Part shown: positions 1-64,000 of the stretch, one piece after another
Numbering within the stretch: the first letter of the stretch is position 1
How the letters are laid out: every line of letters starts with the position of its first letter
Assembly (NCBI GenBank): GCA_016206785.1
Contig: JACQQV010000021.1
Coordinates: 63,509 to 127,508 of the forward strand
Direction of reading: 5' to 3'
Source: Candidatus Omnitrophota bacterium
GTDB taxonomy: Bacteria; Omnitrophota; Gorgyraeia; JACQQV01
Length of the DNA stretch: 64,000 nucleotides
Program-made: the position numbers and the translations under genes
The notes under the pieces: generated by a model
Told to the model about the DNA's origin: nothing
The model's database searches: none
What the model saw: only the letters and a program-made list of their open reading frames with translations

Positions 1-46
1 TCGTCCACACCCTTCAGTTTTTCATTGAGGAGAAATGGCCACTCCC

Positions 47-1844
47 CTAGGAGGGAATCGAAAAGAGTTGCCAGAAGCGCTCCGACGCCCTGATAATAGA
101 GGGGAAGGAGTTCTTCTTGAAATCGATTTTCAATATCGCGGTGACGTTTCATTTTGTCAAGAAAGGAATCAGCAAATGGATATCCCCAGGCATGCTTTCC
201 GAGAGCGTAAACCAGGGCCTTCTGGTTTTGGGGGGAGACGCTCTCTACCTGTCTCAAGACATATCCGAATATTCGATCCTGTTTCAAACGCATCCGAAAG
301 GGTAAACCTTCAAGAGATCCTATGAGTCCCTCGACGAAATAAGGCTGATCTTCTTGACCCAGAGAACTCGCCCAATAATCGATCCTCTTCAAGAAAGCCT
401 TCTCGGAAGAACTCCACGCATTGCCGATCTCCTTAAGATAAAAAGGTTGATACATCCTGTCTAACTGTTTGACCCAAAGGAAAAGTTTTTCGAGATTTTC
501 CAGTGTCTCAGGGCGATAGACCATGTCTTGGCTTAAACCAAGATGGAAGTCGAACCGTTCGGAAGGAGATAAGCGCATATCCAATGCCTTTATTAAGTCT
601 GAAAGTTGGTTAAGATCCTGACCATGGCGATACGCAAGGGCCCACCCCAATTGACGATAGGAATACCCTCGATGCTTCAAGGAAAGGGCGAATTCTTTGA
701 ACCTCAGGAGATTCAGTTCACCCACACATCCCATCCCTAAAAGCAAAATAAGAATACCCAAAGAGACCTTTTGAAAGATTCTTGAGAAGTTTCCTAAACG
801 GACAAGTGCCAGAGCGATCACAGCAAAGAAAAAAGGAAAAAGAGGAACATAATAGCGGAATTCATAGATCCCCAGATGGAATCGACTGAGGCTTGCAGCG
901 GATAGGAAGAAGAGGGGGAACAGAAAAAAGAAATAAATTTTTTTATTCTCCTTTTCAAACTGGCAGAGGATGCCATAAGAAAAAAAGAGGGCGGCGTAAT
1001 AGACGATGTTGAAAAGTGTTATATGCGATAAGACATGGGTTCCTTCTCGATAATTGAAGGAAAAGAGTTGTATCAAACGAAGCGTCGCCAGTTTCAAGAA
1101 ACGAAAAGGAATAATCAGGGGCCGTTCCACAGAAGAATAGACAAAAGCCTCCTTGACACGATCGAAGCCATGAAAACCATAGAGGCCATTATAGAGTAGC
1201 CAGGGACTGAAACCGACGAGAAAAAAAAGGAGGAAAAGATAAAATTCTTTTTTTCGGAAGAGCCTTCGATCCTCGTAGCACCAGAAGAGAATAAAGCATG
1301 CGAGACTGACGACCTGCTGATAACTGAAATAAGTGCCGAATCCTTCTACAAGACCTAACCAGGCTGCACAACGCAGAGAATGTTTTCCATCGTACAGAAT
1401 ACGAAAGAGGAAGAAGAGTCCGAGTGCCGTAAAAAGAAGGGATTCGGCATGAACCCCCATTGCATACATCGCATAGAGGGTAAGATACGGAGGTGAAAAA
1501 AGGTAAAGGAGCGCTATATAAAGAGCTGCTTTCCTTCCAAAAAAGCGCTTCATGAACAGAGCCCATGTGAGGAACGTCCCCAATTGGAAAAAGAGGGCCG
1601 TCAGGCGAAGGACAAAAACACTTTTCCCAAAGACAAGAAACGAGGGGACCGTCAGGACTCCATAGACCAGGCTCCCGCCACTGTAGTGATCTGCAGCATA
1701 ATCAAAAAAGGGGATCTTTAATCCCTGGATGAGTTCTTTGGCAATGGTTCCTCGCTGGAGTTCTTCTGTGAAAGGCTCTGGGAAACAGTAAAGAAGGTGG
1801 AGAATTCGGGTGAGCAGAAAAACAATGGCGAGAAGAAAAATCAT
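47..1844 (-). CDS. GT-C fold membrane glycosyltransferase (ArnT/PMT-like, GT39/GT83-type), ~599 aa; absent from the supplied ORF track
   Basis: Manual minus-strand translation from ATG (revcomp of cat 1842-1844) to TAG (47-49) gives an uninterrupted ORF: MIFLLAIVFLLTRILHLLYCFPEPFTEELQRGTIAKELIQGLKIPFFDYAADHYSGGSLVYGVLTVPSFLVFGKSVFVLRLTALFFQLGTFLTWALFMKRFFGRKAALYIALLYLFSPPYLTLYAMYAMGVHAESLLF... It has at least 10 hydrophobic helices. The N-terminal region resembles ArnT/PMT-family polyprenyl-phosphate-sugar transferases. Its start abuts the stop of the upstream rSAM gene (TAAATG). Confidence 0.7.
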
Positions 1845-2930
1845 TTACGGGGCGGGTCGTCTCAAGCGCTCCTCGGCCAGAGCGAGCGCTTCGTAGTAAG
1901 GAACAGGGGCATCGAAGTTGTCCGCCTCCCCCCATCCATCCCGAGGGCAGCCACGGTAAAGGGGATGAAGACTTTTTCCGTCGGAAGGCTCTTTTTTCGC
2001 ATAAGCATCAAACCAATCAAGAAGGGTGCGCCACCCCTCGTGAACGGTTCCCTTCATTAGATTATACTTAGGGAAAGGAAAACTGACGCAAAAATTCATC
2101 TCCCCATAGGGAGTAATCGCGCAGGAGTTTTGGGCAGCCCGGCAATTCATCCGCCCTTTCCATCGCCTCGGTCCTTCCTCTCCTTTCTCGAGCGGTTTGT
2201 GGTAAACAAGAGGAAGGGGATCTTGAAGAAGTTGAGCCGCTTTGTCAGGATCGAGGCGGTAAACAAGCGGCTCGAGTGAACCGTCCGACTTGGGATGAAT
2301 TACGGTACTGGTTACGGCTCGGATTCCCCACCCCTTGGCCATCGCCTGCATCCTCTCCACTTCCTCAACGTTCACAGTCATGGCAGGAATGATGAGCGTT
2401 ACGGGGATCTTCTTCTTGATCAACCGCTCAATTCCAGAGATACATTTAGAGAAGGAGCCTGGAACAGAGGTCACTCTTTCATAAATCTTCCTTGTCGCTC
2501 CATAAAGTGAGAGGTCGACCTCCAGAGGAAGGAGAGATTGGAGACAATCGGCAATTTCCTCTGTCAGGAAGGTCCCATTTGTTTTCAGGGTAACGGCGAA
2601 TCCCTCCTCTTTAGCGCGAGTCAAAATGTCAAGAAAGTCTCTCCGCGTAAACATCTCTCCGCCTGTCAGGGTTAAAGAAAGGCATCCTTCTGTTCGGAGT
2701 TCTTTAAAAATAGAAATGATTTTCTCCGTCGGCATCTCCTCTTTCTTGGCCCTATGGGTAGGATTATAGCAATGGACGCAGCGGAGATTGCACCCGTAGG
2801 TCAGTTCCATAGTCGCCTCTAAAAGGGTCCGTGAGGATTCTGTTTTGCTAACGACGTTATCCCAAAACTCGATAGGAGAACGCTCCGGGATCGAAGGGGT
2901 TTTAGGATCTAGCGAGGGCATAGGCTTCAT
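1845..2930 (-). CDS. radical SAM/SPASM-domain peptide maturase-like protein (PqqE/MftC-like), 361 aa
   Basis: ORF track. Carries the CxxxCxxC motif LTYGCNLRCVHCYNP and a C-terminal Cys-rich SPASM-like region (CRAAQNSCAITPYGEMNFC). Paralogous to the two rSAM genes at 4040-6087. Confidence 0.8.
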   Translation of the reverse strand: MKPMPSLDPKTPSIPERSPIEFWDNVVSKTESSRTLLEATMELTYGCNLRCVHCYNPTHRAKKEEMPTEKIISIFKELRTEGCLSLTLTGGEMFTRRDFLDILTRAKEEGFAVTLKTNGTFLTEEIADCLQSLLPLEVDLSLYGATRKIYERVTSVPGSFSKCISGIERLIKKKIPVTLIIPAMTVNVEEVERMQAMAKGWGIRAVTSTVIHPKSDGSLEPLVYRLDPDKAAQLLQDPLPLVYHKPLEKGEEGPRRWKGRMNCRAAQNSCAITPYGEMNFCVSFPFPKYNLMKGTVHEGWRTLLDWFDAYAKKEPSDGKSLHPLYRGCPRDGWGEADNFDAPVPYYEALALAEERLRRPAP

Positions 2931-3831
2931 CAGGACGCGCCGCCTCCTTTAGAAAAGAAATAGCGCTTTGTTCTTTCACAAATCCGAATTGATAGCATGG
3001 GACACTCGAAAAAAGCTCTTCACAGAAGGCGAGCGCTTTTTGAATCCGTCCGCCATCCCAGTGTGGGAGGAAAAGTTGTGGGAGAAGAACCTCTGGGAAG
3101 TCTGACAGTGAAAGAGGCTTAAGAGAATTCTGAGAAGCGTGCTGAAGAAAAAAAAGTCCCCTAAGAGGCGCCGATTCTTGAGAGATTCGGAATGTATCCC
3201 CTGGCCACGGAGTTCCATGAAGGAAAAAAGAAGCGCCATCCTTTCGAATAATGACGGTCTCATCGCTCAAGATAGAAACGCCTCCTGTTCCAAGAAACAG
3301 ATGCGCAAGCGTACTCTTTCCCGAGCCAGAAGGACCCACAAAAGCTCTTCCCTCTCCCCCTTCTCGAATCCCAAGTCCATGGACAACGACCCCCTCTCCT
3401 TGACTTAAGAGGTGCACAAGAAGAATCTGCCCTAAGGGCTTCATAAATTCTGTAAAGGGCCAGCGGGGCTTTATCGGCGGAAAGAGTCTATGGAGAGGTC
3501 CAGAAACCCATCCAGGGGCAGCATAGACTTCACCTTCCGAGAAATCTTTCGTAAGGTGAGCAAGGAACTGTCTCTGCTTTGTCTTTGAATGAAAGGTTTC
3601 GATCCAATAATGGCCATCGCTTTCGTAAAGGGCCCAATGGTCTTTCAGTTCAAAAAGGACCCTTTCTTTTAAGAAATCGGGGAAACCGTTCTCGCAATGA
3701 ACCGTCAGATGAACCCTTGGTTTCCCCCGAAGAGGAAAAAGATCGTACCTGAAGGGAAAATCTCGTGGATGAGAATTTTCCCACTCAATGTGAAATCCAA
3801 TTCCTCCGATTTCGAGACTGAAAGAAGGCAT
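2902..3831 (-). CDS. HPr kinase C-domain-like P-loop protein (HprK-related kinase, as found in PqqD/lasso-peptide-kinase contexts), 309 aa
   Basis: The C-terminal half carries VVHGLGIREGGEGRAFVGPSGSGKSTLAH, which resembles the HprK P-loop GxSGxGKS(E/T). There is no N-terminal HPr-kinase regulatory domain. It lies 8 nt downstream of the candidate precursor ORF. Confidence 0.6.
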   Translation of the reverse strand: MPSFSLEIGGIGFHIEWENSHPRDFPFRYDLFPLRGKPRVHLTVHCENGFPDFLKERVLFELKDHWALYESDGHYWIETFHSKTKQRQFLAHLTKDFSEGEVYAAPGWVSGPLHRLFPPIKPRWPFTEFMKPLGQILLVHLLSQGEGVVVHGLGIREGGEGRAFVGPSGSGKSTLAHLFLGTGGVSILSDETVIIRKDGASFFLHGTPWPGDTFRISQESAPLRGLFFLQHASQNSLKPLSLSDFPEVLLPQLFLPHWDGGRIQKALAFCEELFSSVPCYQFGFVKEQSAISFLKEAARPDEAYALARS

Positions 3832-3842
3832 CTAAGGGGTAC

Positions 3843-4034
3843 CTAAGACGAGATCGCGCTGTTTCCCTGCGTTCTACTCCAACTTCGGCATCCATTTGCC
3901 CTACAGGTATTCGTACCGCTGTCAGAAGCAGAGGTCCCATTGGTGGCGCACTGAGAGAGGATCGCCTGTTCATGGTTTAACCGGATTCTAAAAATTTTCG
4001 GTGTTTCATACATCCTTTTCATTGTCTCTTCCAT
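3843..4034 (-). CDS. candidate RiPP precursor peptide, 63 aa (MEETMKRMYETPKIFRIRLNHEQAILSQCATNGTSASDSGTNTCRANGCRSWSRTQGNSAISS)
   Basis: A small ORF wedged between the rSAM gene (ends 4040) and the HprK-like gene (starts 3831). Minus-strand upstream sequence is gataAGAAGGAGGTaaagacaATG, a near-perfect Shine-Dalgarno about 7 nt before the ATG. The peptide has a charged leader-like N-terminus, then a Ser/Thr/Gly/Asn-rich segment with 3 Cys, and ends in Ser-Ser. Confidence 0.45.
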   Translation of the reverse strand: MEETMKRMYETPKIFRIRLNHEQAILSQCATNGTSASDSGTNTCRANGCRSWSRTQGNSAISS

Positions 4035-4039
4035 TGTCT

Positions 4040-5119
4040 TTACCTCCTTCTTATCTTTTCAGCCAAAAGATGCGCTGTCTGACAGAAATGATCGACCGGC
4101 ATCTCACTCTCTCCATTTTCAAAACGTGCCGGAAAAGGCATCTTCCCGCACATCGAATAGACCGTACACTGCCGACAGGGCGAATCGGTTTGATAGGTCA
4201 TTGTACGAATTTTTGGAAAAACTTCTTGGATCGCTTCCTGAAAGGAGTAATGTTTTAATGAAACTCTCGGCTCCCCAATAAAAGTACACGTTCCAAGCTC
4301 TCCCCAAGCCGAAACATGAAACGTATTGGTCCCGCAACCGCAGCGGTAAAGCCGATCGGTCGGCTCATCCGAAATTTCCACACAACGATCCTCGGTATCT
4401 ATGTCCTCGCCATTTATTTCAAGTTCAACAATTTCCTCTGGAGTGAGTCGATAGGCGCAGGGCTTCAAAGAACCATTCAAATCAGGATAGATATCGGTAC
4501 TGAAACGGAACTCCAGCCCGAAACTTTCGACCAGTTCTTTAATCTCATGGAGCCTTCCCCTGTTGAGCGTCATCGCTTTTGTTTTCACCTTGACCGGAAG
4601 TTTCCGTTCCACAAGAAGCCGCAATCCTTCAACAAATCGCTTGAAGGATCCGGGAACCTGAGTCACCGCGTCGAAAACCTCTTCCGTTCCTCCGTGGCAA
4701 CTCGTCTCAATCAAAAAAGGTGGGTCCTTCGCAAGCCGATCCGCAATCTCGGGAGTGATTATGGTGACATTCGTAAAAAGAATGAGAAGAAATCCTTTTT
4801 TCTTTGCATAGTCATAAATATCAAAAAAGTCCTTCCGCATGAAGATTTCGCCACCCGTAAGACAAAGCCAGAGACACCCCGCTTCATGGATTTCATCGAT
4901 CATCCGAAGGACCTCTTCATAAGAAAGCTCTTTTTGAATGTCCTGAGGGTTATTGTGGCAGTCGGTATAGCAGTGGACACAACGGATATTGCATTTATAG
5001 GTAAGTTCGATCTGGCCCCGGATTGGCATCCTTAAGTCATATCCCTTGTCATTGATCGCACTGCTGAAATCATGATACTCTATCTCAGGAATCGTTTCCT
5101 TCATCTTAAGGCCTCTCAC
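4040..5119 (-). CDS. radical SAM/SPASM-domain protein, 359 aa
   Basis: ORF track. Carries IELTYKCNIRCVHCYTD (CxxxCxxC) and SPASM-like C-terminal cysteines (CRQCTVYSMCGKMPF, CGCGTNTFHVSAWGELGTCTF). Confidence 0.8.
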   Translation of the reverse strand: MRGLKMKETIPEIEYHDFSSAINDKGYDLRMPIRGQIELTYKCNIRCVHCYTDCHNNPQDIQKELSYEEVLRMIDEIHEAGCLWLCLTGGEIFMRKDFFDIYDYAKKKGFLLILFTNVTIITPEIADRLAKDPPFLIETSCHGGTEEVFDAVTQVPGSFKRFVEGLRLLVERKLPVKVKTKAMTLNRGRLHEIKELVESFGLEFRFSTDIYPDLNGSLKPCAYRLTPEEIVELEINGEDIDTEDRCVEISDEPTDRLYRCGCGTNTFHVSAWGELGTCTFIGEPRVSLKHYSFQEAIQEVFPKIRTMTYQTDSPCRQCTVYSMCGKMPFPARFENGESEMPVDHFCQTAHLLAEKIRRR

Positions 5120-6087
5120 GGAGTTGAAGAAACCGCTTTGATTGGGATAAATCCGTTCTTCTTGAACATAAACTCCTTTTTAGGAAACCGGCATGGAAAA
5201 TGGGGAAGGTGATTGTAAAATCCATCGTGAAAAGAACCTTTTCGAAGGTCGTAACCCTTCATCCGGTTCCCGGAACAGAGTTGAAGCATCCCATACGCAT
5301 CGATATGAAAATTAAAGAAGCCTGATTCGCATTGGTAGGTTTCTGCCTCTCGTAATTGGATTTCCTTTTCCCGAAGCATCTGCGGATCTTTTTCCTCGAT
5401 CTCTCTCAGTTCTTTTTCAGAAAGTTGATATTCAAAAACATCCTCTGAGCCATCCAGGCGGTTCCGGATCTCCTCGCCAAATTTGAAGGAAACGTTTCCC
5501 AGACCCTTCACAAAAGCCCTGATCTTCAGAATCTCATCCCGATTCACCGTGAGTCCCGTCACCTTCAAAACAAGGTGGAGGTTTCTTTCTAAAAGAAGGT
5601 TGATCGCCCGTAATACTTTCTGAAAAGAGCCTTCTCCCTGCGTCACCTTTTCAAAAATCTCTTTCGATGTGGCATGAAGACTGATCTCGACGGAAAAAGG
5701 AGGATTTTCTTTCAGAAAATCGGAAACCTCCTCGGTAATCAAGGACCCATTGGTAAAAAGGGTGATTAAAAATCCCTTGTCCTTGGCAACCTTATAGATC
5801 TGGAAAAAATCTTTTCGCATAAAGATTTCGCCACCCGTCAAGGTAAGCCAAAGACATCCTCCTTTATGAAGTTCACCTAAGATCCGTAGGACTTCCTCAG
5901 TTTGAAGTTCTTTGGGAAAATATTGAGGATGATTATAGACATCTGTGTAGCAATGGATACAGTGAAGATTGCAGCGGCAAGTCAATTCCCATTGTCCGAT
6001 AAGAGGGAGTCTTCCCCTCTCACTCTTTGCGACGAGCCGCTTGAAAAACTCACGATCCGTAACAGAAGAAAGAAAATCGCATGCCAC
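5116..6087 (-). CDS. radical SAM/SPASM-domain protein, 323 aa
   Basis: ORF track. Carries WELTCRCNLHCIHCYTD (CxxxCxxC) and C-terminal Cys residues (CESGFFNFHIDAYGMLQLCSGNRMKGYD). It overlaps the downstream paralogue by 4 nt, which suggests translational coupling. Confidence 0.8.
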   Translation of the reverse strand: MACDFLSSVTDREFFKRLVAKSERGRLPLIGQWELTCRCNLHCIHCYTDVYNHPQYFPKELQTEEVLRILGELHKGGCLWLTLTGGEIFMRKDFFQIYKVAKDKGFLITLFTNGSLITEEVSDFLKENPPFSVEISLHATSKEIFEKVTQGEGSFQKVLRAINLLLERNLHLVLKVTGLTVNRDEILKIRAFVKGLGNVSFKFGEEIRNRLDGSEDVFEYQLSEKELREIEEKDPQMLREKEIQLREAETYQCESGFFNFHIDAYGMLQLCSGNRMKGYDLRKGSFHDGFYNHLPHFPCRFPKKEFMFKKNGFIPIKAVSSTP

Positions 6088-6092
6088 CCGCT

Positions 6093-6395
6093 CTATTCTC
6101 CCTTTTCCGCACCCGCAAAATGTTTCGGCTCTATGAGTCCTTCCCTCCTCAGTTTTTTAAGGAAGGAAAGCACATCATGCTTCACCCTTTTGGGTTCTGC
6201 TTCGAAGTTTTGTTCAATGTGTGTGATAAGTTCCTGAACGGTTCTACTCCCGTCCAACGCCTCCCAGATCGCTGCGCCAACAGGAGTGAGTTTGAGGAGG
6301 TCTCCCTCATCCTGATCCACGAGGATCGCTTCTTCCTCTACCCGTCGCCAAGGAATTCTTCCATTCTTCTCGAAGATATCCGTAAGTCTAAACAT
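6093..6395 (-). CDS. PqqD-family (RRE-like) small protein, 100 aa
   Basis: MFRLTDIFEKNGRIPWRRVEEEAILVDQDEGDLLKLTPVGAAIWEALDGSRTVQELITHIEQNFEAEP... matches the PqqD/RRE pattern: P..R..GE..L......L.N..A..IW.L.DG..T..E. Confidence 0.65.
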   Translation of the reverse strand: MFRLTDIFEKNGRIPWRRVEEEAILVDQDEGDLLKLTPVGAAIWEALDGSRTVQELITHIEQNFEAEPKRVKHDVLSFLKKLRREGLIEPKHFAGAEKGE

Positions 6396-7947
6396 GAAAA
6401 TGGATGAGGCGTAAAAAATAATTTTTTGTCTCTAGCCAAAGAAGAAAAAGGATTTTCCTTGCTTCTCTTCCCATTTTGTAGGTGAGGCCCTCACGAAAAT
6501 AGATCCAAAAAAGACGGAGATGTAGAAGTAAGGGATGGAAACCGAGACGCGCCGCTTCAAGTAGGTTCTCTTTTGCCAGACGAGACTCTTTTTTCTTGAG
6601 AAAGGCGGAACCGATCCAGAATTTCAGAATCGCCTCCGGCCCTTTGAGTTCGAGCGACTTCCGGAAAGCACTCAGGGCTCTATCCCACTCTCCCTGCTCG
6701 AAAAAAAGAGACCCTATCCCATAATAAGCCGTGGCCAGTCTGGGATTCTTCGAAAGGGCCTCTTCATAATAAAAGAGCGCCTGGGAAAAATCTTTCTCCG
6801 CCCTAAATGTATGGCCCAAACCGCAGAGTGCATGGGCGTGATTCGGGTCGAGGGTAAGAATCTTTTTGTACTCTTCCTCTGCCTTTTTCCATTGACCAAG
6901 ATTCTGATAGGCCGGTCCAAAATTGTTGTAGGCGGTGGCGTAGGTGGGATCCGCGGAAACCGCTTCTCGATAAAGTCGGGAGGCCTCTGTTTTCTCTCCC
7001 CTTTTTAGAAAGAGCAAAGAAAGATTGTAAAAGCTTGCAGCATCTTTTGGATTGACCCCAAGGGCCTTTCGATACTCCAAAATCGTCTCCTCCACCTTCC
7101 CCTCCTCTTCAAAGGCTTGTGCAGATCTTTTGTGATGATAAGCATCGTTTGGAGCGGAGGGGTCTCGGATAAGTTGTGCAAGGGCGTCTCCAAAATATTT
7201 ATAAGGAAGTGGAGTAAATCCCCCCTCGACAGAATAGGCAATCGTGACACAATCACTCCGGATACCCTTTGATCGCAAGGCGTCGACAACATTCTCTGGG
7301 AAGAGCCACGGTTTCTTACAGCGAGGGTCTTCATCCCCATGTTCTAAAAACCCTGAGATGAGGAAATCGGTATCAATATCAAGAAGAACCTCTTCTTCAA
7401 TAGTGGGAAGGTTCTGAAGAGTGCAGACAATCAATGGAAAGCCATAAAGTGTTGCCTGAGCCTTTGTTCCCTCAATACGGATATCGGTAAACGCTTCTGG
7501 ATGGTTTCTCCGAAATTCTCGAAAGATATAACCCATCTCTTTTTCCCAAGAAACCCCTCGGGGGGCTTCCGGGGTCGCCCAATAAAAAGCCCGAAGAAGG
7601 CCCTGCCGGAGAGCAGGGCAGATATAATTTCCGATATGGACGAAGGACTCTGTCCCTCGATCTGTGAAGTTCCAAAAGATCTTTTGTTGGGTAAGCGCTT
7701 CTAATTCTTGAGGAGAGGAGATACTGAGGAGATCGGAGAAGGACCTCTCAGGAATCCAATTGAAGTCGATGTGGGCATCGATATGGAGGAGGATGCGGTT
7801 TGAAAAGTTCCCTCTCTGCCAGGCCCAGAGGGCCTCATCATGATCTTCCATCAGGGTGACGGCAGGGAGAGGATCAATTCCTACCCGATCGTCTTGGGGA
7901 GTTGAAGACCTTCTTAAAGAAGGTTGGGTCGCTAACGCGTCGGTCAC
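6388..7947 (-). CDS. fusion protein: N-terminal UPF0489-like domain (putative metal-dependent hydrolase fold) plus C-terminal TPR repeats, 519 aa
   Basis: The N-terminus carries MEDHDEALWAW...ILLHIDAHIDFNW, which resembles the EDHHEVL...HFDSHPD signature I associate with UPF0489. The C-terminus carries at least 6 TPR-like repeats (AYNNFGPAYQNLGQWKKAEEEYKKILTLDPNHAHALCGLGHTF...). Confidence 0.6.
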   Translation of the reverse strand: MTDALATQPSLRRSSTPQDDRVGIDPLPAVTLMEDHDEALWAWQRGNFSNRILLHIDAHIDFNWIPERSFSDLLSISSPQELEALTQQKIFWNFTDRGTESFVHIGNYICPALRQGLLRAFYWATPEAPRGVSWEKEMGYIFREFRRNHPEAFTDIRIEGTKAQATLYGFPLIVCTLQNLPTIEEEVLLDIDTDFLISGFLEHGDEDPRCKKPWLFPENVVDALRSKGIRSDCVTIAYSVEGGFTPLPYKYFGDALAQLIRDPSAPNDAYHHKRSAQAFEEEGKVEETILEYRKALGVNPKDAASFYNLSLLFLKRGEKTEASRLYREAVSADPTYATAYNNFGPAYQNLGQWKKAEEEYKKILTLDPNHAHALCGLGHTFRAEKDFSQALFYYEEALSKNPRLATAYYGIGSLFFEQGEWDRALSAFRKSLELKGPEAILKFWIGSAFLKKKESRLAKENLLEAARLGFHPLLLHLRLFWIYFREGLTYKMGREARKILFLLWLETKNYFLRLIHFHV

Positions 7948-7950
7948 CGA

Positions 7951-8235
7951 TTATTTCTCTCGGATGATTCCGGTTTCCTTAAATTGCGCCAGAAGCCCCA
8001 AAAGATCTTTCTCTGCAACGTGAGGATCTATCTCAAATTCGGAGATAACCGTCTCGCAGACCTCTCGGACCGATTTCTTTCCATCAATCAGTTCCCAAAT
8101 CCTCGCCCCTACCTCATTCAACGTGAAGATGGCAGGTTCTTCCCCTAAGGTTTGACGAATAGGGACAAGGACCGTTTCTTCCGCGATTTTCCTTGATACA
8201 ATATTGGGAGATTTTTCGTAACTTGTTTCTAGCAC
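7951..8235 (-). CDS. PqqD-family (RRE-like) small protein, 94 aa
   Basis: ...PNIVSRKIAEETVLVPIRQTLGEEPAIFTLNEVGARIWELIDGKKSVREVCETV... fits the PqqD pattern. This is the second stand-alone copy in the locus. Confidence 0.65.
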   Translation of the reverse strand: MLETSYEKSPNIVSRKIAEETVLVPIRQTLGEEPAIFTLNEVGARIWELIDGKKSVREVCETVISEFEIDPHVAEKDLLGLLAQFKETGIIREK

Positions 8236-8278
8236 TGTAAATAACCTCGTTTCATCATAAAAGATTTAGACCGGTTTG

Positions 8279-9085
8279 TCAAGGTTTTTGTGGGGTGAGA
8301 ATCGCATTGCAGTTGCTGAAATCCATCTCCACAACTTTAAAGTTCGAGTTCTCTATCTCACTCAAAAGCTCCGAGGGTTTGCTGAAAATGTGCCAATAGT
8401 GACCCATAAAGCAGACGTCTCCTTCTTCTAGCTCCCGATTGCCGCCAGAAAGGATTGCAAGCCACTTTTTGAGCCGGAACTTCCAACCCTTTTCCCGGAA
8501 ATCATCTCTACCACAAAACTCTAGATAAAAAAATCCGTCGTCTTTGAGATGAGATCGCATCTTTCTTAAAAAGGCGATCCGCCTTGTGCGGGTAGGAATT
8601 TCGCTATACATCGACTGGCTCAGAAAAAGCGCGTCATGCTTTCTTGCCGGTGATAAACTATCAAGTACATTTCCCACTTCAAAGTGGCAATTTTTTAAGG
8701 AAAGGGCACGGACATGTTCTTTTGCTCTTTCTACAAGATCCTGGGAGGTCTCGATTCCCGTAACCTCAAATCCTAATTTCGCCAAGGCGAGGGATTCCCG
8801 ACCACCGCCAGACATCAGTACAAGACACTCCTTTTTTCCTTTTAAATATTTTGTCACAAATTGAGATTCTTCTGGGCTCAGTCCCCTCGTTCGTACCGCT
8901 TCCCCCGCCAAAGCCTCTGAAAAGTCCCTCCGATTATAAAACTGTTCAACAAATTTTTCGAGATCTTTAGGTTTTGAGAGAACTAGTACAAGTGACCCAA
9001 AGGCTGAAGAAATCTTTTCCTGAAAACGATTCAAGAGAAGGTCGATGCGCACCAAAACGGAAACAAGGAAAAACCGAGCACTCAT
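8279..9085 (-). CDS. class I SAM-dependent methyltransferase, 268 aa
   Basis: Carries the motif I-like segment CLVLMSGGGRESLALAKLGFEVTGIETSQDLVERAKEH, and DALFL/post-I motifs. Confidence 0.65.
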   Translation of the reverse strand: MSARFFLVSVLVRIDLLLNRFQEKISSAFGSLVLVLSKPKDLEKFVEQFYNRRDFSEALAGEAVRTRGLSPEESQFVTKYLKGKKECLVLMSGGGRESLALAKLGFEVTGIETSQDLVERAKEHVRALSLKNCHFEVGNVLDSLSPARKHDALFLSQSMYSEIPTRTRRIAFLRKMRSHLKDDGFFYLEFCGRDDFREKGWKFRLKKWLAILSGGNRELEEGDVCFMGHYWHIFSKPSELLSEIENSNFKVVEMDFSNCNAILTPQKP

Positions 9086-10161
9086 CTATTTTTTAAGAGG
9101 GGTTCAATGACTTCTACCAAGGCTTGGGCAGCGAGTCGATGACCACGTTCATTGAGATGAAACGGGTCTCCTTTTCTATAAAGTTTTTCTCTCAGGTGAC
9201 GTTGTAAACTTTCCCGGATATCGATCAGCGGAACCTGCAAGTTGTGCGAAATGCGTCGGAAACGATAAAAGGAGGGACGGATTTTTAAGATCCCCAGCTC
9301 GTGAAGATCCGGAAAATAGGCAAACAACACTTGAGCGTGAGAGCGACGTGCTAACTGAACCAGCTCGCGCAACCGTTGTTCCGCCTCCTGCCAGTAGCGC
9401 GCCTCCCGAGATCCTGTTGCGTTGTAAGAGACCTGAAGCGCCCAAAAAGAAATAACGGAACCGATGCGCTGATCCAAAAATTTCAATAAGAAACTGTGGG
9501 GCAGCAAGGAAGAGTAGAAATTGTGAAAAGGCGACGATGGAGAAGAAACCTCGGGTTCCGGTAAAAGACAAAGCCTCCCTTGATCATCGACGTTAAAGAG
9601 GGATGGGTAAATGTCGTTCCTATAGAAATTAACAATAACAATATCCGGTCTCAAAAGAGGAAGGAGTTCCTTAAAGATACGAACTTCCTGTTCAGTATTA
9701 TAATTATCAGAGGCGGCATTGAATACAATAGGAGGATTACGTGGAAATTTTTCCTTGAGTAACACTTCAAGTCTTTTACAAAAAGTTGTCTCAAAAGGAA
9801 CCCCGTAGCCAAATGTGATAGAGTCTCCCAAACAGAGGACGACATCGTCTTTTTCTTTCACCTTCGGCCATTCCGGTCCCCGCCAACCCTGTGTATTGAT
9901 TTCATACCATGCCCCTTGCCAGCGAATGCGTGCTCCTCGTCGATACCGGTGGACGACCTCAGGATCTGCGACAAAAAGACCGGGAATGTCGGACATGAAA
10001 AGATAAGGGTCTGGCGCATTTTCCGGCAAGGCCTTGATCACCTCCGCTTCCGGCATACGACGAGAGACAAAAACAAACCGATAAAATCGGAGGATCCCTT
10101 CTGCCGCCAAGCAAGCGAGGCACAAGCCGACTACCACAAGAAAAAATCGTGTACGAGTCAC
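9082..10161 (-). CDS. SGNH/GDSL-family hydrolase with N-terminal signal/TM segment, 359 aa
   Basis: Carries VVLCLGDSITFGYGV (the GDSx block). The N-terminus MTRTRFFLVVVGLCLACLAAEG is hydrophobic. The start codon, by my reading of the sequence, is GTG (cac 10159-10161). Confidence 0.65.
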   Translation of the reverse strand: MTRTRFFLVVVGLCLACLAAEGILRFYRFVFVSRRMPEAEVIKALPENAPDPYLFMSDIPGLFVADPEVVHRYRRGARIRWQGAWYEINTQGWRGPEWPKVKEKDDVVLCLGDSITFGYGVPFETTFCKRLEVLLKEKFPRNPPIVFNAASDNYNTEQEVRIFKELLPLLRPDIVIVNFYRNDIYPSLFNVDDQGRLCLLPEPEVSSPSSPFHNFYSSLLPHSFLLKFLDQRIGSVISFWALQVSYNATGSREARYWQEAEQRLRELVQLARRSHAQVLFAYFPDLHELGILKIRPSFYRFRRISHNLQVPLIDIRESLQRHLREKLYRKGDPFHLNERGHRLAAQALVEVIEPLLKNR

Positions 10162-10166
10162 GGCTG

Positions 10167-10175
10167 ATTATACCA
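10167..10175 (-). promoter_or_regulatory. extended -10 promoter candidate (TGGTATAAT on minus strand) for the SGNH/methyltransferase/RiPP operon
   Basis: Plus-strand attatacca 10167-10175 is minus-strand TGGTATAAT. It sits only 6 nt upstream of the GTG start at 10161, which implies a leaderless or near-leaderless transcript. Confidence 0.35.
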
Positions 10176-10178
10176 CTC

Positions 10179-10207
10179 TTGACCTCCTGAAAAAACAGAT
10201 TTATGCT
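10179..10207 (+). promoter_or_regulatory. sigma-70-type promoter candidate for the 10231 gene: TTGACC-N17-TATGCT
   Basis: TTGACC at 10179-10184, a 17-nt spacer, then TATGCT at 10202-10207, about 24 nt before the ATG. Confidence 0.4.
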
Positions 10208-10230
10208 AAACTATATCGAGAAAGAGAAGG

Positions 10231-12126
10231 ATGGTAGAAACAGTGAAGCCTATTGGTGTTTTAACCGATCTTCTTCAAATAACGGACATTCCAGAGATTA
10301 TCGATCTTTTGATCGCGTCCAAGAAGGCCCGTTTCACCATTGAAGGCTTCAGCATGTACCCCACCCTCCGAGTAGGAGACATCGTTGAGGTGGACCCCCT
10401 AACAAAAGAAACGCTTGAAGTAGGAGACCTTGTTGTTTTTCAAAAAGAAAAGAAACTCATCTGTCACCGCCTGGTAGAGATTTTTGAGAAAAACGGGGAG
10501 GCGTGGATTAAGACAAAGGGGGATACGGTCGAGGAGAGTGACACCCCACTCGCCCTTCGTCAGATCCTGGGAAAGGTGACGCGCATTGAGCGAGACGGAA
10601 TTCCTCGGATCCCCTCGGCCGTTCCTCAAAAACTTTCCTTTGCAGAAATCATCTTCTTCTCTGCCTATCGGCAATTCGGGGGAAAACTCAGACCGAAACT
10701 GAGAACAGTTTTCTTACGCAGTCTCTCTTCTCTTTTATTCCGCCGCGTGTATCGCTTCCTGTTCCGTCCCGATGTGATTTATTCTGTCAGAATTCCAACT
10801 GCTTCGACTCCTGATCCGAAATTCTGGCGGTCTGTTCAAAGTCTCCCGGGGGCGAATGAGTCTTTACAGGACGCTTCGGTCTATCGCTTTTTTGCAAAGG
10901 TAGGCAAAAATGTCGTTGGAAGTCTTGAGGTGCGGACTCTCGATAAAACCGCTTCGCAATGGAGGGTTTCCCATCTTTTCGTGAGGGCAAGGTACCGGGG
11001 GTGCCACGTTGCAACAACACTCCTGAGAAGATCGTTTCAGAGGCTCAGACGACAAGGAGCCTCCTTATTAAGCATAGAAGTGGGTCCTCAAAATCGTCCC
11101 GCACTTTCCCTTCTAAAACAACTAGGCTTCGACGACGCCGTACAAAAAGATCCTTTCGTCCTTCAGAAAGACCTTTCGTTCCCGCTCAAGCGCTTAAGAG
11201 GCGAAAAAGAACTGCAACCGTTTCTTTATCACGCTCTTCCCTCTGATACGCTCAAAGAAAGCTTCCTCAGGAGCGTCGCAAAACACCTCTTCTTCGAACA
11301 GGCCCTTCTTGAGATAGACACCGTTTTCAAAAATGCGGGAATACCTTTTATCGTACAGAAGGGAATGGCACTTGCGTATACCCTTTACCCCGACCCTGCG
11401 ACGCGACCGATGGTGGATATCGATCTGTATCTACGTAAAAACGATGTCCCCTCGGCCATATCCCTTTTAGAAGGACTCGGCTATGAACTGGGAGCAGCCA
11501 AGTTTCGAGAAGAACTGATCACCTTCGGGGGAGAGCTCAGCTTCCACAAAAAAAATGCCCCTTTTGTTGAACTCCACTGGTGCCTTGAACAGTATGAGCG
11601 ATTGAAAGGAATTGTAAAAGTTGACGAGGAAGACCTGTGGAAAAGGACTGTCTCCTATACGATTTCAGGAAGAAAATTTCTGACCCTCTGTTCAGAGCAT
11701 CAACTGCTCGCGCTTTCCATCCACCTCGGTCTCATTCATCGGTTTCGTGGCTCTCTCAAGTGGTTTCTGGACATCGATCAGTTCGTCATGAAATTCGGGG
11801 AGGACCTGGATTGGGAGGAACTTTTTCAAACCGCACGGCGATGGGGAATTGAACGGGTGTTTTGCCAAGTGCTCCTTGCAACCCAGGAGCTCTTCAACAC
11901 CCCCCTTCCTCCTCTTCCGATTCAAAATTCTTCATTCTTCCTGAGACATCCCATCTTTCAATGGTTCCTCCCAGATCGTCCCTCCGACCGCCTCCGGGTC
12001 CTCTTCCGGATCTTCTTCCCGAGCCGGGAATGGCTCATCTACCGATATCGCCTCAAACGGCGCGACCTCATCCCCTTCCACCGCTTCCTCCATCCTCTCT
12101 TTGTTCTTATCGGCAAGACAAGGTAG
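10231..12126 (+). CDS. tri-domain protein: N-terminal S24/S26-type peptidase-like domain, central GNAT acetyltransferase, C-terminal nucleotidyltransferase-like (NTP_transf_5-type) domain, 631 aa
   Basis: The N-terminus carries EGFSMYPTLRVGDIVEVD...DLVVFQKEKKLICHRLVEIF...KTKGDTV (compare signal-peptidase/LexA G-S-M-x-P-T-L...GD motifs). The central region ...SLEVRTL...VRARYRGCHVATTLLRRSFQRLRRQGASLLSIEVGPQN is GNAT-like. I assign the C-terminal region to uncharacterised nucleotidyltransferases. The upstream RBS is GAGAAGGatg. Confidence 0.6.
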   Translation: MVETVKPIGVLTDLLQITDIPEIIDLLIASKKARFTIEGFSMYPTLRVGDIVEVDPLTKETLEVGDLVVFQKEKKLICHRLVEIFEKNGEAWIKTKGDTVEESDTPLALRQILGKVTRIERDGIPRIPSAVPQKLSFAEIIFFSAYRQFGGKLRPKLRTVFLRSLSSLLFRRVYRFLFRPDVIYSVRIPTASTPDPKFWRSVQSLPGANESLQDASVYRFFAKVGKNVVGSLEVRTLDKTASQWRVSHLFVRARYRGCHVATTLLRRSFQRLRRQGASLLSIEVGPQNRPALSLLKQLGFDDAVQKDPFVLQKDLSFPLKRLRGEKELQPFLYHALPSDTLKESFLRSVAKHLFFEQALLEIDTVFKNAGIPFIVQKGMALAYTLYPDPATRPMVDIDLYLRKNDVPSAISLLEGLGYELGAAKFREELITFGGELSFHKKNAPFVELHWCLEQYERLKGIVKVDEEDLWKRTVSYTISGRKFLTLCSEHQLLALSIHLGLIHRFRGSLKWFLDIDQFVMKFGEDLDWEELFQTARRWGIERVFCQVLLATQELFNTPLPPLPIQNSSFFLRHPIFQWFLPDRPSDRLRVLFRIFFPSREWLIYRYRLKRRDLIPFHRFLHPLFVLIGKTR

Positions 12127-12147
12127 CTCATTCGTCGTTCGGCGTTC

Positions 12148-12248
12148 GGGACTAAGTCCCTATGACGGTAAGACTTGTTCCTTGCCAAGGCGGGACTTAG
12201 TCCCGCCTTCATGGGGGGAAAGTCTAAGGCGAAGAGGGACTTAGTCCC
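12148..12248. repeat. three copies of the 13-nt palindromic motif GGGACT(W)AGTCCC at exact 44-bp spacing between convergent genes
   Basis: Copies at 12148-12160 (GGGACTAAGTCCC), 12192-12204 and 12236-12248 (GGGACTTAGTCCC). The middle copy is embedded in a 25-nt near-perfect palindrome, CAAGGCGGGACT-T-AGTCCCGCCTTC. Confidence 0.6.
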
Positions 12249-12350
12249 GGTTTGCTCTGTTTGCTGTTTAGGACAGGTAAGCGGTGCTCGAACCACACCA
12301 GGGGCTACTTATCCTTGGGGACAAATTAGAGCCAGGTCGGAAAACGTCCC

Positions 12351-13206
12351 TCAGACGCGGACCCAGCGAATTCCTTTTTCCTTGCGGAACCAAGTCTCCT
12401 GACGTTTGGCGTATTGGCGGGTTAAGCGTTGAATATGGGTAATAGCCTCTTCGAGGGAAGATTCCCCTTTGAGGTAAGAGAAAAGTTCTTGAAGCCCGAT
12501 GATTCTTTTTGCAGTAAAACTCAGTCTCTTCCGGAGAAGCCTCTTAACTTCCGCAACAACATCATTGCGAATCATCTTTTCCACCCGACGATCGATCCTC
12601 TGATAAAGAACTTTTCGGGGGTGGCGTAATCCGATTTTCTGAATCCGAAACAAAGCTGAGAACCCACCTCCCCCCTCTGCGAACTCCGAGGGTTTTCTCC
12701 CGGTGACTTCGTAAATCTCAAGGGCGCGAATCAGACGATAGGTATCGTTGGGATGAATCTTTTTTGCCCGACGGGGATCGATCGCACGTAATCTTTCGTA
12801 CAAATAAGCGTTTCCCTTCTCCTTCACAAGCCTTGAATATTTTTTCCGAATCGTGGGATCGGCTTTGACGGGAGCGTGCTTTCCTCCCAAAAGGGCCTTG
12901 AGATAAAAACCGCTCCCCCCCACAAGGATTGGCACCTTTCTTCGGCGTGCAATGTCTTGAATAACACTTTTTGCGCGTTGGGAAAATTCAGCCGCGCTAA
13001 ATTCCTTATGTAGAGGGAGAAAACCGATAAGATGATGGGGAATTTTCTTTTGATCCTCTGGGAGGGGTTGGTTGGTGAGGATTGGAACGCCTCGGTACAC
13101 CTGCATGGCGTCGCAGGAGATAATTTCACCTTTGCATCGTTTCGCCAGGCGGAGGGCAAGCCGGCTTTTCCCGCTGGCGGTAGGGCCAACAATGACAATA
13201 AGTTTT
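12351..13206 (-). CDS. miaA: tRNA dimethylallyltransferase MiaA
   Basis: LIVIVGPTASGKSRLALRLAK...ISCDAMQVYRGVPILTNQP... The track ORF extends to 13298 and overlaps the upstream ATPase gene. The likely true start is a GTG (VKKLIVIVGPTASGKS) at about 13206. Confidence 0.85.
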
Positions 13207-13207
13207 T

Positions 13208-14023
13208 TCACCTCGCTTCCTGAACAACTTCCTGGATGGTCTGCTCGTCGATGGAAGTGGCTTTTTTGCCCAATCCTGAGAGAAGGGACAGATTGCATAA
13301 AGTATTGATCTTCCTCGGAATGCCTCCGCTATGTTCGTAGATGAGCTGGATCGCATCGTCCGTAAAGATCGGGTCCTCTCGACCGGCGGTCGTAAGCCGG
13401 GTCTGGATATAATGGCGCGTCTGCTCTTCGTCCAAACCCTCCAGATGGCATTTGATCTCGATCCGCTGCGAAAAGGGCTTGAATCGGTTCACATGTTCCC
13501 TCAACTCAGGTTGGCCGAACAAAAGGAGGGTCAGTAAAAACTGGTCGTTTGACTGAAAGTTGAGGAGGAGCCGCAATCCCTCCAGCACAGAAGGATCTTC
13601 GATCACATGGGCCTCATCCACAATAATGACCGTCTCGCTCCCATCCTTCAAATTATCGTAAAGGATATCCTTCAGCTCATTGAGGAGAAATGTCGCCACA
13701 AGATCCGATTTCTTCGTCGGGAGGTTCTTTCCGCCCCCTAATGCTTGAACGATTGCAGCCAGAAGTTCAATGTAATCCAGTTTTGGATTCCGGATGAAGG
13801 CGATCTTATATTTCTCTCCAACCAGCCCTTTCAACAGGGCTTCCCCCAATAACGTCTTTCCACATCCAAAGATCCCTGTCAACATGGCTGCCCCCACCTT
13901 CTCTTGGACGGCATACAAGAGCCTTGAAAGGGCTTCGTCATGTTGGGGGGAGGCGTAGAAGAATCGGGGATCGGGAGTATTTTGAAAGGGCATGAGATTG
14001 AATTTCCAATATTCTTTATACAT
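13208..14023 (-). CDS. ExeA/MshM-like AAA ATPase (putative secretion ATPase of PEP-CTERM loci), 271 aa
   Basis: Walker A is LTGIFGCGKT and Walker B is VIIVDEAH. The gene lies next to the PEP-CTERM/exosortase locus. Confidence 0.7.
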   Translation of the reverse strand: MYKEYWKFNLMPFQNTPDPRFFYASPQHDEALSRLLYAVQEKVGAAMLTGIFGCGKTLLGEALLKGLVGEKYKIAFIRNPKLDYIELLAAIVQALGGGKNLPTKKSDLVATFLLNELKDILYDNLKDGSETVIIVDEAHVIEDPSVLEGLRLLLNFQSNDQFLLTLLLFGQPELREHVNRFKPFSQRIEIKCHLEGLDEEQTRHYIQTRLTTAGREDPIFTDDAIQLIYEHSGGIPRKINTLCNLSLLSGLGKKATSIDEQTIQEVVQEAR

Positions 14024-14032
14024 GTTCAGACT

Positions 14033-14458
14033 TCAATTCAACATAATCTTTTCGTCTTTTTCGTTATAGGTAAACCGAGGTTTGCCATTCACCTTATGCA
14101 CCTCGGCGTCCGTCACGTTGAGGGTCCCATCCGGCGAAACCGTCACCCAAAAATCGACATCGAGGGCTTCCCCGGTCGTCTGGTCCACAAAATCGGCACA
14201 GGAGAAATAACCATCCTTGGTGGATAGTTTTCCGACCCGCTCATGGACCCGTTGAAAGGTGAGTTTTCTCTCTTGGCCTGTTTTATCGTCATGGATCGGG
14301 AAAAAGCCGCCGTTCTTATGGGTCACTTCCAAGGCATACGTCTGCATCGCCGTCCGGATTTCCTCATGGGTCGGCTCTACAGCATAAAGCTTCGTTCCAG
14401 CGAATGCCACAACGCCTGCGATGACCGCATATAAAAGAAGACGACTGTCGCCTTTCAT
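14033..14458 (-). CDS. hypothetical secreted/periplasmic protein, 141 aa
   Basis: ORF track. The N-terminal signal-like segment is MKGDSRLLLYAVIAGVVAFAG. No recognisable family. Confidence 0.45.
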   Translation of the reverse strand: MKGDSRLLLYAVIAGVVAFAGTKLYAVEPTHEEIRTAMQTYALEVTHKNGGFFPIHDDKTGQERKLTFQRVHERVGKLSTKDGYFSCADFVDQTTGEALDVDFWVTVSPDGTLNVTDAEVHKVNGKPRFTYNEKDEKIMLN

Positions 14459-14459
14459 C

Positions 14460-15431
14460 CTACACCTCCTTTTGTTTTGCGTGAACGTCTCTAAATTGAA
14501 ACTCTGTTTCTACCCTTTGAAAAGGTTTCCCGTCCAACTCGACATACGGATAGAAAAAAATATTGACCGGCTCGCCCTTCTGTTTTGGAACCAGTTGGAT
14601 ATTACGCCCTGTACTGATGAGAAGACGGTTTGCATCATAAGTTCCGAAGTAATACTCCCGCTTCTCTGGGTATTTCCATGCTTCCGAGGCATCCACGGAA
14701 ATCCACCCCTTTCCGTCGACATAAAACTCGGCCCAGCAGTGATACCCTGGAATTTTACCCTCTGATTCCTGTTCAGGGATAGGGATCCCGATTTTAAAAC
14801 GCGAGGGAATTTTACTCGCCCGCGCCAAGGAGATAAAGAGCGAATGAAAATCGGTGCAGTTCCCTTTGCCGACAAGACAGGCTCGCGCCGTATCCCCATT
14901 TCCCCATCCCGGTGTCGTCTTGTCATACTGCATATGGGAAAGGACGTAGTCATAAATGGCCCTTCCCTGTTCTAAAGGAAACACCTTCCCTTGGGTTACT
15001 TCTTTGGACAACCCCTGAATTCTTTCATCCACCACCATCCATTGGCCCGAGCCGAGGTGGAGACGTCTTTGAAAGGGGGTCTCCTGCAAGGGGTTTCTTC
15101 TTTCCTCTACAGTCACATGGTAGGTAATGGCAACGTCGATCTTTTGGGGAAGTGGCGGCTTCAGAAAAAGATGGAGGATCTCATTGCCATAGCGAGGTTC
15201 CTGAAAGATTTGATAAGGGGAAGAGGCGACGATTTTTCGGTCCAGGATCCTCTGGTTGGCCTCTGTGCGTGCCAAAGGGATCCAGATCCGGATCTGTTTT
15301 GCGTCGGGGGGAATTTCCTGAATCAAGGCATGGTAAGTGAGCTCAAACTCCCGCTCTGATTCTCGGGCTTCACTTTTTGAATCACTCAATATCAATAATG
15401 GGGTTACAATAAGTACTATCCATTTCCTCAT
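14460..15431 (-). CDS. transglutaminase-like cysteine protease domain protein with signal peptide
   Basis: Carries GKGNCTDFHSLFISLARASKIPSRF...GYHCWAEFYVDGKGWISVDASE, the Cys-His-Asp transglutaminase core. The likely start is MRKWIVLIVTPLLILS at about 15431, preceded by a GAGGAG RBS. The track ORF is over-extended to 15524. Confidence 0.75.
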   Translation of the reverse strand: MRKWIVLIVTPLLILSDSKSEARESEREFELTYHALIQEIPPDAKQIRIWIPLARTEANQRILDRKIVASSPYQIFQEPRYGNEILHLFLKPPLPQKIDVAITYHVTVEERRNPLQETPFQRRLHLGSGQWMVVDERIQGLSKEVTQGKVFPLEQGRAIYDYVLSHMQYDKTTPGWGNGDTARACLVGKGNCTDFHSLFISLARASKIPSRFKIGIPIPEQESEGKIPGYHCWAEFYVDGKGWISVDASEAWKYPEKREYYFGTYDANRLLISTGRNIQLVPKQKGEPVNIFFYPYVELDGKPFQRVETEFQFRDVHAKQKEV

Positions 15432-15444
15432 CTCTTTTTTCTCC

Positions 15445-16242
15445 TCATTCTTTTTGGGCGGGCGAAAAGGGGGTGACCAGAAGCCCCAGGAAGCTCTGCC
15501 ACCTCTCTGCTTCAAATGCGTCAAGTCCGTAATGGAGGGTCAAGATGTCCTCTTTCCTCCGGAAACTTTTAGCAAAGCGGTCCCAGAAAGAAAAAATACT
15601 GGAATAGTTCGAATCGGTCTCCGGCTGGAAGTGGGAATGATGGACCCGGTGCATATTCGGGGTGACAAGGAGGATGCGAAAGAGACGATCCCACCTTTCA
15701 GGCAAAGCCACATTGCTATGATGAAAAAGGATAATCGGAAGAAGAATCGTTTCGTAGAGGATCAGTTGCCAAAGAGTCAAGCCTAAGAGATACAGGATGC
15801 CGAATCTCACAAGAGAAGAAAGAGTCAGCTCTCCGATATGAAACCGGAGTGCTGTGGTGACGTCTAACTGGGGATCGCTATGATGCATCCTGTGAAACCG
15901 CCATAAAAAAGGCATCTGGTGGTTCGCCCTATGCCAAAGGTACATCCAAAGATCAAAAACAAAAATGGCGATAGCGGCTTCGGTCCAGAAAGGGATTTCG
16001 ATCCAGTGGAGGAGTCCGAACCCCTGGAATTCCGCCGCCTCTGTGATAAACGCGGTCGCCCCTGAGAAAAGGAATCCCGTCATCGCTCCATTCATGAGTC
16101 CCATCGCAATATTGCGGGACCCGTGACGGAGTCTTTCCTTTCTTTCCTTGAAAAGCGGAAGCCACGCTTCAAGGATCAAAAGTAGCGAGAGGATCACGAT
16201 CTCAAGAAGAATCTTCCCTTCTTTCAAACCCTCTGGATCCAT
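15445..16242 (-). CDS. fatty acid hydroxylase/sterol desaturase superfamily membrane protein, 265 aa
   Basis: Carries the histidine boxes HRANH...HRMHHSD...HHSHF. Confidence 0.7.
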   Translation of the reverse strand: MDPEGLKEGKILLEIVILSLLLILEAWLPLFKERKERLRHGSRNIAMGLMNGAMTGFLFSGATAFITEAAEFQGFGLLHWIEIPFWTEAAIAIFVFDLWMYLWHRANHQMPFLWRFHRMHHSDPQLDVTTALRFHIGELTLSSLVRFGILYLLGLTLWQLILYETILLPIILFHHSNVALPERWDRLFRILLVTPNMHRVHHSHFQPETDSNYSSIFSFWDRFAKSFRRKEDILTLHYGLDAFEAERWQSFLGLLVTPFSPAQKE

Positions 16243-16446
16243 GGGTCTATTCTACCATAAGGCGGGTCCTGTCTCGGCATTTCCCATTCGTCCTCGCTCC
16301 ACCCATCTCCGGCCGGCTCACCATCTCGCCGGCGCTCATGGCGTGGCCGCACTTATTCGTGCGGCCATTCGCCCCCGTGGGGGCTGAGTAAAACAGGTGG
16401 TCCCCTTCCGCTGCGGGCGAATGGGAGCCCTTGCCGAGCCACCCGC
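16243..16446. other. GC-rich structured intergenic region with a perfect 8-bp hairpin (16337-16358 ggccgcac-ttattc-gtgcggcc) and repeated CCATTCGCCC / GGGCGAATGG motifs
   Basis: Plus-strand CCATTCG occurs at 16283 and 16364, and its reverse complement CGAATGG occurs at 16418. The region lies between the MFS stop and the desaturase start. No convincing ORF. Confidence 0.4.
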
Positions 16447-17550
16447 CTATGGGCGAAGGAGCCAGCGCTGAATGAGAAGGATCAGGGTGAGAACGACACC
16501 GGAAGCGACGTAGGGAGCGCGGACGTCAAAGAGTTGGCCAACCCCGCCCCCCACAATCGGTCCGAGGCAGATGGCAAGACCGATAAACGCCTCGTGAGAA
16601 CTCGAACCGCCGCCGTGAGGACCTGTCTCCTTGAGGCTGACAAGGAGACTCGCAGAATAAGCGGTGCCGGAAAAACAGCCAAACAGGAAAAAAGAGATTG
16701 CCCAAAGAATCGGGTGATAGGTAAAGGCGATGGCGAAGACGGTAAAAATCGCCACGACCTCCCAGAAAAAAAGGAAATTTGGTCTTTCCCATCCTTCGAG
16801 GCGACCCAAAAAGATGAAAAAAAGGACCTGACCGACACCGATCAAAAGAAGAAAAGCCCCGATCGTGCTCGGTGAAAGCCCGAGTGCAAGCCCGTATTTG
16901 GGGAAAAGGCTCCGGAAGATAGAGGCGGAAAACCAGGCGGCGAAATTCGCGAGCCAACAAGCAATGAGAAACTTTCCAGGTTTTACAGAAGGAATTTTTG
17001 AAACAGTTTCTTTTTCCAACGGGCGAACCGGGAAACCCGCCAACAGGAAAACGACCGGAAGCAGAAAAAGGATCCCGACCCAGATCGGGAGGAGCCTTCC
17101 TCTTTCAAAGAGAAACCCCGCTAAGAAAGGGGCGATAATCTGACCCGGGCTCCAAGAGAGATTAAAGAAGCCGACACTCCGCTTTAAGGAAGTGCTCTCG
17201 CTCGCCTGGGAAATCCAGTTCTCAAGAGAAGGCCAGAAAACTCCCATCGCAAGACTCCCGATCGGGTAGATCCAGAAGACCGAAAAAAGCGTTGGCAGAA
17301 AAGGGTAACTGAAGGAAGTTAGGATAAAAAGTGCCGCTCCGAATAAGGTGAGACCTTTGGGCGAATAGCGACGTGCAAATCTTCTATTCGATGCAGCCCC
17401 CACCATAAAGACAAAGGCGCCAATCCCAGAAAGGGCTCCCAGTTGAAAGAGTGTGGCGTTGAAGTGATCGATAAGGTAGAAAATAATCCCGACAAGGATA
17501 ATGGTAAGGCCTGTATTTTGGAAAAAAGCGGAAAGATAGAGAGGGGTCAT
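16447..17550 (-). CDS. MFS transporter, 367 aa
   Basis: About 12 hydrophobic helices with typical MFS loop motifs. ORF track. Confidence 0.75.
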   Translation of the reverse strand: MTPLYLSAFFQNTGLTIILVGIIFYLIDHFNATLFQLGALSGIGAFVFMVGAASNRRFARRYSPKGLTLFGAALFILTSFSYPFLPTLFSVFWIYPIGSLAMGVFWPSLENWISQASESTSLKRSVGFFNLSWSPGQIIAPFLAGFLFERGRLLPIWVGILFLLPVVFLLAGFPVRPLEKETVSKIPSVKPGKFLIACWLANFAAWFSASIFRSLFPKYGLALGLSPSTIGAFLLLIGVGQVLFFIFLGRLEGWERPNFLFFWEVVAIFTVFAIAFTYHPILWAISFFLFGCFSGTAYSASLLVSLKETGPHGGGSSSHEAFIGLAICLGPIVGGGVGQLFDVRAPYVASGVVLTLILLIQRWLLRP

Positions 17551-18863
17551 GCGGCGCTGCCAAGGAGGGTTTTCCCGAAGAAGGAATCGACTTTTACCTG
17601 AAGAAGATCCCCCGGTGCGGCGTATTTGGCACGAAACACCACTTCACGGCTTGTGCGGGTCCTTCCTTTGTATTCGGATTTGTCCTTCTTGCTCTTTCCT
17701 TCCACAAGGACTTCAACGGTCTCCCCCATCATGGAACGTAACTTCTTTTCCGTCATCCGTCCCTGAAGTCTGAGAAGTGATTGATTACGCGCCTCTTTGT
17801 CCTTTTTGGAGACATCGTCCTTAAAATTCATAGCATCCGTGCCGGGTCGCGGCGAAAATTTAAAGATAAAGGCATCATCGAATTCGACCTCCCCCATCAG
17901 TTGAAAGGTCTTTCCAAAATCTTCTTCTGTCTCGCCGGGATACCCTACAATGACATCGGTCGTCACGGCCCCTTTTGGAAAACGTTTTCGAAATTCCTCG
18001 ATCCTCTTTTTATAATTCTCGACGGTGTATCCACGGCGCATATGGGAGAGGATCCGGTCTGAGCCGGATTGAATCGGAAGATGGAGATGTTCGCAAACAC
18101 GAGGATGTTCTCTTATCGCATCGAACAGCTTTTCGTTCGCATAAACAGGGTGGCTTGTCGTAAACCGGATCCGGTGAATTGTATCCGCAGCACGGTTCAC
18201 CTCCCCAAGAAGTGTCGCAAGATCCGTCGAGGGACTCAAGTCGCGGCCATACGCGTCCACGATCTGTCCGATGAGAGTGACTTCTTTATAACCCTGCGCA
18301 TCAAGCGATTTAACTTCGCTGAGAATCATTTCAACCGGCCGACTCTGCGCAGTCCCCCGGACCGTCGGAACGATGCAGAAGGTACAGTTGTGGTGGCACC
18401 CCTCCATGACGGTCACCCAGGCTTTGATTTGTCCCTCGCGGGCGATCGGACGTCCCATGACCTGCGGCCTCTCCTCTTTATCGACCGCTGCAAGGCGTGT
18501 TCCCTCCCCCTGCACCCTCTCAATCAGCTCTGGAATGTCGTAAATATTCCGCGGCCCTGAAATAAAATCGACGTGGGGGAGTCTGTCAAAGATCGCTTCC
18601 TTGTAATTCTGAGCCATGCACCCCACGATTCCGATGACGAGATCGGGCCTCTCCCGCTTGAGTTGTTTCAAATCTCCCACCTTCCCAAAAACCCGATCTT
18701 CCGCATGCTGCCGGACTGAACAGGTATTAAAAAGGATAATATCTGCTGTTTCTTCTTTCTCCGTCGGAAAATAGCCCCTTTCCCGGAGCATTCCCATAAT
18801 GATCTCCGAGTCAAAATCATTCATCTGGCATCCGTAGGTCTGTAGATAAAAGTTTTTACTCAT
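17547..18863 (-). CDS. miaB: tRNA-i6A37 methylthiotransferase MiaB
   Basis: The N-terminus is MSKNFYLQTYGCQMNDFDSEIIMGMLRERGY (MTTase N-domain). A radical SAM CxxxCxxC (CHHNCTFC) and a TRAM-like C-terminus follow. Confidence 0.9.
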   Translation of the reverse strand: MSKNFYLQTYGCQMNDFDSEIIMGMLRERGYFPTEKEETADIILFNTCSVRQHAEDRVFGKVGDLKQLKRERPDLVIGIVGCMAQNYKEAIFDRLPHVDFISGPRNIYDIPELIERVQGEGTRLAAVDKEERPQVMGRPIAREGQIKAWVTVMEGCHHNCTFCIVPTVRGTAQSRPVEMILSEVKSLDAQGYKEVTLIGQIVDAYGRDLSPSTDLATLLGEVNRAADTIHRIRFTTSHPVYANEKLFDAIREHPRVCEHLHLPIQSGSDRILSHMRRGYTVENYKKRIEEFRKRFPKGAVTTDVIVGYPGETEEDFGKTFQLMGEVEFDDAFIFKFSPRPGTDAMNFKDDVSKKDKEARNQSLLRLQGRMTEKKLRSMMGETVEVLVEGKSKKDKSEYKGRTRTSREVVFRAKYAAPGDLLQVKVDSFFGKTLLGSAA

Positions 18864-18874
18864 TCCTCAATGCG

Positions 18875-19129
18875 TTATGCGACGACTTTGTAGACCTTAT
18901 CGTTGGGGTGGACTTTCTGGTCTACTTTAAGGCCCACCTCCTGTCCCACCGCCGCTGTCTCAATATTCTTGTAGTCGATTTGCATGGAGCCGACCTGCTG
19001 AGTGAAATCGTAGCCATGGCCCTTGATGTGAATCGTATCGCCGACCTTAATGCTATCCGTGAGTTGAATCATTCCAACACCGACCTTGCCGAAGTAATGG
19101 GTAATAACTCCAACCTCTTTTTCTTCCAT
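18875..19129 (-). CDS. small EF-Tu domain-2-like (translation elongation factor-like) protein, 84 aa
   Basis: ORF track. MEEKEVGVITHYFGKVGVGMIQLTDSIKVGDTIHIKGHG... has a beta-barrel domain-2-like pattern. Confidence 0.4.
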   Translation of the reverse strand: MEEKEVGVITHYFGKVGVGMIQLTDSIKVGDTIHIKGHGYDFTQQVGSMQIDYKNIETAAVGQEVGLKVDQKVHPNDKVYKVVA

Positions 19130-19176
19130 GGGGCCCCTCCCTTGTTCAGACTTCTTCTAAAACGAAAGTTGCTCCT

Positions 19177-19431
19177 CTACCTAAAAACCTTCTTCCATAA
19201 AAGAAGTAAAAGGACCAAAACCGGGGGGCCGGCGAAGCGGTTCCAAAGACGTAAGCCGTTCCCTGATTTCTCTATCGTGATCTTAAATCCCAAAAGACGT
19301 AACACCCACGTGTAATAACGCGCCGTCCAACGATCTACAAAATGGGGGGTGAGCCATGAAAGGATTGTGAGTTTTGCGACAACAAGGACCAGTAAAAGAT
19401 AAACGGCCTGACCCAGCATTTCACCCATCAT
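19177..19431 (-). CDS. small membrane protein (DUF), 84 aa
   Basis: ORF track. Two hydrophobic segments. Confidence 0.35.
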   Translation of the reverse strand: MMGEMLGQAVYLLLVLVVAKLTILSWLTPHFVDRWTARYYTWVLRLLGFKITIEKSGNGLRLWNRFAGPPVLVLLLLLWKKVFR

Positions 19432-19619
19432 CCAATTCCACCGATATCGTCTTCATCATACTCTTCTATCTTCAACTCGTCTGGACTCACTTCCTCCGGC
19501 ACCTGGTATTCAGATGTTTTTCTACAAACGGTGCACAGGCATTTGGCAATCTTCACCTCTTCATCATAGGAGAAGAATGTCATTTGGGTAGCGCCGCAGA
19601 CCTTACAGGCCGCTTTCAT
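19428..19619 (-). CDS. small zinc-ribbon protein, 63 aa
   Basis: Two CxxC pairs (CKVCG...CTVCRK) and an acidic C-terminus. Confidence 0.4.
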   Translation of the reverse strand: MKAACKVCGATQMTFFSYDEEVKIAKCLCTVCRKTSEYQVPEEVSPDELKIEEYDEDDIGGIG

Positions 19620-19643
19620 GATTGATCCATTATACCAAAAAGC

Positions 19644-21041
19644 TTACAGTCTTACCTTCTGACCCCGTTCCGGGATAAGGGAGTGCGGGATACCCTGTTC
19701 TCTCAGGGCCTCCTGGAGGGTTTCACCTTGGGACCTTTCCCCATGGACAATGAAAATCTGTTTTAAGGTCTTTCCGCACTGGGTGATGAAATTTAAGAGC
19801 TCTTTCTGATCTGCATGTCCGCTAAAGGCGTTTAAGATCGACACTTCCGCCCGAAGCAAATGCGGTTCTCCAAAAATTTTTACACTTTTCTCCCGTTCCA
19901 CGATCCTTCGTCCAAGCGTTTCCTTCGCCATAAACCCGACGACGAGGATCGTATTCTTCGGATCCTCGACGCTGTTTTTAAGATGGTGGAGGATGCGACC
20001 CGATTCGCACATGCCGGAAGCCGAAAGGATCACCATCGGTCCGGAACGTTCATTGAGTTTCTTTGACTCTTCGACGTCCCGAATATACTCGATCCCTTCG
20101 GCGCCGAAGGGGTCTTTCCCCTCTTTCAACATGTTGCGCGTCTTGTCATCCCAGCACTCTGGATGATTCCTGAAAACTTCGGTCAAATTTGAAGCGAGGG
20201 GGCTATCGACATAAATAGGAATGGGGGGGAGGGATTTTTCTCGGATCAACTCATTCAGATAGTACACAACTTCCTGGGTTCTTTCTAAAGCAAAGGTCGG
20301 GACAATCAGCTTTCCTTTTTTCTGAATCGTCTTTTCTACGACAGTTTTTAATTCCACCTTCGCCTTTTGAATATCGTCGTGAAGGCGCCCCCCATAGGTA
20401 CTCTCAATGATGAGATAGTCCAAACGCTCCGGAATCACTGGATCGCGCAAAATCGGAAGAGAGGCCCTTCCCAGATCGACCGCATAGGCAATCCGGATCG
20501 ATTTCGGTTTTGCTGCAATCTCAAGCACTGCGATCGCGGACCCTAACACATGTCCTGCATCGTAAAGGACACAGGTCGCCCCCTCCACCACAAGAAAAGG
20601 TTTTTCGTACGATCTCTCGAAGAAACGTTTCAAGGAATGTTGGGCGTCCTTTGTGGTGTATAAAGGATGACGGGGAGGAAATCCTTTTCTGCGATGAATC
20701 TTATTGACAAATCGGATGTCTTCCTCTTGGATATGGGCGCTGTCGAGAAGCATATGGGTACAGAGATCTTTCGTCGCTTCCGTCGCATAGATCGGCTGGT
20801 GAAAGCCGCTCCGGATGAGGTTCGGGATATTGCCGCTATGATCAATATGGGCATGTGAAAGCACCATGGCGTCGAGGGACTCTGCCTCGAAGGGGAAATG
20901 CCGGTTCACTTCATACGATTCATTCCGTCTTCCCTGATAAAGTCCACAGTCGAGAAGAATCTTTTGGCCGTTCGCTTCTACCACATGCATGGAGCCGGTA
21001 ACATTTTCTAACCCGCCTAAAAATTGTATGGAGGAATTCAT
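19644..21041 (-). CDS. MBL-fold beta-CASP RNA-metabolising hydrolase (RNase J-like), 465 aa
   Basis: Carries the HAHIDHSGNIP metallo-beta-lactamase motif, with beta-CASP-like downstream motifs. Confidence 0.8.
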   Translation of the reverse strand: MNSSIQFLGGLENVTGSMHVVEANGQKILLDCGLYQGRRNESYEVNRHFPFEAESLDAMVLSHAHIDHSGNIPNLIRSGFHQPIYATEATKDLCTHMLLDSAHIQEEDIRFVNKIHRRKGFPPRHPLYTTKDAQHSLKRFFERSYEKPFLVVEGATCVLYDAGHVLGSAIAVLEIAAKPKSIRIAYAVDLGRASLPILRDPVIPERLDYLIIESTYGGRLHDDIQKAKVELKTVVEKTIQKKGKLIVPTFALERTQEVVYYLNELIREKSLPPIPIYVDSPLASNLTEVFRNHPECWDDKTRNMLKEGKDPFGAEGIEYIRDVEESKKLNERSGPMVILSASGMCESGRILHHLKNSVEDPKNTILVVGFMAKETLGRRIVEREKSVKIFGEPHLLRAEVSILNAFSGHADQKELLNFITQCGKTLKQIFIVHGERSQGETLQEALREQGIPHSLIPERGQKVRL

Positions 21042-21412
21042 GGCTGTCCCGTCGGACCCCCTTGTTGGGCCCGCCGATAGACATACTGATGGATACGGTC
21101 TCTGTCCTGGAACTTAAGTTCCAGGAATTCAACGCCCATCTCGAAGAAAGCGACCTCCCCGTCGGCCATCTTCTTGGCTTTAGCCCAACTCACCTTTCCC
21201 TGTGTCCGAAGAGGAGGAAGATTATCCGGAAGATGGATGATGAGTTCGAGGCGAGTATTCGCCTCTATGGCCTTGTGGAGGGGAAAACGGAGCCCCTTTC
21301 CGCCGATATTCTCGCACATCACGGAATAACTTTCTCCGCCCCCTCCGCGAAGAAAAACCTCGACGGGAATCGTGGTATCCAGTCTTTCGAATTTTCCTCT
21401 TTTACGATCCAT
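21038..21412 (-). CDS. PilZ-domain protein
   Basis: PilZ-like sequence (RLELIIHLPDNLPPLRTQGKVSW...). The likely start is MDRKRGKFERL at about 21412. The track ORF extends to 21466 and overlaps the LOG gene. Confidence 0.55.
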   Translation of the reverse strand: MDRKRGKFERLDTTIPVEVFLRGGGGESYSVMCENIGGKGLRFPLHKAIEANTRLELIIHLPDNLPPLRTQGKVSWAKAKKMADGEVAFFEMGVEFLELKFQDRDRIHQYVYRRAQQGGPTGQP

Positions 21413-21989
21413 CACTCTCCAAGATTTCCCGGAAGGCCCTGGCTGCAGCCTCGGGGGTAGAAACAAACCGTATCATTTGCTTCATACGATCCGCTTCCTT
21501 CGTAAAATGAAATTGGGGATCTGTCCCGGATTCCTGTCGCGCTTTTTTGACAGTAGCCTTCCAAAAATTTCCAAGAAAAACCATCGGTTTGAGCGGCATA
21601 AATTTTTTGTGGGTGTATTCCAAAACAAGGCTTACCTCAAGAAGGGTTCCTGTTCCTCCTTTGAAAACGAGATACCCATCCGCAATCGTCACCAGACGCT
21701 CAAGTCGCTCAAGGAGACTCCGTTTTTTCTCCACGCGATCGATATAGGGATTGGCCTTGAGGTTTTTCCCGGAGAAAGTGATGCCGATTGTTTCTCCGCC
21801 GGCCTCCTTGGCCCCCTTTGCAGAAGCCTCCATCGTTCCCCCAAACCCTCCATTACAAAGGAGGAAGCCGGCACGGGCAAGGGCCTCTCCGGTCCGACAG
21901 GCCAAAAGATACTCTTTCGAGCCCGGTTTGGGCCTGTAGCTCCCAAAGAGTGTAATAATCTTGGATCCTGTGCGAGGTTTGACACCCAT
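21402..21989 (-). CDS. LOG-family (TIGR00730-type Rossmann fold) protein, 195 aa
   Basis: Carries GGFGGTMEA...GGTGTLLEVS, typical of LOG/cytokinin riboside 5-prime-monophosphate phosphoribohydrolase-like proteins. Confidence 0.75.
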   Translation of the reverse strand: MGVKPRTGSKIITLFGSYRPKPGSKEYLLACRTGEALARAGFLLCNGGFGGTMEASAKGAKEAGGETIGITFSGKNLKANPYIDRVEKKRSLLERLERLVTIADGYLVFKGGTGTLLEVSLVLEYTHKKFMPLKPMVFLGNFWKATVKKARQESGTDPQFHFTKEADRMKQMIRFVSTPEAAARAFREILESDGS

Positions 21990-21997
21990 TTGGCTTT

Positions 21998-22006
21998 ATT
22001 ATATCA
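21998..22006 (-). promoter_or_regulatory. extended -10 promoter candidate (TGATATAAT on minus strand) abutting the LOG gene start
   Basis: Plus-strand attatatca 21998-22006 is minus-strand TGATATAAT. The ATG at 21989 lies 8 nt downstream, which implies leaderless mRNA. Confidence 0.35.
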
Positions 22007-22139
22007 AATAAACCCGAACTTTCCCGGATCGTCCATCTCTGTCACACCATATAATTAACTTCTGTCTCTTTTAACACAACCTAACTTGTTTAAAATAAAT
22101 TAATTAAGAAAATTTATATTGTTGCTTACCCGAAATATC

Positions 22140-22168
22140 TTGCATTTTAACCCTGCGTCATGTAAAAT
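22140..22168 (+). promoter_or_regulatory. sigma-70 promoter candidate for rpoN: TTGCAT-N17-TAAAAT
   Basis: TTGCAT at 22140-22145, a 17-nt spacer, then TAAAAT at 22163-22168, 21 nt before the ATG at 22190. The region is AT-rich. Confidence 0.4.
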
Positions 22169-22189
22169 TAGGGTAAACTTAAGAAACGT

Positions 22190-23527
22190 ATGAAACTCAT
22201 TCAGCACCTTGAACAGCGTCAGATCCTTGCCCCTTCTTTAAGGCAAGCACTCCATATTCTTCAACTCTCCACCCTGGAACTCCAGACCCTCATGGAAAAA
22301 GAGCTCCAGGAAAACCCCTGTTTGGAAGAGGAGCGGCCCCGCGGGTCGCAGGAAAAGACACTCCCCTTTGAAACGGTTGTTCCCCCCACATCCCATTTTT
22401 CAGCCTCTGAAGAGGATGAGGAGATATGGAACTACCGGGAGAGTTTGGTGACCAAGCCGATAACGCTGGGTGAACATCTGCTCCATCAGCTCCGTCTCTT
22501 TTGTACTTCAGAACAGGATTGCCGGATTGGGGAAGTCCTCATCGGCTCCCTCGATGAGAATGGATACCTCCGTGAGTCGGTCGAAGAGATTGCGGCCCTG
22601 CATCATGTCTCCCCCACCGACGTCGAACGGCTTCTTTCTCTCATTCAGGGATTTGATCCTCTTGGCGTCGGTGCACGCGATCTTGCAGAATGCCTTCTTC
22701 TTCAACTCGACTCCCACTCTCCGCTCGAGTCCACAATCATTCGTGATCACCTCTCGGACCTACAGGCCAAACGAGTGGACCTCATCCAAAAGAAACTCAA
22801 GGTCTCCGAAGAAAAACTCAAGGAAGCGGTCCGCCGCATCATGGCCCTGGAACCGAAGCCGGGACGTTCCTTTAGCCATCCCAAAACCAGCTACGTGACT
22901 CCTGACATCACTGTAAAGAAGGGGAAGGAAAACACCTTTGAGATTCTCCTCAATGATGAGGAACTCTCCCCTCTACGACTCAACCCCACCTATGAAAGGC
23001 TTTTAAAGGGAAACAACCTCTCCGAATCAGATAAAACTTTCTTAAGAGAAAAAATGCAGTCGGCCCAGTTTCTCATGCGGGCCATTCGCCAAAGGAAAGA
23101 GACACTCCAGCAACTCGCAGAAGCGCTTGTCGCGTTTCAGAAAGAGTTTTTTGAGCAGGGCCCCAGCGCTCTCAGGCCCATGACGATGGATGAGATGGCG
23201 AGCTGCATTCAGAAGCACCGTTCGACGGTAAGCCGGGCGGTCAAAAATAAATTCATCCAGACTCCCTATGGTCTTTTCGAGATCAAATTCTTCTTCACGG
23301 GCGATATGGGCAGTTTGGAGAACGAGGGAGTTTCTTCGAGAGCGGTTAAGGAAAGAATTAAAGAATTGATACAAAATGAAAATCCCGCCGCTCCCTTAAG
23401 CGACGACGAGATCCTTCAAAAACTTCAGGAAGAGGGGATTTCGATTAAACGTCGGACGGTTTCCAAATATCGGCAAACCCTTGGGTTTTCTTCCTCTTTC
23501 CTCAGGAAAAATAGACTTTCCCGTTAA
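22190..23527 (+). CDS. rpoN: RNA polymerase sigma-54 factor RpoN, 445 aa
   Basis: The N-terminal region I is Gln/Leu-rich (LRQALHILQLSTLELQ). The C-terminal RpoN box is KRRTVSKYRQ, and a HTH precedes it. Confidence 0.9.
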   Translation: MKLIQHLEQRQILAPSLRQALHILQLSTLELQTLMEKELQENPCLEEERPRGSQEKTLPFETVVPPTSHFSASEEDEEIWNYRESLVTKPITLGEHLLHQLRLFCTSEQDCRIGEVLIGSLDENGYLRESVEEIAALHHVSPTDVERLLSLIQGFDPLGVGARDLAECLLLQLDSHSPLESTIIRDHLSDLQAKRVDLIQKKLKVSEEKLKEAVRRIMALEPKPGRSFSHPKTSYVTPDITVKKGKENTFEILLNDEELSPLRLNPTYERLLKGNNLSESDKTFLREKMQSAQFLMRAIRQRKETLQQLAEALVAFQKEFFEQGPSALRPMTMDEMASCIQKHRSTVSRAVKNKFIQTPYGLFEIKFFFTGDMGSLENEGVSSRAVKERIKELIQNENPAAPLSDDEILQKLQEEGISIKRRTVSKYRQTLGFSSSFLRKNRLSR

Positions 23528-24549
23528 AAAATCACCATCGTGAGCTTGGCGAGTTGCGCCAAAAGATCCAAGTTTTGGGCCTTGAGGCGATTTTCCCGCT
23601 TGTGACTATTGATGCTTAAGATCCCTAATACCTTCTCCTGGCGGGAAAGAGGCATGACAATTGAAGAATCAATCTCGCTTCTTTTCAAGCGGTGCTTCAG
23701 GGCTGGATCGAGGGGCATTTCCGGATCAATGAGAAGCGGCCGATTCCGCTGGGCCACCCATCCTGCAACCCCTTCCCCAACTTTTACCTCCGCTTTCTGA
23801 ATCACTTCCTCGTTCAATCCGAGGGCGGCTCGAATACGAAGCGTCTGGGAAGGTGAATCCAAAACCATCACAGAACCAGAATCGGCTTTGGTCGCCCGCA
23901 GCGCGAGATCAAGGAGGGTTGAAAAAAAGTTGTCCAATTCATCGGGCTTCGTCGCAAGATCCTTTTTCCAGGAAGAAGTGAACTCAGAGAGGATCTGTTC
24001 GTGTCCTCCCTTGAGAGCGGTCGGTTGGACAAGATAATTACAGACTTCCGACAAAAGCTCAAGCATCGCCTTCATGCCGACGAAGGAAAAAAGTTTTGCT
24101 TCCTGATCAAGGCCCTCCAAGGAAAGAAGATCCCATCCCTGCTCCTTGGCCAGTCCCTCCAATTCCTTTTGGGATCTCCTTGAACCGAGCAAAAGAGGAC
24201 CTACGACAAGATAGGCCATGACCCGTGAAGATTCACTAAAAATGGGAATTACTGCGTAGGTAAAACCGAGCGACTCGGTCCCTTCCGCCGCCGCGTGTGT
24301 GGCTTCGCTTTTGCGGATGAGGCTCTGAATGACTTCGGAAGGCGTCCTGAATTTCAGTCGGGAAGGATTTTTGGCAGCGGCGATCAACTCCCAGATTTTC
24401 GGCGTGTGTTGAGGGAGGGTCAACAGTTTCGCCCTGGGGTCAACGGTGTAGACATCTACGCCCAGAACTTCTGCGAAACGGCTCAGGATGAATGCCCATT
24501 GATCGACATTGATAAGATTCGGTAATGACTCGCCGCCTGGTTCAACCAT
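23524..24549 (-). CDS. GAF-domain protein, 341 aa
   Basis: ORF track. A GAF-like C-terminal region (MVLDSPSQTLRIRAALGLNEEV...SIVMPLSRQEKVLGILSINS). It converges with rpoN. Confidence 0.55.
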   Translation of the reverse strand: MVEPGGESLPNLINVDQWAFILSRFAEVLGVDVYTVDPRAKLLTLPQHTPKIWELIAAAKNPSRLKFRTPSEVIQSLIRKSEATHAAAEGTESLGFTYAVIPIFSESSRVMAYLVVGPLLLGSRRSQKELEGLAKEQGWDLLSLEGLDQEAKLFSFVGMKAMLELLSEVCNYLVQPTALKGGHEQILSEFTSSWKKDLATKPDELDNFFSTLLDLALRATKADSGSVMVLDSPSQTLRIRAALGLNEEVIQKAEVKVGEGVAGWVAQRNRPLLIDPEMPLDPALKHRLKRSEIDSSIVMPLSRQEKVLGILSINSHKRENRLKAQNLDLLAQLAKLTMVIF

Positions 24550-24584
24550 AGATGTCCCCCCATCTCTTTGAGAGTTAACCTGGA

Positions 24585-25988
24585 TTAAACATGCTGAAGC
24601 GCCTCACCCCTTCCTCCAAATAAATTGTATTTTCTCATCTTATTATAGAGGGTGGTGCGGTTGACACCGAGAAGCGCGGCCGCTTTTTTACGATTCCAAT
24701 GGCACTCCTGAAGAGTTCTTAAAATCATCTCTCTCTCCGGTTCGCCGAGCATCTCTTTTAAGGAGCGGCTTGTCGTCTCTCCTCCTTCGGCAGAAACCGA
24801 CAGTTGATGAAAAAGATCGGGTAGATCTCCTTCGGTTAAAAGATCTCCATGCCCAACGATGGTTGCCCGTTCCATGACATTCTCGAGTTCCCGGACATTG
24901 CCCGGCCACTGATACGCTTCGATCGCCTTAAGAAACCCATCCGAAACACCCGAAAATTTCTTTTTGTTCTTCACTGAAAATTTTTTTAAAAAATGTTCGA
25001 TAAGGACAGGGATATCCTCTTTCCGCTCACGGAGCGAAGGGAGCCCAATCGCAATGACATTCAGTCGGTAATAAAGGTCTTCGCGGAACTTTCCTTGCTC
25101 GATGAGTTCTTCCAAATTCTGATTGGTGGCGGCGATGATCCGGACATCGACCCGAATGGTCTTGGTGTCGCCGACCCGCTCAAATTCCCCCTCCTGGAGG
25201 ACGCGGAGAAGTTTAACCTGAAGCGCCGGCGAAAAGGTGTCAATTTCATCCAGAAGGATGGTGCCGCCGTCCGCCAACTCGAAACGCCCCATCCGGTCCT
25301 TGATGGCACCGGTGAAAGCGCCTTTCACATGGCCAAAGAGTTCGCTCTCCAAAAGGGTCTCAGGAATCGCCGCGCAACTGACCTCCACGAAGGGTTTGTC
25401 CTTCCGAGCCGGATCATTCGCATGAATGGCCAAAGCGACCAACCGTTTCCCCGTACCACTTTCCCCCTTGATGAGAAGGGTCGCTTTCGTATCAGCGATC
25501 GTCTCGATCAAGGTATAGATCTTCTGCATCTTCTCATGTTTTCCAATGAGCTGATGGAAGGTATCACGGCCTGTGCGGGCCAGTTGCTGCCGGAGGGCGA
25601 TGTTTTCTTCGATGAGGTTTTTCTGTTCAAAAAGTTTTTTGATGACGATCTTGATCTCACCGTCCATGATGGGCTTGGTGATATAATCGGCCGCCCCAAG
25701 CCGCATCGCCTCGACCGCCTGATCAATCGTCCCGTAGCCCGTGATGAGGATCACGGGGATCTCCGGGTGCTTTTCTCTCACCTGCTTCAAAAGATCTATC
25801 CCGGAGAACTTCGGCATTTTGATGTCGGCGATCACGATATCGATCGGAAGCCGCTCGATTTTTTGCAGGGCCTCTTCCCCATCGGAGGCCATCTCCGCTT
25901 CATACCCTTCGAAACGAAGGGTTTCGTAGAGAGATTTCCGAATGAGTGGTTCGTCGTCGACAATGAGGATGCGTCCGTTACCTGGCAT
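24585..25988 (-). CDS. sigma-54-dependent response regulator (NtrC family; candidate PEP-CTERM-system regulator PrsR-like)
   Basis: Receiver domain [14 protein letters not shown]...D, AAA+ sigma-54 activator domain ([28 protein letters not shown]), and a C-terminal Fis-type HTH. The likely start is [10 protein letters not shown]; the track ORF starts at 26015. Confidence 0.9.
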
Positions 25989-27291
25989 AAACCGTAGACT
26001 CCTTTGGAACCGCATAATTTAAGGGGAAATGGACGAGGAACGTGGCTCCCCGACGCTCTTCACTTTCCACCTCAATCCGCCCGCCGTAGGAGCGGACGAG
26101 CTCATAACAGATGGAAAGTCCCAGACCGCACCCTTTGTCGATCTCTTTCGTCGTAAAGAACGGATCGAAAATGAAGGGCCGATTCTCTTTTGAGATGCCA
26201 CATCCTGTATCCGAGATACGTACCGTGATTTCATGGTCGCTGCGAAGGGTTGCGATCCGAAGTGTCCCCCCGTGAGGCATCGCCTCCAGGGCATTCTTAA
26301 TGACATTGGTAAAGATCTGGTCGATCCCTTTGTCCAGGAGTAACGGAAGGGCGGGATGGTACGCTTTAATGACTTGAACCCTGGAAGTATAAAAGTAATC
26401 GTTCAGGTTGGAAAGGACATCTTCAAGAACTTCATTCACATCCACCGGATTCATCGTGACGCGCTGGCGACTGGAAAAGGTGAGGAGGTTTTTGACGATA
26501 TTCACCATCCGGGTAAGGCCCTGTTTCACCTCCAGGAGATATTCCCGGACCATGTCCCCTTCCTTCAGGTGATTGAGAGAGAGATGAATGTAGCGAAGGG
26601 TTCCGTCCAGAGGGTTGTTCAGTTCATGAGCGATCCCCGCCGCCAATTTTCCGATCGAGGCCATTTTCTGAGAAAGTTCAAGCTCTGTTCCCAGTTGACG
26701 CTTTTCCTCCATCAGAAGGAGGGCGGTCTTGCGGGCTTCCTCCGCGTCATGATGAGACTTCTTGGCTTCGGCACCCAGATGTATCCTTTCAATCCCTTCG
26801 GCCACGTAAGAGGCGAAAAGGGTCATCCACTCCAGATCTTTGGAGACAAAGGGACGCTTCGATTTTTTATCGGTGAGGTTCAAGATGCCTAACAATTTCC
26901 CTTGAAAGACGATGGGGACAGAAAGGAAGGAGGTGGTACGGTAATGGGAAAAGCCGTTCCCGTTTTGGAACCGGAAATCGTTACGGATATCCTCAACCAG
27001 AATGGGAGATTGCCGGCTTGCCACATATCCCAGGATCCCCTCATCGAGCTTGCGCCTCACCTCCGGAAAGTGGGAGAGATACTCTCCAGAGGCCCCTTTA
27101 AGGACCAACTCTTTCTTGTTTTCGTCGACGAGGAAAAGGGATCCGACCTCCGCTTGAACCAGGTTGAGCGCTTCCCTTAAGGAGGTGTCTAAAAGGGAAT
27201 TAAGGAATTTTGCAGTTTGAATTCGCTCCAAAGCGGCCCGGAAACGGAGAATCGGGTCGAGTGGTTTACGTCGAAAGGTATCAAGAAACAT
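25978..27291 (-). CDS. GAF-domain sensor histidine kinase (cytoplasmic), 437 aa
   Basis: N-terminal GAF, H-box HELNNPLDG, and HATPase_c (GGTLRI...DTGCGI...GLGLSI). Confidence 0.8.
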   Translation of the reverse strand: MFLDTFRRKPLDPILRFRAALERIQTAKFLNSLLDTSLREALNLVQAEVGSLFLVDENKKELVLKGASGEYLSHFPEVRRKLDEGILGYVASRQSPILVEDIRNDFRFQNGNGFSHYRTTSFLSVPIVFQGKLLGILNLTDKKSKRPFVSKDLEWMTLFASYVAEGIERIHLGAEAKKSHHDAEEARKTALLLMEEKRQLGTELELSQKMASIGKLAAGIAHELNNPLDGTLRYIHLSLNHLKEGDMVREYLLEVKQGLTRMVNIVKNLLTFSSRQRVTMNPVDVNEVLEDVLSNLNDYFYTSRVQVIKAYHPALPLLLDKGIDQIFTNVIKNALEAMPHGGTLRIATLRSDHEITVRISDTGCGISKENRPFIFDPFFTTKEIDKGCGLGLSICYELVRSYGGRIEVESEERRGATFLVHFPLNYAVPKESTVYAR

Positions 27292-28159
27292 TTTTCTGTG
27301 TCCTCCTTGATGATTTTAACCGCTCAATCCGTTTTTTGAAAAGAGCGACATCCTTATGGTCGGGATAAGATTGGATGAATGATTCGTAGATCGCGATTCC
27401 TTTTTCCGGCTGTTTGAGCCGCAGGCTATAGGCATCGATCCTTGGAAAGTACATCCGACTCATCCTGGGATAGGTGAGAATAATTTCTTTAAGGACCTCC
27501 AGGGCTTTTTCCCATTTCTTCTGTTCCTCATACCCTCCCAGAAGATAGCTCATCGCCAAAAACTGTAGAGGTTTTTTAGGATGTTCCTGAATCAGTCGGC
27601 GGTAGTAGTCGGCCGCGGCCTCGTAACTTTCACTCCCCTTCTTACTGTCTGTCTTAAGGTCATGCCTTGCAATATAAAGAGGGATCTCAAGCCCGAGTTG
27701 ACTCTCCGGATACCGATCTCTTAAAAGACGGTACTCCTTCAAGGCCGCCTCCCAATGACCTTCCTTTTCATACGAGAATCCTACCAAGAATTGGGACCTT
27801 GCGTTAAAGGCCTTATCGTCGGGAAAATCCTTCCGGATCTTTGTCAAAAAATTTCTTCCCTCTTGATATTTTTTTTCGAAGATGAGGAGTCCTGCAATGG
27901 AGAGGTTGGATTCCTTGATCAAGGTGGGGTTCCCGGGATAATCTTTGATGATACCCTCAAAGCGTTTCCGTGATTTCTCGAACAAAGGGGGCGGCGTCGA
28001 CTCGGGGTTTACCACAATTTTCTGGGAGAGGGCCTTTGCTTTCCAAAAGCGTGTTTCCGTCGCATAGGTATTCTTTGAGGCATCCTTGGATCCCAAGTAA
28101 CGCAAACCCCCGTAGACCAGAAGAAGGAGGATCAGATAAACGCTAAGCGCTTTTTTCAT
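27281..28159 (-). CDS. TPR-repeat protein with signal peptide, 292 aa
   Basis: The N-terminus MKKALSVYLILLLLVYGGLRYLGS is signal-like. Multiple TPR-like repeats follow. Confidence 0.6.
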   Translation of the reverse strand: MKKALSVYLILLLLVYGGLRYLGSKDASKNTYATETRFWKAKALSQKIVVNPESTPPPLFEKSRKRFEGIIKDYPGNPTLIKESNLSIAGLLIFEKKYQEGRNFLTKIRKDFPDDKAFNARSQFLVGFSYEKEGHWEAALKEYRLLRDRYPESQLGLEIPLYIARHDLKTDSKKGSESYEAAADYYRRLIQEHPKKPLQFLAMSYLLGGYEEQKKWEKALEVLKEIILTYPRMSRMYFPRIDAYSLRLKQPEKGIAIYESFIQSYPDHKDVALFKKRIERLKSSRRTQKNVS

Positions 28160-29015
28160 GCCGTATCCTTAGAAAAAAGAGGGTTACACTCACCGCAATA
28201 AAGGTGTCGACGAGAAGCGTGGCCACGATCCCCACTCCCAAAAGCCAGACAATCGCTTCCGGCTGGAGGGTTCTTTGAACCAGAAAAGCGCTCCTTCCCT
28301 TCAAAAACCAGATCGGGCTATAACATAGCGCGGGAAAAAGGAGCAAAAGAAACACACGCCCAAAATGCCTCCCACCAAACACAATCCCTTCTCCGAGGGC
28401 GCGGAAGAATTTCTTGTTCTCAAGGACAAGGCAAGGAAAGATGAACAGGACAAGGGTTTGGATTGCGACGGCGATCAAGAAATTGAGGTAGCGAAAGCTC
28501 TTCGTGAGAAATTCAAGGGCTTTGCGTAGAAAACCCCTTCCGGCAAATTCAAACCCCGCCCTTAAAAAGGAGACCTCCCGCCCGCTCACAAAACCGAGCA
28601 GAAAAACGATGAACAGGGAGACGAGGATCAGAGCAAAGAGACGTTTTCTCACCTTCTTCCAGGCCGCTCCGAAGGTCAGGGGATGTCCTTCGGAGAGTGA
28701 GGCGGCCATTACGATCGTAACCGCAGTCAGGATCCCCCCAACGAAAATATAGATGAGAAGCTGGGCATACCCAAAAAGACTCGGCACAATAAAAAGGAAT
28801 GCCGGATAATGAAGACTGAATTCGCCAAAGAAACGCTTGATGGGAGGAAGAAAGAAGGTTTTTAAAGGAGGTTGAAGGCTAAAGCAGAGGATCTCAAGCC
28901 AGAGTGCTTCCAGAAACGCGACGATGGAAAGAGGTAAAAGGAGACGGGGTGTTTTTCGAATAAGATCATAGGCATCCAACCAGATATTTCCAAGTGTGTT
29001 CAATTTTTTAGACAT
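28143..29015 (-). CDS. polytopic membrane protein of unknown function, 290 aa
   Basis: ORF track. At least 6 hydrophobic helices. It is the first gene of the apparent operon with the TPR protein, histidine kinase and response regulator. Confidence 0.4.
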   Translation of the reverse strand: MSKKLNTLGNIWLDAYDLIRKTPRLLLPLSIVAFLEALWLEILCFSLQPPLKTFFLPPIKRFFGEFSLHYPAFLFIVPSLFGYAQLLIYIFVGGILTAVTIVMAASLSEGHPLTFGAAWKKVRKRLFALILVSLFIVFLLGFVSGREVSFLRAGFEFAGRGFLRKALEFLTKSFRYLNFLIAVAIQTLVLFIFPCLVLENKKFFRALGEGIVFGGRHFGRVFLLLLFPALCYSPIWFLKGRSAFLVQRTLQPEAIVWLLGVGIVATLLVDTFIAVSVTLFFLRIRHEKSA

Positions 29016-29048
29016 TGTTTATAGTTTACCATCCCTAAAAGGTAAGTC

Positions 29049-29094
29049 AAGTAAAAATTTAAAAAATTACAGGGGTAGATTTCTCTACCCCTGT
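29049..29094 (-). terminator. rho-independent terminator downstream of PEP-CTERM gene 29161..30189
   Basis: Perfect hairpin ACAGGGGTAGA-tttc-TCTACCCCTGT (29069-29094; 11-bp stem, 4-nt loop). On the minus strand a U-rich tract follows it (plus-strand aagtaaaaatttaaaaaatt, 29049-29068). Confidence 0.7.
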
Positions 29095-29160
29095 AACGTT
29101 ACACCGTCATTCCGAGGGAACCTATCTCATTTTACTACAACAAGTTAAGACTTGTATGAA

Positions 29161-30189
29161 TTACTTCTTAATCAGTCTTTTTCTCCCGAAGCCGGCCATC
29201 CCCAGAAGACCTGAACCTAACAGGAGCATGGATGAAGGTTCTGGAATAACGCCATCCGTTGTTGGGGGGGGAGGTGGTTCATTAATCCCCGCTCTCCCGA
29301 AAACGTGGAAAAGAGCCAGGAAGATGTTGTCATCATGAGAAGGGTTTATGGTTGTCACCGCGATAGTGGTATCCCCATCGGTAATTTGTGGCACGAGGTT
29401 GTACCGCTCATGATCCTCTGCATAGGTTGGGAGTAAAGGTGAGAAGGGATCATCAAAGCCGCCGACAGTAATCAATTGACCATTCGAAATAGAACCGATC
29501 CCATCATCATTGTTCCCGGCATTTTCTGTGATCGTAACGCCATTCACGGTGATCGTGGATCTCTGACCGCAACAGCTGAAGTTATCTCCGATGATCATTT
29601 CTGCAAAAAACCCTGCATCGGCCGGATGGAGCGGATCAGCAAAATTGATTGCCGTTGCATCCCCGCCAACTGCAGAAAAACCATCGAGGATTCCCACTGT
29701 CGCAACGGGGAGGGCCGGGTGAGAGTAAACGACGACCAGCGCCTCACCATCCTGACCTCCGAATCCCTCTGTCACCGTGAAGTTATAAATACCGCCCGGG
29801 CCTCCATCAATGATCGGTTTGACAATCCCGGTCACATCGGCACGGGCCGAGCCCAATCCACAACAGGCTGTTACATTGAATACACTCGGACCGAACGCAA
29901 CAGCATTTCCGTCTAATGTTGCGGTAGGAGCTGCCAGGCTGCCGAAAAATCCGGTGTAGAGATACGCGTTCAACACCGTTGCCCCCACGGGCACACTTGC
30001 GGAAATCGTGCCTGTCTGTCCTGTACTTCCGAAACCATCCGAGGAGTAGCCGACATTTCCCACAAACGTAACGAACTCTGTCAAGCTGGCATGCGCTACT
30101 CCCGCGACGCCAAGGGTGAGAAATGCCACCCCGATGACTGCCACGAACACCTTTTTCACGATAGGCCCCCTTCCCTGTTCATGGTTCAT
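29161..30189 (-). CDS. PEP-CTERM sorting-domain protein, 342 aa
   Basis: N-terminal signal peptide, Gly/Thr-rich body, and C-terminus VIPEPSSMLLLGSGLLGMAGFGRKRLIKK (PEP motif, TM helix, basic tail). Confidence 0.85.
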   Translation of the reverse strand: MNHEQGRGPIVKKVFVAVIGVAFLTLGVAGVAHASLTEFVTFVGNVGYSSDGFGSTGQTGTISASVPVGATVLNAYLYTGFFGSLAAPTATLDGNAVAFGPSVFNVTACCGLGSARADVTGIVKPIIDGGPGGIYNFTVTEGFGGQDGEALVVVYSHPALPVATVGILDGFSAVGGDATAINFADPLHPADAGFFAEMIIGDNFSCCGQRSTITVNGVTITENAGNNDDGIGSISNGQLITVGGFDDPFSPLLPTYAEDHERYNLVPQITDGDTTIAVTTINPSHDDNIFLALFHVFGRAGINEPPPPPTTDGVIPEPSSMLLLGSGLLGMAGFGRKRLIKK

Positions 30190-30210
30190 GGTGTGTGTTG
30201 CAAAAAGACC

Positions 30211-30537
30211 TTACGAGGTCTTCTTTCTAAACAACCTTCGAAGCCTTGAGCGACCGAGAGCACTACTGAGAAGTCCGGTGCCGAACAAAAGAAGGGAGCC
30301 AGGTTCTGGAGTATGGGCAAGGGTCGATGTTTCATTCCCATCACTCCCCCCATTTTCTGAAGAGACAAGCGTCACGACCCCGCTACTACTTCCGTAATAC
30401 TCTCCACCTGAACTCCCTGTTCCACTCAGTGCTCCTAAAAGACTGCTGAACGCCCCTCCCCCGCCTCCCTCCTCACAACCTGAAAGGAGGATAAGGAGAA
30501 GGGGTAAAAGGAGGAGAATAGATTTATCTCTGAACAA
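30211..30537 (-). CDS. small PEP-CTERM protein with lipoprotein-type signal, 108 aa
   Basis: LLSGC lipobox-like segment, Gly/Ser-rich body, and C-terminus TPEPGSLLLFGTGLLSSALGRSRLRR. Confidence 0.75.
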   Translation of the reverse strand: MFRDKSILLLLPLLLILLSGCEEGGGGGAFSSLLGALSGTGSSGGEYYGSSSGVVTLVSSENGGSDGNETSTLAHTPEPGSLLLFGTGLLSSALGRSRLRRLFRKKTS

Positions 30538-30579
30538 TCAAAATCACTTCCTTAATACAATACCCAGATTCGCCGAGAC

Positions 30580-31221
30580 TTAGGCGGCGTTCCTTTTCCT
30601 TCTTGCAAACCCCAATGCGCCGAGAAGCCCTGACCCGAAGAGGATCATGCTGGTCGGTTCCGGAATGGTGGTATGGAATCCGGCATCCGGAATCCGGTCA
30701 TCGGGTGGTGCGCCTGCGTTATCCAGAAGGCTAAAGGTATTGAACCCTCCGAGCGGAAAGCTGGCAAACATCCCTGATGGGATACCATATTCCACCGCGG
30801 ATCCCAAGACGGCCGAGGGCGCGCCTCCGACAGGAGTTCCACTTCCATCGAAGACGGTAAAGCCTGAGGCACGGAAGTCAAAGATCCTGTCGGCCAGGTC
30901 TGTGAAATCACCGTCCGCGTTGGTATCGAGTCCTGTGGTGTAGAAAACAGGGTCGATCGGCGGAAGGATATCGAGCGACGTGAAGGTCGGCACCCCATAG
31001 AGTTCGATGAGGACATAAAGTGCCCCCGCGTCACTCTGCATCGCAACCCGCGAGATGTCATAGGCATCCGGGATCGCTCCCTCATTCGGGTCAAACCCGT
31101 TGATCAAAAGTCCTGCCACCCATTCGCCGGCGGAATTAATCCCGTCGACGACGACGGCAGAGGCATCACTGGTAAATAAAAGAAGTGATGCCATCACTAC
31201 TGCTAACGTTACCTTTTTCAT
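30580..31221 (-). CDS. PEP-CTERM sorting-domain protein, 213 aa
   Basis: Signal peptide MKKVTLAVVMASLLLFTSDASA. C-terminus IPEPTSMILFGSGLLGALGFARRKRNAA. Confidence 0.85.
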   Translation of the reverse strand: MKKVTLAVVMASLLLFTSDASAVVVDGINSAGEWVAGLLINGFDPNEGAIPDAYDISRVAMQSDAGALYVLIELYGVPTFTSLDILPPIDPVFYTTGLDTNADGDFTDLADRIFDFRASGFTVFDGSGTPVGGAPSAVLGSAVEYGIPSGMFASFPLGGFNTFSLLDNAGAPPDDRIPDAGFHTTIPEPTSMILFGSGLLGALGFARRKRNAA

Positions 31222-32012
31222 TCTATTTCCTCCTTTTTAAACAACGTTTTCTTCTTACGCTTTAATAATCCTAAAAGACCCACACCTAAGAGCCCAAAAG
31301 AACTCGGCTCGGGGATGACATGGAGACATCCTCCAAGTTGCGGGCAGATCGCCCATTCCTCAAACCCATCATTGGAGGCGAAGTTGGTGCCGAGTTGGGA
31401 ATAGAGATAAACAAAATCCGAGTCCGCGGCTGTTGTAAAGAGACTCTCCGGAATGTAGGCGAACATATCCCCCTTGCCGCTGCCAGGATTTAGGATGTAA
31501 TTCAACTTCACATAACTATCTCCCGCAGCATCGAGATCATAGATAGGAACGCCGAGAGAAGCAAGATTGGAGGTGATGCTACCGCTATTTTTAATGAAGA
31601 TTTGCAGTTCGTCCAACGAGAGGAAAGCATCCGGCGCGGTTTGGTTAATGTCTAACAAAAACTCGCGGTAATCGACACCATTAATCGTAACGACGGGTAC
31701 ACTCCCTAAGGTAATGGAATGAGTAAAGACTGGACTTGTGTTCACATCGGGCCAAAGAGGGAGCGGGCGACCATCTGTGTTATATCCCTCTTCGGTCCCA
31801 TTATGTTGAATGCGAACAAATGAATCAATGATGCCGGTCCCTGTTGCATGGCGGTTAAGGTCAGTCTGCAGGAAGAAAGCCCCATTAACGAAACCTGAGG
31901 AGGCCGCGGTTGTGAGGTCCAGGACGACCGCCTGCGCTTCGGAAACGCTACCCATAATGCCGATGCCTACCATCATGAGAAGAGCGCTACAAAAGAATAC
32001 GAACCGCTTCAT
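31218..32012 (-). CDS. PEP-CTERM sorting-domain protein
   Basis: C-terminus VIPEPSSFGLLGVGLLGLLKRKKK. The likely start is MKRFVFFCSALLMMV at about 32012. The track ORF starts at 32024. Confidence 0.8.
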   Translation of the reverse strand: MKRFVFFCSALLMMVGIGIMGSVSEAQAVVLDLTTAASSGFVNGAFFLQTDLNRHATGTGIIDSFVRIQHNGTEEGYNTDGRPLPLWPDVNTSPVFTHSITLGSVPVVTINGVDYREFLLDINQTAPDAFLSLDELQIFIKNSGSITSNLASLGVPIYDLDAAGDSYVKLNYILNPGSGKGDMFAYIPESLFTTAADSDFVYLYSQLGTNFASNDGFEEWAICPQLGGCLHVIPEPSSFGLLGVGLLGLLKRKKKTLFKKEEIE

Positions 32013-32023
32013 TCTCACCCCCA

Positions 32024-32824
32024 TTACCTCGCCCCTTTACCGGTTAAGACCACAACAAACGTGTTTACCAGAATCCGAAGATCGACCAAAAGACACATCT
32101 TGCGAATATAGAGAAGATCGTATTTTACTTTCTTCCGGACATCCTGAACCGTCTCGTCGTATTTGTGCCAGACCTGTGCAAGTCCCGTAATCCCCGGTTT
32201 GACCTTCAGTCTTCTCTCGTAATCCGGAATCGCTTCCCGAAGCTGATTCACAAATTCAGGCCGCTCCGGTCTTGGACCGATAAAGCTCATCTCCCCGCGG
32301 AGCACGTTCCAGAGTTGCGGAATCTCATCGAGGTGCATCTTCCGGATCCATTTCCCACCGGCAATGAGACGGGGGTCATTCTCTTTGGCCCAGACCGCCC
32401 CGGTCTCTTTTTCGGCATCCACACGCATGGTACGTAACTTATAAATGGTAAAGAGGACTCCCTCTTTTCCGACCCGCGCTTGTTTAAAGAAAATAGGACC
32501 TGGTGAAACGATCTTGATGAAGAGCCCAACAAGGATTAAAAGCGGAAGGGCCGAGAGGAGTCCGAGGAAAGATACGGTGCAGTCGAAAATTCTTTTAAAC
32601 TCCTGAAAACGGCGGCGGGCAAAACGGACGATCGCCCCCACTACGCCACCACCCCCCAATAAGATCGCACTGCTCGGTTCAGGAAGAACCGCGTGATTAT
32701 TCGCAAGGTCGCTGGCCGAAGAAGAACCGACGTAGAGAAACGAAGCCAACCCGATGAGGGCGAAAATGAATACTCCCACGACCAGTGCAATCCGGATTTT
32801 CCCTTTGAGACTTTTATGCGACAT
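32024..32824 (-). CDS. bacterial sugar transferase (polyprenyl-phosphate glycosyl-phosphotransferase, Bac_transf/EpsB-like) with an N-terminal TM segment and an internal PEP-CTERM-like motif
   Basis: The C-terminal catalytic domain is ...IVSPGPIFFKQARVGKEGVLFTIYKLRTM...DEIPQLWNVLRGEMSFIGPRPERPEF... The N-terminal region MSHKSLKGKIRIALVVGVFIFALIGLASF... contains VLPEPSSAILLGGGGVVGAIVRFARRR. The track ORF extends to 32926, but a sigma-54 promoter lies inside that extension, so the start is probably MSHKS at about 32824. Confidence 0.75.
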   Translation of the reverse strand: MSHKSLKGKIRIALVVGVFIFALIGLASFLYVGSSSASDLANNHAVLPEPSSAILLGGGGVVGAIVRFARRRFQEFKRIFDCTVSFLGLLSALPLLILVGLFIKIVSPGPIFFKQARVGKEGVLFTIYKLRTMRVDAEKETGAVWAKENDPRLIAGGKWIRKMHLDEIPQLWNVLRGEMSFIGPRPERPEFVNQLREAIPDYERRLKVKPGITGLAQVWHKYDETVQDVRKKVKYDLLYIRKMCLLVDLRILVNTFVVVLTGKGAR

Positions 32825-32894
32825 GAAACTTCTTTCTTTGTTCAGAGTTGAACCAAACAGGGCATAAAAATAGCGTGACATACTGTTATAAGAA

Positions 32895-32909
32895 GCATGT
32901 TTCGTGCCA
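32895..32909 (-). promoter_or_regulatory. sigma-54 (-24/-12) promoter on minus strand: TGGCACGAAACATGC
   Basis: Plus-strand gcatgtttcgtgcca at 32895-32909 is minus-strand TGGCACG-AAAC-ATGC, matching the consensus TGGCACG-N4-TTGC(W) with a single change (TTGC to ATGC). It lies about 70 nt upstream of the proposed MSHKS start. rpoN and a sigma-54-dependent regulator are encoded nearby. Confidence 0.6.
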
Positions 32910-33005
32910 ACTCCCTTTCTTCTCAAAAAAATTTCTCTGTTTTCATAATTTTTAACTCTTTTATCTACAATAAGTTACGAGATTATTTTTGGCCGTTTTT
33001 AGGAC

Positions 33006-33036
33006 TGTCTAGGATATACGTGGACATACTTAGACA
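33006..33036. promoter_or_regulatory. candidate enhancer/UAS dyad TGTCTA-N19-TAGACA about 100-130 nt upstream of the sigma-54 promoter
   Basis: TGTCTA at 33006-33011 and its exact reverse complement TAGACA at 33031-33036. The distance from the -24/-12 element is typical for a bacterial enhancer-binding-protein site. Confidence 0.3.
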
Positions 33037-33118
33037 ATCCATTCTTTTTTTGTTGATCAAACTCGACATCGTGTTGACGGTTCGTGTTGGAGGTTAACCA
33101 GTTAGCGGGTTGGCGAGT

Positions 33119-33742
33119 TCAGGCGTGGGGTTCTTGGGTTAAGATCGGGAGAAGTTCTCCGATAAACCGTTTTGCTGTTATGAGGGATTCCTCTTCACTC
33201 TTTGAAATCGGAACGATGATCCGGACCATAGCCCCTCCCAATCCCTTACCGGTCGCTTGCTTCATGACCCACCGGATCTGCTGAGTGAAGTAATCATTGG
33301 TGAATTCCTTGCCCAACATGTACCAATAGAGAACGACGTTTTGGCTCTTTCCCTCTCCGGCAAGGAGTCGGTTTACCGTTAGGGTTTGACCGGGAAAGGA
33401 AAGACTCTCCTTCGTCGTCTTTGTGACAGAAACCCCGCTTCCAATCAGACAGACGACCGGAGGATGGCAGACACGGCGGTTGGTTTCGGAATAGATCACA
33501 AACAGATCAACGGATTCACCCTTTTTGTTTCGATACTGCCGCAGGGCCAAATTCCTTGTTTCAAGAATCTCGTAATCATGGTCGGAGACGGCGACGTCAC
33601 TTGCTTTCCATTCACCGATCTCCATCGGAATTTCGCGGATGTCCCGAATATCCTTCTCCACCCTCTGCATCTGGTAAAAGTGGAAGGAAATGGCACCGAC
33701 GATGACGAAAAGGAAACTGCTGACAACCCAATGCTTCTTCAT
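33119..33742 (-). CDS. EpsI-family exosortase-associated protein, 207 aa
   Basis: N-terminal TM helix. ...GESVDLFVIYSETNRRVCHPPVVCLIGSGVSV... matches the EpsI signature. It overlaps the exosortase gene stop by 4 nt. Confidence 0.7.
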   Translation of the reverse strand: MKKHWVVSSFLFVIVGAISFHFYQMQRVEKDIRDIREIPMEIGEWKASDVAVSDHDYEILETRNLALRQYRNKKGESVDLFVIYSETNRRVCHPPVVCLIGSGVSVTKTTKESLSFPGQTLTVNRLLAGEGKSQNVVLYWYMLGKEFTNDYFTQQIRWVMKQATGKGLGGAMVRIIVPISKSEEESLITAKRFIGELLPILTQEPHA

Positions 33743-34545
33743 CGGAGAATCCTTCCGACGGTGGAGAGGCCACCCAGTGCGAGTCCGAACACGACGAATC
33801 CGGAGAAATCATGAAAGAATTTGAGGGCCGCTTCAACGCCGTAGATATCGGCGATACCTGCAAGAAGGATGATGCGGACGATATTGGCAATCATGGCGAT
33901 CGGAATGGAAGAAAGGAAAAAGAGCGTTTTCCTCGGAAAAGAGGCCTGTTTGAGATACGCAAAAAGGACGCCGAGTGTCAGAAGCGACAAAAGCGACCGA
34001 AGGCCGCTACAGGGATCTTCCACCGCAACCACCGCATTTTTCATGTAGATCAGATGACCTTTTTGAAGAGCGGGAAACCCGATCGCATGAAGTACATGGG
34101 TCGCACACATCGCTGCGAAAAGTTTAAGACGCACCGTCGCCGTTCCAACGACCACGAGGGGAAACGGAACCATGAAAAGGAGAAAGATTATCGGAAAGGC
34201 CGCCGCCCGAAGCATCTTTTTCCCCCAGAGAAAAAGCACGAGTCCCGTGACGGTTAAGAGGATGGAGAAGGCCGAAGTGAAATAGACCTTGATCAAAGCA
34301 CTCACCAGATGGACCAAGAGTCCTGTGATCAGCAGAGGAAGGCCCCATCGGGAGGGCGAAGGAACGATAGTGGCGATCTCCTTCCGTTTACGCCAAACCA
34401 GATAAAGACTCACAAAGGGAATCAAGAATCCATGGCCGAAATAGGAATCTTTCGCGCTCCAACGGTCCACCATCCAGACAATCGTCGGGAAATAAGCGAA
34501 GGTGAGCAGAAGACTCATGACACCGAGTGAAATCCACTTTTTCAT
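33739..34545 (-). CDS. exosortase (EpsH/Xrt family)
   Basis: Polytopic membrane protein with the exosortase Cys motif AVEDPCSGLRSLLSLL and the Asn/Arg motif IANIVRIILLAGI. The likely start is MKKWISLGVMSLLLTF at about 34545. The track ORF's extra 24 N-terminal residues are translated from the upstream repeat region. Confidence 0.85.
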   Translation of the reverse strand: MKKWISLGVMSLLLTFAYFPTIVWMVDRWSAKDSYFGHGFLIPFVSLYLVWRKRKEIATIVPSPSRWGLPLLITGLLVHLVSALIKVYFTSAFSILLTVTGLVLFLWGKKMLRAAAFPIIFLLFMVPFPLVVVGTATVRLKLFAAMCATHVLHAIGFPALQKGHLIYMKNAVVAVEDPCSGLRSLLSLLTLGVLFAYLKQASFPRKTLFFLSSIPIAMIANIVRIILLAGIADIYGVEAALKFFHDFSGFVVFGLALGGLSTVGRILR

Positions 34546-34566
34546 AGGGCTGTCTTCCCGAAAAAT

Positions 34567-34694
34567 TCCAATAACCAAATCACAATGACCAAATAAGCTC
34601 CAATACCCAAATTCCAAACACCAAACCGAGGTTTAATTATTGGTGATTGGTTCTTGGTGATTATTTGGAACTTGGAATTTGGTGCTTGGTGATT
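34567..34694. repeat. imperfect palindrome built from degenerate heptad repeats: ACCAAAT-like units at 34567-34626, a central gaggtttaatta, then ATTTGGT/TTGGTGA-like units at 34639-34694
   Basis: Left arm is ccaataaccaaatcacaatgaccaaataagctccaatacccaaattccaaacaccaaacc. Right arm is ttggtgattggttcttggtgattatttggaacttggaatttggtgcttggtgattg. The arms are approximately reverse-complementary. The structure lies in the GT2-exosortase intergenic region. Confidence 0.6.
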
Positions 34695-34702
34695 GTTTCT
34701 CA

Positions 34703-35824
34703 TCATTGTGTTTTCCAAGTCACCTGCTGCTGTCGTGAAAGATAGCGATAAAGACCGACGAGGGCAGAGACATTTAAAAGACAGAAGACATACGGTTGAG
34801 AAAAAAGACGCCGTGCCTTTTGCGGTGCAACCGCTCCGAGAGTCGCACAGCCGTAAAAAGCGATCTGCAACATGAAAAAAATCCGGTAGAGGGGCTCATG
34901 GAGCAGGAAAAAATCGGATAAAAAGAGCGCGATCAAAAAGAAAGGCGCAAGAACCCTTAAGAGTTTGTGGGATATGAATTGAAGGGCGACGCGACTTCGG
35001 AAGGGATTGAGCATGGAAGAGAACTGCACAAAACTTTGATAATTCCCCGCCAGGGTTCTCACCTTCCGTTCATATTCCTGTCGTGGTGTGGAAGAGACAT
35101 CATCATACACCCATGCCCTTCCTTCAAAGAGGGTGCGGTATCCCTGAGAAACCACTTTCATCGGAAGATAAAGGTCGTCCAAGATCGTCTCTTCCGGCAT
35201 GGGATGATACAAAAGGCGGCGGATGGCATAGAGCGCTCCTGTGGCTCCGATCACAGAGCCCGCCTGACTCTCATGACCTCGGATGAATTTCTCATAGTTC
35301 CAATAGAATCCGAGTCCCTTCGCGACCGAGCCATTTGTTCCTTCAAGCACGAGTTCCCCACTGACACATCCCACCGCCGGGTCGCTGAAATTTCGAACCA
35401 AATGACGAATCGCCTGCCGATCGATCTTCTGTCGGGCGTCCGTAAAAACCAGAATCTCGCCTCTCGCCTGCTCAGCCAAGCCATTGAGCATCCGGGGTTT
35501 CCCCCCCCTTTCATTCAAAACGACAAGGCCAACCCTTTCCCCTTCGTACTGTGCCAAAATGCTTGCAGTATTGTCTGTGGAACCGTCGGAACCGACGAAG
35601 ATCTCAAGTTTATCCTCCGGATAGTCGAGGGAAAGAAGATTTTCCATTTTCTTGGCGATCACCTTCTCCTCATTAAAAGCAGAAAGAAGGACAGAGACAG
35701 AGGGTAAATGTTCTGAGGCCCGGACAGGACAAGGAAAGTACTTTGCCCAAATCCATAAAAGAAGCGGGTATCCTAAGTAAATATAAAAAAGTATCGTCGC
35801 TGAAACCCAGAAAAGAAAGGTCAT
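34703..35824 (-). CDS. family 2 glycosyltransferase (membrane-associated, cellulose-synthase-like), 373 aa
   Basis: Carries the GT2 motifs SVLLSAFNEE...DGSTD...VFTDA, with C-terminal TM segments. Confidence 0.8.
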   Translation of the reverse strand: MTFLFWVSATILFYIYLGYPLLLWIWAKYFPCPVRASEHLPSVSVLLSAFNEEKVIAKKMENLLSLDYPEDKLEIFVGSDGSTDNTASILAQYEGERVGLVVLNERGGKPRMLNGLAEQARGEILVFTDARQKIDRQAIRHLVRNFSDPAVGCVSGELVLEGTNGSVAKGLGFYWNYEKFIRGHESQAGSVIGATGALYAIRRLLYHPMPEETILDDLYLPMKVVSQGYRTLFEGRAWVYDDVSSTPRQEYERKVRTLAGNYQSFVQFSSMLNPFRSRVALQFISHKLLRVLAPFFLIALFLSDFFLLHEPLYRIFFMLQIAFYGCATLGAVAPQKARRLFSQPYVFCLLNVSALVGLYRYLSRQQQVTWKTQ

Positions 35825-35825
35825 G

Positions 35826-36608
35826 CTATTTCTCCTTTACTGCCTTCCCTCGGACTCTTTCATAGAGGGTGTGGCCCAAGAGCCGATAGGCCGATTGCTT
35901 GACCAGATACTCAAAAACGAGATGACCCTTTGTACGCCCCTCTACGATAGAAATAAAATCATCAAGCGTGTAGGGCCGTTTGATGGTCCACCGCTTAAGA
36001 CGGAACGGATCTGCGTCTTGGCGATTCACGCCGATGTCGGAGGTGCAGGCGGCCCGATAGCCGACTCCTTTGACCGCTTCTAAGACGCGGTGGTTGTAAC
36101 GGCCGCGCGGGATTGAGAAAAAAGGAACCTCTTTTTTAAGAATCTCTTCCAGTCTCTTCTTGGATCGGGTCAGTTGATCATGAAGTTTTTGATCGTCGAG
36201 CCGCGTCAAGAAAATGTGGTCGAACCCATGGGAGCCAACTTCCATCCCTTCTCCATTCAACCGTCTAAGTTCATCCGTGGTTAGATGATCTTCGGTATTC
36301 AATGTCCCGGGATTCACGAAGAAGGTTGTAGTAAAGCCGTGACGTTTCAAAATCGGAAATGCAATGGAAAAGTCGCTTGAGAGGCCATCGTCAAAAGTGA
36401 TCACGATCGGTTTCTCAGGAAGCGGTTTGCCGGTGAGCCAGTTTACCAGTTCTCTTAAAGAGATGGAATGAAAGTTCCCCCTTGCAAGATAGGCCATCTG
36501 TGCCTCAAACTGCGCCTGGGTGAGTGTGTACAATCCATTCCCGGCGCTGTTTTCTTCCACCAAGCCATGATACGTCAAGATTGGAACTGACGGTGCGTTG
36601 CGTTTCAT
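35826..36608 (-). CDS. polysaccharide deacetylase (NodB-type)
   Basis: Carries VPILTYHG...ITFDDG...HGFDHI motifs. The likely start is MKRNAPSVPILTYHG at about 36608. The track ORF extends to 36683. Confidence 0.8.
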   Translation of the reverse strand: MKRNAPSVPILTYHGLVEENSAGNGLYTLTQAQFEAQMAYLARGNFHSISLRELVNWLTGKPLPEKPIVITFDDGLSSDFSIAFPILKRHGFTTTFFVNPGTLNTEDHLTTDELRRLNGEGMEVGSHGFDHIFLTRLDDQKLHDQLTRSKKRLEEILKKEVPFFSIPRGRYNHRVLEAVKGVGYRAACTSDIGVNRQDADPFRLKRWTIKRPYTLDDFISIVEGRTKGHLVFEYLVKQSAYRLLGHTLYERVRGKAVKEK

Positions 36609-37618
36609 CTGGGTCTCGGCAGACCCACCCCGAACAGAATGTGGGCGATGGTATTGACCATAAAGAAATCGATCTGGCCCCACTCACGCGCAAGCTGTGC
36701 CAAAGGAGCCGTGGATCGAAAAATGGCAAAGATGACAAGATTTCCGACGAGGACAAGCCAAAGAAACCCGATGGGAACGGTCGTCCCAAAACGCCAAAGA
36801 TCGGACCTCTTCCCCGCGAACTGTTGCGATGTCCTCCATTGCCCTGTCCGGCTCAGGAGCTTACGTGCATAGAAGACATACCAGATAATGTAGTGGTAGA
36901 TGACGATTAGCGCAAACCGTTCTGCAGAGGTGAATAGAGGTTCGCCAAATGGCTGCGCCAAACACAAACCGCCCAGAATGCCCACCGCGCTCCATCCAAA
37001 AAGTGAACGGGATGAACGGGGGGCAGGCAGGAGATAGTACCATCCGTACGCGATCCAGAGGACCGTCCAGAGGGCAGCCACAACCGGCAGCGCCCTATGC
37101 CACATATGATCTGCCATCGCCAACTGATCGATCAAGACCAGACCAACCGCCAGCGTCACCCAGAAGGTGCCACGTGTTGTCCAAGCGGCCGGCTGATACC
37201 CGTTTGCCGTCTGCTGCCTGAAAAGAACCTCGTTGGAGGCATGATGGGTCATAAACACCGCTTCGACGAATAGGAAATTTACCTGCGTGGGCAACCACCA
37301 TCTCAGCAAAGCGGCATAAGCGCCCATGACTGTGAGGAAGGCGGCAAGGTACCCGAAGGCGGCCGGCAGATTCCCATATCGTCGACAGACTAACCTCCAG
37401 GTGAAGATGTAGGCCAGGGTGAAATGTCCGTAGCCAAGAAAGTTGCGCATACGGATGATGTTCAGAAAGTGCAAGAGATTCGCACTCGCTGCCCACGCCA
37501 GCAAAAGAAACAGACACCCCATGGACCATGCCGTCACGCTTCCGTAATCGTAGAGTCCGGGGTGCGAGAGGCTGACTGATTGGGCAGAAAGAGTCACGCT
37601 GGACTGATGTTGTCTCAT
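36605..37618 (-). CDS. polytopic membrane protein, unknown function, 337 aa
   Basis: ORF track. At least 8 hydrophobic helices, rich in Trp/Tyr. Confidence 0.4.
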   Translation of the reverse strand: MRQHQSSVTLSAQSVSLSHPGLYDYGSVTAWSMGCLFLLLAWAASANLLHFLNIIRMRNFLGYGHFTLAYIFTWRLVCRRYGNLPAAFGYLAAFLTVMGAYAALLRWWLPTQVNFLFVEAVFMTHHASNEVLFRQQTANGYQPAAWTTRGTFWVTLAVGLVLIDQLAMADHMWHRALPVVAALWTVLWIAYGWYYLLPAPRSSRSLFGWSAVGILGGLCLAQPFGEPLFTSAERFALIVIYHYIIWYVFYARKLLSRTGQWRTSQQFAGKRSDLWRFGTTVPIGFLWLVLVGNLVIFAIFRSTAPLAQLAREWGQIDFFMVNTIAHILFGVGLPRPR

Positions 37619-40600
37619 TCTGCACCCTTTAACGATTCAATGGCCTGCGCGATCCGACCTCGTAACTCCAAGAGACCCTCCGGCTGTTTCGGGTATTCTC
37701 GCATCGAACGGGCAAGGGTCTCCGCATCATTTAACGCCGTCTCTGCCTGTTGAATGGTCTCTGCCAGGAGACTCCCCTTCGCTTTAGCCCTTGCAATCTT
37801 ATCCGACAGAATCGCAATCATGTCATAATCCTCCATCCCATCGCGTAGTAGTTCGAGACGGATGGAACCGACCGGACCCTCCGGGCCCGGATAGAAAAGA
37901 ACCCCATTGTCGTTCTGTTCCCACTTGGTGTTCTCCGGATTGGTGTAGGGGTTTACGGTCCAGAAGTTCACGCACCAATAGAGAAGCCCTGTCACTTTGT
38001 ACTTCCAGCACATCCAAGGAAGAATCCGGTAGGCCATCATCGGGTAATCGATCACAAAGGTCGGATAGGGATAGGAGGGACCTGAACAATAGATCCAAAG
38101 TTCCTTTCCCGCTTTTCTAATCTCTTCCGCCTGTGCGGGGTCGAAAGAGACGTTTCTAAGACAAACAATATCGATATCCTTAAACCAGTCCGCATATGAA
38201 GAGTACATCGGCGTTTCCATAAGAGTGACCATATTCCTCAGGAAAGGGCTTGCTTGATGAACCTTCTCTGCGACTCTCGCGACCTTCTCTGTACCGGCAG
38301 GAGATTCATCAGAGGTGTAAAGATAAGAGCGGTCGAGGAGATTGTGATCTCGTAAAATGGCGGCGTAGCTCTGATAAAGGGGGACAACGGGGGTAAGGTC
38401 TGCTGGCCAATTGTTTCCGCTGCTCCCACTATATTTTCCGATACCGAAAGAGGTCATTCCAAGATTCAAAAGGCGCTTGACTCGCTCAATACTTTCTGGT
38501 CTTGCCGGATCGATATTGAGGATCGGAGAAATCCGATAGCGAAGCATCCTCTCGTAATACCGGTCTTCCAATTGGGAAATAGATTCTCGCCACTTCGGCC
38601 ACCAATCGGGAAAGAAATTTTGATAACCGTCGACCAAACGACCCGTATAGAGGTCAAAAGCGGTCTTGAGGCGTGGGGTCTTCGGAAGTTCAAAGTCCCA
38701 AATGTGTACCTCAAGAGCTACTTTCTTCTGAGGACCATTTTTGGGTTGAATGAAAATTGATCCTTGATAAAGACCGGCCGGTGTCCCGGGGGGTGCGTAG
38801 ACGGTCACCCAAATCGGCTGAAGCTTCCCTCGCTTCACGTCAAAAGTTTCTTTTGAAGGAAGGGGATCGGGAACAAAGCCGATCAGTTCCGGGAGATACT
38901 GTGTTTTCCTGAGTTCAACATATCCGACCGGATAGGTCACGATTTCTTTTTTGTCAATCTTAGTGCCTGTCGTCGCATTCACAAGGTCTTCTGCCTGAAT
39001 CCGAACCTCTTTTAAATCCCCCGCGAGAGAAGAGAGAACGATCTGCGTCGATTCGTATTCGTTGGCAGCGAGGGAGAGTTGAATCGGATTGGCATGCCCA
39101 AGACCTTTGAATGGGGCATCTCTGAGAACCCTTTGGAATGGAGAAACAATTCGCACCTCGTAATCGAGGCCTTTGGCTTCGGACTTGGCAACGATTTCCT
39201 CTTCTTTCTTTTCATAGTAAGGTTTAAGAAAAGAGGGATTCCTGACACCGAGCAAATAAGGAACCGTGTAAAGAAGCGGGGGGACCCGATCATAAGTGAT
39301 TTTGCCGAAGACCATCCCGTTCCGGAGCGGATCTTCACTACGGTCCTGGGCCTGAATCTGCGCCATGAGTCGGCGACGGCCCTCTTCCATATATTTTGCC
39401 TCGCCGGTGAGTTCGTACGAATAAGCGAGCGCATCGAAGAAAGGAAGATACTTTTCGTTCTGAATCAAATAATCGGTCCCTTTTAGGATTGCCTCTTTGA
39501 CACGGGGATTACCCGTGAGACGATGATACGTGATGAGAGACGGAAGGGTATGAAGTGCCATAAATCGGCTATCCGATTCATCCGGCCAGCTGTCCGCGCG
39601 GGGGTTATAGTCTTTCGCCCAACTTCCGTCTTCTCGCTGGCCCTCCACAAAGAGAGCGGCCCACCGGTCAGCCGCTTCCTTATATCGCTTGTCGCGCGTT
39701 GCCTGATAAAGGAGGGTCTCACCCCAGAGGAGATTGGCAATCGCCCGTTGAGGGGCGATATCCGGATGTCGGGTATAGGTAATCGGGTTCTTGAGATAAA
39801 AACTTCCGACCTCTTTCGCCACATCAAAAGAGCGTTCATAACCGGTTAAATAATAATAGAGAAGAAAACCGAGGAGATGCGTATGGGAGGCCTCATCGGA
39901 GCGTCCTCCCCAATGGTTTGCGTTATGCCGGTGCATCGCTCCCACATGGCTATGGTCACTGTAGATTTTTCCCTTAAGCCGAGGATCCCTCTCAACCATG
40001 TCATAGTGGATGGTATCGACATCCATGATGTGACGGGAAGAGGCTTCCCCAAAAGCAAAATATTTGTAAAGGCCGGTCCTTGCAAATTGTAAAAGGGACG
40101 CTGCATGCGTTCCGACCTGTTCGCAGTTAAACCAACCCCATCGTCCCTCGGGATGCCAACCCCATTCCGGATAGGATTTATCATAGGCATCTTTGCGATA
40201 CCAGAAACGGGTGTCTCCATAATCGAGCATCCCGTACCAGCCGAACGCCTTCGGCTGTCGCGCCGCCCAATCAAAAAGACGGGCGATGAGTTCCTCCCCT
40301 TCCACAGAAACTTGGTGAGGGCCGAGAGATCCGAGCGCGTAACTGACGTACACCCACTCGGGGTCTGCGTGAAGAATCGGTGGATGCTGAAAAGCACTCA
40401 GCGTCTGATGAAGGGTTTGGGGTTCCGCAACACCTGAATGAAAGGAGAAAATAAGTTCATGAGTCTTACCGAGTCCGAAGGCGGAACCGCGTGCGACCGC
40501 ATCGGGCCCATAGGCCGCATCCTGTGTTTCGAGATTGAGTGGACCTGCCGAACGAGGCCAGAGAGAGATCTTGATTTTCCCTGCAACATCCACAAGGATC

Positions 40601-42384
40601 TCCTTGGGATATTGCTGCCAGAAATCTCTGACAAAAACCGAAGTCCCTGAGGAAAGGGACGAAAGATTCACCCACCCGGACGCCTCTTTCCCTTCATGAA
40701 TCACATCCGTTCCTTGCGAAAGACGGAAAAGATCCTGCTTGGGCTGGGAAAGGAGCAAAGGTCCTTTCATCTTCCCAACGAGAACCTGCGTGGGAAGACC
40801 GACCTGATAGGCGGTCTCTTTCTGGGTAGGAGAGGAATGCTCCATCGCAATCTCTTCAATCGTTTCGTTCTCAGGGAGACCTTTGACATCTTTATATTCA
40901 TGATGGTAGATATTTTCAGGATAGCCGGTATAAATAAAGGTGTGATAGACGCGAACGTCGCTTTTCCCTGCAAAGGCCTGGATCCGAACGTTATACTGAC
41001 AGAATTTCTTTCCTTCTGCGTTCCGAAACCAACCACTCGCCTTGAGGGTTACCCGCAGAGGTCCTCGCTCTTCAAGCTTTAGAGAGTACTCTTCCGCATC
41101 CAAGGAAGAGCGGTACTCGCTTCCTCGAAAACGGATCACAAGGTCTCCTCCCCCATCGGCTACCTTTTCATCCTCTAAAAATTGTTTATCACCGTTTAAA
41201 TCCAAAAAGGCCTTTTGGAAAAGGGTAAAATTCTTTTTGCTCACGGAAAATTGCAGAGGACCTGTCGTGATTGTGACTGAGGAGGGATCTTCTGAAATAC
41301 GAAGAGGACTCTCTGGTTCAGTGGGCGGGGGTGTTTGATGAATTTCAAGGAAAAGTTTTTTGTCTGCCGTCCCCTGAGGAAGCTGCGTATCTACAAGAAG
41401 CCACTGGATGGAACCATCTTCCCAAAATCCCAGAGGACGGATTTGAAGCGGAAGTTCCTCCCCCTCCGCCGTCATGAGTCGGAAAGAAGTCGTGCTACTT
41501 AAAAGTCCATAAGGAAATGGAACCCCCCCAGAGACTGGAAATCTGTCAGGAAGCGTAGCGGTGAGGCTCGCAACTTTGATGGGAACTTGCAAGAATGTCT
41601 CTCCGCTTGTCTTGGAAACGGCCTGCCATTTCTTCGCGACCTGTTGAAACAGGAGACCGCTCACGACATTCGGAGAGTTTGCAGTGATGGACCCACCAAA
41701 CGGCTCTTTCTCTGAGGCCGCCACAGGAGTTTGTGGTTCAGGAGCGCCCTCGAGTTCCGGAGAAAGACGAGATTCCTCTTGTCGAGCCTTTTTCTCCTTC
41801 GGGATCAGCTTAACGTCGTCGAGGAAAAAGATCGCGGCCGTTTTTGGATTCCAGCGGAAAAAATTAAGTTGGACGATCTCTTTCAGATCGACAAAAGAAG
41901 CGATATCTTCAAGAGGAACCCTGTAAGAAAGAGAGTTGTTCGCCGGGATGTACATATCCTCTTTATAACGGCGGTCCTTTCTATCCTTAATCTGAAGGAT
42001 GAGACGCTGCTGGGAAGACCCGGGATTAAACAATGTGAAGACAAGGGTTTCATAACCCCGCCAGTCCCTCGCCTTTTTGTTCTTCTCGAAGAAGTCTTCC
42101 ATCATAAAAGTGGGGTTCTGATCCCCCCCATAGGTGAGCTTGGCGGAATGCCTACCGCGGGCAACATGTTCATCGGAAAGAAATGCAGAAACGTTTGTCG
42201 CTTCCCATCGTTCCAAATCTTTTTCGGACTCAAAGTCGCCAAGCATGAGTTCGCCGGAGGCGAAAATGAACTCTTCCTTTGACCTTCTTCCCTCCCCTTG
42301 ACCCTTTTCATGAGACCTGGATAGAAACTGCCCTATCGCGATTCCGAGGAGGAGAATTGCTCCAATCTGAAACCATTTTTTCAC
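37615..42384 (-). CDS. giant secreted multidomain protein (1589 aa) with a central alpha/alpha-toroid-like (glycosidase/lyase-like) region and a C-terminal DUF4091/GH123-like domain
   Basis: The N-terminus is signal/TM-like: MKKWFQIGAILLLGIAIGQFL. The central region carries W/Y-rich repeats: ...WYGMLDYGDTRFWYRKDAYDKSYPEWGWHPEGRWGWFNCEQ... The C-terminus ...ELWIYCSGPSYPYPTFVIDYPMMAYRILPWMCWKYKVTGLLYWCVNFW... resembles DUF4091-type glycoside-hydrolase domains. Confidence 0.65.
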   Translation of the reverse strand: MKKWFQIGAILLLGIAIGQFLSRSHEKGQGEGRRSKEEFIFASGELMLGDFESEKDLERWEATNVSAFLSDEHVARGRHSAKLTYGGDQNPTFMMEDFFEKNKKARDWRGYETLVFTLFNPGSSQQRLILQIKDRKDRRYKEDMYIPANNSLSYRVPLEDIASFVDLKEIVQLNFFRWNPKTAAIFFLDDVKLIPKEKKARQEESRLSPELEGAPEPQTPVAASEKEPFGGSITANSPNVVSGLLFQQVAKKWQAVSKTSGETFLQVPIKVASLTATLPDRFPVSGGVPFPYGLLSSTTSFRLMTAEGEELPLQIRPLGFWEDGSIQWLLVDTQLPQGTADKKLFLEIHQTPPPTEPESPLRISEDPSSVTITTGPLQFSVSKKNFTLFQKAFLDLNGDKQFLEDEKVADGGGDLVIRFRGSEYRSSLDAEEYSLKLEERGPLRVTLKASGWFRNAEGKKFCQYNVRIQAFAGKSDVRVYHTFIYTGYPENIYHHEYKDVKGLPENETIEEIAMEHSSPTQKETAYQVGLPTQVLVGKMKGPLLLSQPKQDLFRLSQGTDVIHEGKEASGWVNLSSLSSGTSVFVRDFWQQYPKEILVDVAGKIKISLWPRSAGPLNLETQDAAYGPDAVARGSAFGLGKTHELIFSFHSGVAEPQTLHQTLSAFQHPPILHADPEWVYVSYALGSLGPHQVSVEGEELIARLFDWAARQPKAFGWYGMLDYGDTRFWYRKDAYDKSYPEWGWHPEGRWGWFNCEQVGTHAASLLQFARTGLYKYFAFGEASSRHIMDVDTIHYDMVERDPRLKGKIYSDHSHVGAMHRHNANHWGGRSDEASHTHLLGFLLYYYLTGYERSFDVAKEVGSFYLKNPITYTRHPDIAPQRAIANLLWGETLLYQATRDKRYKEAADRWAALFVEGQREDGSWAKDYNPRADSWPDESDSRFMALHTLPSLITYHRLTGNPRVKEAILKGTDYLIQNEKYLPFFDALAYSYELTGEAKYMEEGRRRLMAQIQAQDRSEDPLRNGMVFGKITYDRVPPLLYTVPYLLGVRNPSFLKPYYEKKEEEIVAKSEAKGLDYEVRIVSPFQRVLRDAPFKGLGHANPIQLSLAANEYESTQIVLSSLAGDLKEVRIQAEDLVNATTGTKIDKKEIVTYPVGYVELRKTQYLPELIGFVPDPLPSKETFDVKRGKLQPIWVTVYAPPGTPAGLYQGSIFIQPKNGPQKKVALEVHIWDFELPKTPRLKTAFDLYTGRLVDGYQNFFPDWWPKWRESISQLEDRYYERMLRYRISPILNIDPARPESIERVKRLLNLGMTSFGIGKYSGSSGNNWPADLTPVVPLYQSYAAILRDHNLLDRSYLYTSDESPAGTEKVARVAEKVHQASPFLRNMVTLMETPMYSSYADWFKDIDIVCLRNVSFDPAQAEEIRKAGKELWIYCSGPSYPYPTFVIDYPMMAYRILPWMCWKYKVTGLLYWCVNFWTVNPYTNPENTKWEQNDNGVLFYPGPEGPVGSIRLELLRDGMEDYDMIAILSDKIARAKAKGSLLAETIQQAETALNDAETLARSMREYPKQPEGLLELRGRIAQAIESLKGAE

Positions 42385-43505
42385 GAAGAAATTCCTTTCG
42401 CTTGCAATAAGCGTTCATAGAGTGCTTCTGTCTTTTCAACCATCCGTTCTACCGTGAATGCTTTCGTAATAGACTCGCGCGCCTTCTGTCCGATCTCCGC
42501 AACTCTTCTTGGATCCTGAAGGAGAGAAGAAAGTGCCTCAACCAATTCATCGGTTTGCCCATGGCGGACCAGAATGCCGGTCTCGCCGTCTTGGACCACC
42601 TCGGGTGTCCCACCCACGCGTGTGGCAACCACACATTTTCCCGCTGCCATCGCCTCTAAAACAACATTGGGACAGCCCTCATATCGTGATGGCAAAATGA
42701 AAAGATCGATTCCCGCCAGAAGTTCAGGAATGTCTGAACGGGCACCAAGCCATCTGAGATGCGTTGCAATGCCCAATTCTTCTCCAAGACGGACAAGAGA
42801 AGTATACAAAGGCCCGTCACCGATTAAAAGGAGATAAGGCTTTACGTTCTTTTTGAAGAGTTGGGACGCCGCTTGAAGGAGGGTGCGGTGATCCTTTTCA
42901 GGACCGAGGCGCCCGACCGTTCCCAAAACGAAAGCGTCTTCCGGAATCTCAAGGGATTTCCGAAGATGACCATTCTGCATGGGGTAAGGAAAACGACCGA
43001 GATCCACGCCATTATGAATGGTATAAATCTTAGAAATTTTAATCTTTTCCCGGGCGGCCAGAATTTCTCCGATGCAAGAGGCGTTCCCTATGACCGCATC
43101 GCACCACCTTCCCAAGTAGCGGTCTACAAGAATATAGCGCTGCTTCTTATCCGGTTCGGTACTCCGTACGGAACTGATGAGCATTGGAACTCCGGCCATT
43201 CTTGCGGCAAGCCTTCCGTAAAAGTCGGCTGTAAAAAGATAAGTGTGAACAATCGTCGGAGAGAACTGGCGGAGGGCCTTCCAAAGTTTAAAGAGCACCG
43301 GAAACGAGATCTTCCCCCGCTGGTCGAAGAGAATGACAGAAAGACCGGCTTTTTCAAAGGCGTCTTTCAGAGCAATCTTTTTTTCGGAAAGAGCATAGAG
43401 GACCGGTTGGAAACGTCGCCGATCGAGCCGCTTCACCAGTTCCAAGAGTTGGCGCTGGGCCCCTCCCAATCCCAAGTCATCGATCACAAACGCAATCTTT
43501 ACCAT
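42381..43505 (-). CDS. GT4 (GT-B) glycosyltransferase, 374 aa
   Basis: N-terminus MVKIAFVIDDLGLGGAQRQLLELVKRL. C-terminal EX7E-like region LPSRYEGCPNVVLEAMAAGKCVVAT. Confidence 0.8.
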   Translation of the reverse strand: MVKIAFVIDDLGLGGAQRQLLELVKRLDRRRFQPVLYALSEKKIALKDAFEKAGLSVILFDQRGKISFPVLFKLWKALRQFSPTIVHTYLFTADFYGRLAARMAGVPMLISSVRSTEPDKKQRYILVDRYLGRWCDAVIGNASCIGEILAAREKIKISKIYTIHNGVDLGRFPYPMQNGHLRKSLEIPEDAFVLGTVGRLGPEKDHRTLLQAASQLFKKNVKPYLLLIGDGPLYTSLVRLGEELGIATHLRWLGARSDIPELLAGIDLFILPSRYEGCPNVVLEAMAAGKCVVATRVGGTPEVVQDGETGILVRHGQTDELVEALSSLLQDPRRVAEIGQKARESITKAFTVERMVEKTEALYERLLQAKGISS

Positions 43506-44890
43506 TGGAGCGCTACCTCTTTGAATCCTTCTCTGTTTCTCATCTTAACCCACGCCGTCCCCTTCCCTTCGACCCTGACTCTGGGATCCCCATCGAACGG
43601 GGATTCAATGACAACGTGTCTCAAGAAGCCACGAAGTTCCTCTACCGATCCTTCTTTGAATTGGAAATGTCCTTCCGTATCGCCGACAGAGACGACCTCG
43701 ATCCGTTCTGAACTATACGTGATCAGTTGATAAGGAACATTCGCGAGGATCTTCTGATTCGCATAAGGTGGAATGACGAAGTTCCGGTAGTCATTTGGAT
43801 TCCCGGAGCGCCCGGCCTCGGCCGCCTTGAGAATGTTGTAAGCCTCTCGCGCCGTAGCATAATGGAGCCGGTATCGTTTCCCGTCGTTATACTTTTTCTC
43901 CAACGTCTCATACATCTTCTCGGCCCCCTTCCCTAAAAGGGGTTCATGGTCTCTGGCGATCGCCCCATGGGTAAAAACCTTCACAAAAATCCACTCGGGC
44001 CGACCTTTCACATGGATCGCTGTCCTCATCCAGCGGTCGATCCGTTTTGACGTTGGAAGATCCCAAACGGTTACATCCCCATGGTCATAGCGGAGCCTTC
44101 CTTTCTCAAAGGAAAGGATGCTCGGGCCTTCAAAGATAAGAAGGTCGCCCCACGCTTCACCTTCTGCCTGTACGATTTGACCTTTGTCGTATGATTTGGG
44201 ATGTGACGGATCATCCTTTGCGTAATAGAGACTGTTCGTGAGCGTCGGATTCATCGTCCCCCAGGATGAATGCGTAAAATCTGCGTAGCAGCCGGTCTTG
44301 CGCAGAATCTCCAGTTCATTGTTGACTCCACAAAACTGCCCCTCTCTCGAATTGTCCAGCGCCCACATCCCATGGATAAAGGCATACATCGTCTTGGGTT
44401 TTTCTTCTGCCGTAATAAATGCCCCCGTCACCTGTGAAAGTTTGATCCGTCTTTGAAGTTCACGGGTCACCGTGAGAGGTGTGTCGTTGTTGTGATGGAG
44501 ATGGAGTTCCACCTCCCCATACCCCTCATAAGCAAGTTTTGCAAGTCTCGTGAGATTTCGAAGGGTCACATCCCCCCTGTCATCGGCCCAATACCAGAAA
44601 AAGGTGTGTTGCGGTTTCCTTCCATCCGCATCCCGGTGGCGGTCTGCGAGGCGTCGGTACATCTTCTCCCATCGTTCAACAGCAGCGATGTGGTGTGGTT
44701 CAAAGTGGTCGACGAAAACGAAAACAATGTCTACGGGTTGCTTTGAGGAAAAGGAGGGATCTTTCTGAAAAATTTGTTGAGCCAACAAACCGGGAAGCCA
44801 CGGCTTTGTCCGATGAACATAGAAGCCGATCCCGCTTGCGGCCAAAAGAAATAAAACGACAATCAGTTTTCGTAACGTACTCTTACGCAT
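43499..44890 (-). CDS. conserved hypothetical protein with N-terminal TM anchor (unassigned family)
   Basis: ORF track. The TM segment is LIVVLFLLAASGIGFY, followed by a His-rich motif VFVFVDHFEPHH...HLHHNN. The likely start is MRKSTLRKL at about 44890. The track ORF extends to 45010. Confidence 0.45.
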   Translation of the reverse strand: MRKSTLRKLIVVLFLLAASGIGFYVHRTKPWLPGLLAQQIFQKDPSFSSKQPVDIVFVFVDHFEPHHIAAVERWEKMYRRLADRHRDADGRKPQHTFFWYWADDRGDVTLRNLTRLAKLAYEGYGEVELHLHHNNDTPLTVTRELQRRIKLSQVTGAFITAEEKPKTMYAFIHGMWALDNSREGQFCGVNNELEILRKTGCYADFTHSSWGTMNPTLTNSLYYAKDDPSHPKSYDKGQIVQAEGEAWGDLLIFEGPSILSFEKGRLRYDHGDVTVWDLPTSKRIDRWMRTAIHVKGRPEWIFVKVFTHGAIARDHEPLLGKGAEKMYETLEKKYNDGKRYRLHYATAREAYNILKAAEAGRSGNPNDYRNFVIPPYANQKILANVPYQLITYSSERIEVVSVGDTEGHFQFKEGSVEELRGFLRHVVIESPFDGDPRVRVEGKGTAWVKMRNREGFKEVALQW

Positions 44891-47198
44891 CGTGAAGAAG
44901 TTCCTCATAAAGTTTTTCGGTATCGCGAAGGAGTTTTTCCCTCGAATAGTGCGAAAGGACGGTCTTTCGCGCCTCTTTCCCGATCCGTTTCGCTTCCTCC
45001 GGGTGATCAAGGAGATAGGCGATCTTTCCGGAGAGGGCCTTGACGTCTCCTACAGAAATTAAAAAGCCGTTTTGGCCGTCCTGGATCAGGCGCGCATGGT
45101 CTCCTACACGTGAAACAATAACCGGCAGTTCAGTGGCCATCGCTTCAAGGACCGCCAGGGAAAGGGCTTCTCGTGAAGAAGTAAGCACAAAGAGGTCGGC
45201 ACTTCGATAGATCCCTTCGACATTTTCTCTTTCTCCTAAGAATTGAACCCGCCCATCGAGACCCAACCTCGCCTTCAATCTCAAGAGTTCCTCCCTCTCC
45301 TGTCCCTCTCCAACCAATATCAAGTTTAAATCAGTCCTTGCAAGTGACGGCTCTTTAAGTGCCTTTAAAAAAATATCGTGCCGTTTCTCAGGAGCCAGCC
45401 GCCCGATACTCAGGGCAATTTTCTTTTCAACAGAGAAACCAAGTTCTTTGCGCCACCTCAGGCAATCCGGATCGGGTTTAAAACGTTCGGTGTCGATCCC
45501 ATTTGGAATGACAGTACATTTCCGTTCGGCGACGCTCGTGACCTTGCAAAATTCTTGCCGGACCATCTCGGCAACAAAAATGATTTTATGACAAAGAAGC
45601 GAAAGAACCTTATCGGCGAAACGATGGAGCGGCCCTCGCCATTCCTGAATGCCATGTTCTGTTGCGATGCGGACCGGCACACCGGCCAACCACGCTGCAA
45701 TCCTTCCCCAGACATTGGCTCCCCAAAGATGGGTATGCACGATTTGAACTTTTTCTTTCCGCATGAGTGTCACAAGTTTCGGAATCACGGAAAAATCGAG
45801 GCCGCTCCGTTTGTGAAGTGCCACGACCGGAATCCCCGAGGGGATGAGCCGTTCGGCGAGCGAACCGGGATGATTGAGGCAGCAGATGAGAGGATCAAAA
45901 CGCCTCCGATCCAGTCCTTCTGCCAGAGACACCACCAGACCCTCAGCCCCTCCCATCTCAAGCGACCAGATCACGTAAAGAATTTTGATCTTCCCGGTTT
46001 TTTCTTCAAAGAGACGCGATAACGCCTTAAGATGGAGGTCCGAATTAAATTTCTCCGATACCGTGCGGTGCGCTTCTTCCCCATAACGGTTCGCCAACGG
46101 AGGGTCCTTCAGTATCGTTTCAATGGCCCCTGCGAGTGCCGCGGGATTTTTTTCTGGGACAAGGAGGCCGTTTCTCCCTGAAGTCACCGCTTCAGGAATG
46201 CCGGAAATCTCCGTGGAAACGACAGGAATTCCGACAGCCATCGCTTCCAAGAGAACGTTCGGGATGCCGTCCCGGTCTCCACTCGGAGCGATCTCAGACG
46301 GAAGCACGAAACAGGCGGCCTTTCGATAATAATCCAGAAGTTCTTCTCTTGAGAGAGAACCGGCCAACCGGACAACATGCTCCAATTGTTCTTCCTTAAT
46401 TTCCTCTTCCAGTTTGCTACGCAAGGGTCCCTCTCCGACAATGACGCACTCAAAGGAGAACCTTTTTGCTTTAAGAAGAGAAAGCGATCGAATCAACGTG
46501 AAAAATCCTTTTGTTTCCACAACTCTTCCGACCGAAAGAATGAGCGGTGTACCCTCTTTCCGAAGGGGCTCCCTTTTCTGAAAGCGGTTTAAGTCCACAC
46601 CATGATAATTGAGAAAGATCTTTTGTTCGCATCCCGGCGATGTTGTAGAAAGGAACTTCCGGTTATGCTCTGTACAGGTCACAACAAACTCGGCTTCCTC
46701 GAGTTTCTCTTTGAGTGTGGGATTCCCCACATAAAGATCCCACGCGTGCCCTGTGAAACTGAAAGGAAGGTTGAGGAGTCTCGCCATCATCCTTGCCGAA
46801 GTTGTTGGAAAGGTCGCCCAATGGGAATGGAGATGACCGATTCTCATCCCTTTAGCGCGATGTACCAAGGCGAGTGTTTTTACATACACGACGAGCACTT
46901 TTAAGAAAGAGACGAAATCTTTTCCATCCGCCATCATTTCTCCCAGGGCTTCGATGGACCTCATCGGTTGTCTGAGGAACTCGAGCAGTCCCTCTCCCCA
47001 CACCGTGGGTGAGGAGAGAGGGGCATACTCTACCCAATGAAGAAGTGACCCAACCTCGGGGTGGATGATCCGATCGCGGCACTTCTTTAGTGAAAAAATC
47101 CGCAACTCGACCCCTACTTCCCGCAAGGCGAGAAACTCCTTCAAGATAAAGGTTTCGTGCAACTCTGGAAATTGGCTCACAACAATGCCGAGTTTCAT
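44883..47198 (-). CDS. tandem double GT4 glycosyltransferase fusion, 771 aa
   Basis: Two complete GT-B/GT4 modules, each with a Gly-rich N-terminus (…KILYVIWSLEMGGAEGLVVSLA…) and an E-x7-E C-terminal motif (…LPSEIAPSGDRDGIPNVLLEAMAVGIPVVST…; …VLTSSREALSLAVLEAMATELPVIVS…). Confidence 0.8.
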   Translation of the reverse strand: MKLGIVVSQFPELHETFILKEFLALREVGVELRIFSLKKCRDRIIHPEVGSLLHWVEYAPLSSPTVWGEGLLEFLRQPMRSIEALGEMMADGKDFVSFLKVLVVYVKTLALVHRAKGMRIGHLHSHWATFPTTSARMMARLLNLPFSFTGHAWDLYVGNPTLKEKLEEAEFVVTCTEHNRKFLSTTSPGCEQKIFLNYHGVDLNRFQKREPLRKEGTPLILSVGRVVETKGFFTLIRSLSLLKAKRFSFECVIVGEGPLRSKLEEEIKEEQLEHVVRLAGSLSREELLDYYRKAACFVLPSEIAPSGDRDGIPNVLLEAMAVGIPVVSTEISGIPEAVTSGRNGLLVPEKNPAALAGAIETILKDPPLANRYGEEAHRTVSEKFNSDLHLKALSRLFEEKTGKIKILYVIWSLEMGGAEGLVVSLAEGLDRRRFDPLICCLNHPGSLAERLIPSGIPVVALHKRSGLDFSVIPKLVTLMRKEKVQIVHTHLWGANVWGRIAAWLAGVPVRIATEHGIQEWRGPLHRFADKVLSLLCHKIIFVAEMVRQEFCKVTSVAERKCTVIPNGIDTERFKPDPDCLRWRKELGFSVEKKIALSIGRLAPEKRHDIFLKALKEPSLARTDLNLILVGEGQEREELLRLKARLGLDGRVQFLGERENVEGIYRSADLFVLTSSREALSLAVLEAMATELPVIVSRVGDHARLIQDGQNGFLISVGDVKALSGKIAYLLDHPEEAKRIGKEARKTVLSHYSREKLLRDTEKLYEELLHDA

Positions 47199-48784
47199 TC
47201 TTTGACTCCATATTTCATTTTGTCCAACCTCCGAAGCGAAGAAGAAATGGAGCGGGATCGTGCCACTGCAGGAACAGGAATCGGTAATGTCCTCACCGCA
47301 GTTTTCACTTTCCCCACCCCTTCCTGGAGTTCTGGCGATGTTGATGTTTCAAACAAAAGCCCGCGAAGCATCAGCGCAGAGAGGATCCAGAAATAACCGG
47401 AAATTTCTTCATGGTGCAGGCGCGAACCAAACATGTTTGCCATAAGGACTCCGAAAAGCCCTGCGAGAAAGCCGAGGGCCGTTGCCTTCAAAAAAGGATC
47501 CTTTGCCGTCTTATAAAGGCGATACGTCTTCCAGATAATTAGGGAAAGGACCCATAAGAAAATGAGGAGTGCAGGAATCCCCATTTCTGCGGCGATAATG
47601 ATGTAACTATTGTGAGCGTCCATGCGTCGTCCGCGAAGTTCAGGGGCATAGAAGGGGATCACAGCCCCGAACGTTCCATATCCGGTTCCCCAAAAGGGGT
47701 AATCGGCGATGATCTTGAGCGCCCCTTTCCAGATGATGAGCCTTCCTCGGGAACTTCCCTCAAGAACGACTTCTTCACCCTCATACCCTTCGGCGGCAAT
47801 TTCTCTGCGACCCTGTTCATCCATCTGCTCCACATTCTTAAAGGTTGAAAGCAAACGATAAACAATCCCCTGAGGCAAAAGAATAGGATTCATGAGCGCA
47901 ATCACCAACGCGAAAATGGTGAAGACAAATAAGATTTTACTTCTGAAAAAAGAGAGGGCGAGGCCTCCGGCAAAAAAGGAAAGATACCCGCCGCGTGAAA
48001 AGGTGACCTGGATCCCACGGAAACAGATAAGCATTGGAACCAGAAGGAGCCAATATCGGGGTTTCGTGCTGTTGCACAGGAAAAAACTGCCAAAAAGAAA
48101 CATGTAATAACAAAAGAAAGCGGCAAGCATGTTCGGCTGCTCCGCAATCCCTCCCACCCGCTCTTTTTCAATGCTTCCCACTTGCCCGATGTCGATATGT
48201 TCTTTAATGGTCAAGAGCCCGACCACGGCGACAGCGATCATGATGATCAAAACAACTGTTTTAAGAGTCCGACGGTCCCTTACAATCAAGAGAGTGAGGA
48301 AATAAAGGAAAATAGGTGTGAGCCATCTCTTAAGAGGAATAATAAATTTCTCCATATACCACGCGCCATATTCCCAGCTCCCTCGGATAAGACTGATGGC
48401 TCCTACCAAGGCAAAAAGAAAGACCGCGAAATTTAAGGCCGATTTTGGAAAGGTTCCCACCTTTTCCTTCTTGAGGGGAGACATGTATCCAAAAATCGCC
48501 AAAAGGCACAAAATATTCATGAGATTTAAGGCGGTCATCAGCCCGCCGAAATTCCCTTGCAAGGTACGACTAAAAGGAAGATAGGCCACTAACACATAAA
48601 AGGGAATTTCAGGATAGAAAAGAGTGCTAAAGAAAAGCGCTGCGCCTCCCAATATCCCCCCCATCACAATGGCGGGGAGGGGAAGCGAGATCTCCTTGTT
48701 CACGACATAAGCAAGAATGAGACTCAGGACGCCGAATACGAAGAGCGGTTTCCAGGAAACTCTTTCAGAAACATTATTTCTCAT
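47195..48784 (-). CDS. O-antigen ligase-like (Wzy_C domain) polytopic membrane protein, 529 aa
   Basis: At least 10 TM helices. A Wzy_C-like loop (…FSRGGYLSFFAGGLALSF…) and a C-terminal soluble tail. Confidence 0.7.
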   Translation of the reverse strand: MRNNVSERVSWKPLFVFGVLSLILAYVVNKEISLPLPAIVMGGILGGAALFFSTLFYPEIPFYVLVAYLPFSRTLQGNFGGLMTALNLMNILCLLAIFGYMSPLKKEKVGTFPKSALNFAVFLFALVGAISLIRGSWEYGAWYMEKFIIPLKRWLTPIFLYFLTLLIVRDRRTLKTVVLIIMIAVAVVGLLTIKEHIDIGQVGSIEKERVGGIAEQPNMLAAFFCYYMFLFGSFFLCNSTKPRYWLLLVPMLICFRGIQVTFSRGGYLSFFAGGLALSFFRSKILFVFTIFALVIALMNPILLPQGIVYRLLSTFKNVEQMDEQGRREIAAEGYEGEEVVLEGSSRGRLIIWKGALKIIADYPFWGTGYGTFGAVIPFYAPELRGRRMDAHNSYIIIAAEMGIPALLIFLWVLSLIIWKTYRLYKTAKDPFLKATALGFLAGLFGVLMANMFGSRLHHEEISGYFWILSALMLRGLLFETSTSPELQEGVGKVKTAVRTLPIPVPAVARSRSISSSLRRLDKMKYGVKE

Positions 48785-51515
48785 GTTGAGAGACCTTTTC
48801 TGCCAAGGAAAGAATGCGATTCACAAAATGTGTCAGGGAAAATTCATTTTGGACCCGCTCATAAGCCTTCTCCACCATTTTCTGGACTTCGGAGCCTCCT
48901 CCCATGACGCGAAGGATCGCTTCGCGAAGAGCCACCGGATCTCCTGGAGGAACCACAATCCCAGTAACCTCCGGCGTGACATGGTCAAGTACCCCCGGAA
49001 CTTCACTCACAATGACTGGCTTTTTGAGAGCCATCGCGTTTAAGTAGCTCTGTTGGCCTGTGCTTTGAAGGAGACCTCGCGTGAGAGGAAGAACCACCAT
49101 CCGGGCCCCCGCCATGAGTTTCCGAAATCCGAGGGGATCTGTTGTTTGAGCAGTCACATGAGGAGGAAGGGGTTTTCCATTCCAGAAAGCCACCTGTTTT
49201 GCAACGATCAGAGTCGGGAACGAAAGGGATCGGACCGCCTCAAGAAGCGTTTCATAATCTCTGGAGGAGTCCCCACCGGCAAAAATATAATTCCCGTTTT
49301 TTCCTTCTACGTCATATCCATCGAGTGACGCATGATGCGGCATAAAAACGAATTTTTCTCTCGGAATTTTGAAATAAGCACTATAGGTGTCGCACTCCTG
49401 CCGCGACCAGACGAGAAATAGTCTTACCGAGCGGGCAATCCATCGGAGGACCATCCCCTTCCACCACTTCCGAAGAGGATTCGTTTCAGATTTCCAAAGA
49501 CAACAGGTCATCAGGTGCGGAATTCTTTTGCCCGGTAAGAGGGACTGAAGTATTGCGAAAAAGCCATCTTCTCTTTCGCATCCTGTAATAAGAACATCAT
49601 ATTTTCGTCTCGCCTTAAGGAGACGAAACGCCAGGGTCCAGTCCCGGAAACCCCAATGGCCCAAGAGACCTCGTTTTTCCTCACTCCTCGGCTTTAAGAG
49701 AGTGGTCTCCTTTTGCCAGTGAGGACTTTGTGGAATGGGATAGGTCGTCAGGATCCGGACGCCGCTACGATTCAGCTGAGGGCGTGTCAATATGTTAGGA
49801 AGAGAATGGGAAATTTCCTTCTTCGCCTCAAACAGCCTTTCAAAAATCGTCATTCCCTTGATCCGGAAGCTCAGAATCCTTTGGCCGGTCTCGCAAATTC
49901 CAATGCGACGATAGGTCCGAAGGGACGTCTCGTTTTGGACATTAATCACGCAGTAGAGATACCGAATTCCTTCCTCAGCGAGTCGATTGCAAAACTCTTC
50001 AAAGGCCTTCAGGGCAATTCCTTTCCCGCGATACTCTGCCTGGGTCATTGCGTCGTAAAAGAAGGCCTCGTTTTCTCTAAGGGGGAATCTTCTCGAATTC
50101 TCCCACACGCACCACTCGTTCGGACTAACCCAGGTCGTATGAATCAGCTTGCCGTTGACAAAGGCTCCGAAACAACGATGCCCCCGCTTCCACCGCACTC
50201 CGAATTTATCAACGTCGTTCGTCTCTTTGAGTCTCGCAATCTCGCTCAGAGTCGCACGGTCCCCAGCGTCGAGCCAGCGGTATTCTATACCACCTCCTAC
50301 AACAGTTCGAACACCCTTTGCCCTGTTGTTTCTGGAATCCATCACAAAGACCTTAAAAAGATCCCTCTGAAACCAACGGCTCTTGGGATTCATTTTCTTA
50401 AGAAAACTCCGAACGGTAGAAGGAAAATGGACGAGCCTTTGTAACCAGGTCAATAACCTCCCCCGGAAGGTCGTCCCCAAGATCAGAACCCTCCCCACCT
50501 CTCGGATACCCTGGGTCCAGTCATACTTGTAGTTCTCCCCCCCACGCAACAGATCCACCTCCCGAATCCCCCGCTTGCAGCAGTCCTCGAGGATATATCC
50601 CATGAGGATTTGAAAAACCCCCGATTGCTTGTAGGCCGGATCGAAGCCGGTCTGATAGGCAAAGAGCCGCCCCTGATACTCAAAACCGTACTGAACAGCA
50701 ACCCGCTTCCCGTTGAGTTCAAGAAAAGAGAGATGGAGCCGACCGCGTCCGGCCAACTCCTGGGCCAGGCGACTGTGGAAGAGACGGTACGCCTCGAAAC
50801 TGAACTTGTCCGCCGACCCAATCGAAATCCTGCGCTTTCCATGGAGCTCCATAAAATTTTGCATGTCTTGCTCAAGGGTGGAGGGGTTCCCGGCTTTTAC
50901 AAAAGTTGTTTGGAATTCCCTGTTCAGCTTCGTCCGGCGCCTTCGGATATTTTTCTGCATGCTGTCCTTCAGAGAGGCGACGTAAGTATCCCATCCCTGC
51001 CCGTCCAGTTGGACATAGGGGGCAACCTCCCCCAAGCGCTTCTCAATCAGGGCCCTCCCACTCCCCTTGAGCTCTTCCCCGAGACGTCGACAGAAAGGAT
51101 CCTCTACATCGATATCGCGCAACATCATCGTGTCCCACTCATGTTGAATAGAGACGAGGAAATCCTTCACCTTCTGGATAACCGCCTCTTCATAGCCGGG
51201 AGCCACAAGGCCAGTGAGATGATCAGGGCAAACCAGGCCACCTGTTCCGACAAAACGAAGTTCCCTTACCGAAAGGATCTTTTTCATCTTACGTCGCGTC
51301 AGATAGAATGGAACGCCGCCGACCAGTTGATCTTTATCATAGGCAAGTAAAAGATAAAGCTGATTTCCCCTGCCGAAGACGGACCACCAACTCCCGAGCC
51401 ACTCAACCGTCAAAAAGATGTTGGGACGCGGCGCGGCATCGAGGAGGGCATTCCACTCCCCCCGCACCTGATAAAATTCCCGCAGTGTCTGAATCACCCG
51501 TACAGAAAGAGACAT
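48774..51515 (-). CDS. 913-aa fusion: FemAB/BioF2-like GNAT domain plus a second GNAT acetyltransferase plus a GT4-like glycosyltransferase domain
   Basis: The N-terminal 350 aa are FemAB-like (…LTVEWLGSWWSVFG…FLELNGKRVAVQYGFEYQGRLFAYQTGFDP…). The middle region is GNAT (…AEYRGKGIALKAFEEFCNRLAEEGIRYLYCVIN…). The C-terminal region is GT-B-like (…KPVIVSEVPGVLDHVTPEVTGIVV…). Confidence 0.7.
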   Translation of the reverse strand: MSLSVRVIQTLREFYQVRGEWNALLDAAPRPNIFLTVEWLGSWWSVFGRGNQLYLLLAYDKDQLVGGVPFYLTRRKMKKILSVRELRFVGTGGLVCPDHLTGLVAPGYEEAVIQKVKDFLVSIQHEWDTMMLRDIDVEDPFCRRLGEELKGSGRALIEKRLGEVAPYVQLDGQGWDTYVASLKDSMQKNIRRRRTKLNREFQTTFVKAGNPSTLEQDMQNFMELHGKRRISIGSADKFSFEAYRLFHSRLAQELAGRGRLHLSFLELNGKRVAVQYGFEYQGRLFAYQTGFDPAYKQSGVFQILMGYILEDCCKRGIREVDLLRGGENYKYDWTQGIREVGRVLILGTTFRGRLLTWLQRLVHFPSTVRSFLKKMNPKSRWFQRDLFKVFVMDSRNNRAKGVRTVVGGGIEYRWLDAGDRATLSEIARLKETNDVDKFGVRWKRGHRCFGAFVNGKLIHTTWVSPNEWCVWENSRRFPLRENEAFFYDAMTQAEYRGKGIALKAFEEFCNRLAEEGIRYLYCVINVQNETSLRTYRRIGICETGQRILSFRIKGMTIFERLFEAKKEISHSLPNILTRPQLNRSGVRILTTYPIPQSPHWQKETTLLKPRSEEKRGLLGHWGFRDWTLAFRLLKARRKYDVLITGCEREDGFFAILQSLLPGKRIPHLMTCCLWKSETNPLRKWWKGMVLRWIARSVRLFLVWSRQECDTYSAYFKIPREKFVFMPHHASLDGYDVEGKNGNYIFAGGDSSRDYETLLEAVRSLSFPTLIVAKQVAFWNGKPLPPHVTAQTTDPLGFRKLMAGARMVVLPLTRGLLQSTGQQSYLNAMALKKPVIVSEVPGVLDHVTPEVTGIVVPPGDPVALREAILRVMGGGSEVQKMVEKAYERVQNEFSLTHFVNRILSLAEKVSQHEK

Positions 51516-53665
51516 TATCGATACCCCAACAGCCGGCAGGCCAATGTGCTGAACGGCTCTTCGTAGGCCGGCACCCGTTTCAGAATAAATGGTTCTTGAA
51601 AGTCGCGATTGACCCCGTAAAGGGTGGTGCAGGCGGCTGTGAATCCATTTGCCTTAAGGGCGCCAATGGCCCTTTCATCGAAATCTCCCGCTTCGCCGTT
51701 CGGATAGGCAAAAAGGGTTACCCTTTGCCCCGTCATCGCTTCAATCCGTTCCTTCGACCCGACAATCTCCTTCTCCAACATCCCGTTACTCATTTTGGAG
51801 AGGATCGGATGAGAGATGGTGTGGGCACCAAAAGAGATCCCTGCTTGCGACATCACTTTCGCCTCCTCCCACGTCATCATCCTCGCACCGTCTTGGTGAA
51901 AAAACGTGGGCGTCATCTGCGCCAGTTTCTCGACGAGGGTATTCCTCTCTGGATCCGGCAACCGCTTCAGCCATTCTTTCAACGCCTTGAGGGTGGTTAT
52001 TTTTTCCCAGACGGTTTTTGTCGGAAAACGTCTTTCGATGCCGTTTCCGCCAAGGGTCAATGTCTCTCCCTCGAAACGGGAAACCAACGAGGTGACACAA
52101 TCTGTCCAGAGCGGCCTCTGGTCATCCATCGCGCCCGTTGTCAGAAAGACGGTCGCCGGAAGTTTCATCGCGGAAAGGGCCGGAAAGGCGACCGAGAATG
52201 TGTTTCGGATGCCGTCGTCAAACGTCAGACTGACCGTCCGGCGAGGAACTCTTTTGCCTCGGGAGAGGGTATCCACCACCTCTCCAAGAGGGAGTACCGT
52301 AAAGTGACGCTTTAAAAAAGCGAGCTGCCGTTCGAAATGTGTAACGCTAATCCCGGTAAAATAGGGAACCTCTTCTTTCAAAACACGGTGATACATGAGG
52401 ATCGAAAATGCGTTCTCTCTTCCGAGGCGCCAAGGAACCGCACGGGTCCCCGACCAGGCCACATCCGCCGCTCTTTCCAAGAGGGTCCGTCGAAGGCGCC
52501 GTTTGACCTGTGCAAGTAGCTTTCCCTTCGCACGGAGACGCAACCGCTCATAAGTTTCAAGAGCCTCTCCTGCCACACGCGCCATTGAAAAATGCCGTAA
52601 GATCCTCTCCCGCCCCGATTCCGACATCTTTTTTCTCTTCTCATGATTTGTAATAAGTTCTTTCATCGCTTCTGCGAGCGCCGAGGGGTCGGAAGGAGGG
52701 ATTAGAATTCCATCCTGGCCGTTTCTAACCAATTCCGGAATACCCCCTACCTCCGTCGCAATGACCGCCTTTCCAAGGGCCATCGCTTCTGCGATGGCAA
52801 GCCCAAGTCCCTCTCCCAAAGAGGGAAGGACAACGAGATCCATCGCCGCCATGACCGGTTTTACGTCCGACTGCCACGGAATAAAACGGATCTTCCCGCC
52901 CAGCGATAACGTTTCCGCAAGGTTCCGAATCCGTTCTTCATAAGCCCCTTTTCCGTTCGCTCCGACCAGAAAAAACGAAACATTTTTCTCCCTTTCCAGA
53001 ACCTTCTGTGCGGCGTTAAGAAACTGATCATGCCCCTTCCCTTCCACAAACCGTGCGATCATCCCTACCGCGCACTCCCCTTCCGGCAAGGCGAGTTTTT
53101 GCCGCTCATCGCTTCTCACCGACGGATTCATCTCAAATTCGCGAAGGTCGATTCCGTCGTAGAGGGTCTTAACGCTCCGGGATCCCTTCAAGGAGTCGAG
53201 CCGGTAAACATTCCTTACCGCATTCGAGACACACAAATATTCATCGACCCAACGGCTCGCCCAGCGGGAAAGATTTCCCATAAACATTGTCTCGTTTCCG
53301 CGCGCATGCGAAACCAAAGGAATGCCTAAGCATTTCGCAGCCGCTGCGCCGGATAAGCCAGAGGCGACACCCGTATTCAAATGGACGATTTCTACTTTTT
53401 CCTTAAGACAGAGCGCGGTAAGAAAAAGGATCTCGGCGAATAAACGGGGGATAATAAAGAGTTTTCCCCTTCCAAAGAATTTCGGAATCGTGAAAATAGA
53501 TACCCCCAATTCACGGAGTTTCTCAACATTCGGGCCTGTCTTTCGCACGGCAACCGTCGGAGTCACCCCATGATGCTGTAACACCTTGGCCAGCCGGTAG
53601 AGCGAAGCGGAGGATCCGCCGGAACCTGAACCCGCTTCGATATAGAGCACATGGAGGGCACTCAT
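51515..53665 (-). CDS. 716-aa fusion: GT4 glycosyltransferase plus polysaccharide deacetylase (NodB) domain
   Basis: The N-terminus is GT4 (…LYIEAGSGSGGSSASL…LPSLGEGLGLAIAEAMALGKAVIAT…). The C-terminus is NodB (…ILMYHRV…LTFDDG…). Confidence 0.8.
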   Translation of the reverse strand: MSALHVLYIEAGSGSGGSSASLYRLAKVLQHHGVTPTVAVRKTGPNVEKLRELGVSIFTIPKFFGRGKLFIIPRLFAEILFLTALCLKEKVEIVHLNTGVASGLSGAAAAKCLGIPLVSHARGNETMFMGNLSRWASRWVDEYLCVSNAVRNVYRLDSLKGSRSVKTLYDGIDLREFEMNPSVRSDERQKLALPEGECAVGMIARFVEGKGHDQFLNAAQKVLEREKNVSFFLVGANGKGAYEERIRNLAETLSLGGKIRFIPWQSDVKPVMAAMDLVVLPSLGEGLGLAIAEAMALGKAVIATEVGGIPELVRNGQDGILIPPSDPSALAEAMKELITNHEKRKKMSESGRERILRHFSMARVAGEALETYERLRLRAKGKLLAQVKRRLRRTLLERAADVAWSGTRAVPWRLGRENAFSILMYHRVLKEEVPYFTGISVTHFERQLAFLKRHFTVLPLGEVVDTLSRGKRVPRRTVSLTFDDGIRNTFSVAFPALSAMKLPATVFLTTGAMDDQRPLWTDCVTSLVSRFEGETLTLGGNGIERRFPTKTVWEKITTLKALKEWLKRLPDPERNTLVEKLAQMTPTFFHQDGARMMTWEEAKVMSQAGISFGAHTISHPILSKMSNGMLEKEIVGSKERIEAMTGQRVTLFAYPNGEAGDFDERAIGALKANGFTAACTTLYGVNRDFQEPFILKRVPAYEEPFSTLACRLLGYR

Positions 53666-54609
53666 TCGTCTTTACGCTCCTTCAAAGTTGCTACTGCACA
53701 GACGCCGCTCGCGGCAGTTGCCAGATACGGTTTCACATGTTTGAACAGTTTTACAACTCCTCCATCTGTATCCTCTTCAAAATAGCTCCCCAATGTGGGT
53801 TGGGACCAGACGGCGGCGGCAAAATGTCGCGTCGCACTCCGATACAAACGTTTACGATAGTACTCCTTCGCCAAGAGGTAATGGCGAACGGCCAGCCGTG
53901 TTTTCAAAAGAGGCGTATAGTATTTAAACATCGGGTCTCTCAAGAGTTTTTGAAATATCTTAATCTGTTCACCAAACATATGGATGAGGTTAGATGAGAG
54001 GCTCTGATTGGAAAGACGGTAGGTTGCGAGCGTTTCCCGGAGACCACAAAAGTCATACCTCGCCGCCAATCTCATCCAGAGATCGTAATCATCGGGACCC
54101 TTCAGGCTCTCATCAAAACCACCCACCGCTTTGATGCATTCCAGACGCGCTACCACCGTAAGCGTCGGAATAAAATTCATCTGCAGGAGTTCTTCGAGTG
54201 TCTCGGGATGAACCTTATCTGGCTTATTCCCGAGAAAATGCCCTTCATCGTCTACCACCTGTGCTATTGCATAAAGGAAGCCAAGCGTCGGACGACGTTC
54301 CAGAAATGCTACTTGCCGTTCCAGTTTTTCGGGAAGCCAGGAGTCATCATCATCAAGAAATCCCACATATGTCCCCCGCGCTTCCCCGATACCCCTATTG
54401 CGGGCTGCGGCGACGCCGCGATTGGTCTGGAAAAAGTAGCGTACGGCTCTCCCGAATTTCGCGACCAGATCGGCTGTCCCATCTGTCGAGCCGTCATCCA
54501 CCACAATCAGTTCCCAGTCCTGATAGGTCTGGTCCAAGACGCTTTGAATCGCCCTTGACAGAAGATGGGCCCGGTTATACGTTGGGAGTATCACACTAAC
54601 TTTTGGCAT
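53662..54609 (-). CDS. GT2 glycosyltransferase, 315 aa
   Basis: MPKVSVILPTYNRAHLL…VVDDGSTDGT… (classic GT2 DxD context). Confidence 0.8.
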   Translation of the reverse strand: MPKVSVILPTYNRAHLLSRAIQSVLDQTYQDWELIVVDDGSTDGTADLVAKFGRAVRYFFQTNRGVAAARNRGIGEARGTYVGFLDDDDSWLPEKLERQVAFLERRPTLGFLYAIAQVVDDEGHFLGNKPDKVHPETLEELLQMNFIPTLTVVARLECIKAVGGFDESLKGPDDYDLWMRLAARYDFCGLRETLATYRLSNQSLSSNLIHMFGEQIKIFQKLLRDPMFKYYTPLLKTRLAVRHYLLAKEYYRKRLYRSATRHFAAAVWSQPTLGSYFEEDTDGGVVKLFKHVKPYLATAASGVCAVATLKERKDE

Positions 54610-55768
54610 GGTTCATCCTTAAATAACGACCACTCTTTCGTTCTTTCCAGAACTCCTCTTTGACTGAAAATTTGTTCAATAAAGCGGAGAAGAGCACCTT
54701 TAAACGGGATATTTGACACGGGTGTCCAAAATAGTACTTCAGATAAAACGTAGCCCCGGGGCGGTCTTCGATGAGAATGCGCAACATCGCCTCGCGTGTC
54801 CGCCGGGCTTCCTTCGGCCAATGTTTAAGTAATTTTAAATAATCGCTTTCGGCATCCCGTATCAAATTGGCCAGGCGGAAGAGAGTATTGGAAACGTATG
54901 TTTCCTCCTCATTTTCCAACTTCTTTTCCTGACGGCGTATGAATTCCTGGGTCGCCTGCATGTCTCCTTTGGCGAACGCCTCCACAAGATTGTATTGATC
55001 ATGGGCAAGAAGGCTCCGCCTCGTAAGAGTTCTCTTTTCCTCCTCATTCTTTAGAAAGGAGGAACGATAGGCAAGGGCCTCATCGGTCACGCGTAGCCCC
55101 AGGCGGAGATACCTCCAAAGATCCCGCTGACGCAGTTGTATGAAATTGGATTGTCCATGTCGTCGGTGCGCAACGGTCCAAGCACGCAGACGGACCATTT
55201 GTGTCCTTGAAGAGAGACGGAGCCACAACGAATAATCGGACATCCCGGAGTGCTCTTCAGGCCAGCCTCCCGCCTCTTCCAGCGCTTTCCTTCGGAAAAG
55301 AGCGGTGGCAGGGGCGCAGCCCAATCCGTGCATCGGGTAAAATTCCCACGGATCAAAGGTCTCAACGCCCACATCAGAAAGGTCGTATCGCACATCGCTA
55401 CCGTCTTGAAAAGGCCGCATCTGCGCAACGGCGGCAGAAACTTCGGGATGCCTTTCAAGGGTTTCGTTCAATAACGCCAAATGTTCCGGATGCCAAAGGT
55501 CATCCTGGTCCAAAAATGCCACACGCTCTGCGCGGGTGTGGGAAAGCCCAAAATTTCTTGAAGCGGTTCCGCCCTTCTTGATCGCGGAATCCTTCACAAG
55601 AAAACGGACGCCTGGATAGCTTTTAATTAATTCCGGAGAACCGTCCGTGGAGCCATCATCGACCACAATGACCTCTTCGGGCTTAAGGCGCTGCGCAAAA
55701 ACCGAATCGAGAGTCTCGCGAATCCATTTTGCCCCGTTGTAAAGCGGAATAATGACAGCGATCGCCAT
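54596..55768 (-). CDS. GT2 glycosyltransferase, 390 aa
   Basis: MAIAVIIPLYNGAKWI…VVDDGSTDGS…FLDQDDLW…. Confidence 0.8.
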   Translation of the reverse strand: MAIAVIIPLYNGAKWIRETLDSVFAQRLKPEEVIVVDDGSTDGSPELIKSYPGVRFLVKDSAIKKGGTASRNFGLSHTRAERVAFLDQDDLWHPEHLALLNETLERHPEVSAAVAQMRPFQDGSDVRYDLSDVGVETFDPWEFYPMHGLGCAPATALFRRKALEEAGGWPEEHSGMSDYSLWLRLSSRTQMVRLRAWTVAHRRHGQSNFIQLRQRDLWRYLRLGLRVTDEALAYRSSFLKNEEEKRTLTRRSLLAHDQYNLVEAFAKGDMQATQEFIRRQEKKLENEEETYVSNTLFRLANLIRDAESDYLKLLKHWPKEARRTREAMLRILIEDRPGATFYLKYYFGHPCQISRLKVLFSALLNKFSVKEEFWKERKSGRYLRMNHAKS

Positions 55769-56721
55769 TACACTCCCTCTCTGTTCAAGTCAACCAAGTC
55801 TTCTATCGTTTCTTTCGATAGATACTGTTTCAACTGCCGCTCGGCAAACGCCTCTATCGCCGGGCCACGCTCCGGAAAGTGAGCGGCCGCATGGGAAGTG
55901 ATTAAAAGTCTCGGTGTCTTCCAGATGGAGTCGCTCTCCGAAACCGGTTCAGGAACGATCACGTCAAGGCCTGCCCCTCCCAGATGGCTTCCTCGTAGGA
56001 CTTTCACAAGCGCTTCTGTTTGTAGCGTCTCTCCCCGACCCACATTCACTAAAACCGCATGTTTAGGGAGTGACTGAAGCATCCCTTCGTCAAAGAGCGC
56101 TTCCGTGCTCGTATTTCGAGGGAGCGCAAGGAAACATAAATCTGCCTCTTTAAGATGCGTGGGCCAACTCTCAGCGTTGTAGCGGGCCTCGCAGAAAGGG
56201 GCCGCCAGTCCTTCTCCGCTACGCGAAGCCCCTATGACAAAAAGCCCCCGACTCTTTAAAATCTTTGCGATCTCCCGACCAATGTGGCTCATGCCGACCA
56301 CCATCGCCGTCTTGGGCGAAGGAAGTGGGGCAAGTTCCAAGTGCCATTTGGGTTGACTAGGACGTAGAAACTCATCTACCTTTCTTGTCACAAGACTATC
56401 GGAAAGTTTCAGTGCAAACCGGGCGATCACATCAGAAAAAAGGGTGCACCGTGACAGGATCACCTGTTTATCCCGAAGCATCTGAAGGGGAAGCCGATCT
56501 GTGCCGCCTGCGGTCGATTGGACCCATTTCAACCGGCGTACATGCGGCATCACCTGTCTTAAATAACGATGCCCGAAAATGACATCTGCCTCCTCTGCCG
56601 CCCGGATCGCCTCCTCCTCGGAATGTGCAACCGCGACATGGCTCTTTTGAGTGATCGCCTTCAATCTCGAGACGTGAGCCTCGCTCGGCTCATGGGTGCT
56701 ATACATTAAAAGAATATTCAT
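55768..56721 (-). CDS. D-isomer-specific 2-hydroxyacid dehydrogenase (NAD-binding)
   Basis: GMSHIGREIAKIL…GxGxxG-like NAD site and the catalytic R/E/H region (…VNVGRGETL…ITSHAA…). The likely start is MNILLMYS at about 56721. The track ORF starts at 56805. Confidence 0.75.
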   Translation of the reverse strand: MNILLMYSTHEPSEAHVSRLKAITQKSHVAVAHSEEEAIRAAEEADVIFGHRYLRQVMPHVRRLKWVQSTAGGTDRLPLQMLRDKQVILSRCTLFSDVIARFALKLSDSLVTRKVDEFLRPSQPKWHLELAPLPSPKTAMVVGMSHIGREIAKILKSRGLFVIGASRSGEGLAAPFCEARYNAESWPTHLKEADLCFLALPRNTSTEALFDEGMLQSLPKHAVLVNVGRGETLQTEALVKVLRGSHLGGAGLDVIVPEPVSESDSIWKTPRLLITSHAAAHFPERGPAIEAFAERQLKQYLSKETIEDLVDLNREGV

Positions 56722-57496
56722 GATGCAACATCTCCCGGATCGCTTCACAAAAACGCTCATGGTCCGCCGCTTTCGCTTCGGGTCCTCGCCGGCTACTCGC
56801 TTCAAAGGCGACGTGTATCGCCCGAACTTCGGCCACCAAGTCCCGATCTTTACATTCTTTTTTGAAGGTGCGTCGCATGAAGCTTAACCCGCACCCAAGG
56901 CGGGTTAACTCATGCAGAATATGCGTAAACCGAATCGGATATCCTCCCCCTAAAATGGTGACACCCCCAAATCCATACACTCTCCCTGGAAGCGCTTGGA
57001 AAATGCGCTCGACAGTCCCATCCAGAACGTATTCCCAAATCGATTTTCCCCCTTTTGCGATCATGAGGTCATTCAGTCCGATATAGACATACTCCCAGCC
57101 GAGTTTCGCAAGATCCCGACTCTCCGCCTCCAGTTGCGGCGTTTCAATTTGAACAAGGGTCTTTGCCCGACCTTTGACGATTTTAAGAAAGGACTCCACG
57201 TCCCGACAATTCCTTGCCATCGGAAGCATGAGGATCCTTGCGCCGTGGTCCAGTGCCGTTTCCACCTCTGTCGCGGTATGTGCCCCCGGACAATTGATCC
57301 GCACCGTCACAGGAATGTGCAGATGACTCGCGAGATTGGAGACATCCTCCGGCGAATCGCCGTTGATTTCAACGTCATACCCCTGCTGACGGCTCCCCTT
57401 TCCCTTCGTCTCCCAGTCCACAATGACGCTGTCAAGACCAGCGCGCTCTGCTTCTTGTGCGAGTGTCAAATCGGTTGTAAATAAAAATAATTTCAT
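56699..57496 (-). CDS. HpcH/HpaI aldolase / citrate-lyase-beta-like family protein, 265 aa
   Basis: TIM-barrel aldolase pattern (…VRINCPGAHTATEVETALDHGARILMLPMA…IETPQ…). This assignment comes from overall pattern rather than a single diagnostic motif. Confidence 0.6.
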   Translation of the reverse strand: MKLFLFTTDLTLAQEAERAGLDSVIVDWETKGKGSRQQGYDVEINGDSPEDVSNLASHLHIPVTVRINCPGAHTATEVETALDHGARILMLPMARNCRDVESFLKIVKGRAKTLVQIETPQLEAESRDLAKLGWEYVYIGLNDLMIAKGGKSIWEYVLDGTVERIFQALPGRVYGFGGVTILGGGYPIRFTHILHELTRLGCGLSFMRRTFKKECKDRDLVAEVRAIHVAFEASSRRGPEAKAADHERFCEAIREMLHHEYSFNV

Positions 57497-60400
57497 CTAT
57501 ACCTCTATAGACTTTACAAGAAGACGCTTCCCAGAGGGTTCCCGCGGGATCTCCGATACCGCTTTGGCGCCTACCGTGAAGTCTTTTCCGAAAAAACTTT
57601 GAAGATCGTGCTCGAGAGAGGCTCCAATCTGCGGTGTCCACTTTGAAGTCGGAACATAGAGAAATTGAAGCTCAGAGTCACCCCGCCGTACCGCCTGATA
57701 CTCCACGAGATGCGGCGTATAGTCATGCTGAATTTGCAGAAGGTGGTCAATCATACTCGAGAAAACGATGCGGCCGGAACGGGTTGTGATCCGATCCGAA
57801 GTCCTTCCTTCAATGTGTGCAATGGTCGGCCAGCTCCGTCCGCACCGACATGGTTCAGAGACGCGTACAAGGTCTCCTGTGTCATAGCGGATAAAAGGCA
57901 TTGCCTCGTTGGTGAGATCGGTGATGACGATGTGCCCCACCTCGCCCGAGTCTGCCGGAGAACCGTCCTCCCGCAGAATTTCACAGACGTACCATTCTGG
58001 ATTAAGATGCATCAGATCCGGAACGTCCGGGCAGGAGAACCCAACGGTTCCAAATTCCAAACTCGCATACTGATTGATCGTACCTGTTCCAAAAGCCTGT
58101 TCGATGAGCCTTCGCTGTGCTGTACTCATCGTTTCTGCCGTTGCGATCACACATCGGGGACGCCGCACCACTTTTAATCCCTGACGCTCAATCTCCTCTG
58201 CCATCACCAAAAGGGCCGATGTATAGCCTGCCAGAACATAAGAAACAGGTGCCCTTGTGATGCGTGCCAGATGAAAAGGCACAGTACGGGCCGAGAGATC
58301 AAAGACAGAGATGAAACGGGGTGGCTCCTGACCCAGCATCACCTTGAACCATTCCCCCACGCGCCGCTCACTTTTATGAAAAGGTGCGCCAATCCAAACA
58401 AGTCGATCACCTGGCTGGATTCCCGCCCACCGGTCAGCGAGACGACGGCATGCAATCCGCATCGGCATCCCCGCAATATCCCGATAGAATCGAAACGCCT
58501 CCCCTGTGGAACCCGAAGTAAATGCGAGGTGAAATCTTGATCTGTCCACCTTCTCTGCCACGCATCCCTGAGGAAAAACACGGGCAAGATCCCGTTTCGA
58601 AATAATCGGCAACCTTTTTAAGAGTTCAAACCCCTCTAAATTTTCTCCGCGACAGACGCTGCCATTCCACCGCTCTCGATAAAAAGGAACCTGGGTGACC
58701 GCATGGTGAATCAAGTGAGAAATCCGGGCAGCCACTCGTTTCTGTCGTTCTGTATCGTTTTCCCATTGCGAGCGGTCTAAGGCGATAAATTCTCTCTCTG
58801 TCCGAGCGTGTATCTCAGGACTCGTCTTCCACGGTTGACTGACAATATGCCGTGCCTCAAACCGACGCTGCCTTAACAACTGTACCGCTAGCGGAACCGC
58901 GGCCAACACCGTCTGGCGCATCGGCCGCGCACGTTCCTCAAGTGATTTCATGAGGGTGGAAGGTGTTTCATGAAGGAGAGTACCCATATGTTCGACGAGT
59001 TGGTCCGCTGTCAATCCTTCAAGCGGCAGGACGTGATGGCTTTGACCCATCGGTCTCATGACTCCCATCATTTTCATGGTGTAGTAGTCGCTGACACTGA
59101 CGGCGATTGCTGGTCTTGCGGTCGAGAGGGTAAAAAGGACACCGTGATACCGGGTTCCGATGACCAGATCCATTCTCCCTAAAATCCCCTTGATGACAGA
59201 AGGCGTGTGATCCCCTCGAACAATGAAAGAGCGTTCCCGATGCCGCATTCGGCCGATGATCCGTTTCGCCTCAACCCGGTCATCCTTGGCCGGATCCTGA
59301 TTCACGAACATCGGCACAAAAACGATAGCGGCATTGAAACGTTCCACTGCCTGATCGAATGCTTCTGCAAAGAGATCCCGCAAACGATCTTCGCTGAAGG
59401 AGCTGGTGGCCACGAAACGGGCCGTCACACCGATCCAAGGAGTGTGAGAGTGGGGGAAGAGGTCTTCCTGACGGAGGGCCGCTTCTACCGCCTCGGCAGG
59501 AACCGCTTCAAGCGCCCAAGCGTCGTCGGCGACGTCGAGAATCTTTGGACAGACGACGCCGATCTGTCGAAGCACCTCCCGGGAGATCCCATGATCGCGA
59601 AGGGTGATGACCTCTGCTCGGTTTAACGCAACGCGCGCAAACCACCGGTCAAACGGCCGTGTGAGGGGTCCAACCGTCTGACCGGAGAGGACCGACCGCT
59701 TTCCGAAAATCCGACCTGCTAAAATGACCAGCGCCCGGTGGTATAGACCCTCTGCCGCATAGAGGCTGTTCATCGCCCCAGCCCCCACCATGTAAAGCAA
59801 GTCTGCCTGCTGGATCGCCTTGAGGATGCGATCGGCTTGTGAGGGTAAGCACCATGTCTTGCCAAACGTCTTAAGGAAAAAAGCATTCAACAAGATCCAT
59901 CCCCCATAAGTGATCGCTTGGACGGTTGAGCGAATTTCCGAGATTCGAAATCGTCGGTGAGACGGAAGGACGAGATTCGCTATCCTGCTCAGACGAGTGG
60001 CAATGCCCCCCGCTCCCCTCGCCACCGCCTCTACGATAGGATAACCTGACTTTAGTAATCCTGTGAGGGAAAGAAGGACATCTGTCGGTTGATTGAGATC
60101 CGCCTGACGCACCTCTTCCGGTGTCAACTCCCGATGGATAAGAGTGACCGTACGGATCGGCCCAAACTCCTTTGCAAAGGCGCTCCGCGTGACGTTGTAC
60201 ATCGCATCATCCCCTCGGTTCCCTCGATGAGAAGGAGTCACGAAAAGAACCGTCGGTATTTTCTGAGAGACAGAGGCCGATGGCCTCCTGCCATGCATCA
60301 CTGTCCAACGTCCAACGGTCCTTTTTATCCTGAGGGGTCTGATGAGACTTAACACGGCATTCCGGGCTGTATGTTTGGCGCGCCGGACAAATCCGCCGGG

Positions 60401-61537
60401 AACGCTCTGGGTGCGATGGGGCGGGTCACTGACCGTCATAAAGAGGCCGCTAAAGTTAAATCCATTCTCCGCCAGGAATTCCGCCTGGCGATCGAGGACG
60501 GCAATGCGGCGCCTCAACCAATAGTGATAAAAAGGATCGACCTTTTCAGTGCGGAGAAGATGCTTTCCGAAAGAACGGCGCAGAGTTTCTGTCATCGGTC
60601 CTCTTCCTTCTTGCGCGTAGGCGCTGAGTTGAACTCCGAAGGAAAAAGGTAACACGACCAGAGGAGATCGCCACGTCGCCCTCGCGCGCCATCGCCCAGG
60701 AAGGAGATTCCATTCTAAAAGCCTGGAAGTCCACTCCACCGGAGAGACCCCCTCCAGTGATGCAAAAACAACCGCACCGCCATCACCCGTCGTCAGGAAT
60801 GCACTCTTCTCCCGAGAAACAGTCACCCATCCCTGGTCTCTGATAAATTGATCTACTGTAAAGATCGCCTCTCCCAAAACCTCTCCGACCCGAGCCAGGA
60901 GTACCTTTAAACAACTCATACGATCGGGGGAGTTTTTGAACCAGTCGCGCCGCAACAAAGCGACCTCTTCGATGAAGTGCGGGGTAGTGATTTTTCCGGT
61001 GACTGTTTGAAGCACTTTGAGACAAGACACCAGGTTATTCAGGAAAGCCAGGACGGCTCGGATGGAGAGTTCCGTCTCGCCCAACAGGCGGGCGTACCTT
61101 AACGCATGAAACCCGAGTTGGTCTACCGTATGAATCACGGACAATATCGCCGCCTCTTTCTCTGTATATACCTCCTGCATCAACACCTTCCCGTGAATAG
61201 GGCGAAGGCGTGGAAGAGGAAACGCTTCCTGGAGATGATGAAAAACGCTCTTTGGAACAATGCGAGGCTCCCCCCGAAATGCGACGTGACCGGCACCGAA
61301 AAGGGGCCGGGCTGAGAATTCCTCCGGGCGGCTCTTTGTCAACCGGTCCTCGACCACGCAGACCAGATCGAGATCGGAAATCCCCAGGATAGTCGGCTCG
61401 CCCTGTTGATAGACCGCCAAGAGCTCCGGTCGCTTCGCTAAGTGGCTCACAAAAACCTCACGGGCTTTCTCATAATCTTCCGGAGCAGCCAATGAGGGTT
61501 CCCCTATCCACCGGATTTGATCAAGATATTTTTTCAT
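57497..61537 (-). CDS. about 1350-aa tri-domain fusion: N-terminal nucleotidyltransferase-like, central polysaccharide pyruvyl transferase (CsaB/WcaK-like), C-terminal CapK/PaaK-like adenylate-forming enzyme (F390-synthetase family)
   Basis: The N-terminus is …ILGISDLDLVCVVED… (the GxSDxDL nucleotidyltransferase motif). The middle is …VLFVTPSHRGNRGDDAMYNVTRS…RDHGISREVL… (PS_pyruv_trans-like). The C-terminus is …HLAFTSGSTGEAFRF…YDTGDLV…GRTSDRI… (phenylacetate-CoA-ligase-like). The likely start is MKKYLDQ at about 61537. The track ORF starts at 61567. Confidence 0.75.
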   Translation of the reverse strand: MKKYLDQIRWIGEPSLAAPEDYEKAREVFVSHLAKRPELLAVYQQGEPTILGISDLDLVCVVEDRLTKSRPEEFSARPLFGAGHVAFRGEPRIVPKSVFHHLQEAFPLPRLRPIHGKVLMQEVYTEKEAAILSVIHTVDQLGFHALRYARLLGETELSIRAVLAFLNNLVSCLKVLQTVTGKITTPHFIEEVALLRRDWFKNSPDRMSCLKVLLARVGEVLGEAIFTVDQFIRDQGWVTVSREKSAFLTTGDGGAVVFASLEGVSPVEWTSRLLEWNLLPGRWRARATWRSPLVVLPFSFGVQLSAYAQEGRGPMTETLRRSFGKHLLRTEKVDPFYHYWLRRRIAVLDRQAEFLAENGFNFSGLFMTVSDPPHRTQSVPGGFVRRAKHTARNAVLSLIRPLRIKRTVGRWTVMHGRRPSASVSQKIPTVLFVTPSHRGNRGDDAMYNVTRSAFAKEFGPIRTVTLIHRELTPEEVRQADLNQPTDVLLSLTGLLKSGYPIVEAVARGAGGIATRLSRIANLVLPSHRRFRISEIRSTVQAITYGGWILLNAFFLKTFGKTWCLPSQADRILKAIQQADLLYMVGAGAMNSLYAAEGLYHRALVILAGRIFGKRSVLSGQTVGPLTRPFDRWFARVALNRAEVITLRDHGISREVLRQIGVVCPKILDVADDAWALEAVPAEAVEAALRQEDLFPHSHTPWIGVTARFVATSSFSEDRLRDLFAEAFDQAVERFNAAIVFVPMFVNQDPAKDDRVEAKRIIGRMRHRERSFIVRGDHTPSVIKGILGRMDLVIGTRYHGVLFTLSTARPAIAVSVSDYYTMKMMGVMRPMGQSHHVLPLEGLTADQLVEHMGTLLHETPSTLMKSLEERARPMRQTVLAAVPLAVQLLRQRRFEARHIVSQPWKTSPEIHARTEREFIALDRSQWENDTERQKRVAARISHLIHHAVTQVPFYRERWNGSVCRGENLEGFELLKRLPIISKRDLARVFPQGCVAEKVDRSRFHLAFTSGSTGEAFRFYRDIAGMPMRIACRRLADRWAGIQPGDRLVWIGAPFHKSERRVGEWFKVMLGQEPPRFISVFDLSARTVPFHLARITRAPVSYVLAGYTSALLVMAEEIERQGLKVVRRPRCVIATAETMSTAQRRLIEQAFGTGTINQYASLEFGTVGFSCPDVPDLMHLNPEWYVCEILREDGSPADSGEVGHIVITDLTNEAMPFIRYDTGDLVRVSEPCRCGRSWPTIAHIEGRTSDRITTRSGRIVFSSMIDHLLQIQHDYTPHLVEYQAVRRGDSELQFLYVPTSKWTPQIGASLEHDLQSFFGKDFTVGAKAVSEIPREPSGKRLLVKSIEV

Positions 61538-62441
61538 TAAATCTCCTAAACGGACGCCCGATCCCATACACCCACCGCTTTAAAAGTGGCGATACGATCG
61601 CTGTGTCGTATATCAAGTAAGCGGTGTTGACAATGGGAGAACGCTCCACTTTCTGATAGGCCTGCGGAGTCGTATTCGAGAGTTGGAGCATGTCGTGTGT
61701 TTCACCCCAGAGTATCTGCAATCCAATCGACCGGAATTTTCTGATCGTCCGCTCTCCCCCGTGGTTGGGCTGCATGGGACGCCTGGAATCTTTTCGTAAT
61801 GCCCCGTTGACAATTAAGATCCCATTTTCAGTTAAGGAGCCCCGAAGTTCTTTCATCGTCGCGATCGGATCCTCCACATGCTGGAGGACGTGAAAACAGG
61901 TAATCATATCAAACTTGTTCTTGGGAAGTGCGTTTTGCTTTAAGTCAAGAGATTCCGCTGAAAGCCCCCGCCGTTCAAAACGCCATTTGGCAAAATCCAA
62001 CATGCGACTCGAGATATCGGCGACCGTTGTTGCAATTCCCTCTCGGGCAAAAAAGATCGCTCCGGATCCCGTTCCAGCCCCATAGTCAAGATAGTGACGC
62101 ACGCCTAAACGCTTTGCCAGATCCAAGGCGTAGAGGTAAAGGAGGGGACTACTGTTTTCAGTTCTCATGGCGCTATTATGCATGACAAAGAAAATATGAC
62201 TGAATGACTCATCGTAGAACTTCGTTCGAGCGAGCGCGTCGTCCTGGCGCTTTTCTTCCCACTCTTTCGCAAACGCTTCTGTGCCGTTGTAAAAAAGTTT
62301 TTCTACTTCTGGCCGAGGAAGTTTCGAATACTCCTCTAGTTCGTCCAAAAAGTTTGTCACCACATCTTTACGCGGATTAAGACAAATCCCCTTAACCCAC
62401 TGCTGACGATAGACGGTGACATCAATAGAATTTCCCATCAC
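61521..62441 (-). CDS. class I SAM-dependent methyltransferase, 306 aa
   Basis: …HYLDYGAGTGSGAIFFAREGIATTVADIS… (motif I) and …FDMITCFHVLQHVEDP… (post-I/motif II). Confidence 0.75.
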   Translation of the reverse strand: MMGNSIDVTVYRQQWVKGICLNPRKDVVTNFLDELEEYSKLPRPEVEKLFYNGTEAFAKEWEEKRQDDALARTKFYDESFSHIFFVMHNSAMRTENSSPLLYLYALDLAKRLGVRHYLDYGAGTGSGAIFFAREGIATTVADISSRMLDFAKWRFERRGLSAESLDLKQNALPKNKFDMITCFHVLQHVEDPIATMKELRGSLTENGILIVNGALRKDSRRPMQPNHGGERTIRKFRSIGLQILWGETHDMLQLSNTTPQAYQKVERSPIVNTAYLIYDTAIVSPLLKRWVYGIGRPFRRFNEKIS

Positions 62442-63997
62442 GCCATCTTCTTCTGAAGCACCTTTTCGTAGAGGGCTTCGATCTTTTCTTTTGTTCTCTG
62501 GATATCAAAATGATCCTGCGCTTTCTTCTGCGCCGCCTCTCCCATCTTTCGGCGCTCTTTTTCTCCCCTTAAGAGGGAAAGGAGAGCGTTTGCGAATGCG
62601 TTGGGATCGCCAGGAGTCACCAAAAGTCCTGTGACCCCGTCTTCAACAAGTTCCGGAATCGCCCCTACCCGGGTCGAGACAACTGGGATTGCATGGGCCA
62701 TCGCTTCAAGACAGACGAGTGAAAAGCCCTCCGGCATAAGAGAGGTCTGGGCTAAAAGATCAAAGGCTGGATAAAGAGTTTCGGGATGTTCCACCCAGCC
62801 GGTAAACTGGATATTGCCTGAGAGGCCCTGTTCGGAAACCAGACCCTTGAGATGAGCAAGGTAATTGGAGGGGGCCTCACATTCATCCCCGGCAATAATC
62901 GCCCTCGCGTCTGGATAGACCTTTACAACCTCTGCCATTGCCTGAATAAATTCATGCTGACCCTTCAAAGGCATCAACCGACTCACTACACCCATGGTGG
63001 GTGCTCCATTTAAAATCCCGAGTCTTTTACGAGTTTCCTCCCGATGTAAAGAGGAAGGAGACGTGCCTTTCACATCAAGGCCATTCGGGACATAATGGAG
63101 TTTCTCGGATAAAACGCCTTGGCCCTCACAGATCCTTTTCGAGGAGTGACTGATGACCACGAGCGCCTTCAAGAATTGAACCAAGAACAACTCAGGATTT
63201 GTCAGCGGTCTATTGGCGCGCAAATGAGAGACGATGGGAATTCCTAAAAGACGGGCCGCAAAGACCGCTACGAACGGCGAGCGGGGACTGTTGTTTAGAT
63301 GGATGAGGTCCGGCTTAATCGCCCGAAACTCTCGAATGAGCCGATAAAAAAGAGGAAGGTAAAATTCGAAGAGGTTTCGAAGAAATCCTCTCCCTGTCGC
63401 CTCCGGCCGAAGTCGAACAGAATGAACAGGGATCCCCATCTCAAGCATCTCATCGGTCGATTTCCCTGATTGATGCACAATGACAACCGGATCCCAACGG
63501 CTTCGATTCAGAACTCTTAGAAGGCGAAGGAGGGAAACGGCCGAGCCGCCGCTCCCAGACCCCGCATCAAGATATAAGACACGGTATTTCATATTTCCAT
63601 TCGACGGACGGGTCTTGCGCACGCGTCGTTCATAGAGGTAATTCTTAATCGCATGCACTGCACGCCGTGCCATCGAACGCACAAACGGCATCGGATCATC
63701 CCAAGCGAAGATCCCGAAGACGTTTGTCCCCCAGAGAGAGCCCAACCACTGCCTCCATGAAAGCAGGCCCTGCCGATGGTAGGCGCGAAAGGCATCGCAG
63801 TCCTGTTCGAAAAACAGAAGTTTCTTGCGATAGGTTCTTGCGTGTTGTTCCTCTACACGCCCTCCCAGCATTTCCCGATAGGCAAGATATGGCGCATCAA
63901 TGCCGCTCGCCACGACCAGCGCCAACGAGATAGCACATCGGGGGTTCACCTCGATCAATTTGAAACGATTGTCCCGTGGATCCTTTTTAAATTCCAC
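62438..63997 (-). CDS. GT4 glycosyltransferase whose N-terminal 120 aa look like the C-terminal part of an ATP-grasp domain; the gene probably continues beyond the window end
   Basis: …FKLIEVNPRCAISLALVVASGIDAPYLAYREMLG… (ATP-grasp C-terminal-like) followed by a GT4 module (…VLYLDAGSGSGGSAVSLLRL…MPEGFSLVCLEAMAHAIPVVST…). The ORF is open to within 3 nt of the window edge. Confidence 0.7.
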   Translation of the reverse strand: MEFKKDPRDNRFKLIEVNPRCAISLALVVASGIDAPYLAYREMLGGRVEEQHARTYRKKLLFFEQDCDAFRAYHRQGLLSWRQWLGSLWGTNVFGIFAWDDPMPFVRSMARRAVHAIKNYLYERRVRKTRPSNGNMKYRVLYLDAGSGSGGSAVSLLRLLRVLNRSRWDPVVIVHQSGKSTDEMLEMGIPVHSVRLRPEATGRGFLRNLFEFYLPLFYRLIREFRAIKPDLIHLNNSPRSPFVAVFAARLLGIPIVSHLRANRPLTNPELFLVQFLKALVVISHSSKRICEGQGVLSEKLHYVPNGLDVKGTSPSSLHREETRKRLGILNGAPTMGVVSRLMPLKGQHEFIQAMAEVVKVYPDARAIIAGDECEAPSNYLAHLKGLVSEQGLSGNIQFTGWVEHPETLYPAFDLLAQTSLMPEGFSLVCLEAMAHAIPVVSTRVGAIPELVEDGVTGLLVTPGDPNAFANALLSLLRGEKERRKMGEAAQKKAQDHFDIQRTKEKIEALYEKVLQKKMA

Positions 63998-64000
63998 ATG

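Follow-up and report, generated by a model that had tools for sequence, protein, structure and literature searches.

A predicted ribosomal-peptide gene cluster in Candidatus Omnitrophica that unites a recently characterised tailoring toolkit with three radical-SAM enzymes

Among the described systems resembling the gene cluster analysed here is that of the linear polyphosphorylated peptides (LPP), encoded by lppA-K-B-S-D-N of Paenibacillus alginolyticus (Bacillota; Popov et al., Nat Commun 2026), whose kinase LppK, annotated like other LPP kinases by the models TIGR04249, TIGR04352 and TIGR04355, was shown to polyphosphorylate a core Ser, namely Ser3 and not the C-terminal residue (PMC13381572). 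LPP is the only characterised non-lasso relative; TIGR02228 marks its leader peptidase LppS, and no activity of LppN (NTP_transf_5) could be detected on heterologous expression (PMC13381572). In the lasso peptides paeninodin and pseudomycoidin, HprK-type kinases phosphorylate a conserved C-terminal precursor Ser and a nucleotidyltransferase decorates the phosphate (PMC8498205), while a YxxP/WxxP leader is bound by a PqqD-like B1 protein. Furthermore, SynChlorMet (Scm), a computational TIGRFAMs/NCBIfam family, groups the P-loop protein ScmC, the PqqD protein ScmD and the paralogous PqqE-like radical-SAM (rSAM)/SPASM enzymes ScmE and ScmF; no paper using this name was found in the literature, and we know of no precursor identified for the cassette. 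Other rSAMs with auxiliary-cluster domains (SkfB, AlbA, StsB, PapB and CteB) act on Cys-containing precursors, usually carrying an N-terminal RRE and each working alone on several Cys. Finally, OspR, FlmR and OhkR (PF12640) are peptide arginases, and in the selidamides a GNAT acylates the ornithine made by an arginase (PMC8784127).

The cluster lies in Candidatus Omnitrophica, within a window of 64,000 nt (the whole stretch of DNA analysed), and unites a peptide-tailoring toolkit first characterised in 2026 with three rSAMs. At a probability of roughly 60%, it makes a heavily modified ribosomal peptide by the pathway proposed below, the product being probably cross-linked at three Cys and phosphorylated at its last Ser. 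The gene set at 1-12126 is genuine and consists of an operon of 11 minus-strand genes (1-10161, left end open), in which neighbours overlap or are 3-43 nt apart, and a divergent gene at 10231-12126. A preliminary description of this DNA had counted ten minus-strand genes starting at 8235, with the GT-C gene ending at 47; instead, the operon reaches 10161, and the GT-C frame stays open through base 3 and runs off the window. In substance that description is confirmed, although several details need correction: its rSAM, PqqD, HprK-related, UPF0489/TPR, methyltransferase, SGNH, GT-C and S24-GNAT-nucleotidyltransferase calls were all borne out by profile matches. The genes and predicted sites are:

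1-1844, minus strand: PMT_2 (GT-C type) polytopic membrane protein, last operon gene, cut by the window edge (full length 689 aa)
1845-2930, minus strand: rSAM-A, 361 aa (Pfam Radical_SAM, E 2.5e-24)
2902-3831, minus strand: ScmC-family HprK/PEPCK-fold P-loop kinase, 309 aa, predicted peptide Ser kinase (Pfam PF27840 ScmC)
3843-4034, minus strand: precursor peptide, 63 aa (GGAGG, leader motif, family conservation)
3846-3848, minus strand: codon of the C-terminal Ser63, predicted phosphorylation site (Ser last in family members)
3885-3887, minus strand: codon of Arg50, after the third Cys, predicted Arg-to-Orn site (K/R conservation, arginase co-variation)
4040-5119, minus strand: rSAM-B, 359 aa (Radical_SAM, E 2e-20)
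5116-6087, minus strand: rSAM-C, 323 aa, with a Twitch-like C-terminal domain (Radical_SAM, E 2e-25)
6093-6395, minus strand: PqqD-1, 100 aa, extra RRE accompanying the arginase gene (Pfam PqqD, E 7.5e-19)
6388-7947, minus strand: peptide-arginase-like/TPR fusion (arginase ~7168-7860, TPR ~6538-7140)
7951-8235, minus strand: PqqD-2, 94 aa (Pfam PqqD, E 3.5e-18)
8279-9085, minus strand: class I SAM-dependent methyltransferase, 268 aa (Methyltransf_25/31/11)
9082-10161, minus strand: SGNH/GDSL hydrolase with an N-terminal hydrophobic segment, first operon gene (Lipase_GDSL_2, E 1e-12)
10231-12126, plus strand: fusion of archaeal-type signal peptidase, GNAT and NTP_transf_5, 631 aa (Pfam/TIGRFAM profiles)

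Compared with LPP, the cluster has four of the five core functions (the peptidase/RRE/kinase/NTP_transf_5 quartet) and the leader motif YxxPx[VIL], and neither system has a lasso cyclase. In contrast, no rSAM genes appear in the domain table of the LPP authors; LPP uses an MsbA-type exporter and is reported from Bacillota only, whereas no transporter gene was found within the window cluster and the hosts of its family are Omnitrophota, Acidobacteriota and others. Moreover, LPP C-termini are variable and core Ser3 is phosphorylated, whereas the present family keeps three Cys and a C-terminal Ser invariant; outside the shared motif the leader is different, and arginase, GNAT and GT-C are often present in window-type clusters. 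With paeninodin and pseudomycoidin, the cluster shares the HprK-type kinase, the C-terminal Ser, the nucleotidyltransferase and PqqD proteins whose best NCBIfam match is lasso_PqqD_Bac, but profile searches found neither the asparagine-synthetase-like lasso cyclase nor the B2 transglutaminase peptidase in it, and rSAMs are present instead. SynChlorMet has the same P-loop protein, PqqD and paralogous rSAMs, but its models score at 23 (cut-off 125), 45 (100), 80 (400) and 87 (400) bits, and the window family has three rSAMs, a peptidase and NTP_transf_5, with the precursor now identified. The kinase/PqqD/NTP_transf_5 trio, previously described as function-unknown, is indeed present; however, it has since been partly characterised as the LPP core (PMC13381572), so that only the rSAM combination and the precursor family are still undescribed. 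No literature description of an rSAM trio with these genes, or of the precursor family, was found.

Conservation was assessed in 21 well-flanked loci, that is, distinct metagenomic loci with at least 4 kb on either side of the precursor. PqqD, rSAM and ScmC genes lay beside the precursor in 19 of them, S24 peptidase was present in 18, NTP_transf_5 in 17, and exactly three rSAMs in 17. The recurrent order was PqqD-arginase-PqqD-rSAM-rSAM-precursor-kinase-rSAM-MT-S24~GNAT-NT5-PMT2, parts of the cluster were joined by gene fusions (ScmC-PqqD, rSAM-S24 and S24-GNAT(-NT5)), and the kinases of syntenic loci were only 32-42% identical. Such recurrence of the same gene set and order in many unrelated metagenomic contigs is more than chance, and, judged from gene content, this is a real, widely conserved biosynthetic gene cluster, predicted to serve a small ribosomal peptide. 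The recurring gene set supports the central idea of the preliminary description, a single operon merging the kinase/PqqD/NTP_transf_5 logic with rSAM maturases round a small precursor. That description would have been weakened by scattered genes and the lack of a conserved small peptide gene, but orthologous loci keep both the peptide gene and the synteny; the GT-C gene, about which it had raised a neighbourhood question, recurs in related loci, as do GNAT and methyltransferase genes.

The precursor ATG is preceded by GGAGG 8 nt upstream, and the peptide has the leader Y9-x-x-P12...L19-N-H-E-Q-A-I-L26, followed by C29, C44, C49, R50 and the C-terminal S63. Over 57 nt of leader sequence, 8-11 synonymous and 0 non-synonymous differences were found against three relatives; by its codon pattern, the 63-aa ORF is a genuine coding precursor under purifying selection. 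There was no Pfam or NCBIfam model for the family, which comprised 473 word-index matches and 720 representative clusters at E ≤ 1e-3. Among the members listed, the leader motif YxxPx[IV]..LNHEQA[IV]L was carried by 120/120, exactly three Cys by 115/120, and a C-terminal Ser by 120/120 and 112/120 (232/240), while K or R directly followed Cys3 in 99% of family members. Within the core, only the three Cys and the terminal Ser are invariant, and the Cys spacing varies (C1-C2, 14-20 residues; C2-C3, 4-18). The residue directly after Cys1 is Ser in 168 of 221 precursors (A, M, E, T and Q are also seen), S or G occupies the position that aligns with the LPP phosphosite, and several loci have 2-3 different precursors. 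The core is also Ser/Thr/Gly-rich.

The best NCBIfam matches of the kinase were ScmC, HprK_rel_B and HprK_rel_A, all far below cut-offs, and its precomputed Pfam match was PF27840; the three TIGRFAM models of the LPP kinases are common to it, and its Walker A motif is invariant, as are H151 and D190. The divergent fusion matched NTP_transf_5 (157.8 bits, E 5e-46), Acetyltransf_1 (45.5 bits) and Peptidase_S24 (27.7 bits), and its N-terminal domain scored above the cut-off of TIGR02228 sigpep_I_arch (59.1 vs. 51.85 bits). Its conserved residues include S41, H79-R80 and D98 (a Ser/His/Asp set) and the transferase D-x-D, and an S24~GNAT fusion followed by NTP_transf_5 was found in 7 loci. All the curated equivalog models (ScmC/D/E/F, HprK_rel_A/B, peptide arginase and every rSAM maturase) scored far below cut-offs; none of the enzymes concerned belongs to a characterised subfamily.

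Pairwise identity among the three rSAM paralogues is 30-39%, and all of them match Pfam Radical_SAM (E 2e-20 to 2e-25). Described earlier as rSAM/SPASM enzymes, they all keep the first part of that assignment, whereas Pfam SPASM was undetected in all three even at E ≤ 10 and a SPASM-like Cys set occurs only in rSAM-B, with eight conserved C-terminal Cys (246, 260, 262, 278, 315, 318, 324 and 346). In most loci the orthologue of rSAM-A is found on the downstream side of the kinase. This enzyme carries CX3CX2C (C47/C51/C54) and ends in a short domain poor in Cys, where only C263 and C281 are conserved (2-4 counted overall), and rSAM-C conserves C253, C271 and C299 (Twitch-like). The top NCBIfam models were those of sactipeptide, ranthipeptide, PqqE and MftC, with no maturase family threshold reached; rSAM-B aligned over residues 28-340 with 7-325 of the 339 positions of the mycofactocin maturase model (115 bits, cut-off 265). 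The thioether synthase SkfB was the sole PDB match below 1e-8 for each of them and the best solved relative (rSAM-A, E 4e-14; rSAM-C, residues 25-272 to SkfB 105-354, E 4e-15), and we infer thioether-type chemistry for the three enzymes. Unlike SkfB, AlbA, StsB, PapB and CteB, they are RRE-less and accompanied by discrete PqqD proteins.

Both PqqD genes matched with E ~1e-18. PqqD-2 is the orthologue of the RRE heading the cluster in other loci and shares 47-50% identity with the only PqqD of loci L004, L010 and L012. The PqqD-1 gene overlaps the arginase gene by 8 nt, and 8/10 arginase loci carry a second PqqD vs. 2/9 others. The arginase domain matched Pfam UPF0489, now FlmR_OhkR_N (27.7 bits, cut-off 27), with TPR families beside it, and NCBIfam pept_arginase (E 5e-8, 32.9 bits, cut-off 350). 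The sole PDB sequence match of the fusion was the peptide arginase OspR (8brp), with whose H12 and D39/H41/D43 its H36 and D57-x-H59-x-D61 align (PMC10028609); D190/D192/D194 are conserved. The UPF0489 domain, which the preliminary description had not identified as a peptide arginase, is best described as putatively peptide-arginase-like. As in OspR, FlmR and OhkR, the metal-binding His/Asp residues are kept and Arg-bearing cores are present, and, as in the selidamides, GNAT occurs together with arginase (6/7 GNAT loci; PMC8784127), but here the arginase is fused to TPR, with its own PqqD, and the GNAT to the leader peptidase. Furthermore, R occupies the position after Cys3 in 14/18 precursors from arginase loci vs. 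0/11 from arginase-free loci (p=5e-5, ignoring relatedness, i.e. phylogenetic non-independence), a new observation of co-variation between this Arg and the arginase gene.

The analysis establishes the genes, their folds with catalytic residues, the precursor family with its invariant residues, and the conserved synteny; the chemistry proposed on this basis would run as follows. The stand-alone PqqDs would bind the precursor through its Y-x-x-P-x-I motif, given their homology to lasso and LPP recognition elements, and the three RRE-less rSAMs would modify the core round C29, C44 and C49, most likely yielding thioether (sacti-/ranthi-type) cross-links. The ScmC/HprK-fold kinase would then phosphorylate Ser, most probably Ser63 by analogy with paeninodin-type lasso peptides and perhaps repeatedly, and NTP_transf_5 may attach a sugar or nucleotide-derived group to that phosphate, a step reported for pseudomycoidin. 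Aided by the second PqqD, the arginase-TPR protein is predicted from the co-variation to turn Arg50, beside Cys49, into ornithine, supplying the primary amine that arginase-free clusters would encode directly as Lys. The SipW-like peptidase domain would cut the leader, as LppS does, after which the fused GNAT may acylate the new N-terminus or the ornithine. Lastly, the methyltransferase and the membrane GT-C could speculatively add late decorations, the latter presumably outside the cytoplasm on the Ser/Thr/Gly-rich core.

A less likely alternative is that the rSAMs install C-C/C-O cross-links, epimerise or oxidatively decarboxylate, the Cys being disulfide or metal ligands or modified otherwise. 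One sacti- or ranthi-synthase typically makes several bridges by itself, so the conservation of three distinct paralogues points to separate reactions; the rSAMs also match heme, PQQ, mycofactocin and MoaA models with scores as high as those of sactipeptide models. Moreover, the number of rSAMs does not track that of Cys (one rSAM and three Cys in locus L014, two and four in L010, one and two in L097), so that 'one enzyme per thioether' is not general and the three paralogues may instead indicate three different chemistries. However, the thioether reading is favoured by the invariance of the three Cys and by the relationship of all three rSAMs to SkfB, and a Twitch-like domain with three conserved Cys could presumably keep one iron available to a substrate thiolate, as in the thioether synthase CteB. 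It is rather unlikely that the kinase acts like LppK near the leader/core junction, for example on the Ser after Cys1, with the C-terminal Ser kept for some other reason, such as an MftC-like rSAM reaction, export or protease recognition. The core Ser3 site and variable C-termini of LPP (PMC13381572), the prevalence of Ser after Cys1 and the best NCBIfam match of rSAM-B, a maturase acting on a C-terminal residue, fit such a kinase, but that match is far under its cut-off, the residues after Cys1 and at the aligned phosphosite vary, and the sole invariant Ser is C-terminal, exactly the paeninodin-type site (PMC8498205).

A cell-envelope component in place of a free secreted peptide, with NTP_transf_5 and GT-C building a glycan on phospho-Ser or the peptide becoming attached to exopolysaccharide, is unlikely. 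Capsular polysaccharide loci house the LPP and paeninodin clusters, glycosyltransferase, Wzz, WecG, PIG-L or DegT genes border several related loci, an EPS/exosortase locus lies 11-50 kb off in the window, and the operon ends in a PMT_2 gene both here and in at least six further loci (L015, L018, L021, L051, L054 and L072). Yet PMT_2 is found in a minority of the well-flanked cluster loci (4/19), genes for polysaccharides are frequent neighbours anyway, and housekeeping genes part the EPS locus from the cluster. A product of the PQQ or mycofactocin kind, a small redox cofactor derived from a peptide, would account for PqqD, PqqE/MftC-like rSAMs and a peptidase occurring together and for the invariant precursor termini, but is very improbable given a core hypervariable in sequence and length between the Cys, the multiple precursors of several loci and a cluster without redox partner enzymes. 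Chance juxtaposition of unrelated genes round a non-coding ORF, which has nothing in its favour except that spurious small ORFs are frequent in any sequence, was ruled out by synteny at the low kinase identity, purifying selection and the 720 family clusters, and its probability is practically nil.

Regarding the genes of the proposed late decorations, the PMT_2 protein matched Pfam PMT_2 (39.3 bits, cut-off 26.1), and its complete gene was found on the matching contig L001 at 6126-8195 (689 aa). Methyltransferases are present in 10/19 cluster loci, usually after rSAM-A. No homologue of the SGNH hydrolase, seen at the window locus only, was found among 94 related loci, and its sole tie to the cluster is the 4-nt overlap of its gene with the methyltransferase gene.

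The surroundings of the cluster include a large EPS/exosortase locus. The PEP-CTERM/exosortase genes had been placed directly beside the cluster, but they lie 11-21 kb off, with the regulators of the locus from ~23.5 kb, PEP-CTERM genes at 29.2-32.0 kb and the exosortase at 33.7-34.6 kb; the housekeeping genes in between are miaA, a MiaB-like gene, a beta-CASP RNase gene and rpoN.

The gene content of the window was established from open reading frames and domain searches. The cluster genes formed a single minus-strand operon of 11 genes with its 5′ end at 10161, separated by a gap of 69 nt from one divergent gene:

9082-10161, minus strand, SGNH hydrolase, the first operon gene
8279-9085, minus strand, class I methyltransferase
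7951-8235, minus strand, PqqD-2
6388-7947, minus strand, fusion of PF12640 (UPF0489, now FlmR_OhkR_N; the arginase) with TPR
6093-6395, minus strand, PqqD-1
5116-6087, minus strand, radical-SAM enzyme rSAM-C
4040-5119, minus strand, radical-SAM enzyme rSAM-B
3843-4034, minus strand, precursor ORF of 63 codons
2902-3831, minus strand, P-loop protein (the kinase)
1845-2930, minus strand, radical-SAM enzyme rSAM-A
from 1844, open at base 3, minus strand, PMT_2 membrane protein, the last operon gene
10231-12126, plus strand, divergent 631-aa protein with Peptidase_S24/S26, GNAT and NTP_transf_5 domains

Neighbouring genes of the operon overlapped by 4-29 nt or were separated by gaps of 3-43 nt. 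The PMT_2 protein, which is 689 aa at full length on an identical contig, scored 39.3 bits against the Pfam cut-off of 26.1, and its translation was full of hydrophobic segments, in keeping with a GT-C protein. Since the genes coming next on the identical contig were an AAA_22 gene, hflX, hrcA, grpE and dnaK, the cluster ends at the PMT_2 gene. The gene list of the preliminary description agreed with the open reading frames and domain searches, apart from four points. The operon comprises eleven genes reaching up to 10161, where ten minus-strand genes from 8235 had been listed, and the GT-C gene said to end at 47 is in fact the frame still open at the window's edge. Of the three enzymes described as rSAM/SPASM, the three radical-SAM genes stood, but Pfam SPASM was not detected in any of them, up to E ≤ 10. 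Finally, the exosortase/PEP-CTERM locus, placed directly beside the cluster, starts only at ~23.5-29 kb, past miaA, a MiaB-like gene, a beta-CASP RNase gene and rpoN. With coordinates and domain labels corrected in this way, the observation was confirmed in substance, and its central reading as a merged RiPP-type operon was supported.

The ATG of the precursor was preceded by GGAGG 8 nt upstream, and the 57 nt encoding Y-E-T-P-K-I-F-R-I-R-L-N-H-E-Q-A-I-L-S showed 8-11 synonymous and 0 non-synonymous differences from three relatives. Nine other loci had small ORFs next to their homologues of the P-loop gene, and these aligned with the precursor. A query with the single precursor sequence retrieved only one relative, so that a ten-sequence profile was needed for the family, which resulted in 473 proteins. 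All 120 listed profile matches were 57-71 aa long, had no Pfam domain, were named nothing but ‘hypothetical protein’, carried the motif Y-x-x-P-x(5-9)-L-x(2-3)-[QE]-A-[IVL]-L-x-x-C and ended in Ser, and 115 of these 120 had exactly three Cys. When 1.84 billion representatives were scanned exhaustively with HMMER, the family grew to 720 clusters at 50% identity (E ≤ 0.001); among 120 further small members, a C-terminal Ser was present in 112, most of the others looking truncated or frame-shifted. The spacing was 14-20 residues between the first and second Cys, 4-18 between the second and third, and 12-19 from the third to the end, with variable sequence rich in Ser, Gly, Ala and Thr between the Cys. 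Moreover, Lys or Arg directly followed the third Cys in 99% of precursors, and Asp, Asn or Ser was common at position −6. No Pfam or NCBIfam model matched the precursor, and tools based on these collections could therefore miss it. To judge from these sequences, the small ORF is the genuine precursor of a large family without a database model, supplying a precursor for a whole group of ScmC-type radical-SAM cassettes, so far represented by database models only.

A 395-aa protein (P0267) that matched the profile with an E-value of 2e−12 was rejected as a false positive, as it carries six tandem repeats resembling the leader part ‘L-x-P-x-Q-A-L-L-G-Q-C’ and looks like an unrelated repeat protein. 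Full-length orphan precursors were found at L077 9944-10183 and L032 2919-3101 (L numbers denote metagenomic contigs or loci), and the surrounding sequence, up to 10 kb, contained no cluster gene. A truncated 38-aa copy ending in SAQVSPFR was identical in the five contigs L086-L090 (e.g. L088 9564-9680), which had no cluster genes. Furthermore, three precursors arranged in tandem at L094 6010-6981 had the leader form W-I-T-P (WxxP) and two adjacent Cys (‘LSCC’), and no recognisable cluster genes were present on this 8.7-kb contig; these precursors may represent a divergent subfamily.

Kinase homologues of 32-72% identity had the same gene neighbourhood as in the window, on contigs labelled by their sources as Omnitrophota, Aminicenantaceae, Acidobacteria and other groups. 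Scanning metagenomes with the precursor alignment gave 80 loci, which were profiled by jackhmmer from the window proteins; co-occurrence was assessed in the 21 distinct ones that extend for 4 kb or more on either side of the precursor. PqqD, rSAM and ScmC-type proteins were present in 19 of the 21 (the two exceptions being one orphan precursor and one truncated copy), followed by the S24 peptidase (18), NTP_transf_5 (17), exactly three rSAMs (17), the arginase (10), the methyltransferase (10), GNAT (7) and a PMT_2 homologue (4). The order PqqD, arginase/TPR, PqqD, rSAM, rSAM, precursor, kinase, rSAM, methyltransferase, S24-GNAT, NTP_transf_5, PMT2 was found in L021, L051, L054, L072, L075 and L084, with PMT2 undetected in L075 and L084. 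The window had this gene set as well, the peptidase fusion being divergent there. Gene fusions tie parts of the cluster together, namely ScmC-PqqD in seven proteins, rSAM-S24 in L004 and S24-GNAT in seven loci. More distant, minimal clusters (L014 and L097) retained an S24-like protein, PqqD, one rSAM, a Ser-ending precursor, ScmC and NTP_transf_5. Accidental juxtaposition, which the preliminary description had set against its own reading, is ruled out by the conserved gene set and order across loci: as the synteny of the 21-locus set shows, the small peptide gene is conserved and the genes are not scattered.

The SGNH hydrolase was the sole cluster gene without a counterpart in any related locus. 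The methyltransferase-SGNH pair (8279-10161) was undetected in L018, the closest sizeable relative, where the first gene to be detected upstream of PqqD-2 was the peptidase fusion gene, on the opposite strand. Giant Peptidase_C25 proteins adjoined both one-rSAM clusters (L014 2113-7716, 1867 aa; L097 3158-6952, 1264 aa). In L004, a further PqqD and genes for B12-binding rSAMs occupied the stretch upstream of the cluster (46-6238), with a DDE transposase breaking into them; they may belong to another RiPP module that has been disrupted.

The three rSAMs were mutually 30-39% identical, each having its own orthologue in other loci, and all presented CX3CX2C. Conserved C-terminal Cys numbered eight in rSAM-B, three in rSAM-C and two to four in rSAM-A, and rSAM-B aligned over its full length with the mycofactocin maturase model. 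None of the three had a fused RRE, which fits the stand-alone PqqD proteins. The thioether synthase SkfB was the sole solved relative below 1e−8 for all three. With three rSAMs and three invariant Cys, thioether formation would be the most parsimonious function, and the predicted bridges draw indirect support from these Cys and from SkfB as the closest solved relative. A general rule of ‘one rSAM per Cys’ is ruled out by L014, L010 and L097, and minimal clusters that combine one rSAM with three Cys speak against a strict pairing.

The kinase scored weakly against the NCBIfam sequence models ScmC (23 bits), HprK_rel_B (22.5) and HprK_rel_A (19), and a PDB profile search with its alignment was swamped by generic P-loop matches, the fold search being decisive. 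The AlphaFold model, built on 27 homologues, was confident, with a pLDDT of 91.8, and fold similarity, the Walker A motif and a downstream conserved acidic residue placed the protein within the HprK/P-PEPCK fold. H151, the Walker A G166-x-S-G-x-G-K-S-T174 and D190-E191 were invariant in 54 homologues. The invariant terminal Ser of the precursor is the obvious candidate for the predicted substrate. The alternative target is a Ser within the core: in the linear polyphosphorylated peptides (LPP) of Bacillota, such a residue is polyphosphorylated by the kinase (Popov et al. 2026, PMC13381572), and the phosphorylation of Ser3 of the LPP core is a precedent for it. Lasso HprK-type kinases phosphorylate the C-terminal Ser and make few other demands on the sequence, and in pseudomycoidin a nucleotidyltransferase puts one or two hexoses onto the phosphate (PMC8498205). 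In the divergent fusion, the NTP_transf_5 domain scored 157.8 bits, with a conserved G and D-x-D, and the N-terminal domain passed the TIGR02228 model of archaeal-type signal peptidase I (59.1 bits, cut-off 51.85), with S41, H79-R80 and D98 conserved.

Residues 1-265 of the arginase had the peptide arginase OspR as their sole PDB sequence match, its H36 and D57-A-H59-I-D61 aligning with H12 and D39/H41/D43 of OspR, which together with D165 and D167 are Mn ligands (PMC10028609). D190-I-D192-T-D194 was also conserved, D190 and D192 lying within this DIDTD motif. The PF12640 score was 27.7 bits (cut-off 27) and that of the NCBIfam FlmR/OhkR model 32.9 against 350; being so far under the latter cut-off, the window arginase is a distant member of the peptide arginases. 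These enzymes (PF12640) convert Arg to Orn in RiPP cores (PMC12703449, PMC10028609), and in selidamides a GNAT then acylates the Orn (PMC8784127). In L001-L084, the position following the third Cys was Arg in 14 of 18 precursors from arginase-bearing loci, and in well-flanked arginase-free loci it was never Arg (0/11) and mostly Lys (9/11), a co-variation with a Fisher P-value of 5e−5, uncorrected for shared ancestry. In the window it is R50 (codon 3885-3887). Only this position co-varies: a relation between the total core Arg count and the arginase gene was rejected because arginase-free loci also hold 1-4 Arg. In the simplest reading, the position would need a primary amine, either Lys or Orn made from Arg, and the comparison suggests that ornithine may substitute for lysine there; if confirmed, this would be a clean natural case of such a replacement. 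The Arg50/arginase step is new and has the best comparative support of all the predicted pathway steps.

A second PqqD was present in 8 of 10 arginase loci vs. 2 of 9 others, GNAT accompanied the arginase in six of seven GNAT loci, and PMT2 appeared only in GNAT loci (4/4). In L012 (3912-5027) and L013 (2637-3752), a fusion of TP_methylase (tetrapyrrole-methylase-type) with TPR lay between rSAM and kinase, close to the arginase-TPR position of L004 and L010; the TPR repeats may serve as an interchangeable adaptor that binds peptides.

A pathway is proposed on the lasso/pseudomycoidin, LPP and arginase-GNAT precedents, its chemistry being predicted from the genes. In its most far-reaching form, the cluster would encode a new RiPP class of uncultured phyla from soil and groundwater, with a product whose three Cys are stapled by three dedicated rSAMs, with a phosphodiester-linked sugar or nucleotide on the terminal Ser and an obligatory Lys, or Orn made by the TPR-arginase, beside the third cross-link; the full version would be N-acylated and then GT-C-glycosylated outside the cell. 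This complete reading is tentative, with a probability of about 0.35. To our knowledge, no natural product combines stapling, a terminal phosphodiester, an obligatory amine and acyl/GT-C decoration. The three Cys, the Lys or Arg after the third and the terminal Ser give direct and cheap experimental predictions. The find does not overturn the RiPP field, to which new classes are added regularly, but the family is large and cleanly defined, and the cluster connects three recent lines of work with sharp, testable predictions.

Regarding known systems, the cluster shares with LPP a TIGR02228 leader peptidase, a discrete PqqD-type RRE, an HprK-like kinase and NTP_transf_5. In Supplementary Data 2 of PMC13381572, LPP genes are labelled TIGR02228, PqqD, TIGR04249/04352/04355 and NTP_transf_5, with no Radical_SAM entry, and the window proteins match the same models. 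The LPP peptidase cuts off a YxxPxVL... leader when the RRE presents it (PMC13381572). However, of the LPP leader YxxPxVLxHQxIxFETxxS the window precursor shares only YxxPx[IV], the rest being different. The C-terminus of LPP is variable and LPP clusters have no other core-modifying enzymes, their product being linear, whereas the window family has an invariant C-terminal Ser and three rSAMs. Moreover, the MsbA-like exporter belongs to LPP and not to the window cluster, no ABC transporter being present within 1-12126 (some related loci have ABC-2 type pairs), and window-type clusters occur in other phyla. The kinase/nucleotidyltransferase/signal-peptidase module, described in Bacillota in 2026, is thereby extended to Omnitrophota, Acidobacteriota and other uncultured phyla, and can be grafted on radical-SAM chemistry.

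Unlike lasso clusters, all 12 cluster proteins lacked an Asn-synthetase-like macrolactam cyclase and a B2 transglutaminase-type leader peptidase; a Transglut_core protein is encoded at 14460-15524, past miaA and not in the operon. The closest earlier computational description is the SynChlorMet cassette, from which the window differs in scoring far under every cut-off (TIGR04249, 23 against 125 bits; TIGR04248, 44.8 against 100; TIGR04250, 80.9 against 400; TIGR04251, 87.1 against 400); seven homologues from related loci also fail TIGR04249. In a literature search with most subscription journals beyond its scope, neither the precursor's leader motif strings nor the name SynChlorMet appeared in any paper. 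The same search yielded nothing on HPr kinase with radical SAM and PqqD, NTP_transf_5/PF14907 appeared only in an unrelated phosphonate paper, and two rSAM/RRE mining papers left kinase, nucleotidyltransferase and Scm unmentioned. We could not find a description of a RiPP cluster combining these known enzyme families with this precursor family. By analogy, the cluster would act as a tailoring module of the LPP or phospho-lasso kind, combined with sacti-/ranthipeptide-like rSAM chemistry and a landornamide/selidamide-type arginase.

Beyond the cluster, positions 23527-63997 were occupied by a very large exopolysaccharide/exosortase locus, with the following genes in or bordering it:

22190-23527, rpoN
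24585-26015, sigma54 response regulator
29161-32024, three PEP-CTERM proteins
33739-34617, exosortase
37615-42384, PcRGLX/GH123 protein, 1589 aa
57497-61567, protein with a pyruvyl-transferase domain, 1356 aa

The locus also contained a PocR-GAF protein, a GAF histidine kinase, a Bac_transf priming transferase, a DUF3485 protein, many GT2/GT4 genes and a Wzy_C protein. Finally, AAA_22 ATPase genes were found on one or both cluster flanks (window 13208-15524, L001 8155-8985, L003 5944-7568 and L005 16964-17767). In the window, a 141-aa ORF and a transglutaminase-core protein of 354 aa come after one of them.

Follow-up and report, generated by a model that had tools for sequence, protein, structure and literature searches.

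The window, i.e., the whole stretch of 64,000 nucleotides that was analysed, carries a peptide-maturation cassette near its left end. The cassette ends with a gene for a GT-C (PMT_2-like) glycosyltransferase, which is cut by the window edge. The features are given below.

1..1844, minus strand: GT-C (PMT_2-like) glycosyltransferase gene, codons 1-614 of 689; the frame is open to the window edge, and the full length is known from identity with contig L001
3..713, minus strand: C-terminal alpha-solenoid of the GT-C protein, aa 378-614 in the window and on to about 672 (modelled; predicted periplasmic)
714..1844, minus strand: transmembrane GT-C core, aa 1-377 (modelled, 11 TM helices, N-terminus inside)
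1671..1766, minus strand: first external loop, aa 27-58, EELQRGTIAKEL...FFDYAADHYSGGS, with putative catalytic dyad E27/E28 (invariant or near-invariant columns)
1842..1847, minus strand: TAA-ATG stop-start junction from the radical SAM (rSAM) gene to the GT-C gene, no spacer, same frame
1845..2930, minus strand: third radical SAM enzyme, adjoining GT-C on its upstream side (profile matches)
2902..3831, minus strand: ScmC-like/HPr-kinase-related P-loop protein (ScmC, HprK_rel_A/B, and PF27840, all weak)
3843..4034, minus strand: 63-aa precursor peptide, NCBI hypothetical protein HY590_03375 (homologues at the equivalent position)
4040..5119, minus strand: radical SAM enzyme (profile matches)
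5116..6087, minus strand: radical SAM enzyme (profile matches)
6093..6395, minus strand: PqqD-family (RRE-type) peptide chaperone (profile matches)
6388..7947, minus strand: UPF0489/peptide-arginase-like N-domain fused to TPR repeats (profile matches)
7951..8235, minus strand: second PqqD-family chaperone (profile matches)
8279..9085, minus strand: SAM-dependent methyltransferase (profile matches)
9082..10161, minus strand: GDSL/SGNH hydrolase, with which the minus-strand operon begins (profile matches)
10231..12126, plus strand: tri-domain fusion of S24/S26-type (signal-peptidase-I-like) peptidase, GNAT, and NTP_transf_5, divergent (Pfam; TIGR02228)

The GT-C gene was absent from the ORF list because its frame runs off the left edge of the window, and the list omits such ORFs. 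The original prediction had placed a long unlisted minus-strand ORF of 599 codons at 47-1844. The ORF is real, uninterrupted, and starts at ATG 1844, but this extent is wrong. The span 47-1844 is 1798 nt, i.e., no multiple of 3, and the TAG at 49-47 that had been taken as the stop lies off the frame, in which CTA at 50-48 is read. When the minus strand was called again, the frame was open from 1844, had no in-frame stop at 47, and ran off the window. It is stop-free to window position 3, which gives 614 codons within the window. The chance of such a run is about (61/64)^614, i.e., about 1e-13, at about 50% GC.

The missing end was recovered from L001, a 14.9-kb Logan contig retrieved through an exact match to the adjacent rSAM protein. 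L001 matched window 1-7969 without a single mismatch. On this contig the gene encodes a complete protein of 689 aa (P0001), and its 3' end, i.e., 75 codons and the stop, reaches 226 nt past the left window edge. On a 131.9-kb contig at NCBI, the same protein (100% identity) is recorded as 'MAG: glycosyltransferase family 39 protein [Candidatus Omnitrophica bacterium]'. This is a real gene, and a generic annotation for it already exists.

The start codon, ATG 1844-1842 on the minus strand, comes right after the stop codon TAA 1847-1845 of the rSAM gene 1845-2930. The two codons meet as ...CCG TAA ATG ATT..., with a spacer of zero and a shared frame. Thirteen orthologues (46-78% identity) share the N-terminus and align on the same ATG, which agrees with the TAAATG coupling to the last rSAM gene proposed earlier. 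Past the GT-C gene on L001, a convergent AAA_22 ATPase gene was found, followed by hflX-hrcA-grpE-dnaK; therefore, the operon ends with GT-C.

The ScmC-like protein conserves the LLHA..G motif and the Walker A motif GPSGSGKST. The fusion protein at 10231-12126 matched TIGR02228 with 59.1 bits against a cut-off of 51.85. The border of the cluster is marked by miaA. By domain searches, neither an exporter nor a donor-synthase gene was found in the window cassette, and the GT2 genes of the window are of the EPS type.

The 63-aa ORF at 3843-4034 is, judged from its sequence family, a genuine precursor. It has the leader motif YETPKI (YxxPxI), a Cys/Ser/Thr-rich core, and Ser as its last residue. 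About 50 distinct homologous sequences were collected, and in many loci they occupy the same place as in the window; their consensus is Y..P.I.RV.LN.EQAVLS.CS...C...C(R/K)...DS...S. Common to the family are three conserved Cys, a core rich in Ser/Thr, and an RRE-type leader with the motif YxxPx(I/L); every complete homologue ends in Ser. The leader is of the RRE type and not a secretion signal. When precursors of cassettes with and without GT-C were compared, no clean discriminating feature was found. A weak trend to R-x-S tails was seen in one GT-C-less clade only.

The GT-C protein matched Pfam PMT_2 (PF13231) at aa 68-218 (window 1191-1643) with 39.3 bits, above the gathering cut-off of 26.1, whereas PF02366 (PMT), also named in the original prediction, gave no match. 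Many distant members of the family score under the PMT_2 gathering threshold. PF02366 and MIR were searched at E<=0.01, and none of the NCBIfam models, ArnT included, matched. All strong structural matches were GT-C enzymes without exception; a PDB sequence search with the family profile returned nothing (E > 0.8). Its core crosses the membrane several times, with helices arranged in the conserved GT-C manner, and the protein almost certainly has the GT-C fold. Because PF02366 and the NCBIfam models were not matched, both the earlier description 'ArnT/PMT-type' and the NCBI name 'family 39' are valid at superfamily level only. The GT-C part of that description stood, with the PMT_2 match, the structure matches, and the acidic loop, but membership in ArnT or PMT did not.

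The first loop has a strongly conserved family motif, EELYRGTIAKEL..GLK.PF..Y.AD.YSGGSLV. In alignment A2, E27 was invariant and E28 was at least 90% conserved, and the E27E28 motif was intact in independently recovered homologues. The acidic loop motif together with H132, E134, and R330/Y331 was invariant or nearly so across 37 sequences of 22-77% identity. In hhalign, the protein showed remote profile similarity to E. coli ArnT (E 1.6e-4, 50% probability). E27-E28 were placed on D31-E32 of ArnT, TEELQRGTIAKEL was aligned against PDETRYAEISREM, and D48 fell on the E of YFEKP. Acidic residues of the kind used in catalysis by GT-C enzymes are thus present in the first loop, and its location outside the membrane was predicted from the positive-inside rule. 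Family-wide, the density of K+R was 0.28 for loops proposed to be cytoplasmic and 0.08 for external ones. An 11-helix topology with the N-terminus in and the C-terminus out fits this rule, and it would put the C-terminal domain, like the acidic loop, in the periplasm.

The C-terminal domain was modelled as all-helical with high pLDDT. It is built of repeated helical hairpins with the signature phi-x-x-G-phi-G/S, and its structure matches were weak and HEAT/ARM-like only. A TPR profile did not match. A single-sequence search of 1.84 billion representative proteins returned just 8 homologues of this domain, with no other architecture and no hint to function among them. The solenoid is a clade-restricted and fast-evolving module, as expected for acceptor recognition. 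By background knowledge, alpha-solenoid modules bind peptides and proteins in TMTC and OGT-type enzymes.

The neighbourhoods of related GT-C genes were then compared, and the conservation of GT-C genes at homologous rSAM loci, which had been suggested as a check, was examined from two sides. Module genes of the cassette were present in 14 of the 16 GT-C-anchored loci with usable flanks. The module consists of a Ser-ending precursor, a ScmC/HPr-kinase-like protein, PqqD, rSAM/SPASM, an S24-like peptidase, a methyltransferase, and, above all, NTP_transf_5. It was found beside GT-C in close relatives (L003/L007 and L006) and also beside distant GT-Cs of 25-40% identity (the P0016 locus, L008, L009, L010, L014-L018, L094, and L095). 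The organisms of the paired loci were annotated as Nitrospirota, Methylomirabilota, and 'Bacillati bacterium ANGP1'; soil and groundwater metagenomes were also represented. The NTP_transf_5 gene was directly upstream of GT-C in L015-L018, L024, L028, L045, L047, and L076. Nearly the entire gene set of the window was reproduced in L018 (Nitrospirales), and in L003/L007 the end of the precursor ORF coincides with the GT-C start codon. Tandem arrays of 2-6 GT-C paralogues were common (L006, L007, L010, L014, and L096).

From the other side, an ScmC-anchored metagenome scan gave 74 loci. Their canonical order was PqqD-UPF0489/TPR-PqqD-rSAM-rSAM-peptide-ScmC-rSAM-MTase-S24(+GNAT)-NTP_transf_5-GT-C. 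GT-C was the terminal gene after NTP_transf_5 in 7 of about 21 assessable cassettes. In L024, for example, the NTP_transf_5 gene ends at 14733 and the GT-C ORF starts at 14735, with unrelated genes flanking both sides. In the other cassettes (about 14 of 21, assessable by 1.5 kb or more of additional sequence), neither a GT-C gene nor a substitute glycosyltransferase was found. GNAT and GT-C occurred together in 5 loci of the ScmC-anchored set, GNAT alone in 1 (contig-truncated), GT-C alone in 0, and neither in 21. However, no GNAT domain was detected in L016-L018 and L010, so this co-occurrence was not taken as a rule.

The relation is asymmetric, i.e., members of the GT-C clade nearly always accompany the cassette, and only about one third of the cassettes have GT-C. 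GT-C is therefore an accessory tailoring gene, dispensable to the peptide pathway in view of the two thirds of cassettes that lack it. Many of the related loci share ancestry, and the locus counts overstate the number of independent events. Because the counts are phylogenetically non-independent, no formal probability was assigned to the pairing. Co-location with the cassette is conserved across unrelated lineages. A link to the peptide operon and co-transcription by chance had been put forward as equal options; chance was rejected, since distant relatives in several phyla show the same pairing. The GT-C gene is very probably linked to the cassette in function.

A pathway can be proposed from these genes. 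The PqqD proteins would bind the 63-aa precursor via its YxxPxI leader, and the three rSAM enzymes would cross-link its three Cys. The ScmC/HPr-kinase-like protein may then phosphorylate the invariant C-terminal Ser, and the NTP_transf_5 domain may glycosylate this phosphate, by analogy with paeninodin and pseudomycoidin. Both activities are proposed because every complete precursor ends in Ser. The S24/S26-like domain would cleave the leader. After export, GT-C would add a further sugar at the periplasmic face, with the alpha-solenoid as acceptor-binding module. Its target could be the Ser/Thr-rich core (O-glycosylation) or the C-terminal phospho-glycan (extension).

Confidence differs between the parts of this proposal. 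From sequence, an active glycosyltransferase that uses a polyprenyl-phosphate sugar donor and is accessory to the cassette has an even chance of being correct. For the exported peptide or its glycan as the acceptor, the chance is even at best and perhaps slightly lower. As a more tentative extension, the GT-C arrays, with up to six paralogues, might glycosylate an exported, cross-linked, Ser-phospho-glycosylated peptide and build or diversify an oligosaccharide on it; this would be the first RiPP family to be tailored at the periplasmic face by GT-C enzymes with lipid-linked donors. Several neighbouring genes in related loci lend context in favour of the proposal. Small GT2 genes beside GT-C arrays (L008 and L096) were closest to the polyprenyl-P-monosaccharide synthases PgfS, ArnC, AglJ, and Dol-P-hexose transferase, with scores below curated cut-offs. 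An ArnB/PseC-like sugar aminotransferase was present in L095, a CE4 polysaccharide deacetylase inside the cassette of L045, and an ABC exporter gene directly upstream of GT-C in L094.

Two of these genes, those of L094 and L045, also speak for another reading, in which GT-C belongs with the cassette and glycosylates an envelope lipid, an exopolysaccharide, or a secreted/PEP-CTERM-type protein instead of the peptide. GT-C could be a means of producer self-protection or of envelope remodelling that accompanies peptide production. The ABC protein of L094 scored equally with MsbA/PglK-type lipid flippases and with peptide exporters, and the L045 gene is the polysaccharide deacetylase. A homologue with intact motif was found in L012 (Planctomycetia) in a polysaccharide-export locus without peptide genes, which contains GT4s, a Wza-like exporter, a sugar epimerase, and a sugar C-methyltransferase. 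In addition, the lack of an exporter in the window cassette and the many cassettes that manage without GT-C would agree with an envelope acceptor. An exosortase/PEP-CTERM EPS locus is also present in the window at about 27-64 kb, about 15 kb from the cassette, but miaA, miaB, an RNase J-like gene, and rpoN stand between the two. Most GT-C genes, moreover, immediately adjoin and often abut NTP_transf_5, precursor, or rSAM genes, with no other polysaccharide genes. The domain on the acceptor side is an alpha-solenoid, by background knowledge a module of the peptide- or protein-binding kind. An envelope acceptor is considered less likely than the exported peptide, but it is a serious rival to it.

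It is improbable that GT-C is non-catalytic, i.e., a membrane scaffold, a receptor, or an export/immunity factor that binds the modified peptide via its solenoid, because the loop residues are near-invariant over the 37 sequences in the pattern of an active site; donor-synthase-like GT2 genes also stand beside several arrays. The last reading, a generic ArnT-like modifier of lipid A or the envelope that is co-transcribed with the rSAM operon by chance, could refer to the inclusion of ArnT in the PMT_2 family, to the hhalign result, and to the merely generic GT39 name at NCBI, but it is highly improbable given the recurrent pairing with the cassette, the absence of arn genes near the GT-C gene, the unmatched NCBIfam ArnT model, and a different predicted periplasmic domain, the alpha-solenoid, known in only 8 representatives.

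The gene itself is an ordinary member of a known superfamily, and its conserved accessory role in a peptide-maturation cassette appears to be undescribed. In the literature covered, with many subscription papers outside coverage, no description of the cassette or of GT-C in a RiPP pathway was found, nor any paper on the SynChlorMet system; a peptide-arginase paper was found, without this cassette. To our knowledge, all known RiPP glycosylation is performed by soluble, nucleotide-sugar-dependent cytoplasmic enzymes. The recurring terminal GT-C points to a second, extracytoplasmic tailoring stage with polyprenyl-phosphate sugars, and the pairing suggests an undescribed route for sugar decoration of peptides, or of partners travelling with them, outside the cytoplasm. 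If this is true, RiPP biosynthesis would be linked with the systems that glycosylate proteins and the envelope, and would form a hybrid with the bacterial protein-glycosylation machinery. If the acceptor is instead an envelope component, producers would remodel their surface alongside peptide production. The cassette is widespread and apparently unstudied, in Omnitrophota, Nitrospirota, Methylomirabilota, and soil metagenomes. The Ser-ending precursors give a concrete prediction that can be checked by mass spectrometry.

In comparison with known GT-C enzymes, membership in ArnT (GT83) was rejected, since no curated model was matched and the genes around it code for rSAM, ScmC, and PqqD proteins instead of forming an arn operon. 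ArnT has 13 TM helices, whereas 11 were predicted here, and its periplasmic domain is replaced by the all-helical solenoid. The context of ArnT is arnBCADEF, unlike the peptide-maturation cassette around this GT-C. Membership in the canonical PMT family (GT39) was also rejected, with no PF02366 or MIR match and EE in place of DE in the loop; PMT1/2/4 carry the DE loop and a MIR domain, and the present protein has a bacterial RiPP-like context. ALG12/ALG9/ALG3 and STT3/AglB/PglB showed 7-14% identity, i.e., no relationship at sequence level. TMTC1-4 have a PMT_2-like core plus TPR. In architecture, by background knowledge, the protein is most like such enzymes with a PMT_2 core and helical repeats.

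The cassette was also compared with known peptide systems. The phosphorylated and phospho-glycosylated lasso peptides paeninodin and pseudomycoidin are a published precedent for the steps proposed for the ScmC/HprK-like and NTP_transf_5 partner genes. The likeness lies in the ScmC/HprK-like protein, NTP_transf_5, PqqD-type RREs, and Ser-ending precursors, and lasso-type genes were found nearby in L008. However, those systems have no membrane GT-C, and the window cassette has three rSAM enzymes instead of a lasso cyclase or B2 protease. The SynChlorMet (Scm) and HprK-related kinase A/B systems are composed of the same kinds of parts, i.e., ScmC-like, ScmD/PqqD-like, and at least two rSAM/SPASM (ScmE/F) proteins. 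The scores against the SynChlorMet and HprK-related models were far under the curated cut-offs (for example ScmC 23 vs 125, ScmD 44.8 vs 100, ScmE about 80 vs 400, and ScmF 87 vs 400); therefore, the window cassette is a sister system and not a SynChlorMet member. Glycocins are glycosylated by SunS-type GT2 S/O-glycosyltransferases, which are GT-A enzymes that are soluble, work in the cytoplasm, and depend on nucleotide sugars. Glycosylation as RiPP tailoring would be common to both, whereas the GT-C protein is membrane-bound, is expected to use lipid-linked donors, and would act outside the cytoplasm.

The precursor peptide of the window belongs to an unnamed and large family with about 50 distinct sequences, and its homologues were found in the database contigs L006, L015-L018, and L020-L080. 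The window copy is annotated only as a hypothetical protein at NCBI. The leader of these peptides carries the motif YxxPx(I/L), three Cys residues and a C(R/K) are conserved, and all complete members end with a C-terminal Ser. A second precursor subtype, i.e., YEKPxL...CC[KR]xT...CST...RTS[AT]TS, was found in L003/L007, L016, and L017. The genes of the window in and around the cassette were located as follows.

3843-4034, minus strand: precursor peptide
6388-7947, minus strand: UPF0489/peptide-arginase-like (PF12640) N-terminal domain fused to TPR repeats
10231-12126, plus strand: signal-peptidase-I-like S24/S26, GNAT, and NTP_transf_5 domains in one fusion protein
13208-14023: AAA_22/TniB-like ATPase

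The UPF0489/TPR fusion is kept in the cassette. Because the precursors conserve Arg/Lys C-terminal to the last Cys, an Arg-to-ornithine conversion by such a peptide-arginase-like protein is conceivable.

In the tri-domain fusion, the S24/S26 peptidase domain scored above the cut-off of NCBIfam TIGR02228 (59.1 vs 51.85 bits). No obvious N-terminal membrane anchor was found ahead of this domain, which suggests a cytoplasmic leader peptidase with the signal-peptidase fold.

In Omnitrophota-type loci, one or two copies of AAA_22/TniB-like ATPase genes were placed immediately past the membrane glycosyltransferase (GT-C) gene in convergent orientation. These ATPase genes were detected at L004 2954-4575, at L006 7919-9591, and at 8155-8985 of L001, the contig extending past the left edge of the window, where the copy lies just beyond this edge. 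The ATPase gene at 13208-14023 is a further one, on the far side of miaA.

The window also carries a large PEP-CTERM/exosortase exopolysaccharide (EPS) locus, which is preceded by its regulators.

22190-27291: rpoN and a sigma-54-dependent two-component system
27281-63997, minus strand: PEP-CTERM/exosortase EPS locus
29161-32024, minus strand: three PEP-CTERM proteins
32024-32926, minus strand: Bac_transf priming transferase
33119-33742, minus strand: EpsI-like DUF3485 protein
33739-34617, minus strand: exosortase EpsH
37615-42384, minus strand: 1589-aa protein with PcRGLX-like (rhamnogalacturonan-lyase-like) domains and a GH123 catalytic domain

The 1589-aa protein is encoded within the EPS locus, which also has numerous GT2/GT4 genes and codes for Wzy_C, deacetylases, a pyruvyl transferase, and a methyltransferase.

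In the search with the C-terminal solenoid of GT-C, the only match of different architecture was P0061, a database protein of 1216 aa from outside the window. A 26-residue stretch was matched eight times in this protein (E 1e-5), and it may be a repeat protein made of the same hairpin unit as the GT-C solenoid.

Two GT-C-anchored loci, L012 and L096, had no module gene. The clearest exception to the GT-C/module synteny is L012 (3590-16613, Planctomycetia), in which a GT-C homologue with an intact catalytic-loop motif is placed within a polysaccharide locus with two GT4s, an HD-domain protein, a Wza-like Poly_export protein, an amine oxidase, a sugar C-methyltransferase, and an epimerase; no peptide-maturation genes were found in this locus. 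The 9.5-kb contig L096 showed only GT-C paralogues (1322-7734) and, following them, two GT2 genes, which are small and similar to polyprenyl-P-sugar synthases.

Such tandem arrays, comprising three to six full-length GT-C paralogues of the same clade, were also found in L007 (2750-8771), L014, and L010 (3506-16167). In L010, a methyltransferase, a 49-aa ORF, NTP_transf_5, and an S24-like gene are followed by six consecutive paralogues. In L008 (1-1254 and 5794-14058), lasso-peptide-type Asn_synthase, Transglut_core3, and PqqD genes were found together with NTP_transf_5, a 2OG-Fe oxygenase, and several GT-C paralogues. Because the lasso-type genes share this contig, L008 connects the GT-C clade with a second type of peptide pathway.

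Follow-up and report, generated by a model that had tools for sequence, protein, structure and literature searches.

What does a protein with the nucleotide-binding loop of an HPr kinase do in a cluster of genes that resembles a peptide-maturation pathway? The question is raised by one gene in a 64,000-nucleotide stretch of Candidatus Omnitrophota DNA, hereafter the window. A first-pass annotation of this DNA had described the gene product as a homologue of the HPr-kinase C-domain, related by its context to HprK-related kinases A/B and to the lasso-peptide Ser kinases, and coupled in an unusual way to SPASM maturases. The HPrK-type kinase fold and the RiPP-like context of this reading stand, whereas the family label shifts to ScmC-like and the SPASM coupling turns out to be normal. 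Few peptide natural products are phosphorylated, and the HPrK-type peptide kinases known to us all serve lasso peptides, as optional tailoring enzymes. To our knowledge, ScmC has no demonstrated function, and ScmC or "SynChlorMet" proteins have so far been a bioinformatic family only. No description of the present cluster type was found in the openly accessible literature.

The gene, its family and its fold

The translation of the open reading frame, which starts with ATG and contains VVHGLGIREGGEGRAFVGPSGSGKSTLAH in the window's list of open reading frames, belongs to a real gene and not to a chance reading frame, since an identical protein has been deposited (P0001, 100% identity, annotated as "hypothetical protein" in a Candidatus Omnitrophica MAG), homologues are found down to E = 1e-144, and about 3,890 clusters (50% identity) in a library of 1.8 billion proteins match the ScmC-like family profile—built from 46 relatives of the protein—at E ≤ 1e-30. 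The gene and its two diagnostic segments are as follows:

2902..3831, minus strand: ScmC-family protein with HPrK/PEPCK fold, proposed precursor-peptide kinase, 309 aa
3310..3336, minus strand: Walker A P-loop GPSGSGKST, residues 166-174
3259..3381, minus strand: catalytic segment H151 to P-loop to D190-E191, aligning with H...GxSGxGKS...DD of L. casei HprK/P

Both the 309-aa frame and its P-loop are hence present as first described. The gap to the preceding peptide gene, on the other hand, measures 11 nt rather than the 8 nt reported earlier, with the peptide's stop codon at 3843-3845 and the ATG of the kinase-like gene at 3831. At its 3' end, the gene shares 29 nt with the gene of radical-SAM protein A, and this overlap together with the 11-nt gap makes translational coupling plausible.

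The 309-aa protein is built from an N-terminal β-sheet domain (about residues 1-125), which has no known counterpart, and a C-terminal P-loop phosphotransferase domain. Its size and two-domain layout are those of ScmC (TIGR04249; PF27840; about 290-310 aa). The TIGR04249 model, "SynChlorMet cassette protein ScmC," scores 23 bits against it (E 4.2e-5) with a curated cut-off of 125 bits, so that the protein falls outside this equivalog, and the best score among the 46 relatives (E 2e-9, about 37 bits) is likewise below the cut-off. A label of HprK-related kinase A or B does not survive the HMM comparison either: TIGR04352 (kinase A) gives 19.0 bits and TIGR04355 (kinase B) 22.5 bits, both against a cut-off of 200. 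Across the relatives, matches are frequent—45 of 46 for TIGR04355, 38 for TIGR04352, 36 for TIGR04249, 12 for PEPCK, and 9 for hpr-ser—and none of these NCBIfam scores comes near a curated cut-off. The matches to kinases A/B are weak and consistent, and they cover the H...P-loop...DD region. More generally, the models other than ScmC align over some 55-65 residues around the active site, while the match to ScmC can extend over the whole protein, as for P0062, whose residues 33-307 align with profile positions 24-290 of 292. In addition, the Pfam family PF27840, which is named ScmC, is precomputed on the identical database protein P0001. As PF27840 and the full-length ScmC matches stand beside curated scores that are all below cut-off, the 309-aa protein, judged by its profile matches, belongs to the broad ScmC family but is divergent and lies outside every curated equivalog.

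The family alignment served to build an AlphaFold2 model of high confidence (pLDDT 91.2, pTM 0.89), whose Foldseek matches among solved structures are HPrK/P and PEPCK only; none of the PDB matches is a lasso-peptide kinase. Together, model and matches uphold the earlier placement of the P-loop region in the C-terminal kinase fold of HprK/P. On the sequence level, L. casei HprK/P is the best PDB match of one family member, with an alignment spanning H...GxGxLxxGxSGxGKS...DDRV. Within the P-loop, G166, G171, K172, S173, and T174 are invariant in 46/46 relatives; H151 is invariant in the family alignment as well, D190 is kept in 45/46 sequences, and position 191 is always acidic (E in 34/46, D in 12/46 relatives). 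H151, K172, D190, and E191 thereby form a family-conserved His-Lys-Asp-acid tetrad, matching the His-Lys-Asp-Asp residues that are conserved and essential in lasso-peptide kinases (PMC9266682). ATP- and GTP-dependent PEPCKs differ from this protein by their length (about 520-600 aa), their large extra domains, and their small-molecule substrate, at an identity of about 10-12%. The best explanation for fold and residues is that the protein acts as an ATP-dependent phosphotransferase of the HPrK/PEPCK type.

Two alternative identities, either of which would have changed the first-pass reading, can be judged by the same data, and both are answered in the negative. The protein could be a canonical HPr kinase/phosphorylase whose N-domain has degenerated, serving carbon regulation via HPr or Crh; it has the C-terminal PEPCK-like P-loop kinase domain and the H...P-loop...DD segment in common with this enzyme. 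However, TIGR00679, the canonical HprK/P model, does not match the window protein at E ≤ 0.01 and reaches 27 bits at best among the relatives, compared with a cut-off of 240. No Hpr_kinase_N domain is found, which agrees with the first-pass statement that the N-terminal half is not the HprK regulatory domain, and an invariant GTPWPG replaces the HprK/P signature LE[IV]RG[LV]G in the family. A regular-expression scan of all six frames of the 64 kb—a weak test—returned neither an HPr-like motif nor the HprK signature loop, in line with the noted absence of ptsH and crh nearby, and the genes to which the family is linked are always RiPP genes; its genomic role differs from that of HprK/P. Score, N-domain, signature loop, and context thus effectively refute a canonical HprK/P, for which we see only a very slight chance. 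Slighter still is the chance that the Walker A motif resembles that of HprK by coincidence and the protein belongs to another P-loop NTPase family such as an ABC or AAA-type kinase. Weak matches to ABC_tran, AAA_33, and ABC transporters do appear in the Pfam and PDB sequence searches, but they span just 20-30 residues around Walker A, and the structure searches, which rank no ABC or AAA protein above HPrK/PEPCK, refute such an assignment.

Gene neighbourhood and its conservation

The genes surrounding the kinase-like gene are consistent with a RiPP pathway, all but the last being encoded on the same strand:

3..1844, minus strand: PMT_2-family membrane glycosyltransferase, at least 614 aa, running off the window start, directly downstream of radical-SAM A
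1845..2930, minus strand: radical-SAM protein A, 361 aa, with a reduced C-terminal Cys set
3843..4034, minus strand: precursor peptide, 63 aa, MEETMKRMYETPKIFRIRLNHEQAILSQCATNGTSASDSGTNTCRANGCRSWSRTQGNSAISS, with YxxPxI leader, three Cys, and C-terminal Ser
4040..5119, minus strand: radical-SAM/SPASM protein B, 359 aa, with Cx2Cx5C motif and a weak full-length match to the mycofactocin maturase model
5116..6087, minus strand: radical-SAM protein C, 323 aa, its C-terminal Cys set reduced and twitch-like
6093..6395, minus strand: PqqD-family leader-recognition protein 1, 100 aa, top NCBIfam match lasso_PqqD_Bac
6388..7947, minus strand: 519-aa protein with an N-terminal peptide-arginase-like domain (UPF0489 / FlmR_OhkR_N) followed by TPR repeats
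7951..8235, minus strand: PqqD-family leader-recognition protein 2, 94 aa
8279..9085, minus strand: SAM-dependent methyltransferase, 268 aa
9082..10161, minus strand: GDSL/SGNH-family hydrolase, 359 aa, cluster membership uncertain
10231..12126, plus strand (divergent): three-domain protein of S24/S26 peptidase, GNAT acetyltransferase, and NTP_transf_5 (PF14907)

The PMT_2 glycosyltransferase may be part of the cluster. At the other end, miaA (12351-13298) marks the boundary, beyond which a Transglut_core protein is encoded at 14460-15524 with no cyclase nearby; up to about 28 kb, the annotated open reading frames have housekeeping or regulatory functions. Neither Rfam elements nor tRNAs were found in the window.

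This inventory bears out the earlier description of the neighbours as PqqD-like proteins and a nucleotidyltransferase-domain protein—there are two of the former and one NTP_transf_5 protein—and includes three radical-SAM enzymes. The term SPASM maturase holds for protein B with its Cx2Cx5C motif and not for A and C, whose C-terminal Cys sets are reduced. The context of a TIGR04249-type cassette, a PqqD homologue with radical SAM/SPASM, is present around the gene: the partners ScmD (PqqD-like) and ScmE/ScmF (radical SAM/SPASM) are of the same types as those found here. The two PqqD genes also provide the PqqD-family chaperone that belongs to a TIGR04352/TIGR04355-type neighbourhood; the HPr-rel-A system has such a chaperone too (TIGR04353, to which PqqD2 is a weak match), although a radical-SAM partner is not implied by the names of these families. 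The HPr-rel-A system also contains a nucleotidyltransferase. Among the cluster open reading frames, neither an Asn-synthetase-like lasso cyclase nor a B2 protease was found, by which a lasso-peptide cluster is rejected.

The same gene set recurs over a wide phylogenetic range. We compared 23 loci from Omnitrophota, Aminicenantes, Nitrospirae, Methylomirabilota, Deltaproteobacteria, Acidobacteriota, Actinomycetota, and one contig labelled Thaumarchaeota, and in all of them a PqqD gene, at least one radical-SAM gene, and the ScmC-like protein occur together (23/23). The remaining partners are more variable: NTP_transf_5 occurs in at least 13 loci, 9 loci encode the arginase-TPR protein, and about 8 an S24 peptidase. 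The minimal cassette consists of PqqD, radical SAM, precursor, and ScmC, often located beside Peptidase_C25 proteins. The linkage to PqqD, radical-SAM, and precursor genes is obligatory. Coupling to SPASM-type enzymes, which had been called unusual, is instead the defining context of the family, because radical SAM and PqqD always accompany the ScmC-like protein. Furthermore, natural PqqD-ScmC fusions exist among the relatives, and these indicate that the enzyme works on a leader-bearing peptide; the fused PqqD domains resemble PqqD1 and PqqD2 about equally in BLAST (54-64 bits).

Precursor peptides and their last residue

The 63-aa peptide gene, whose ATG is preceded by GGAGG, is no isolated case. 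Small open reading frames beside the homologues form one family with a Y-x-x-P-x-[IVL] leader—resembling the YxxPxL recognition motif of lasso peptides—three conserved Cys, and a final Ser. The precursor peptides of the ScmC-like family are hereby newly recognised: the ScmC/SynChlorMet model names include neither a precursor family nor a rule on the C-terminal Ser.

Within the branch of the window, the final Ser is invariant, being present in 18/18 neighbouring precursors, and in two loci (L015 and L018) it is the sole Ser of the core. A profile search yields the same picture on a larger scale: of the best 120 hits, representing 116 distinct C-termini, 117 end in Ser, which comprises all full-length ones, and the three others are fragments of 38, 42, and 53 aa that lack one or two Cys. 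As the query profile included the column of the terminal Ser, these counts carry a small bias, amounting to a few bits of the 48-83 scored. The background frequency of Ser over the preceding 34 positions is 12%. The gene set is also the same in a distant actinobacterial branch (L019-L023), where the precursors end in ...CR rather than in Ser, and targeting of a C-terminal Ser is therefore not universal for the wider family. The spacing between Cys and Ser varies as well. The minimal-cassette subfamily keeps a constant C-x4-S(COOH) distance between the third Cys and the end (e.g., CSSLIS, CYNPGS, CQQDGS, and CITHAS), while the window's own subfamily has C-x14-S.

Proposed function and competing explanations

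The closest parallel to such a terminal Ser comes from lasso peptides. The kinases PadeK, ThcoK, SyanK, and PsmK are HPrK homologues (reviewed in PMC9266682 and PMC6993621) that phosphorylate the C-terminal Ser of linear, leader-bearing precursors, and these precursors have little in common except for this invariant residue. Found together with the kinases are a PqqD-type RRE and PsmN, an "uncharacterised nucleotidyltransferase"; in the case of pseudomycoidin, PsmN—also termed an "uncharacterised NTP transferase"—adds hexoses to the phosphate of the phosphoserine (PMC6993621). Fold, catalytic tetrad, terminal Ser, and the PqqD and nucleotidyltransferase partners are common to these four systems and the window protein, a likeness of fold, residues, and context. 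Lasso clusters, on the other hand, bear a cyclase and a B2 protease, in place of which the present loci have between one and three radical-SAM maturases, together with three conserved Cys. Also, the lasso kinase is an optional tailoring enzyme, whereas the ScmC-like gene is present in every locus and is hence class-defining. By analogy, the 309-aa protein would be best classed as an HPrK-type RiPP Ser kinase that serves a radical-SAM pathway instead of a lasso one.

Very probably, the protein is a RiPP maturase that acts on the adjacent precursor. That it does so as a peptide kinase is reasonably probable, and for the full reading—a leader-dependent kinase that modifies the C-terminal Ser of the precursor in an uncharacterised class of radical-SAM RiPPs—we see an even chance. 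In this pathway, the enzyme would bind the linear, leader-bearing precursor with the help of a PqqD-type leader-recognition protein and transfer a phosphoryl group from ATP to the hydroxyl of Ser63, the last residue of the 63-aa peptide. The NTP_transf_5 domain of the divergently encoded protein, a candidate phosphoserine modifier by analogy to PsmN, may then elaborate the phosphoserine, much as hexose is added in pseudomycoidin. Cross-linking of the three conserved Cys would fall to the three radical-SAM enzymes, and removal of the leader to the S24/S26 domain, a candidate leader peptidase. Of this scheme, the fold, the conservation of the catalytic residues, the obligatory gene linkage, and the invariance of the last Ser are shown, whereas transfer of the phosphoryl group to the peptide, the modified site, the sequence of steps, and the part played by the nucleotidyltransferase are inferred.

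Two other explanations accept the fold and assign it a different task. Phosphorylation might be transient, with an internal or C-terminal phospho-Ser being eliminated to dehydroalanine, which a Cys could then capture in a thioether ring or which, at the C terminus, would be hydrolysed to an amide. Elimination of phospho-Ser to dehydroalanine is known from the class II-IV lanthipeptide synthetases. Fold and catalytic residues fit this explanation equally well; the fixed C-x4-S(COOH) of the minimal-cassette subfamily suggests a ring from the third Cys to the last residue, and the ScmC-like enzyme is a core component and not an optional tailoring one. However, a lyase or cyclase domain was not detected in the cluster, the window's subfamily departs from the Cx4S spacing, thioether formation is already covered by the radical-SAM enzymes, and the co-occurring NTP_transf_5 better fits a persistent phosphate. 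Taken as a whole, elimination with either sequel therefore appears unlikely. Where the cassette is minimal, its single radical-SAM enzyme could just as well have the terminal Ser as its substrate, a role at which the fixed spacing also hints. Alternatively, the ATP-dependent role might not be that of a peptide kinase at all: as a chaperone or scaffold, the protein could present the precursor to the radical-SAM enzymes, or it could provide a co-substrate as a small-molecule phosphotransferase of the PEPCK type. Against such a role stand the conservation of the His and Asp/Glu that HPrK/P and lasso kinases require for phosphoryl transfer, going beyond the nucleotide-binding loop alone, the PqqD fusions, which favour direct action on the peptide, and the invariant terminal Ser, which would be left without explanation; this role is distinctly unlikely.

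Extending the preferred reading from the window to the family calls for more caution. The roughly 3,900 clusters of relatives might constitute a widespread, uncharacterised RiPP class—ranging over Omnitrophota, Nitrospirota, Acidobacteriota, Methylomirabilota, Desulfobacterota, Chloroflexota, and others—in which a kinase of HPrK/PEPCK fold, as the core maturase, places a phosphate or polyphosphate, possibly glycosylated or nucleotidylated further, on the invariant C-terminal Ser of a three-Cys peptide cross-linked by radical-SAM enzymes; we hold this tentatively, at somewhat less than even confidence. If true, the products would be the first sacti- or ranthipeptide-like natural products to carry a phosphate, the ScmC/"SynChlorMet" family would obtain its first function, and its previously unrecognised precursor peptides would be identified. 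HPrK-type phosphorylation would then represent an obligatory step in radical-SAM RiPPs, and the family would point to an extensive stock of phosphorylated peptides with thioether cross-links, spread broadly over the phylogeny and located mostly in uncultivated organisms. Through the invariant C-terminal Ser, this function is open to a direct test. Since lasso kinases reportedly need little beyond a terminal Ser, the relatives described here are also potentially useful for peptide engineering.

Radical-SAM proteins and candidate modifying enzymes

The three radical-SAM proteins encoded in the window differ in their C-terminal cysteine content:

1845-2930, minus strand: radical-SAM A, three to four C-terminal Cys, twitch-like
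4040-5119, minus strand: radical-SAM B, Cx2Cx5C SPASM-type motif, at least seven C-terminal Cys
5116-6087, minus strand: radical-SAM C, three to four C-terminal Cys, twitch-like

The combination of SPASM-type motif and at least seven C-terminal Cys is confined to radical-SAM B, and a local Pfam search returned a SPASM match for none of the three.

Further features of the window are the following:

3-1844, minus strand: PMT_2 match (GT-C type membrane glycosyltransferase), at least 614 aa, cut by the window start
6388-7947, minus strand: 519-aa protein, N-terminal UPF0489 / FlmR_OhkR_N domain plus TPR repeats
10231-12126, plus strand: S24/S26 signal-peptidase-like domain, GNAT acetyltransferase and NTP_transf_5 (PF14907)
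22190-23527 (plus strand) and 24585-27291 (minus strand): rpoN (sigma-54); close to it, a GAF histidine kinase and a sigma-54-dependent response regulator

The UPF0489 / FlmR_OhkR_N domain belongs to the peptide-arginase family (NF052474, E 4.7e-8), and the UPF0489/TPR fusion is found again in 9 of the 23 related loci compared, which suggests an Arg-to-ornithine conversion in the core, as the latter contains Arg. In most loci encoding this protein, K or R directly follows the third precursor Cys. The PMT_2 reading frame lies directly downstream of the last radical-SAM gene of the cluster, on the same strand, and its product could glycosylate the peptide.

The three-domain architecture of the protein at 10231-12126 is unusual: its S24 and NTP_transf_5 parts are fused here, whereas related loci encode them as separate genes. 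In the rpoN region, no hprK, ptsN or npr-type genes stand alongside rpoN.

Precursor C-termini and a merged homologue

In precursors of minimal cassettes (PqqD, radical SAM, precursor, ScmC; loci of the L004/L015/L017/L018 type), the spacing C-x4-S(COOH) from third Cys to terminal Ser is nearly constant; in the window's own precursor subfamily this distance is variable, at about 9-20 residues. Five loci from Actinomycetota, in which PqqD is followed by an ScmC-like gene and then by radical SAM, encode a distinct family of 50-aa precursors (e.g., MKRQEADKRTYEKPRMKVMRINRFFFGGCQVIWPNCYSMYLFVPGSARCR), bearing three Cys and ending in Cys-Arg instead of Ser:

L019, 8114-8266
L020, 3662-3814
L021, 8923-9075
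L022, 9918-10070
L023, 9591-9743

The database homologue P0039 (486 aa) is a PqqD-ScmC fusion, whose C-terminus departs from the family alignment and then continues without a break through the whole sequence of a precursor (MSTKKTYVSPQV...NSLATS). This protein probably represents two genes merged through a frameshift or an assembly artefact.

Peptidase_C25 proteins beside minimal cassettes

On the flanks of minimal cassettes, proteins of very large size that belong to Peptidase_C25 (gingipain-like) are encountered repeatedly, and part of them carry FG-GAP or SdrD_B repeats:

L004, 2113-7716
L024, 8217-14183
L025, 1-5595
L026, 786-4941

These proteins may act as leader peptidase, or may be tied to export or the cell surface.
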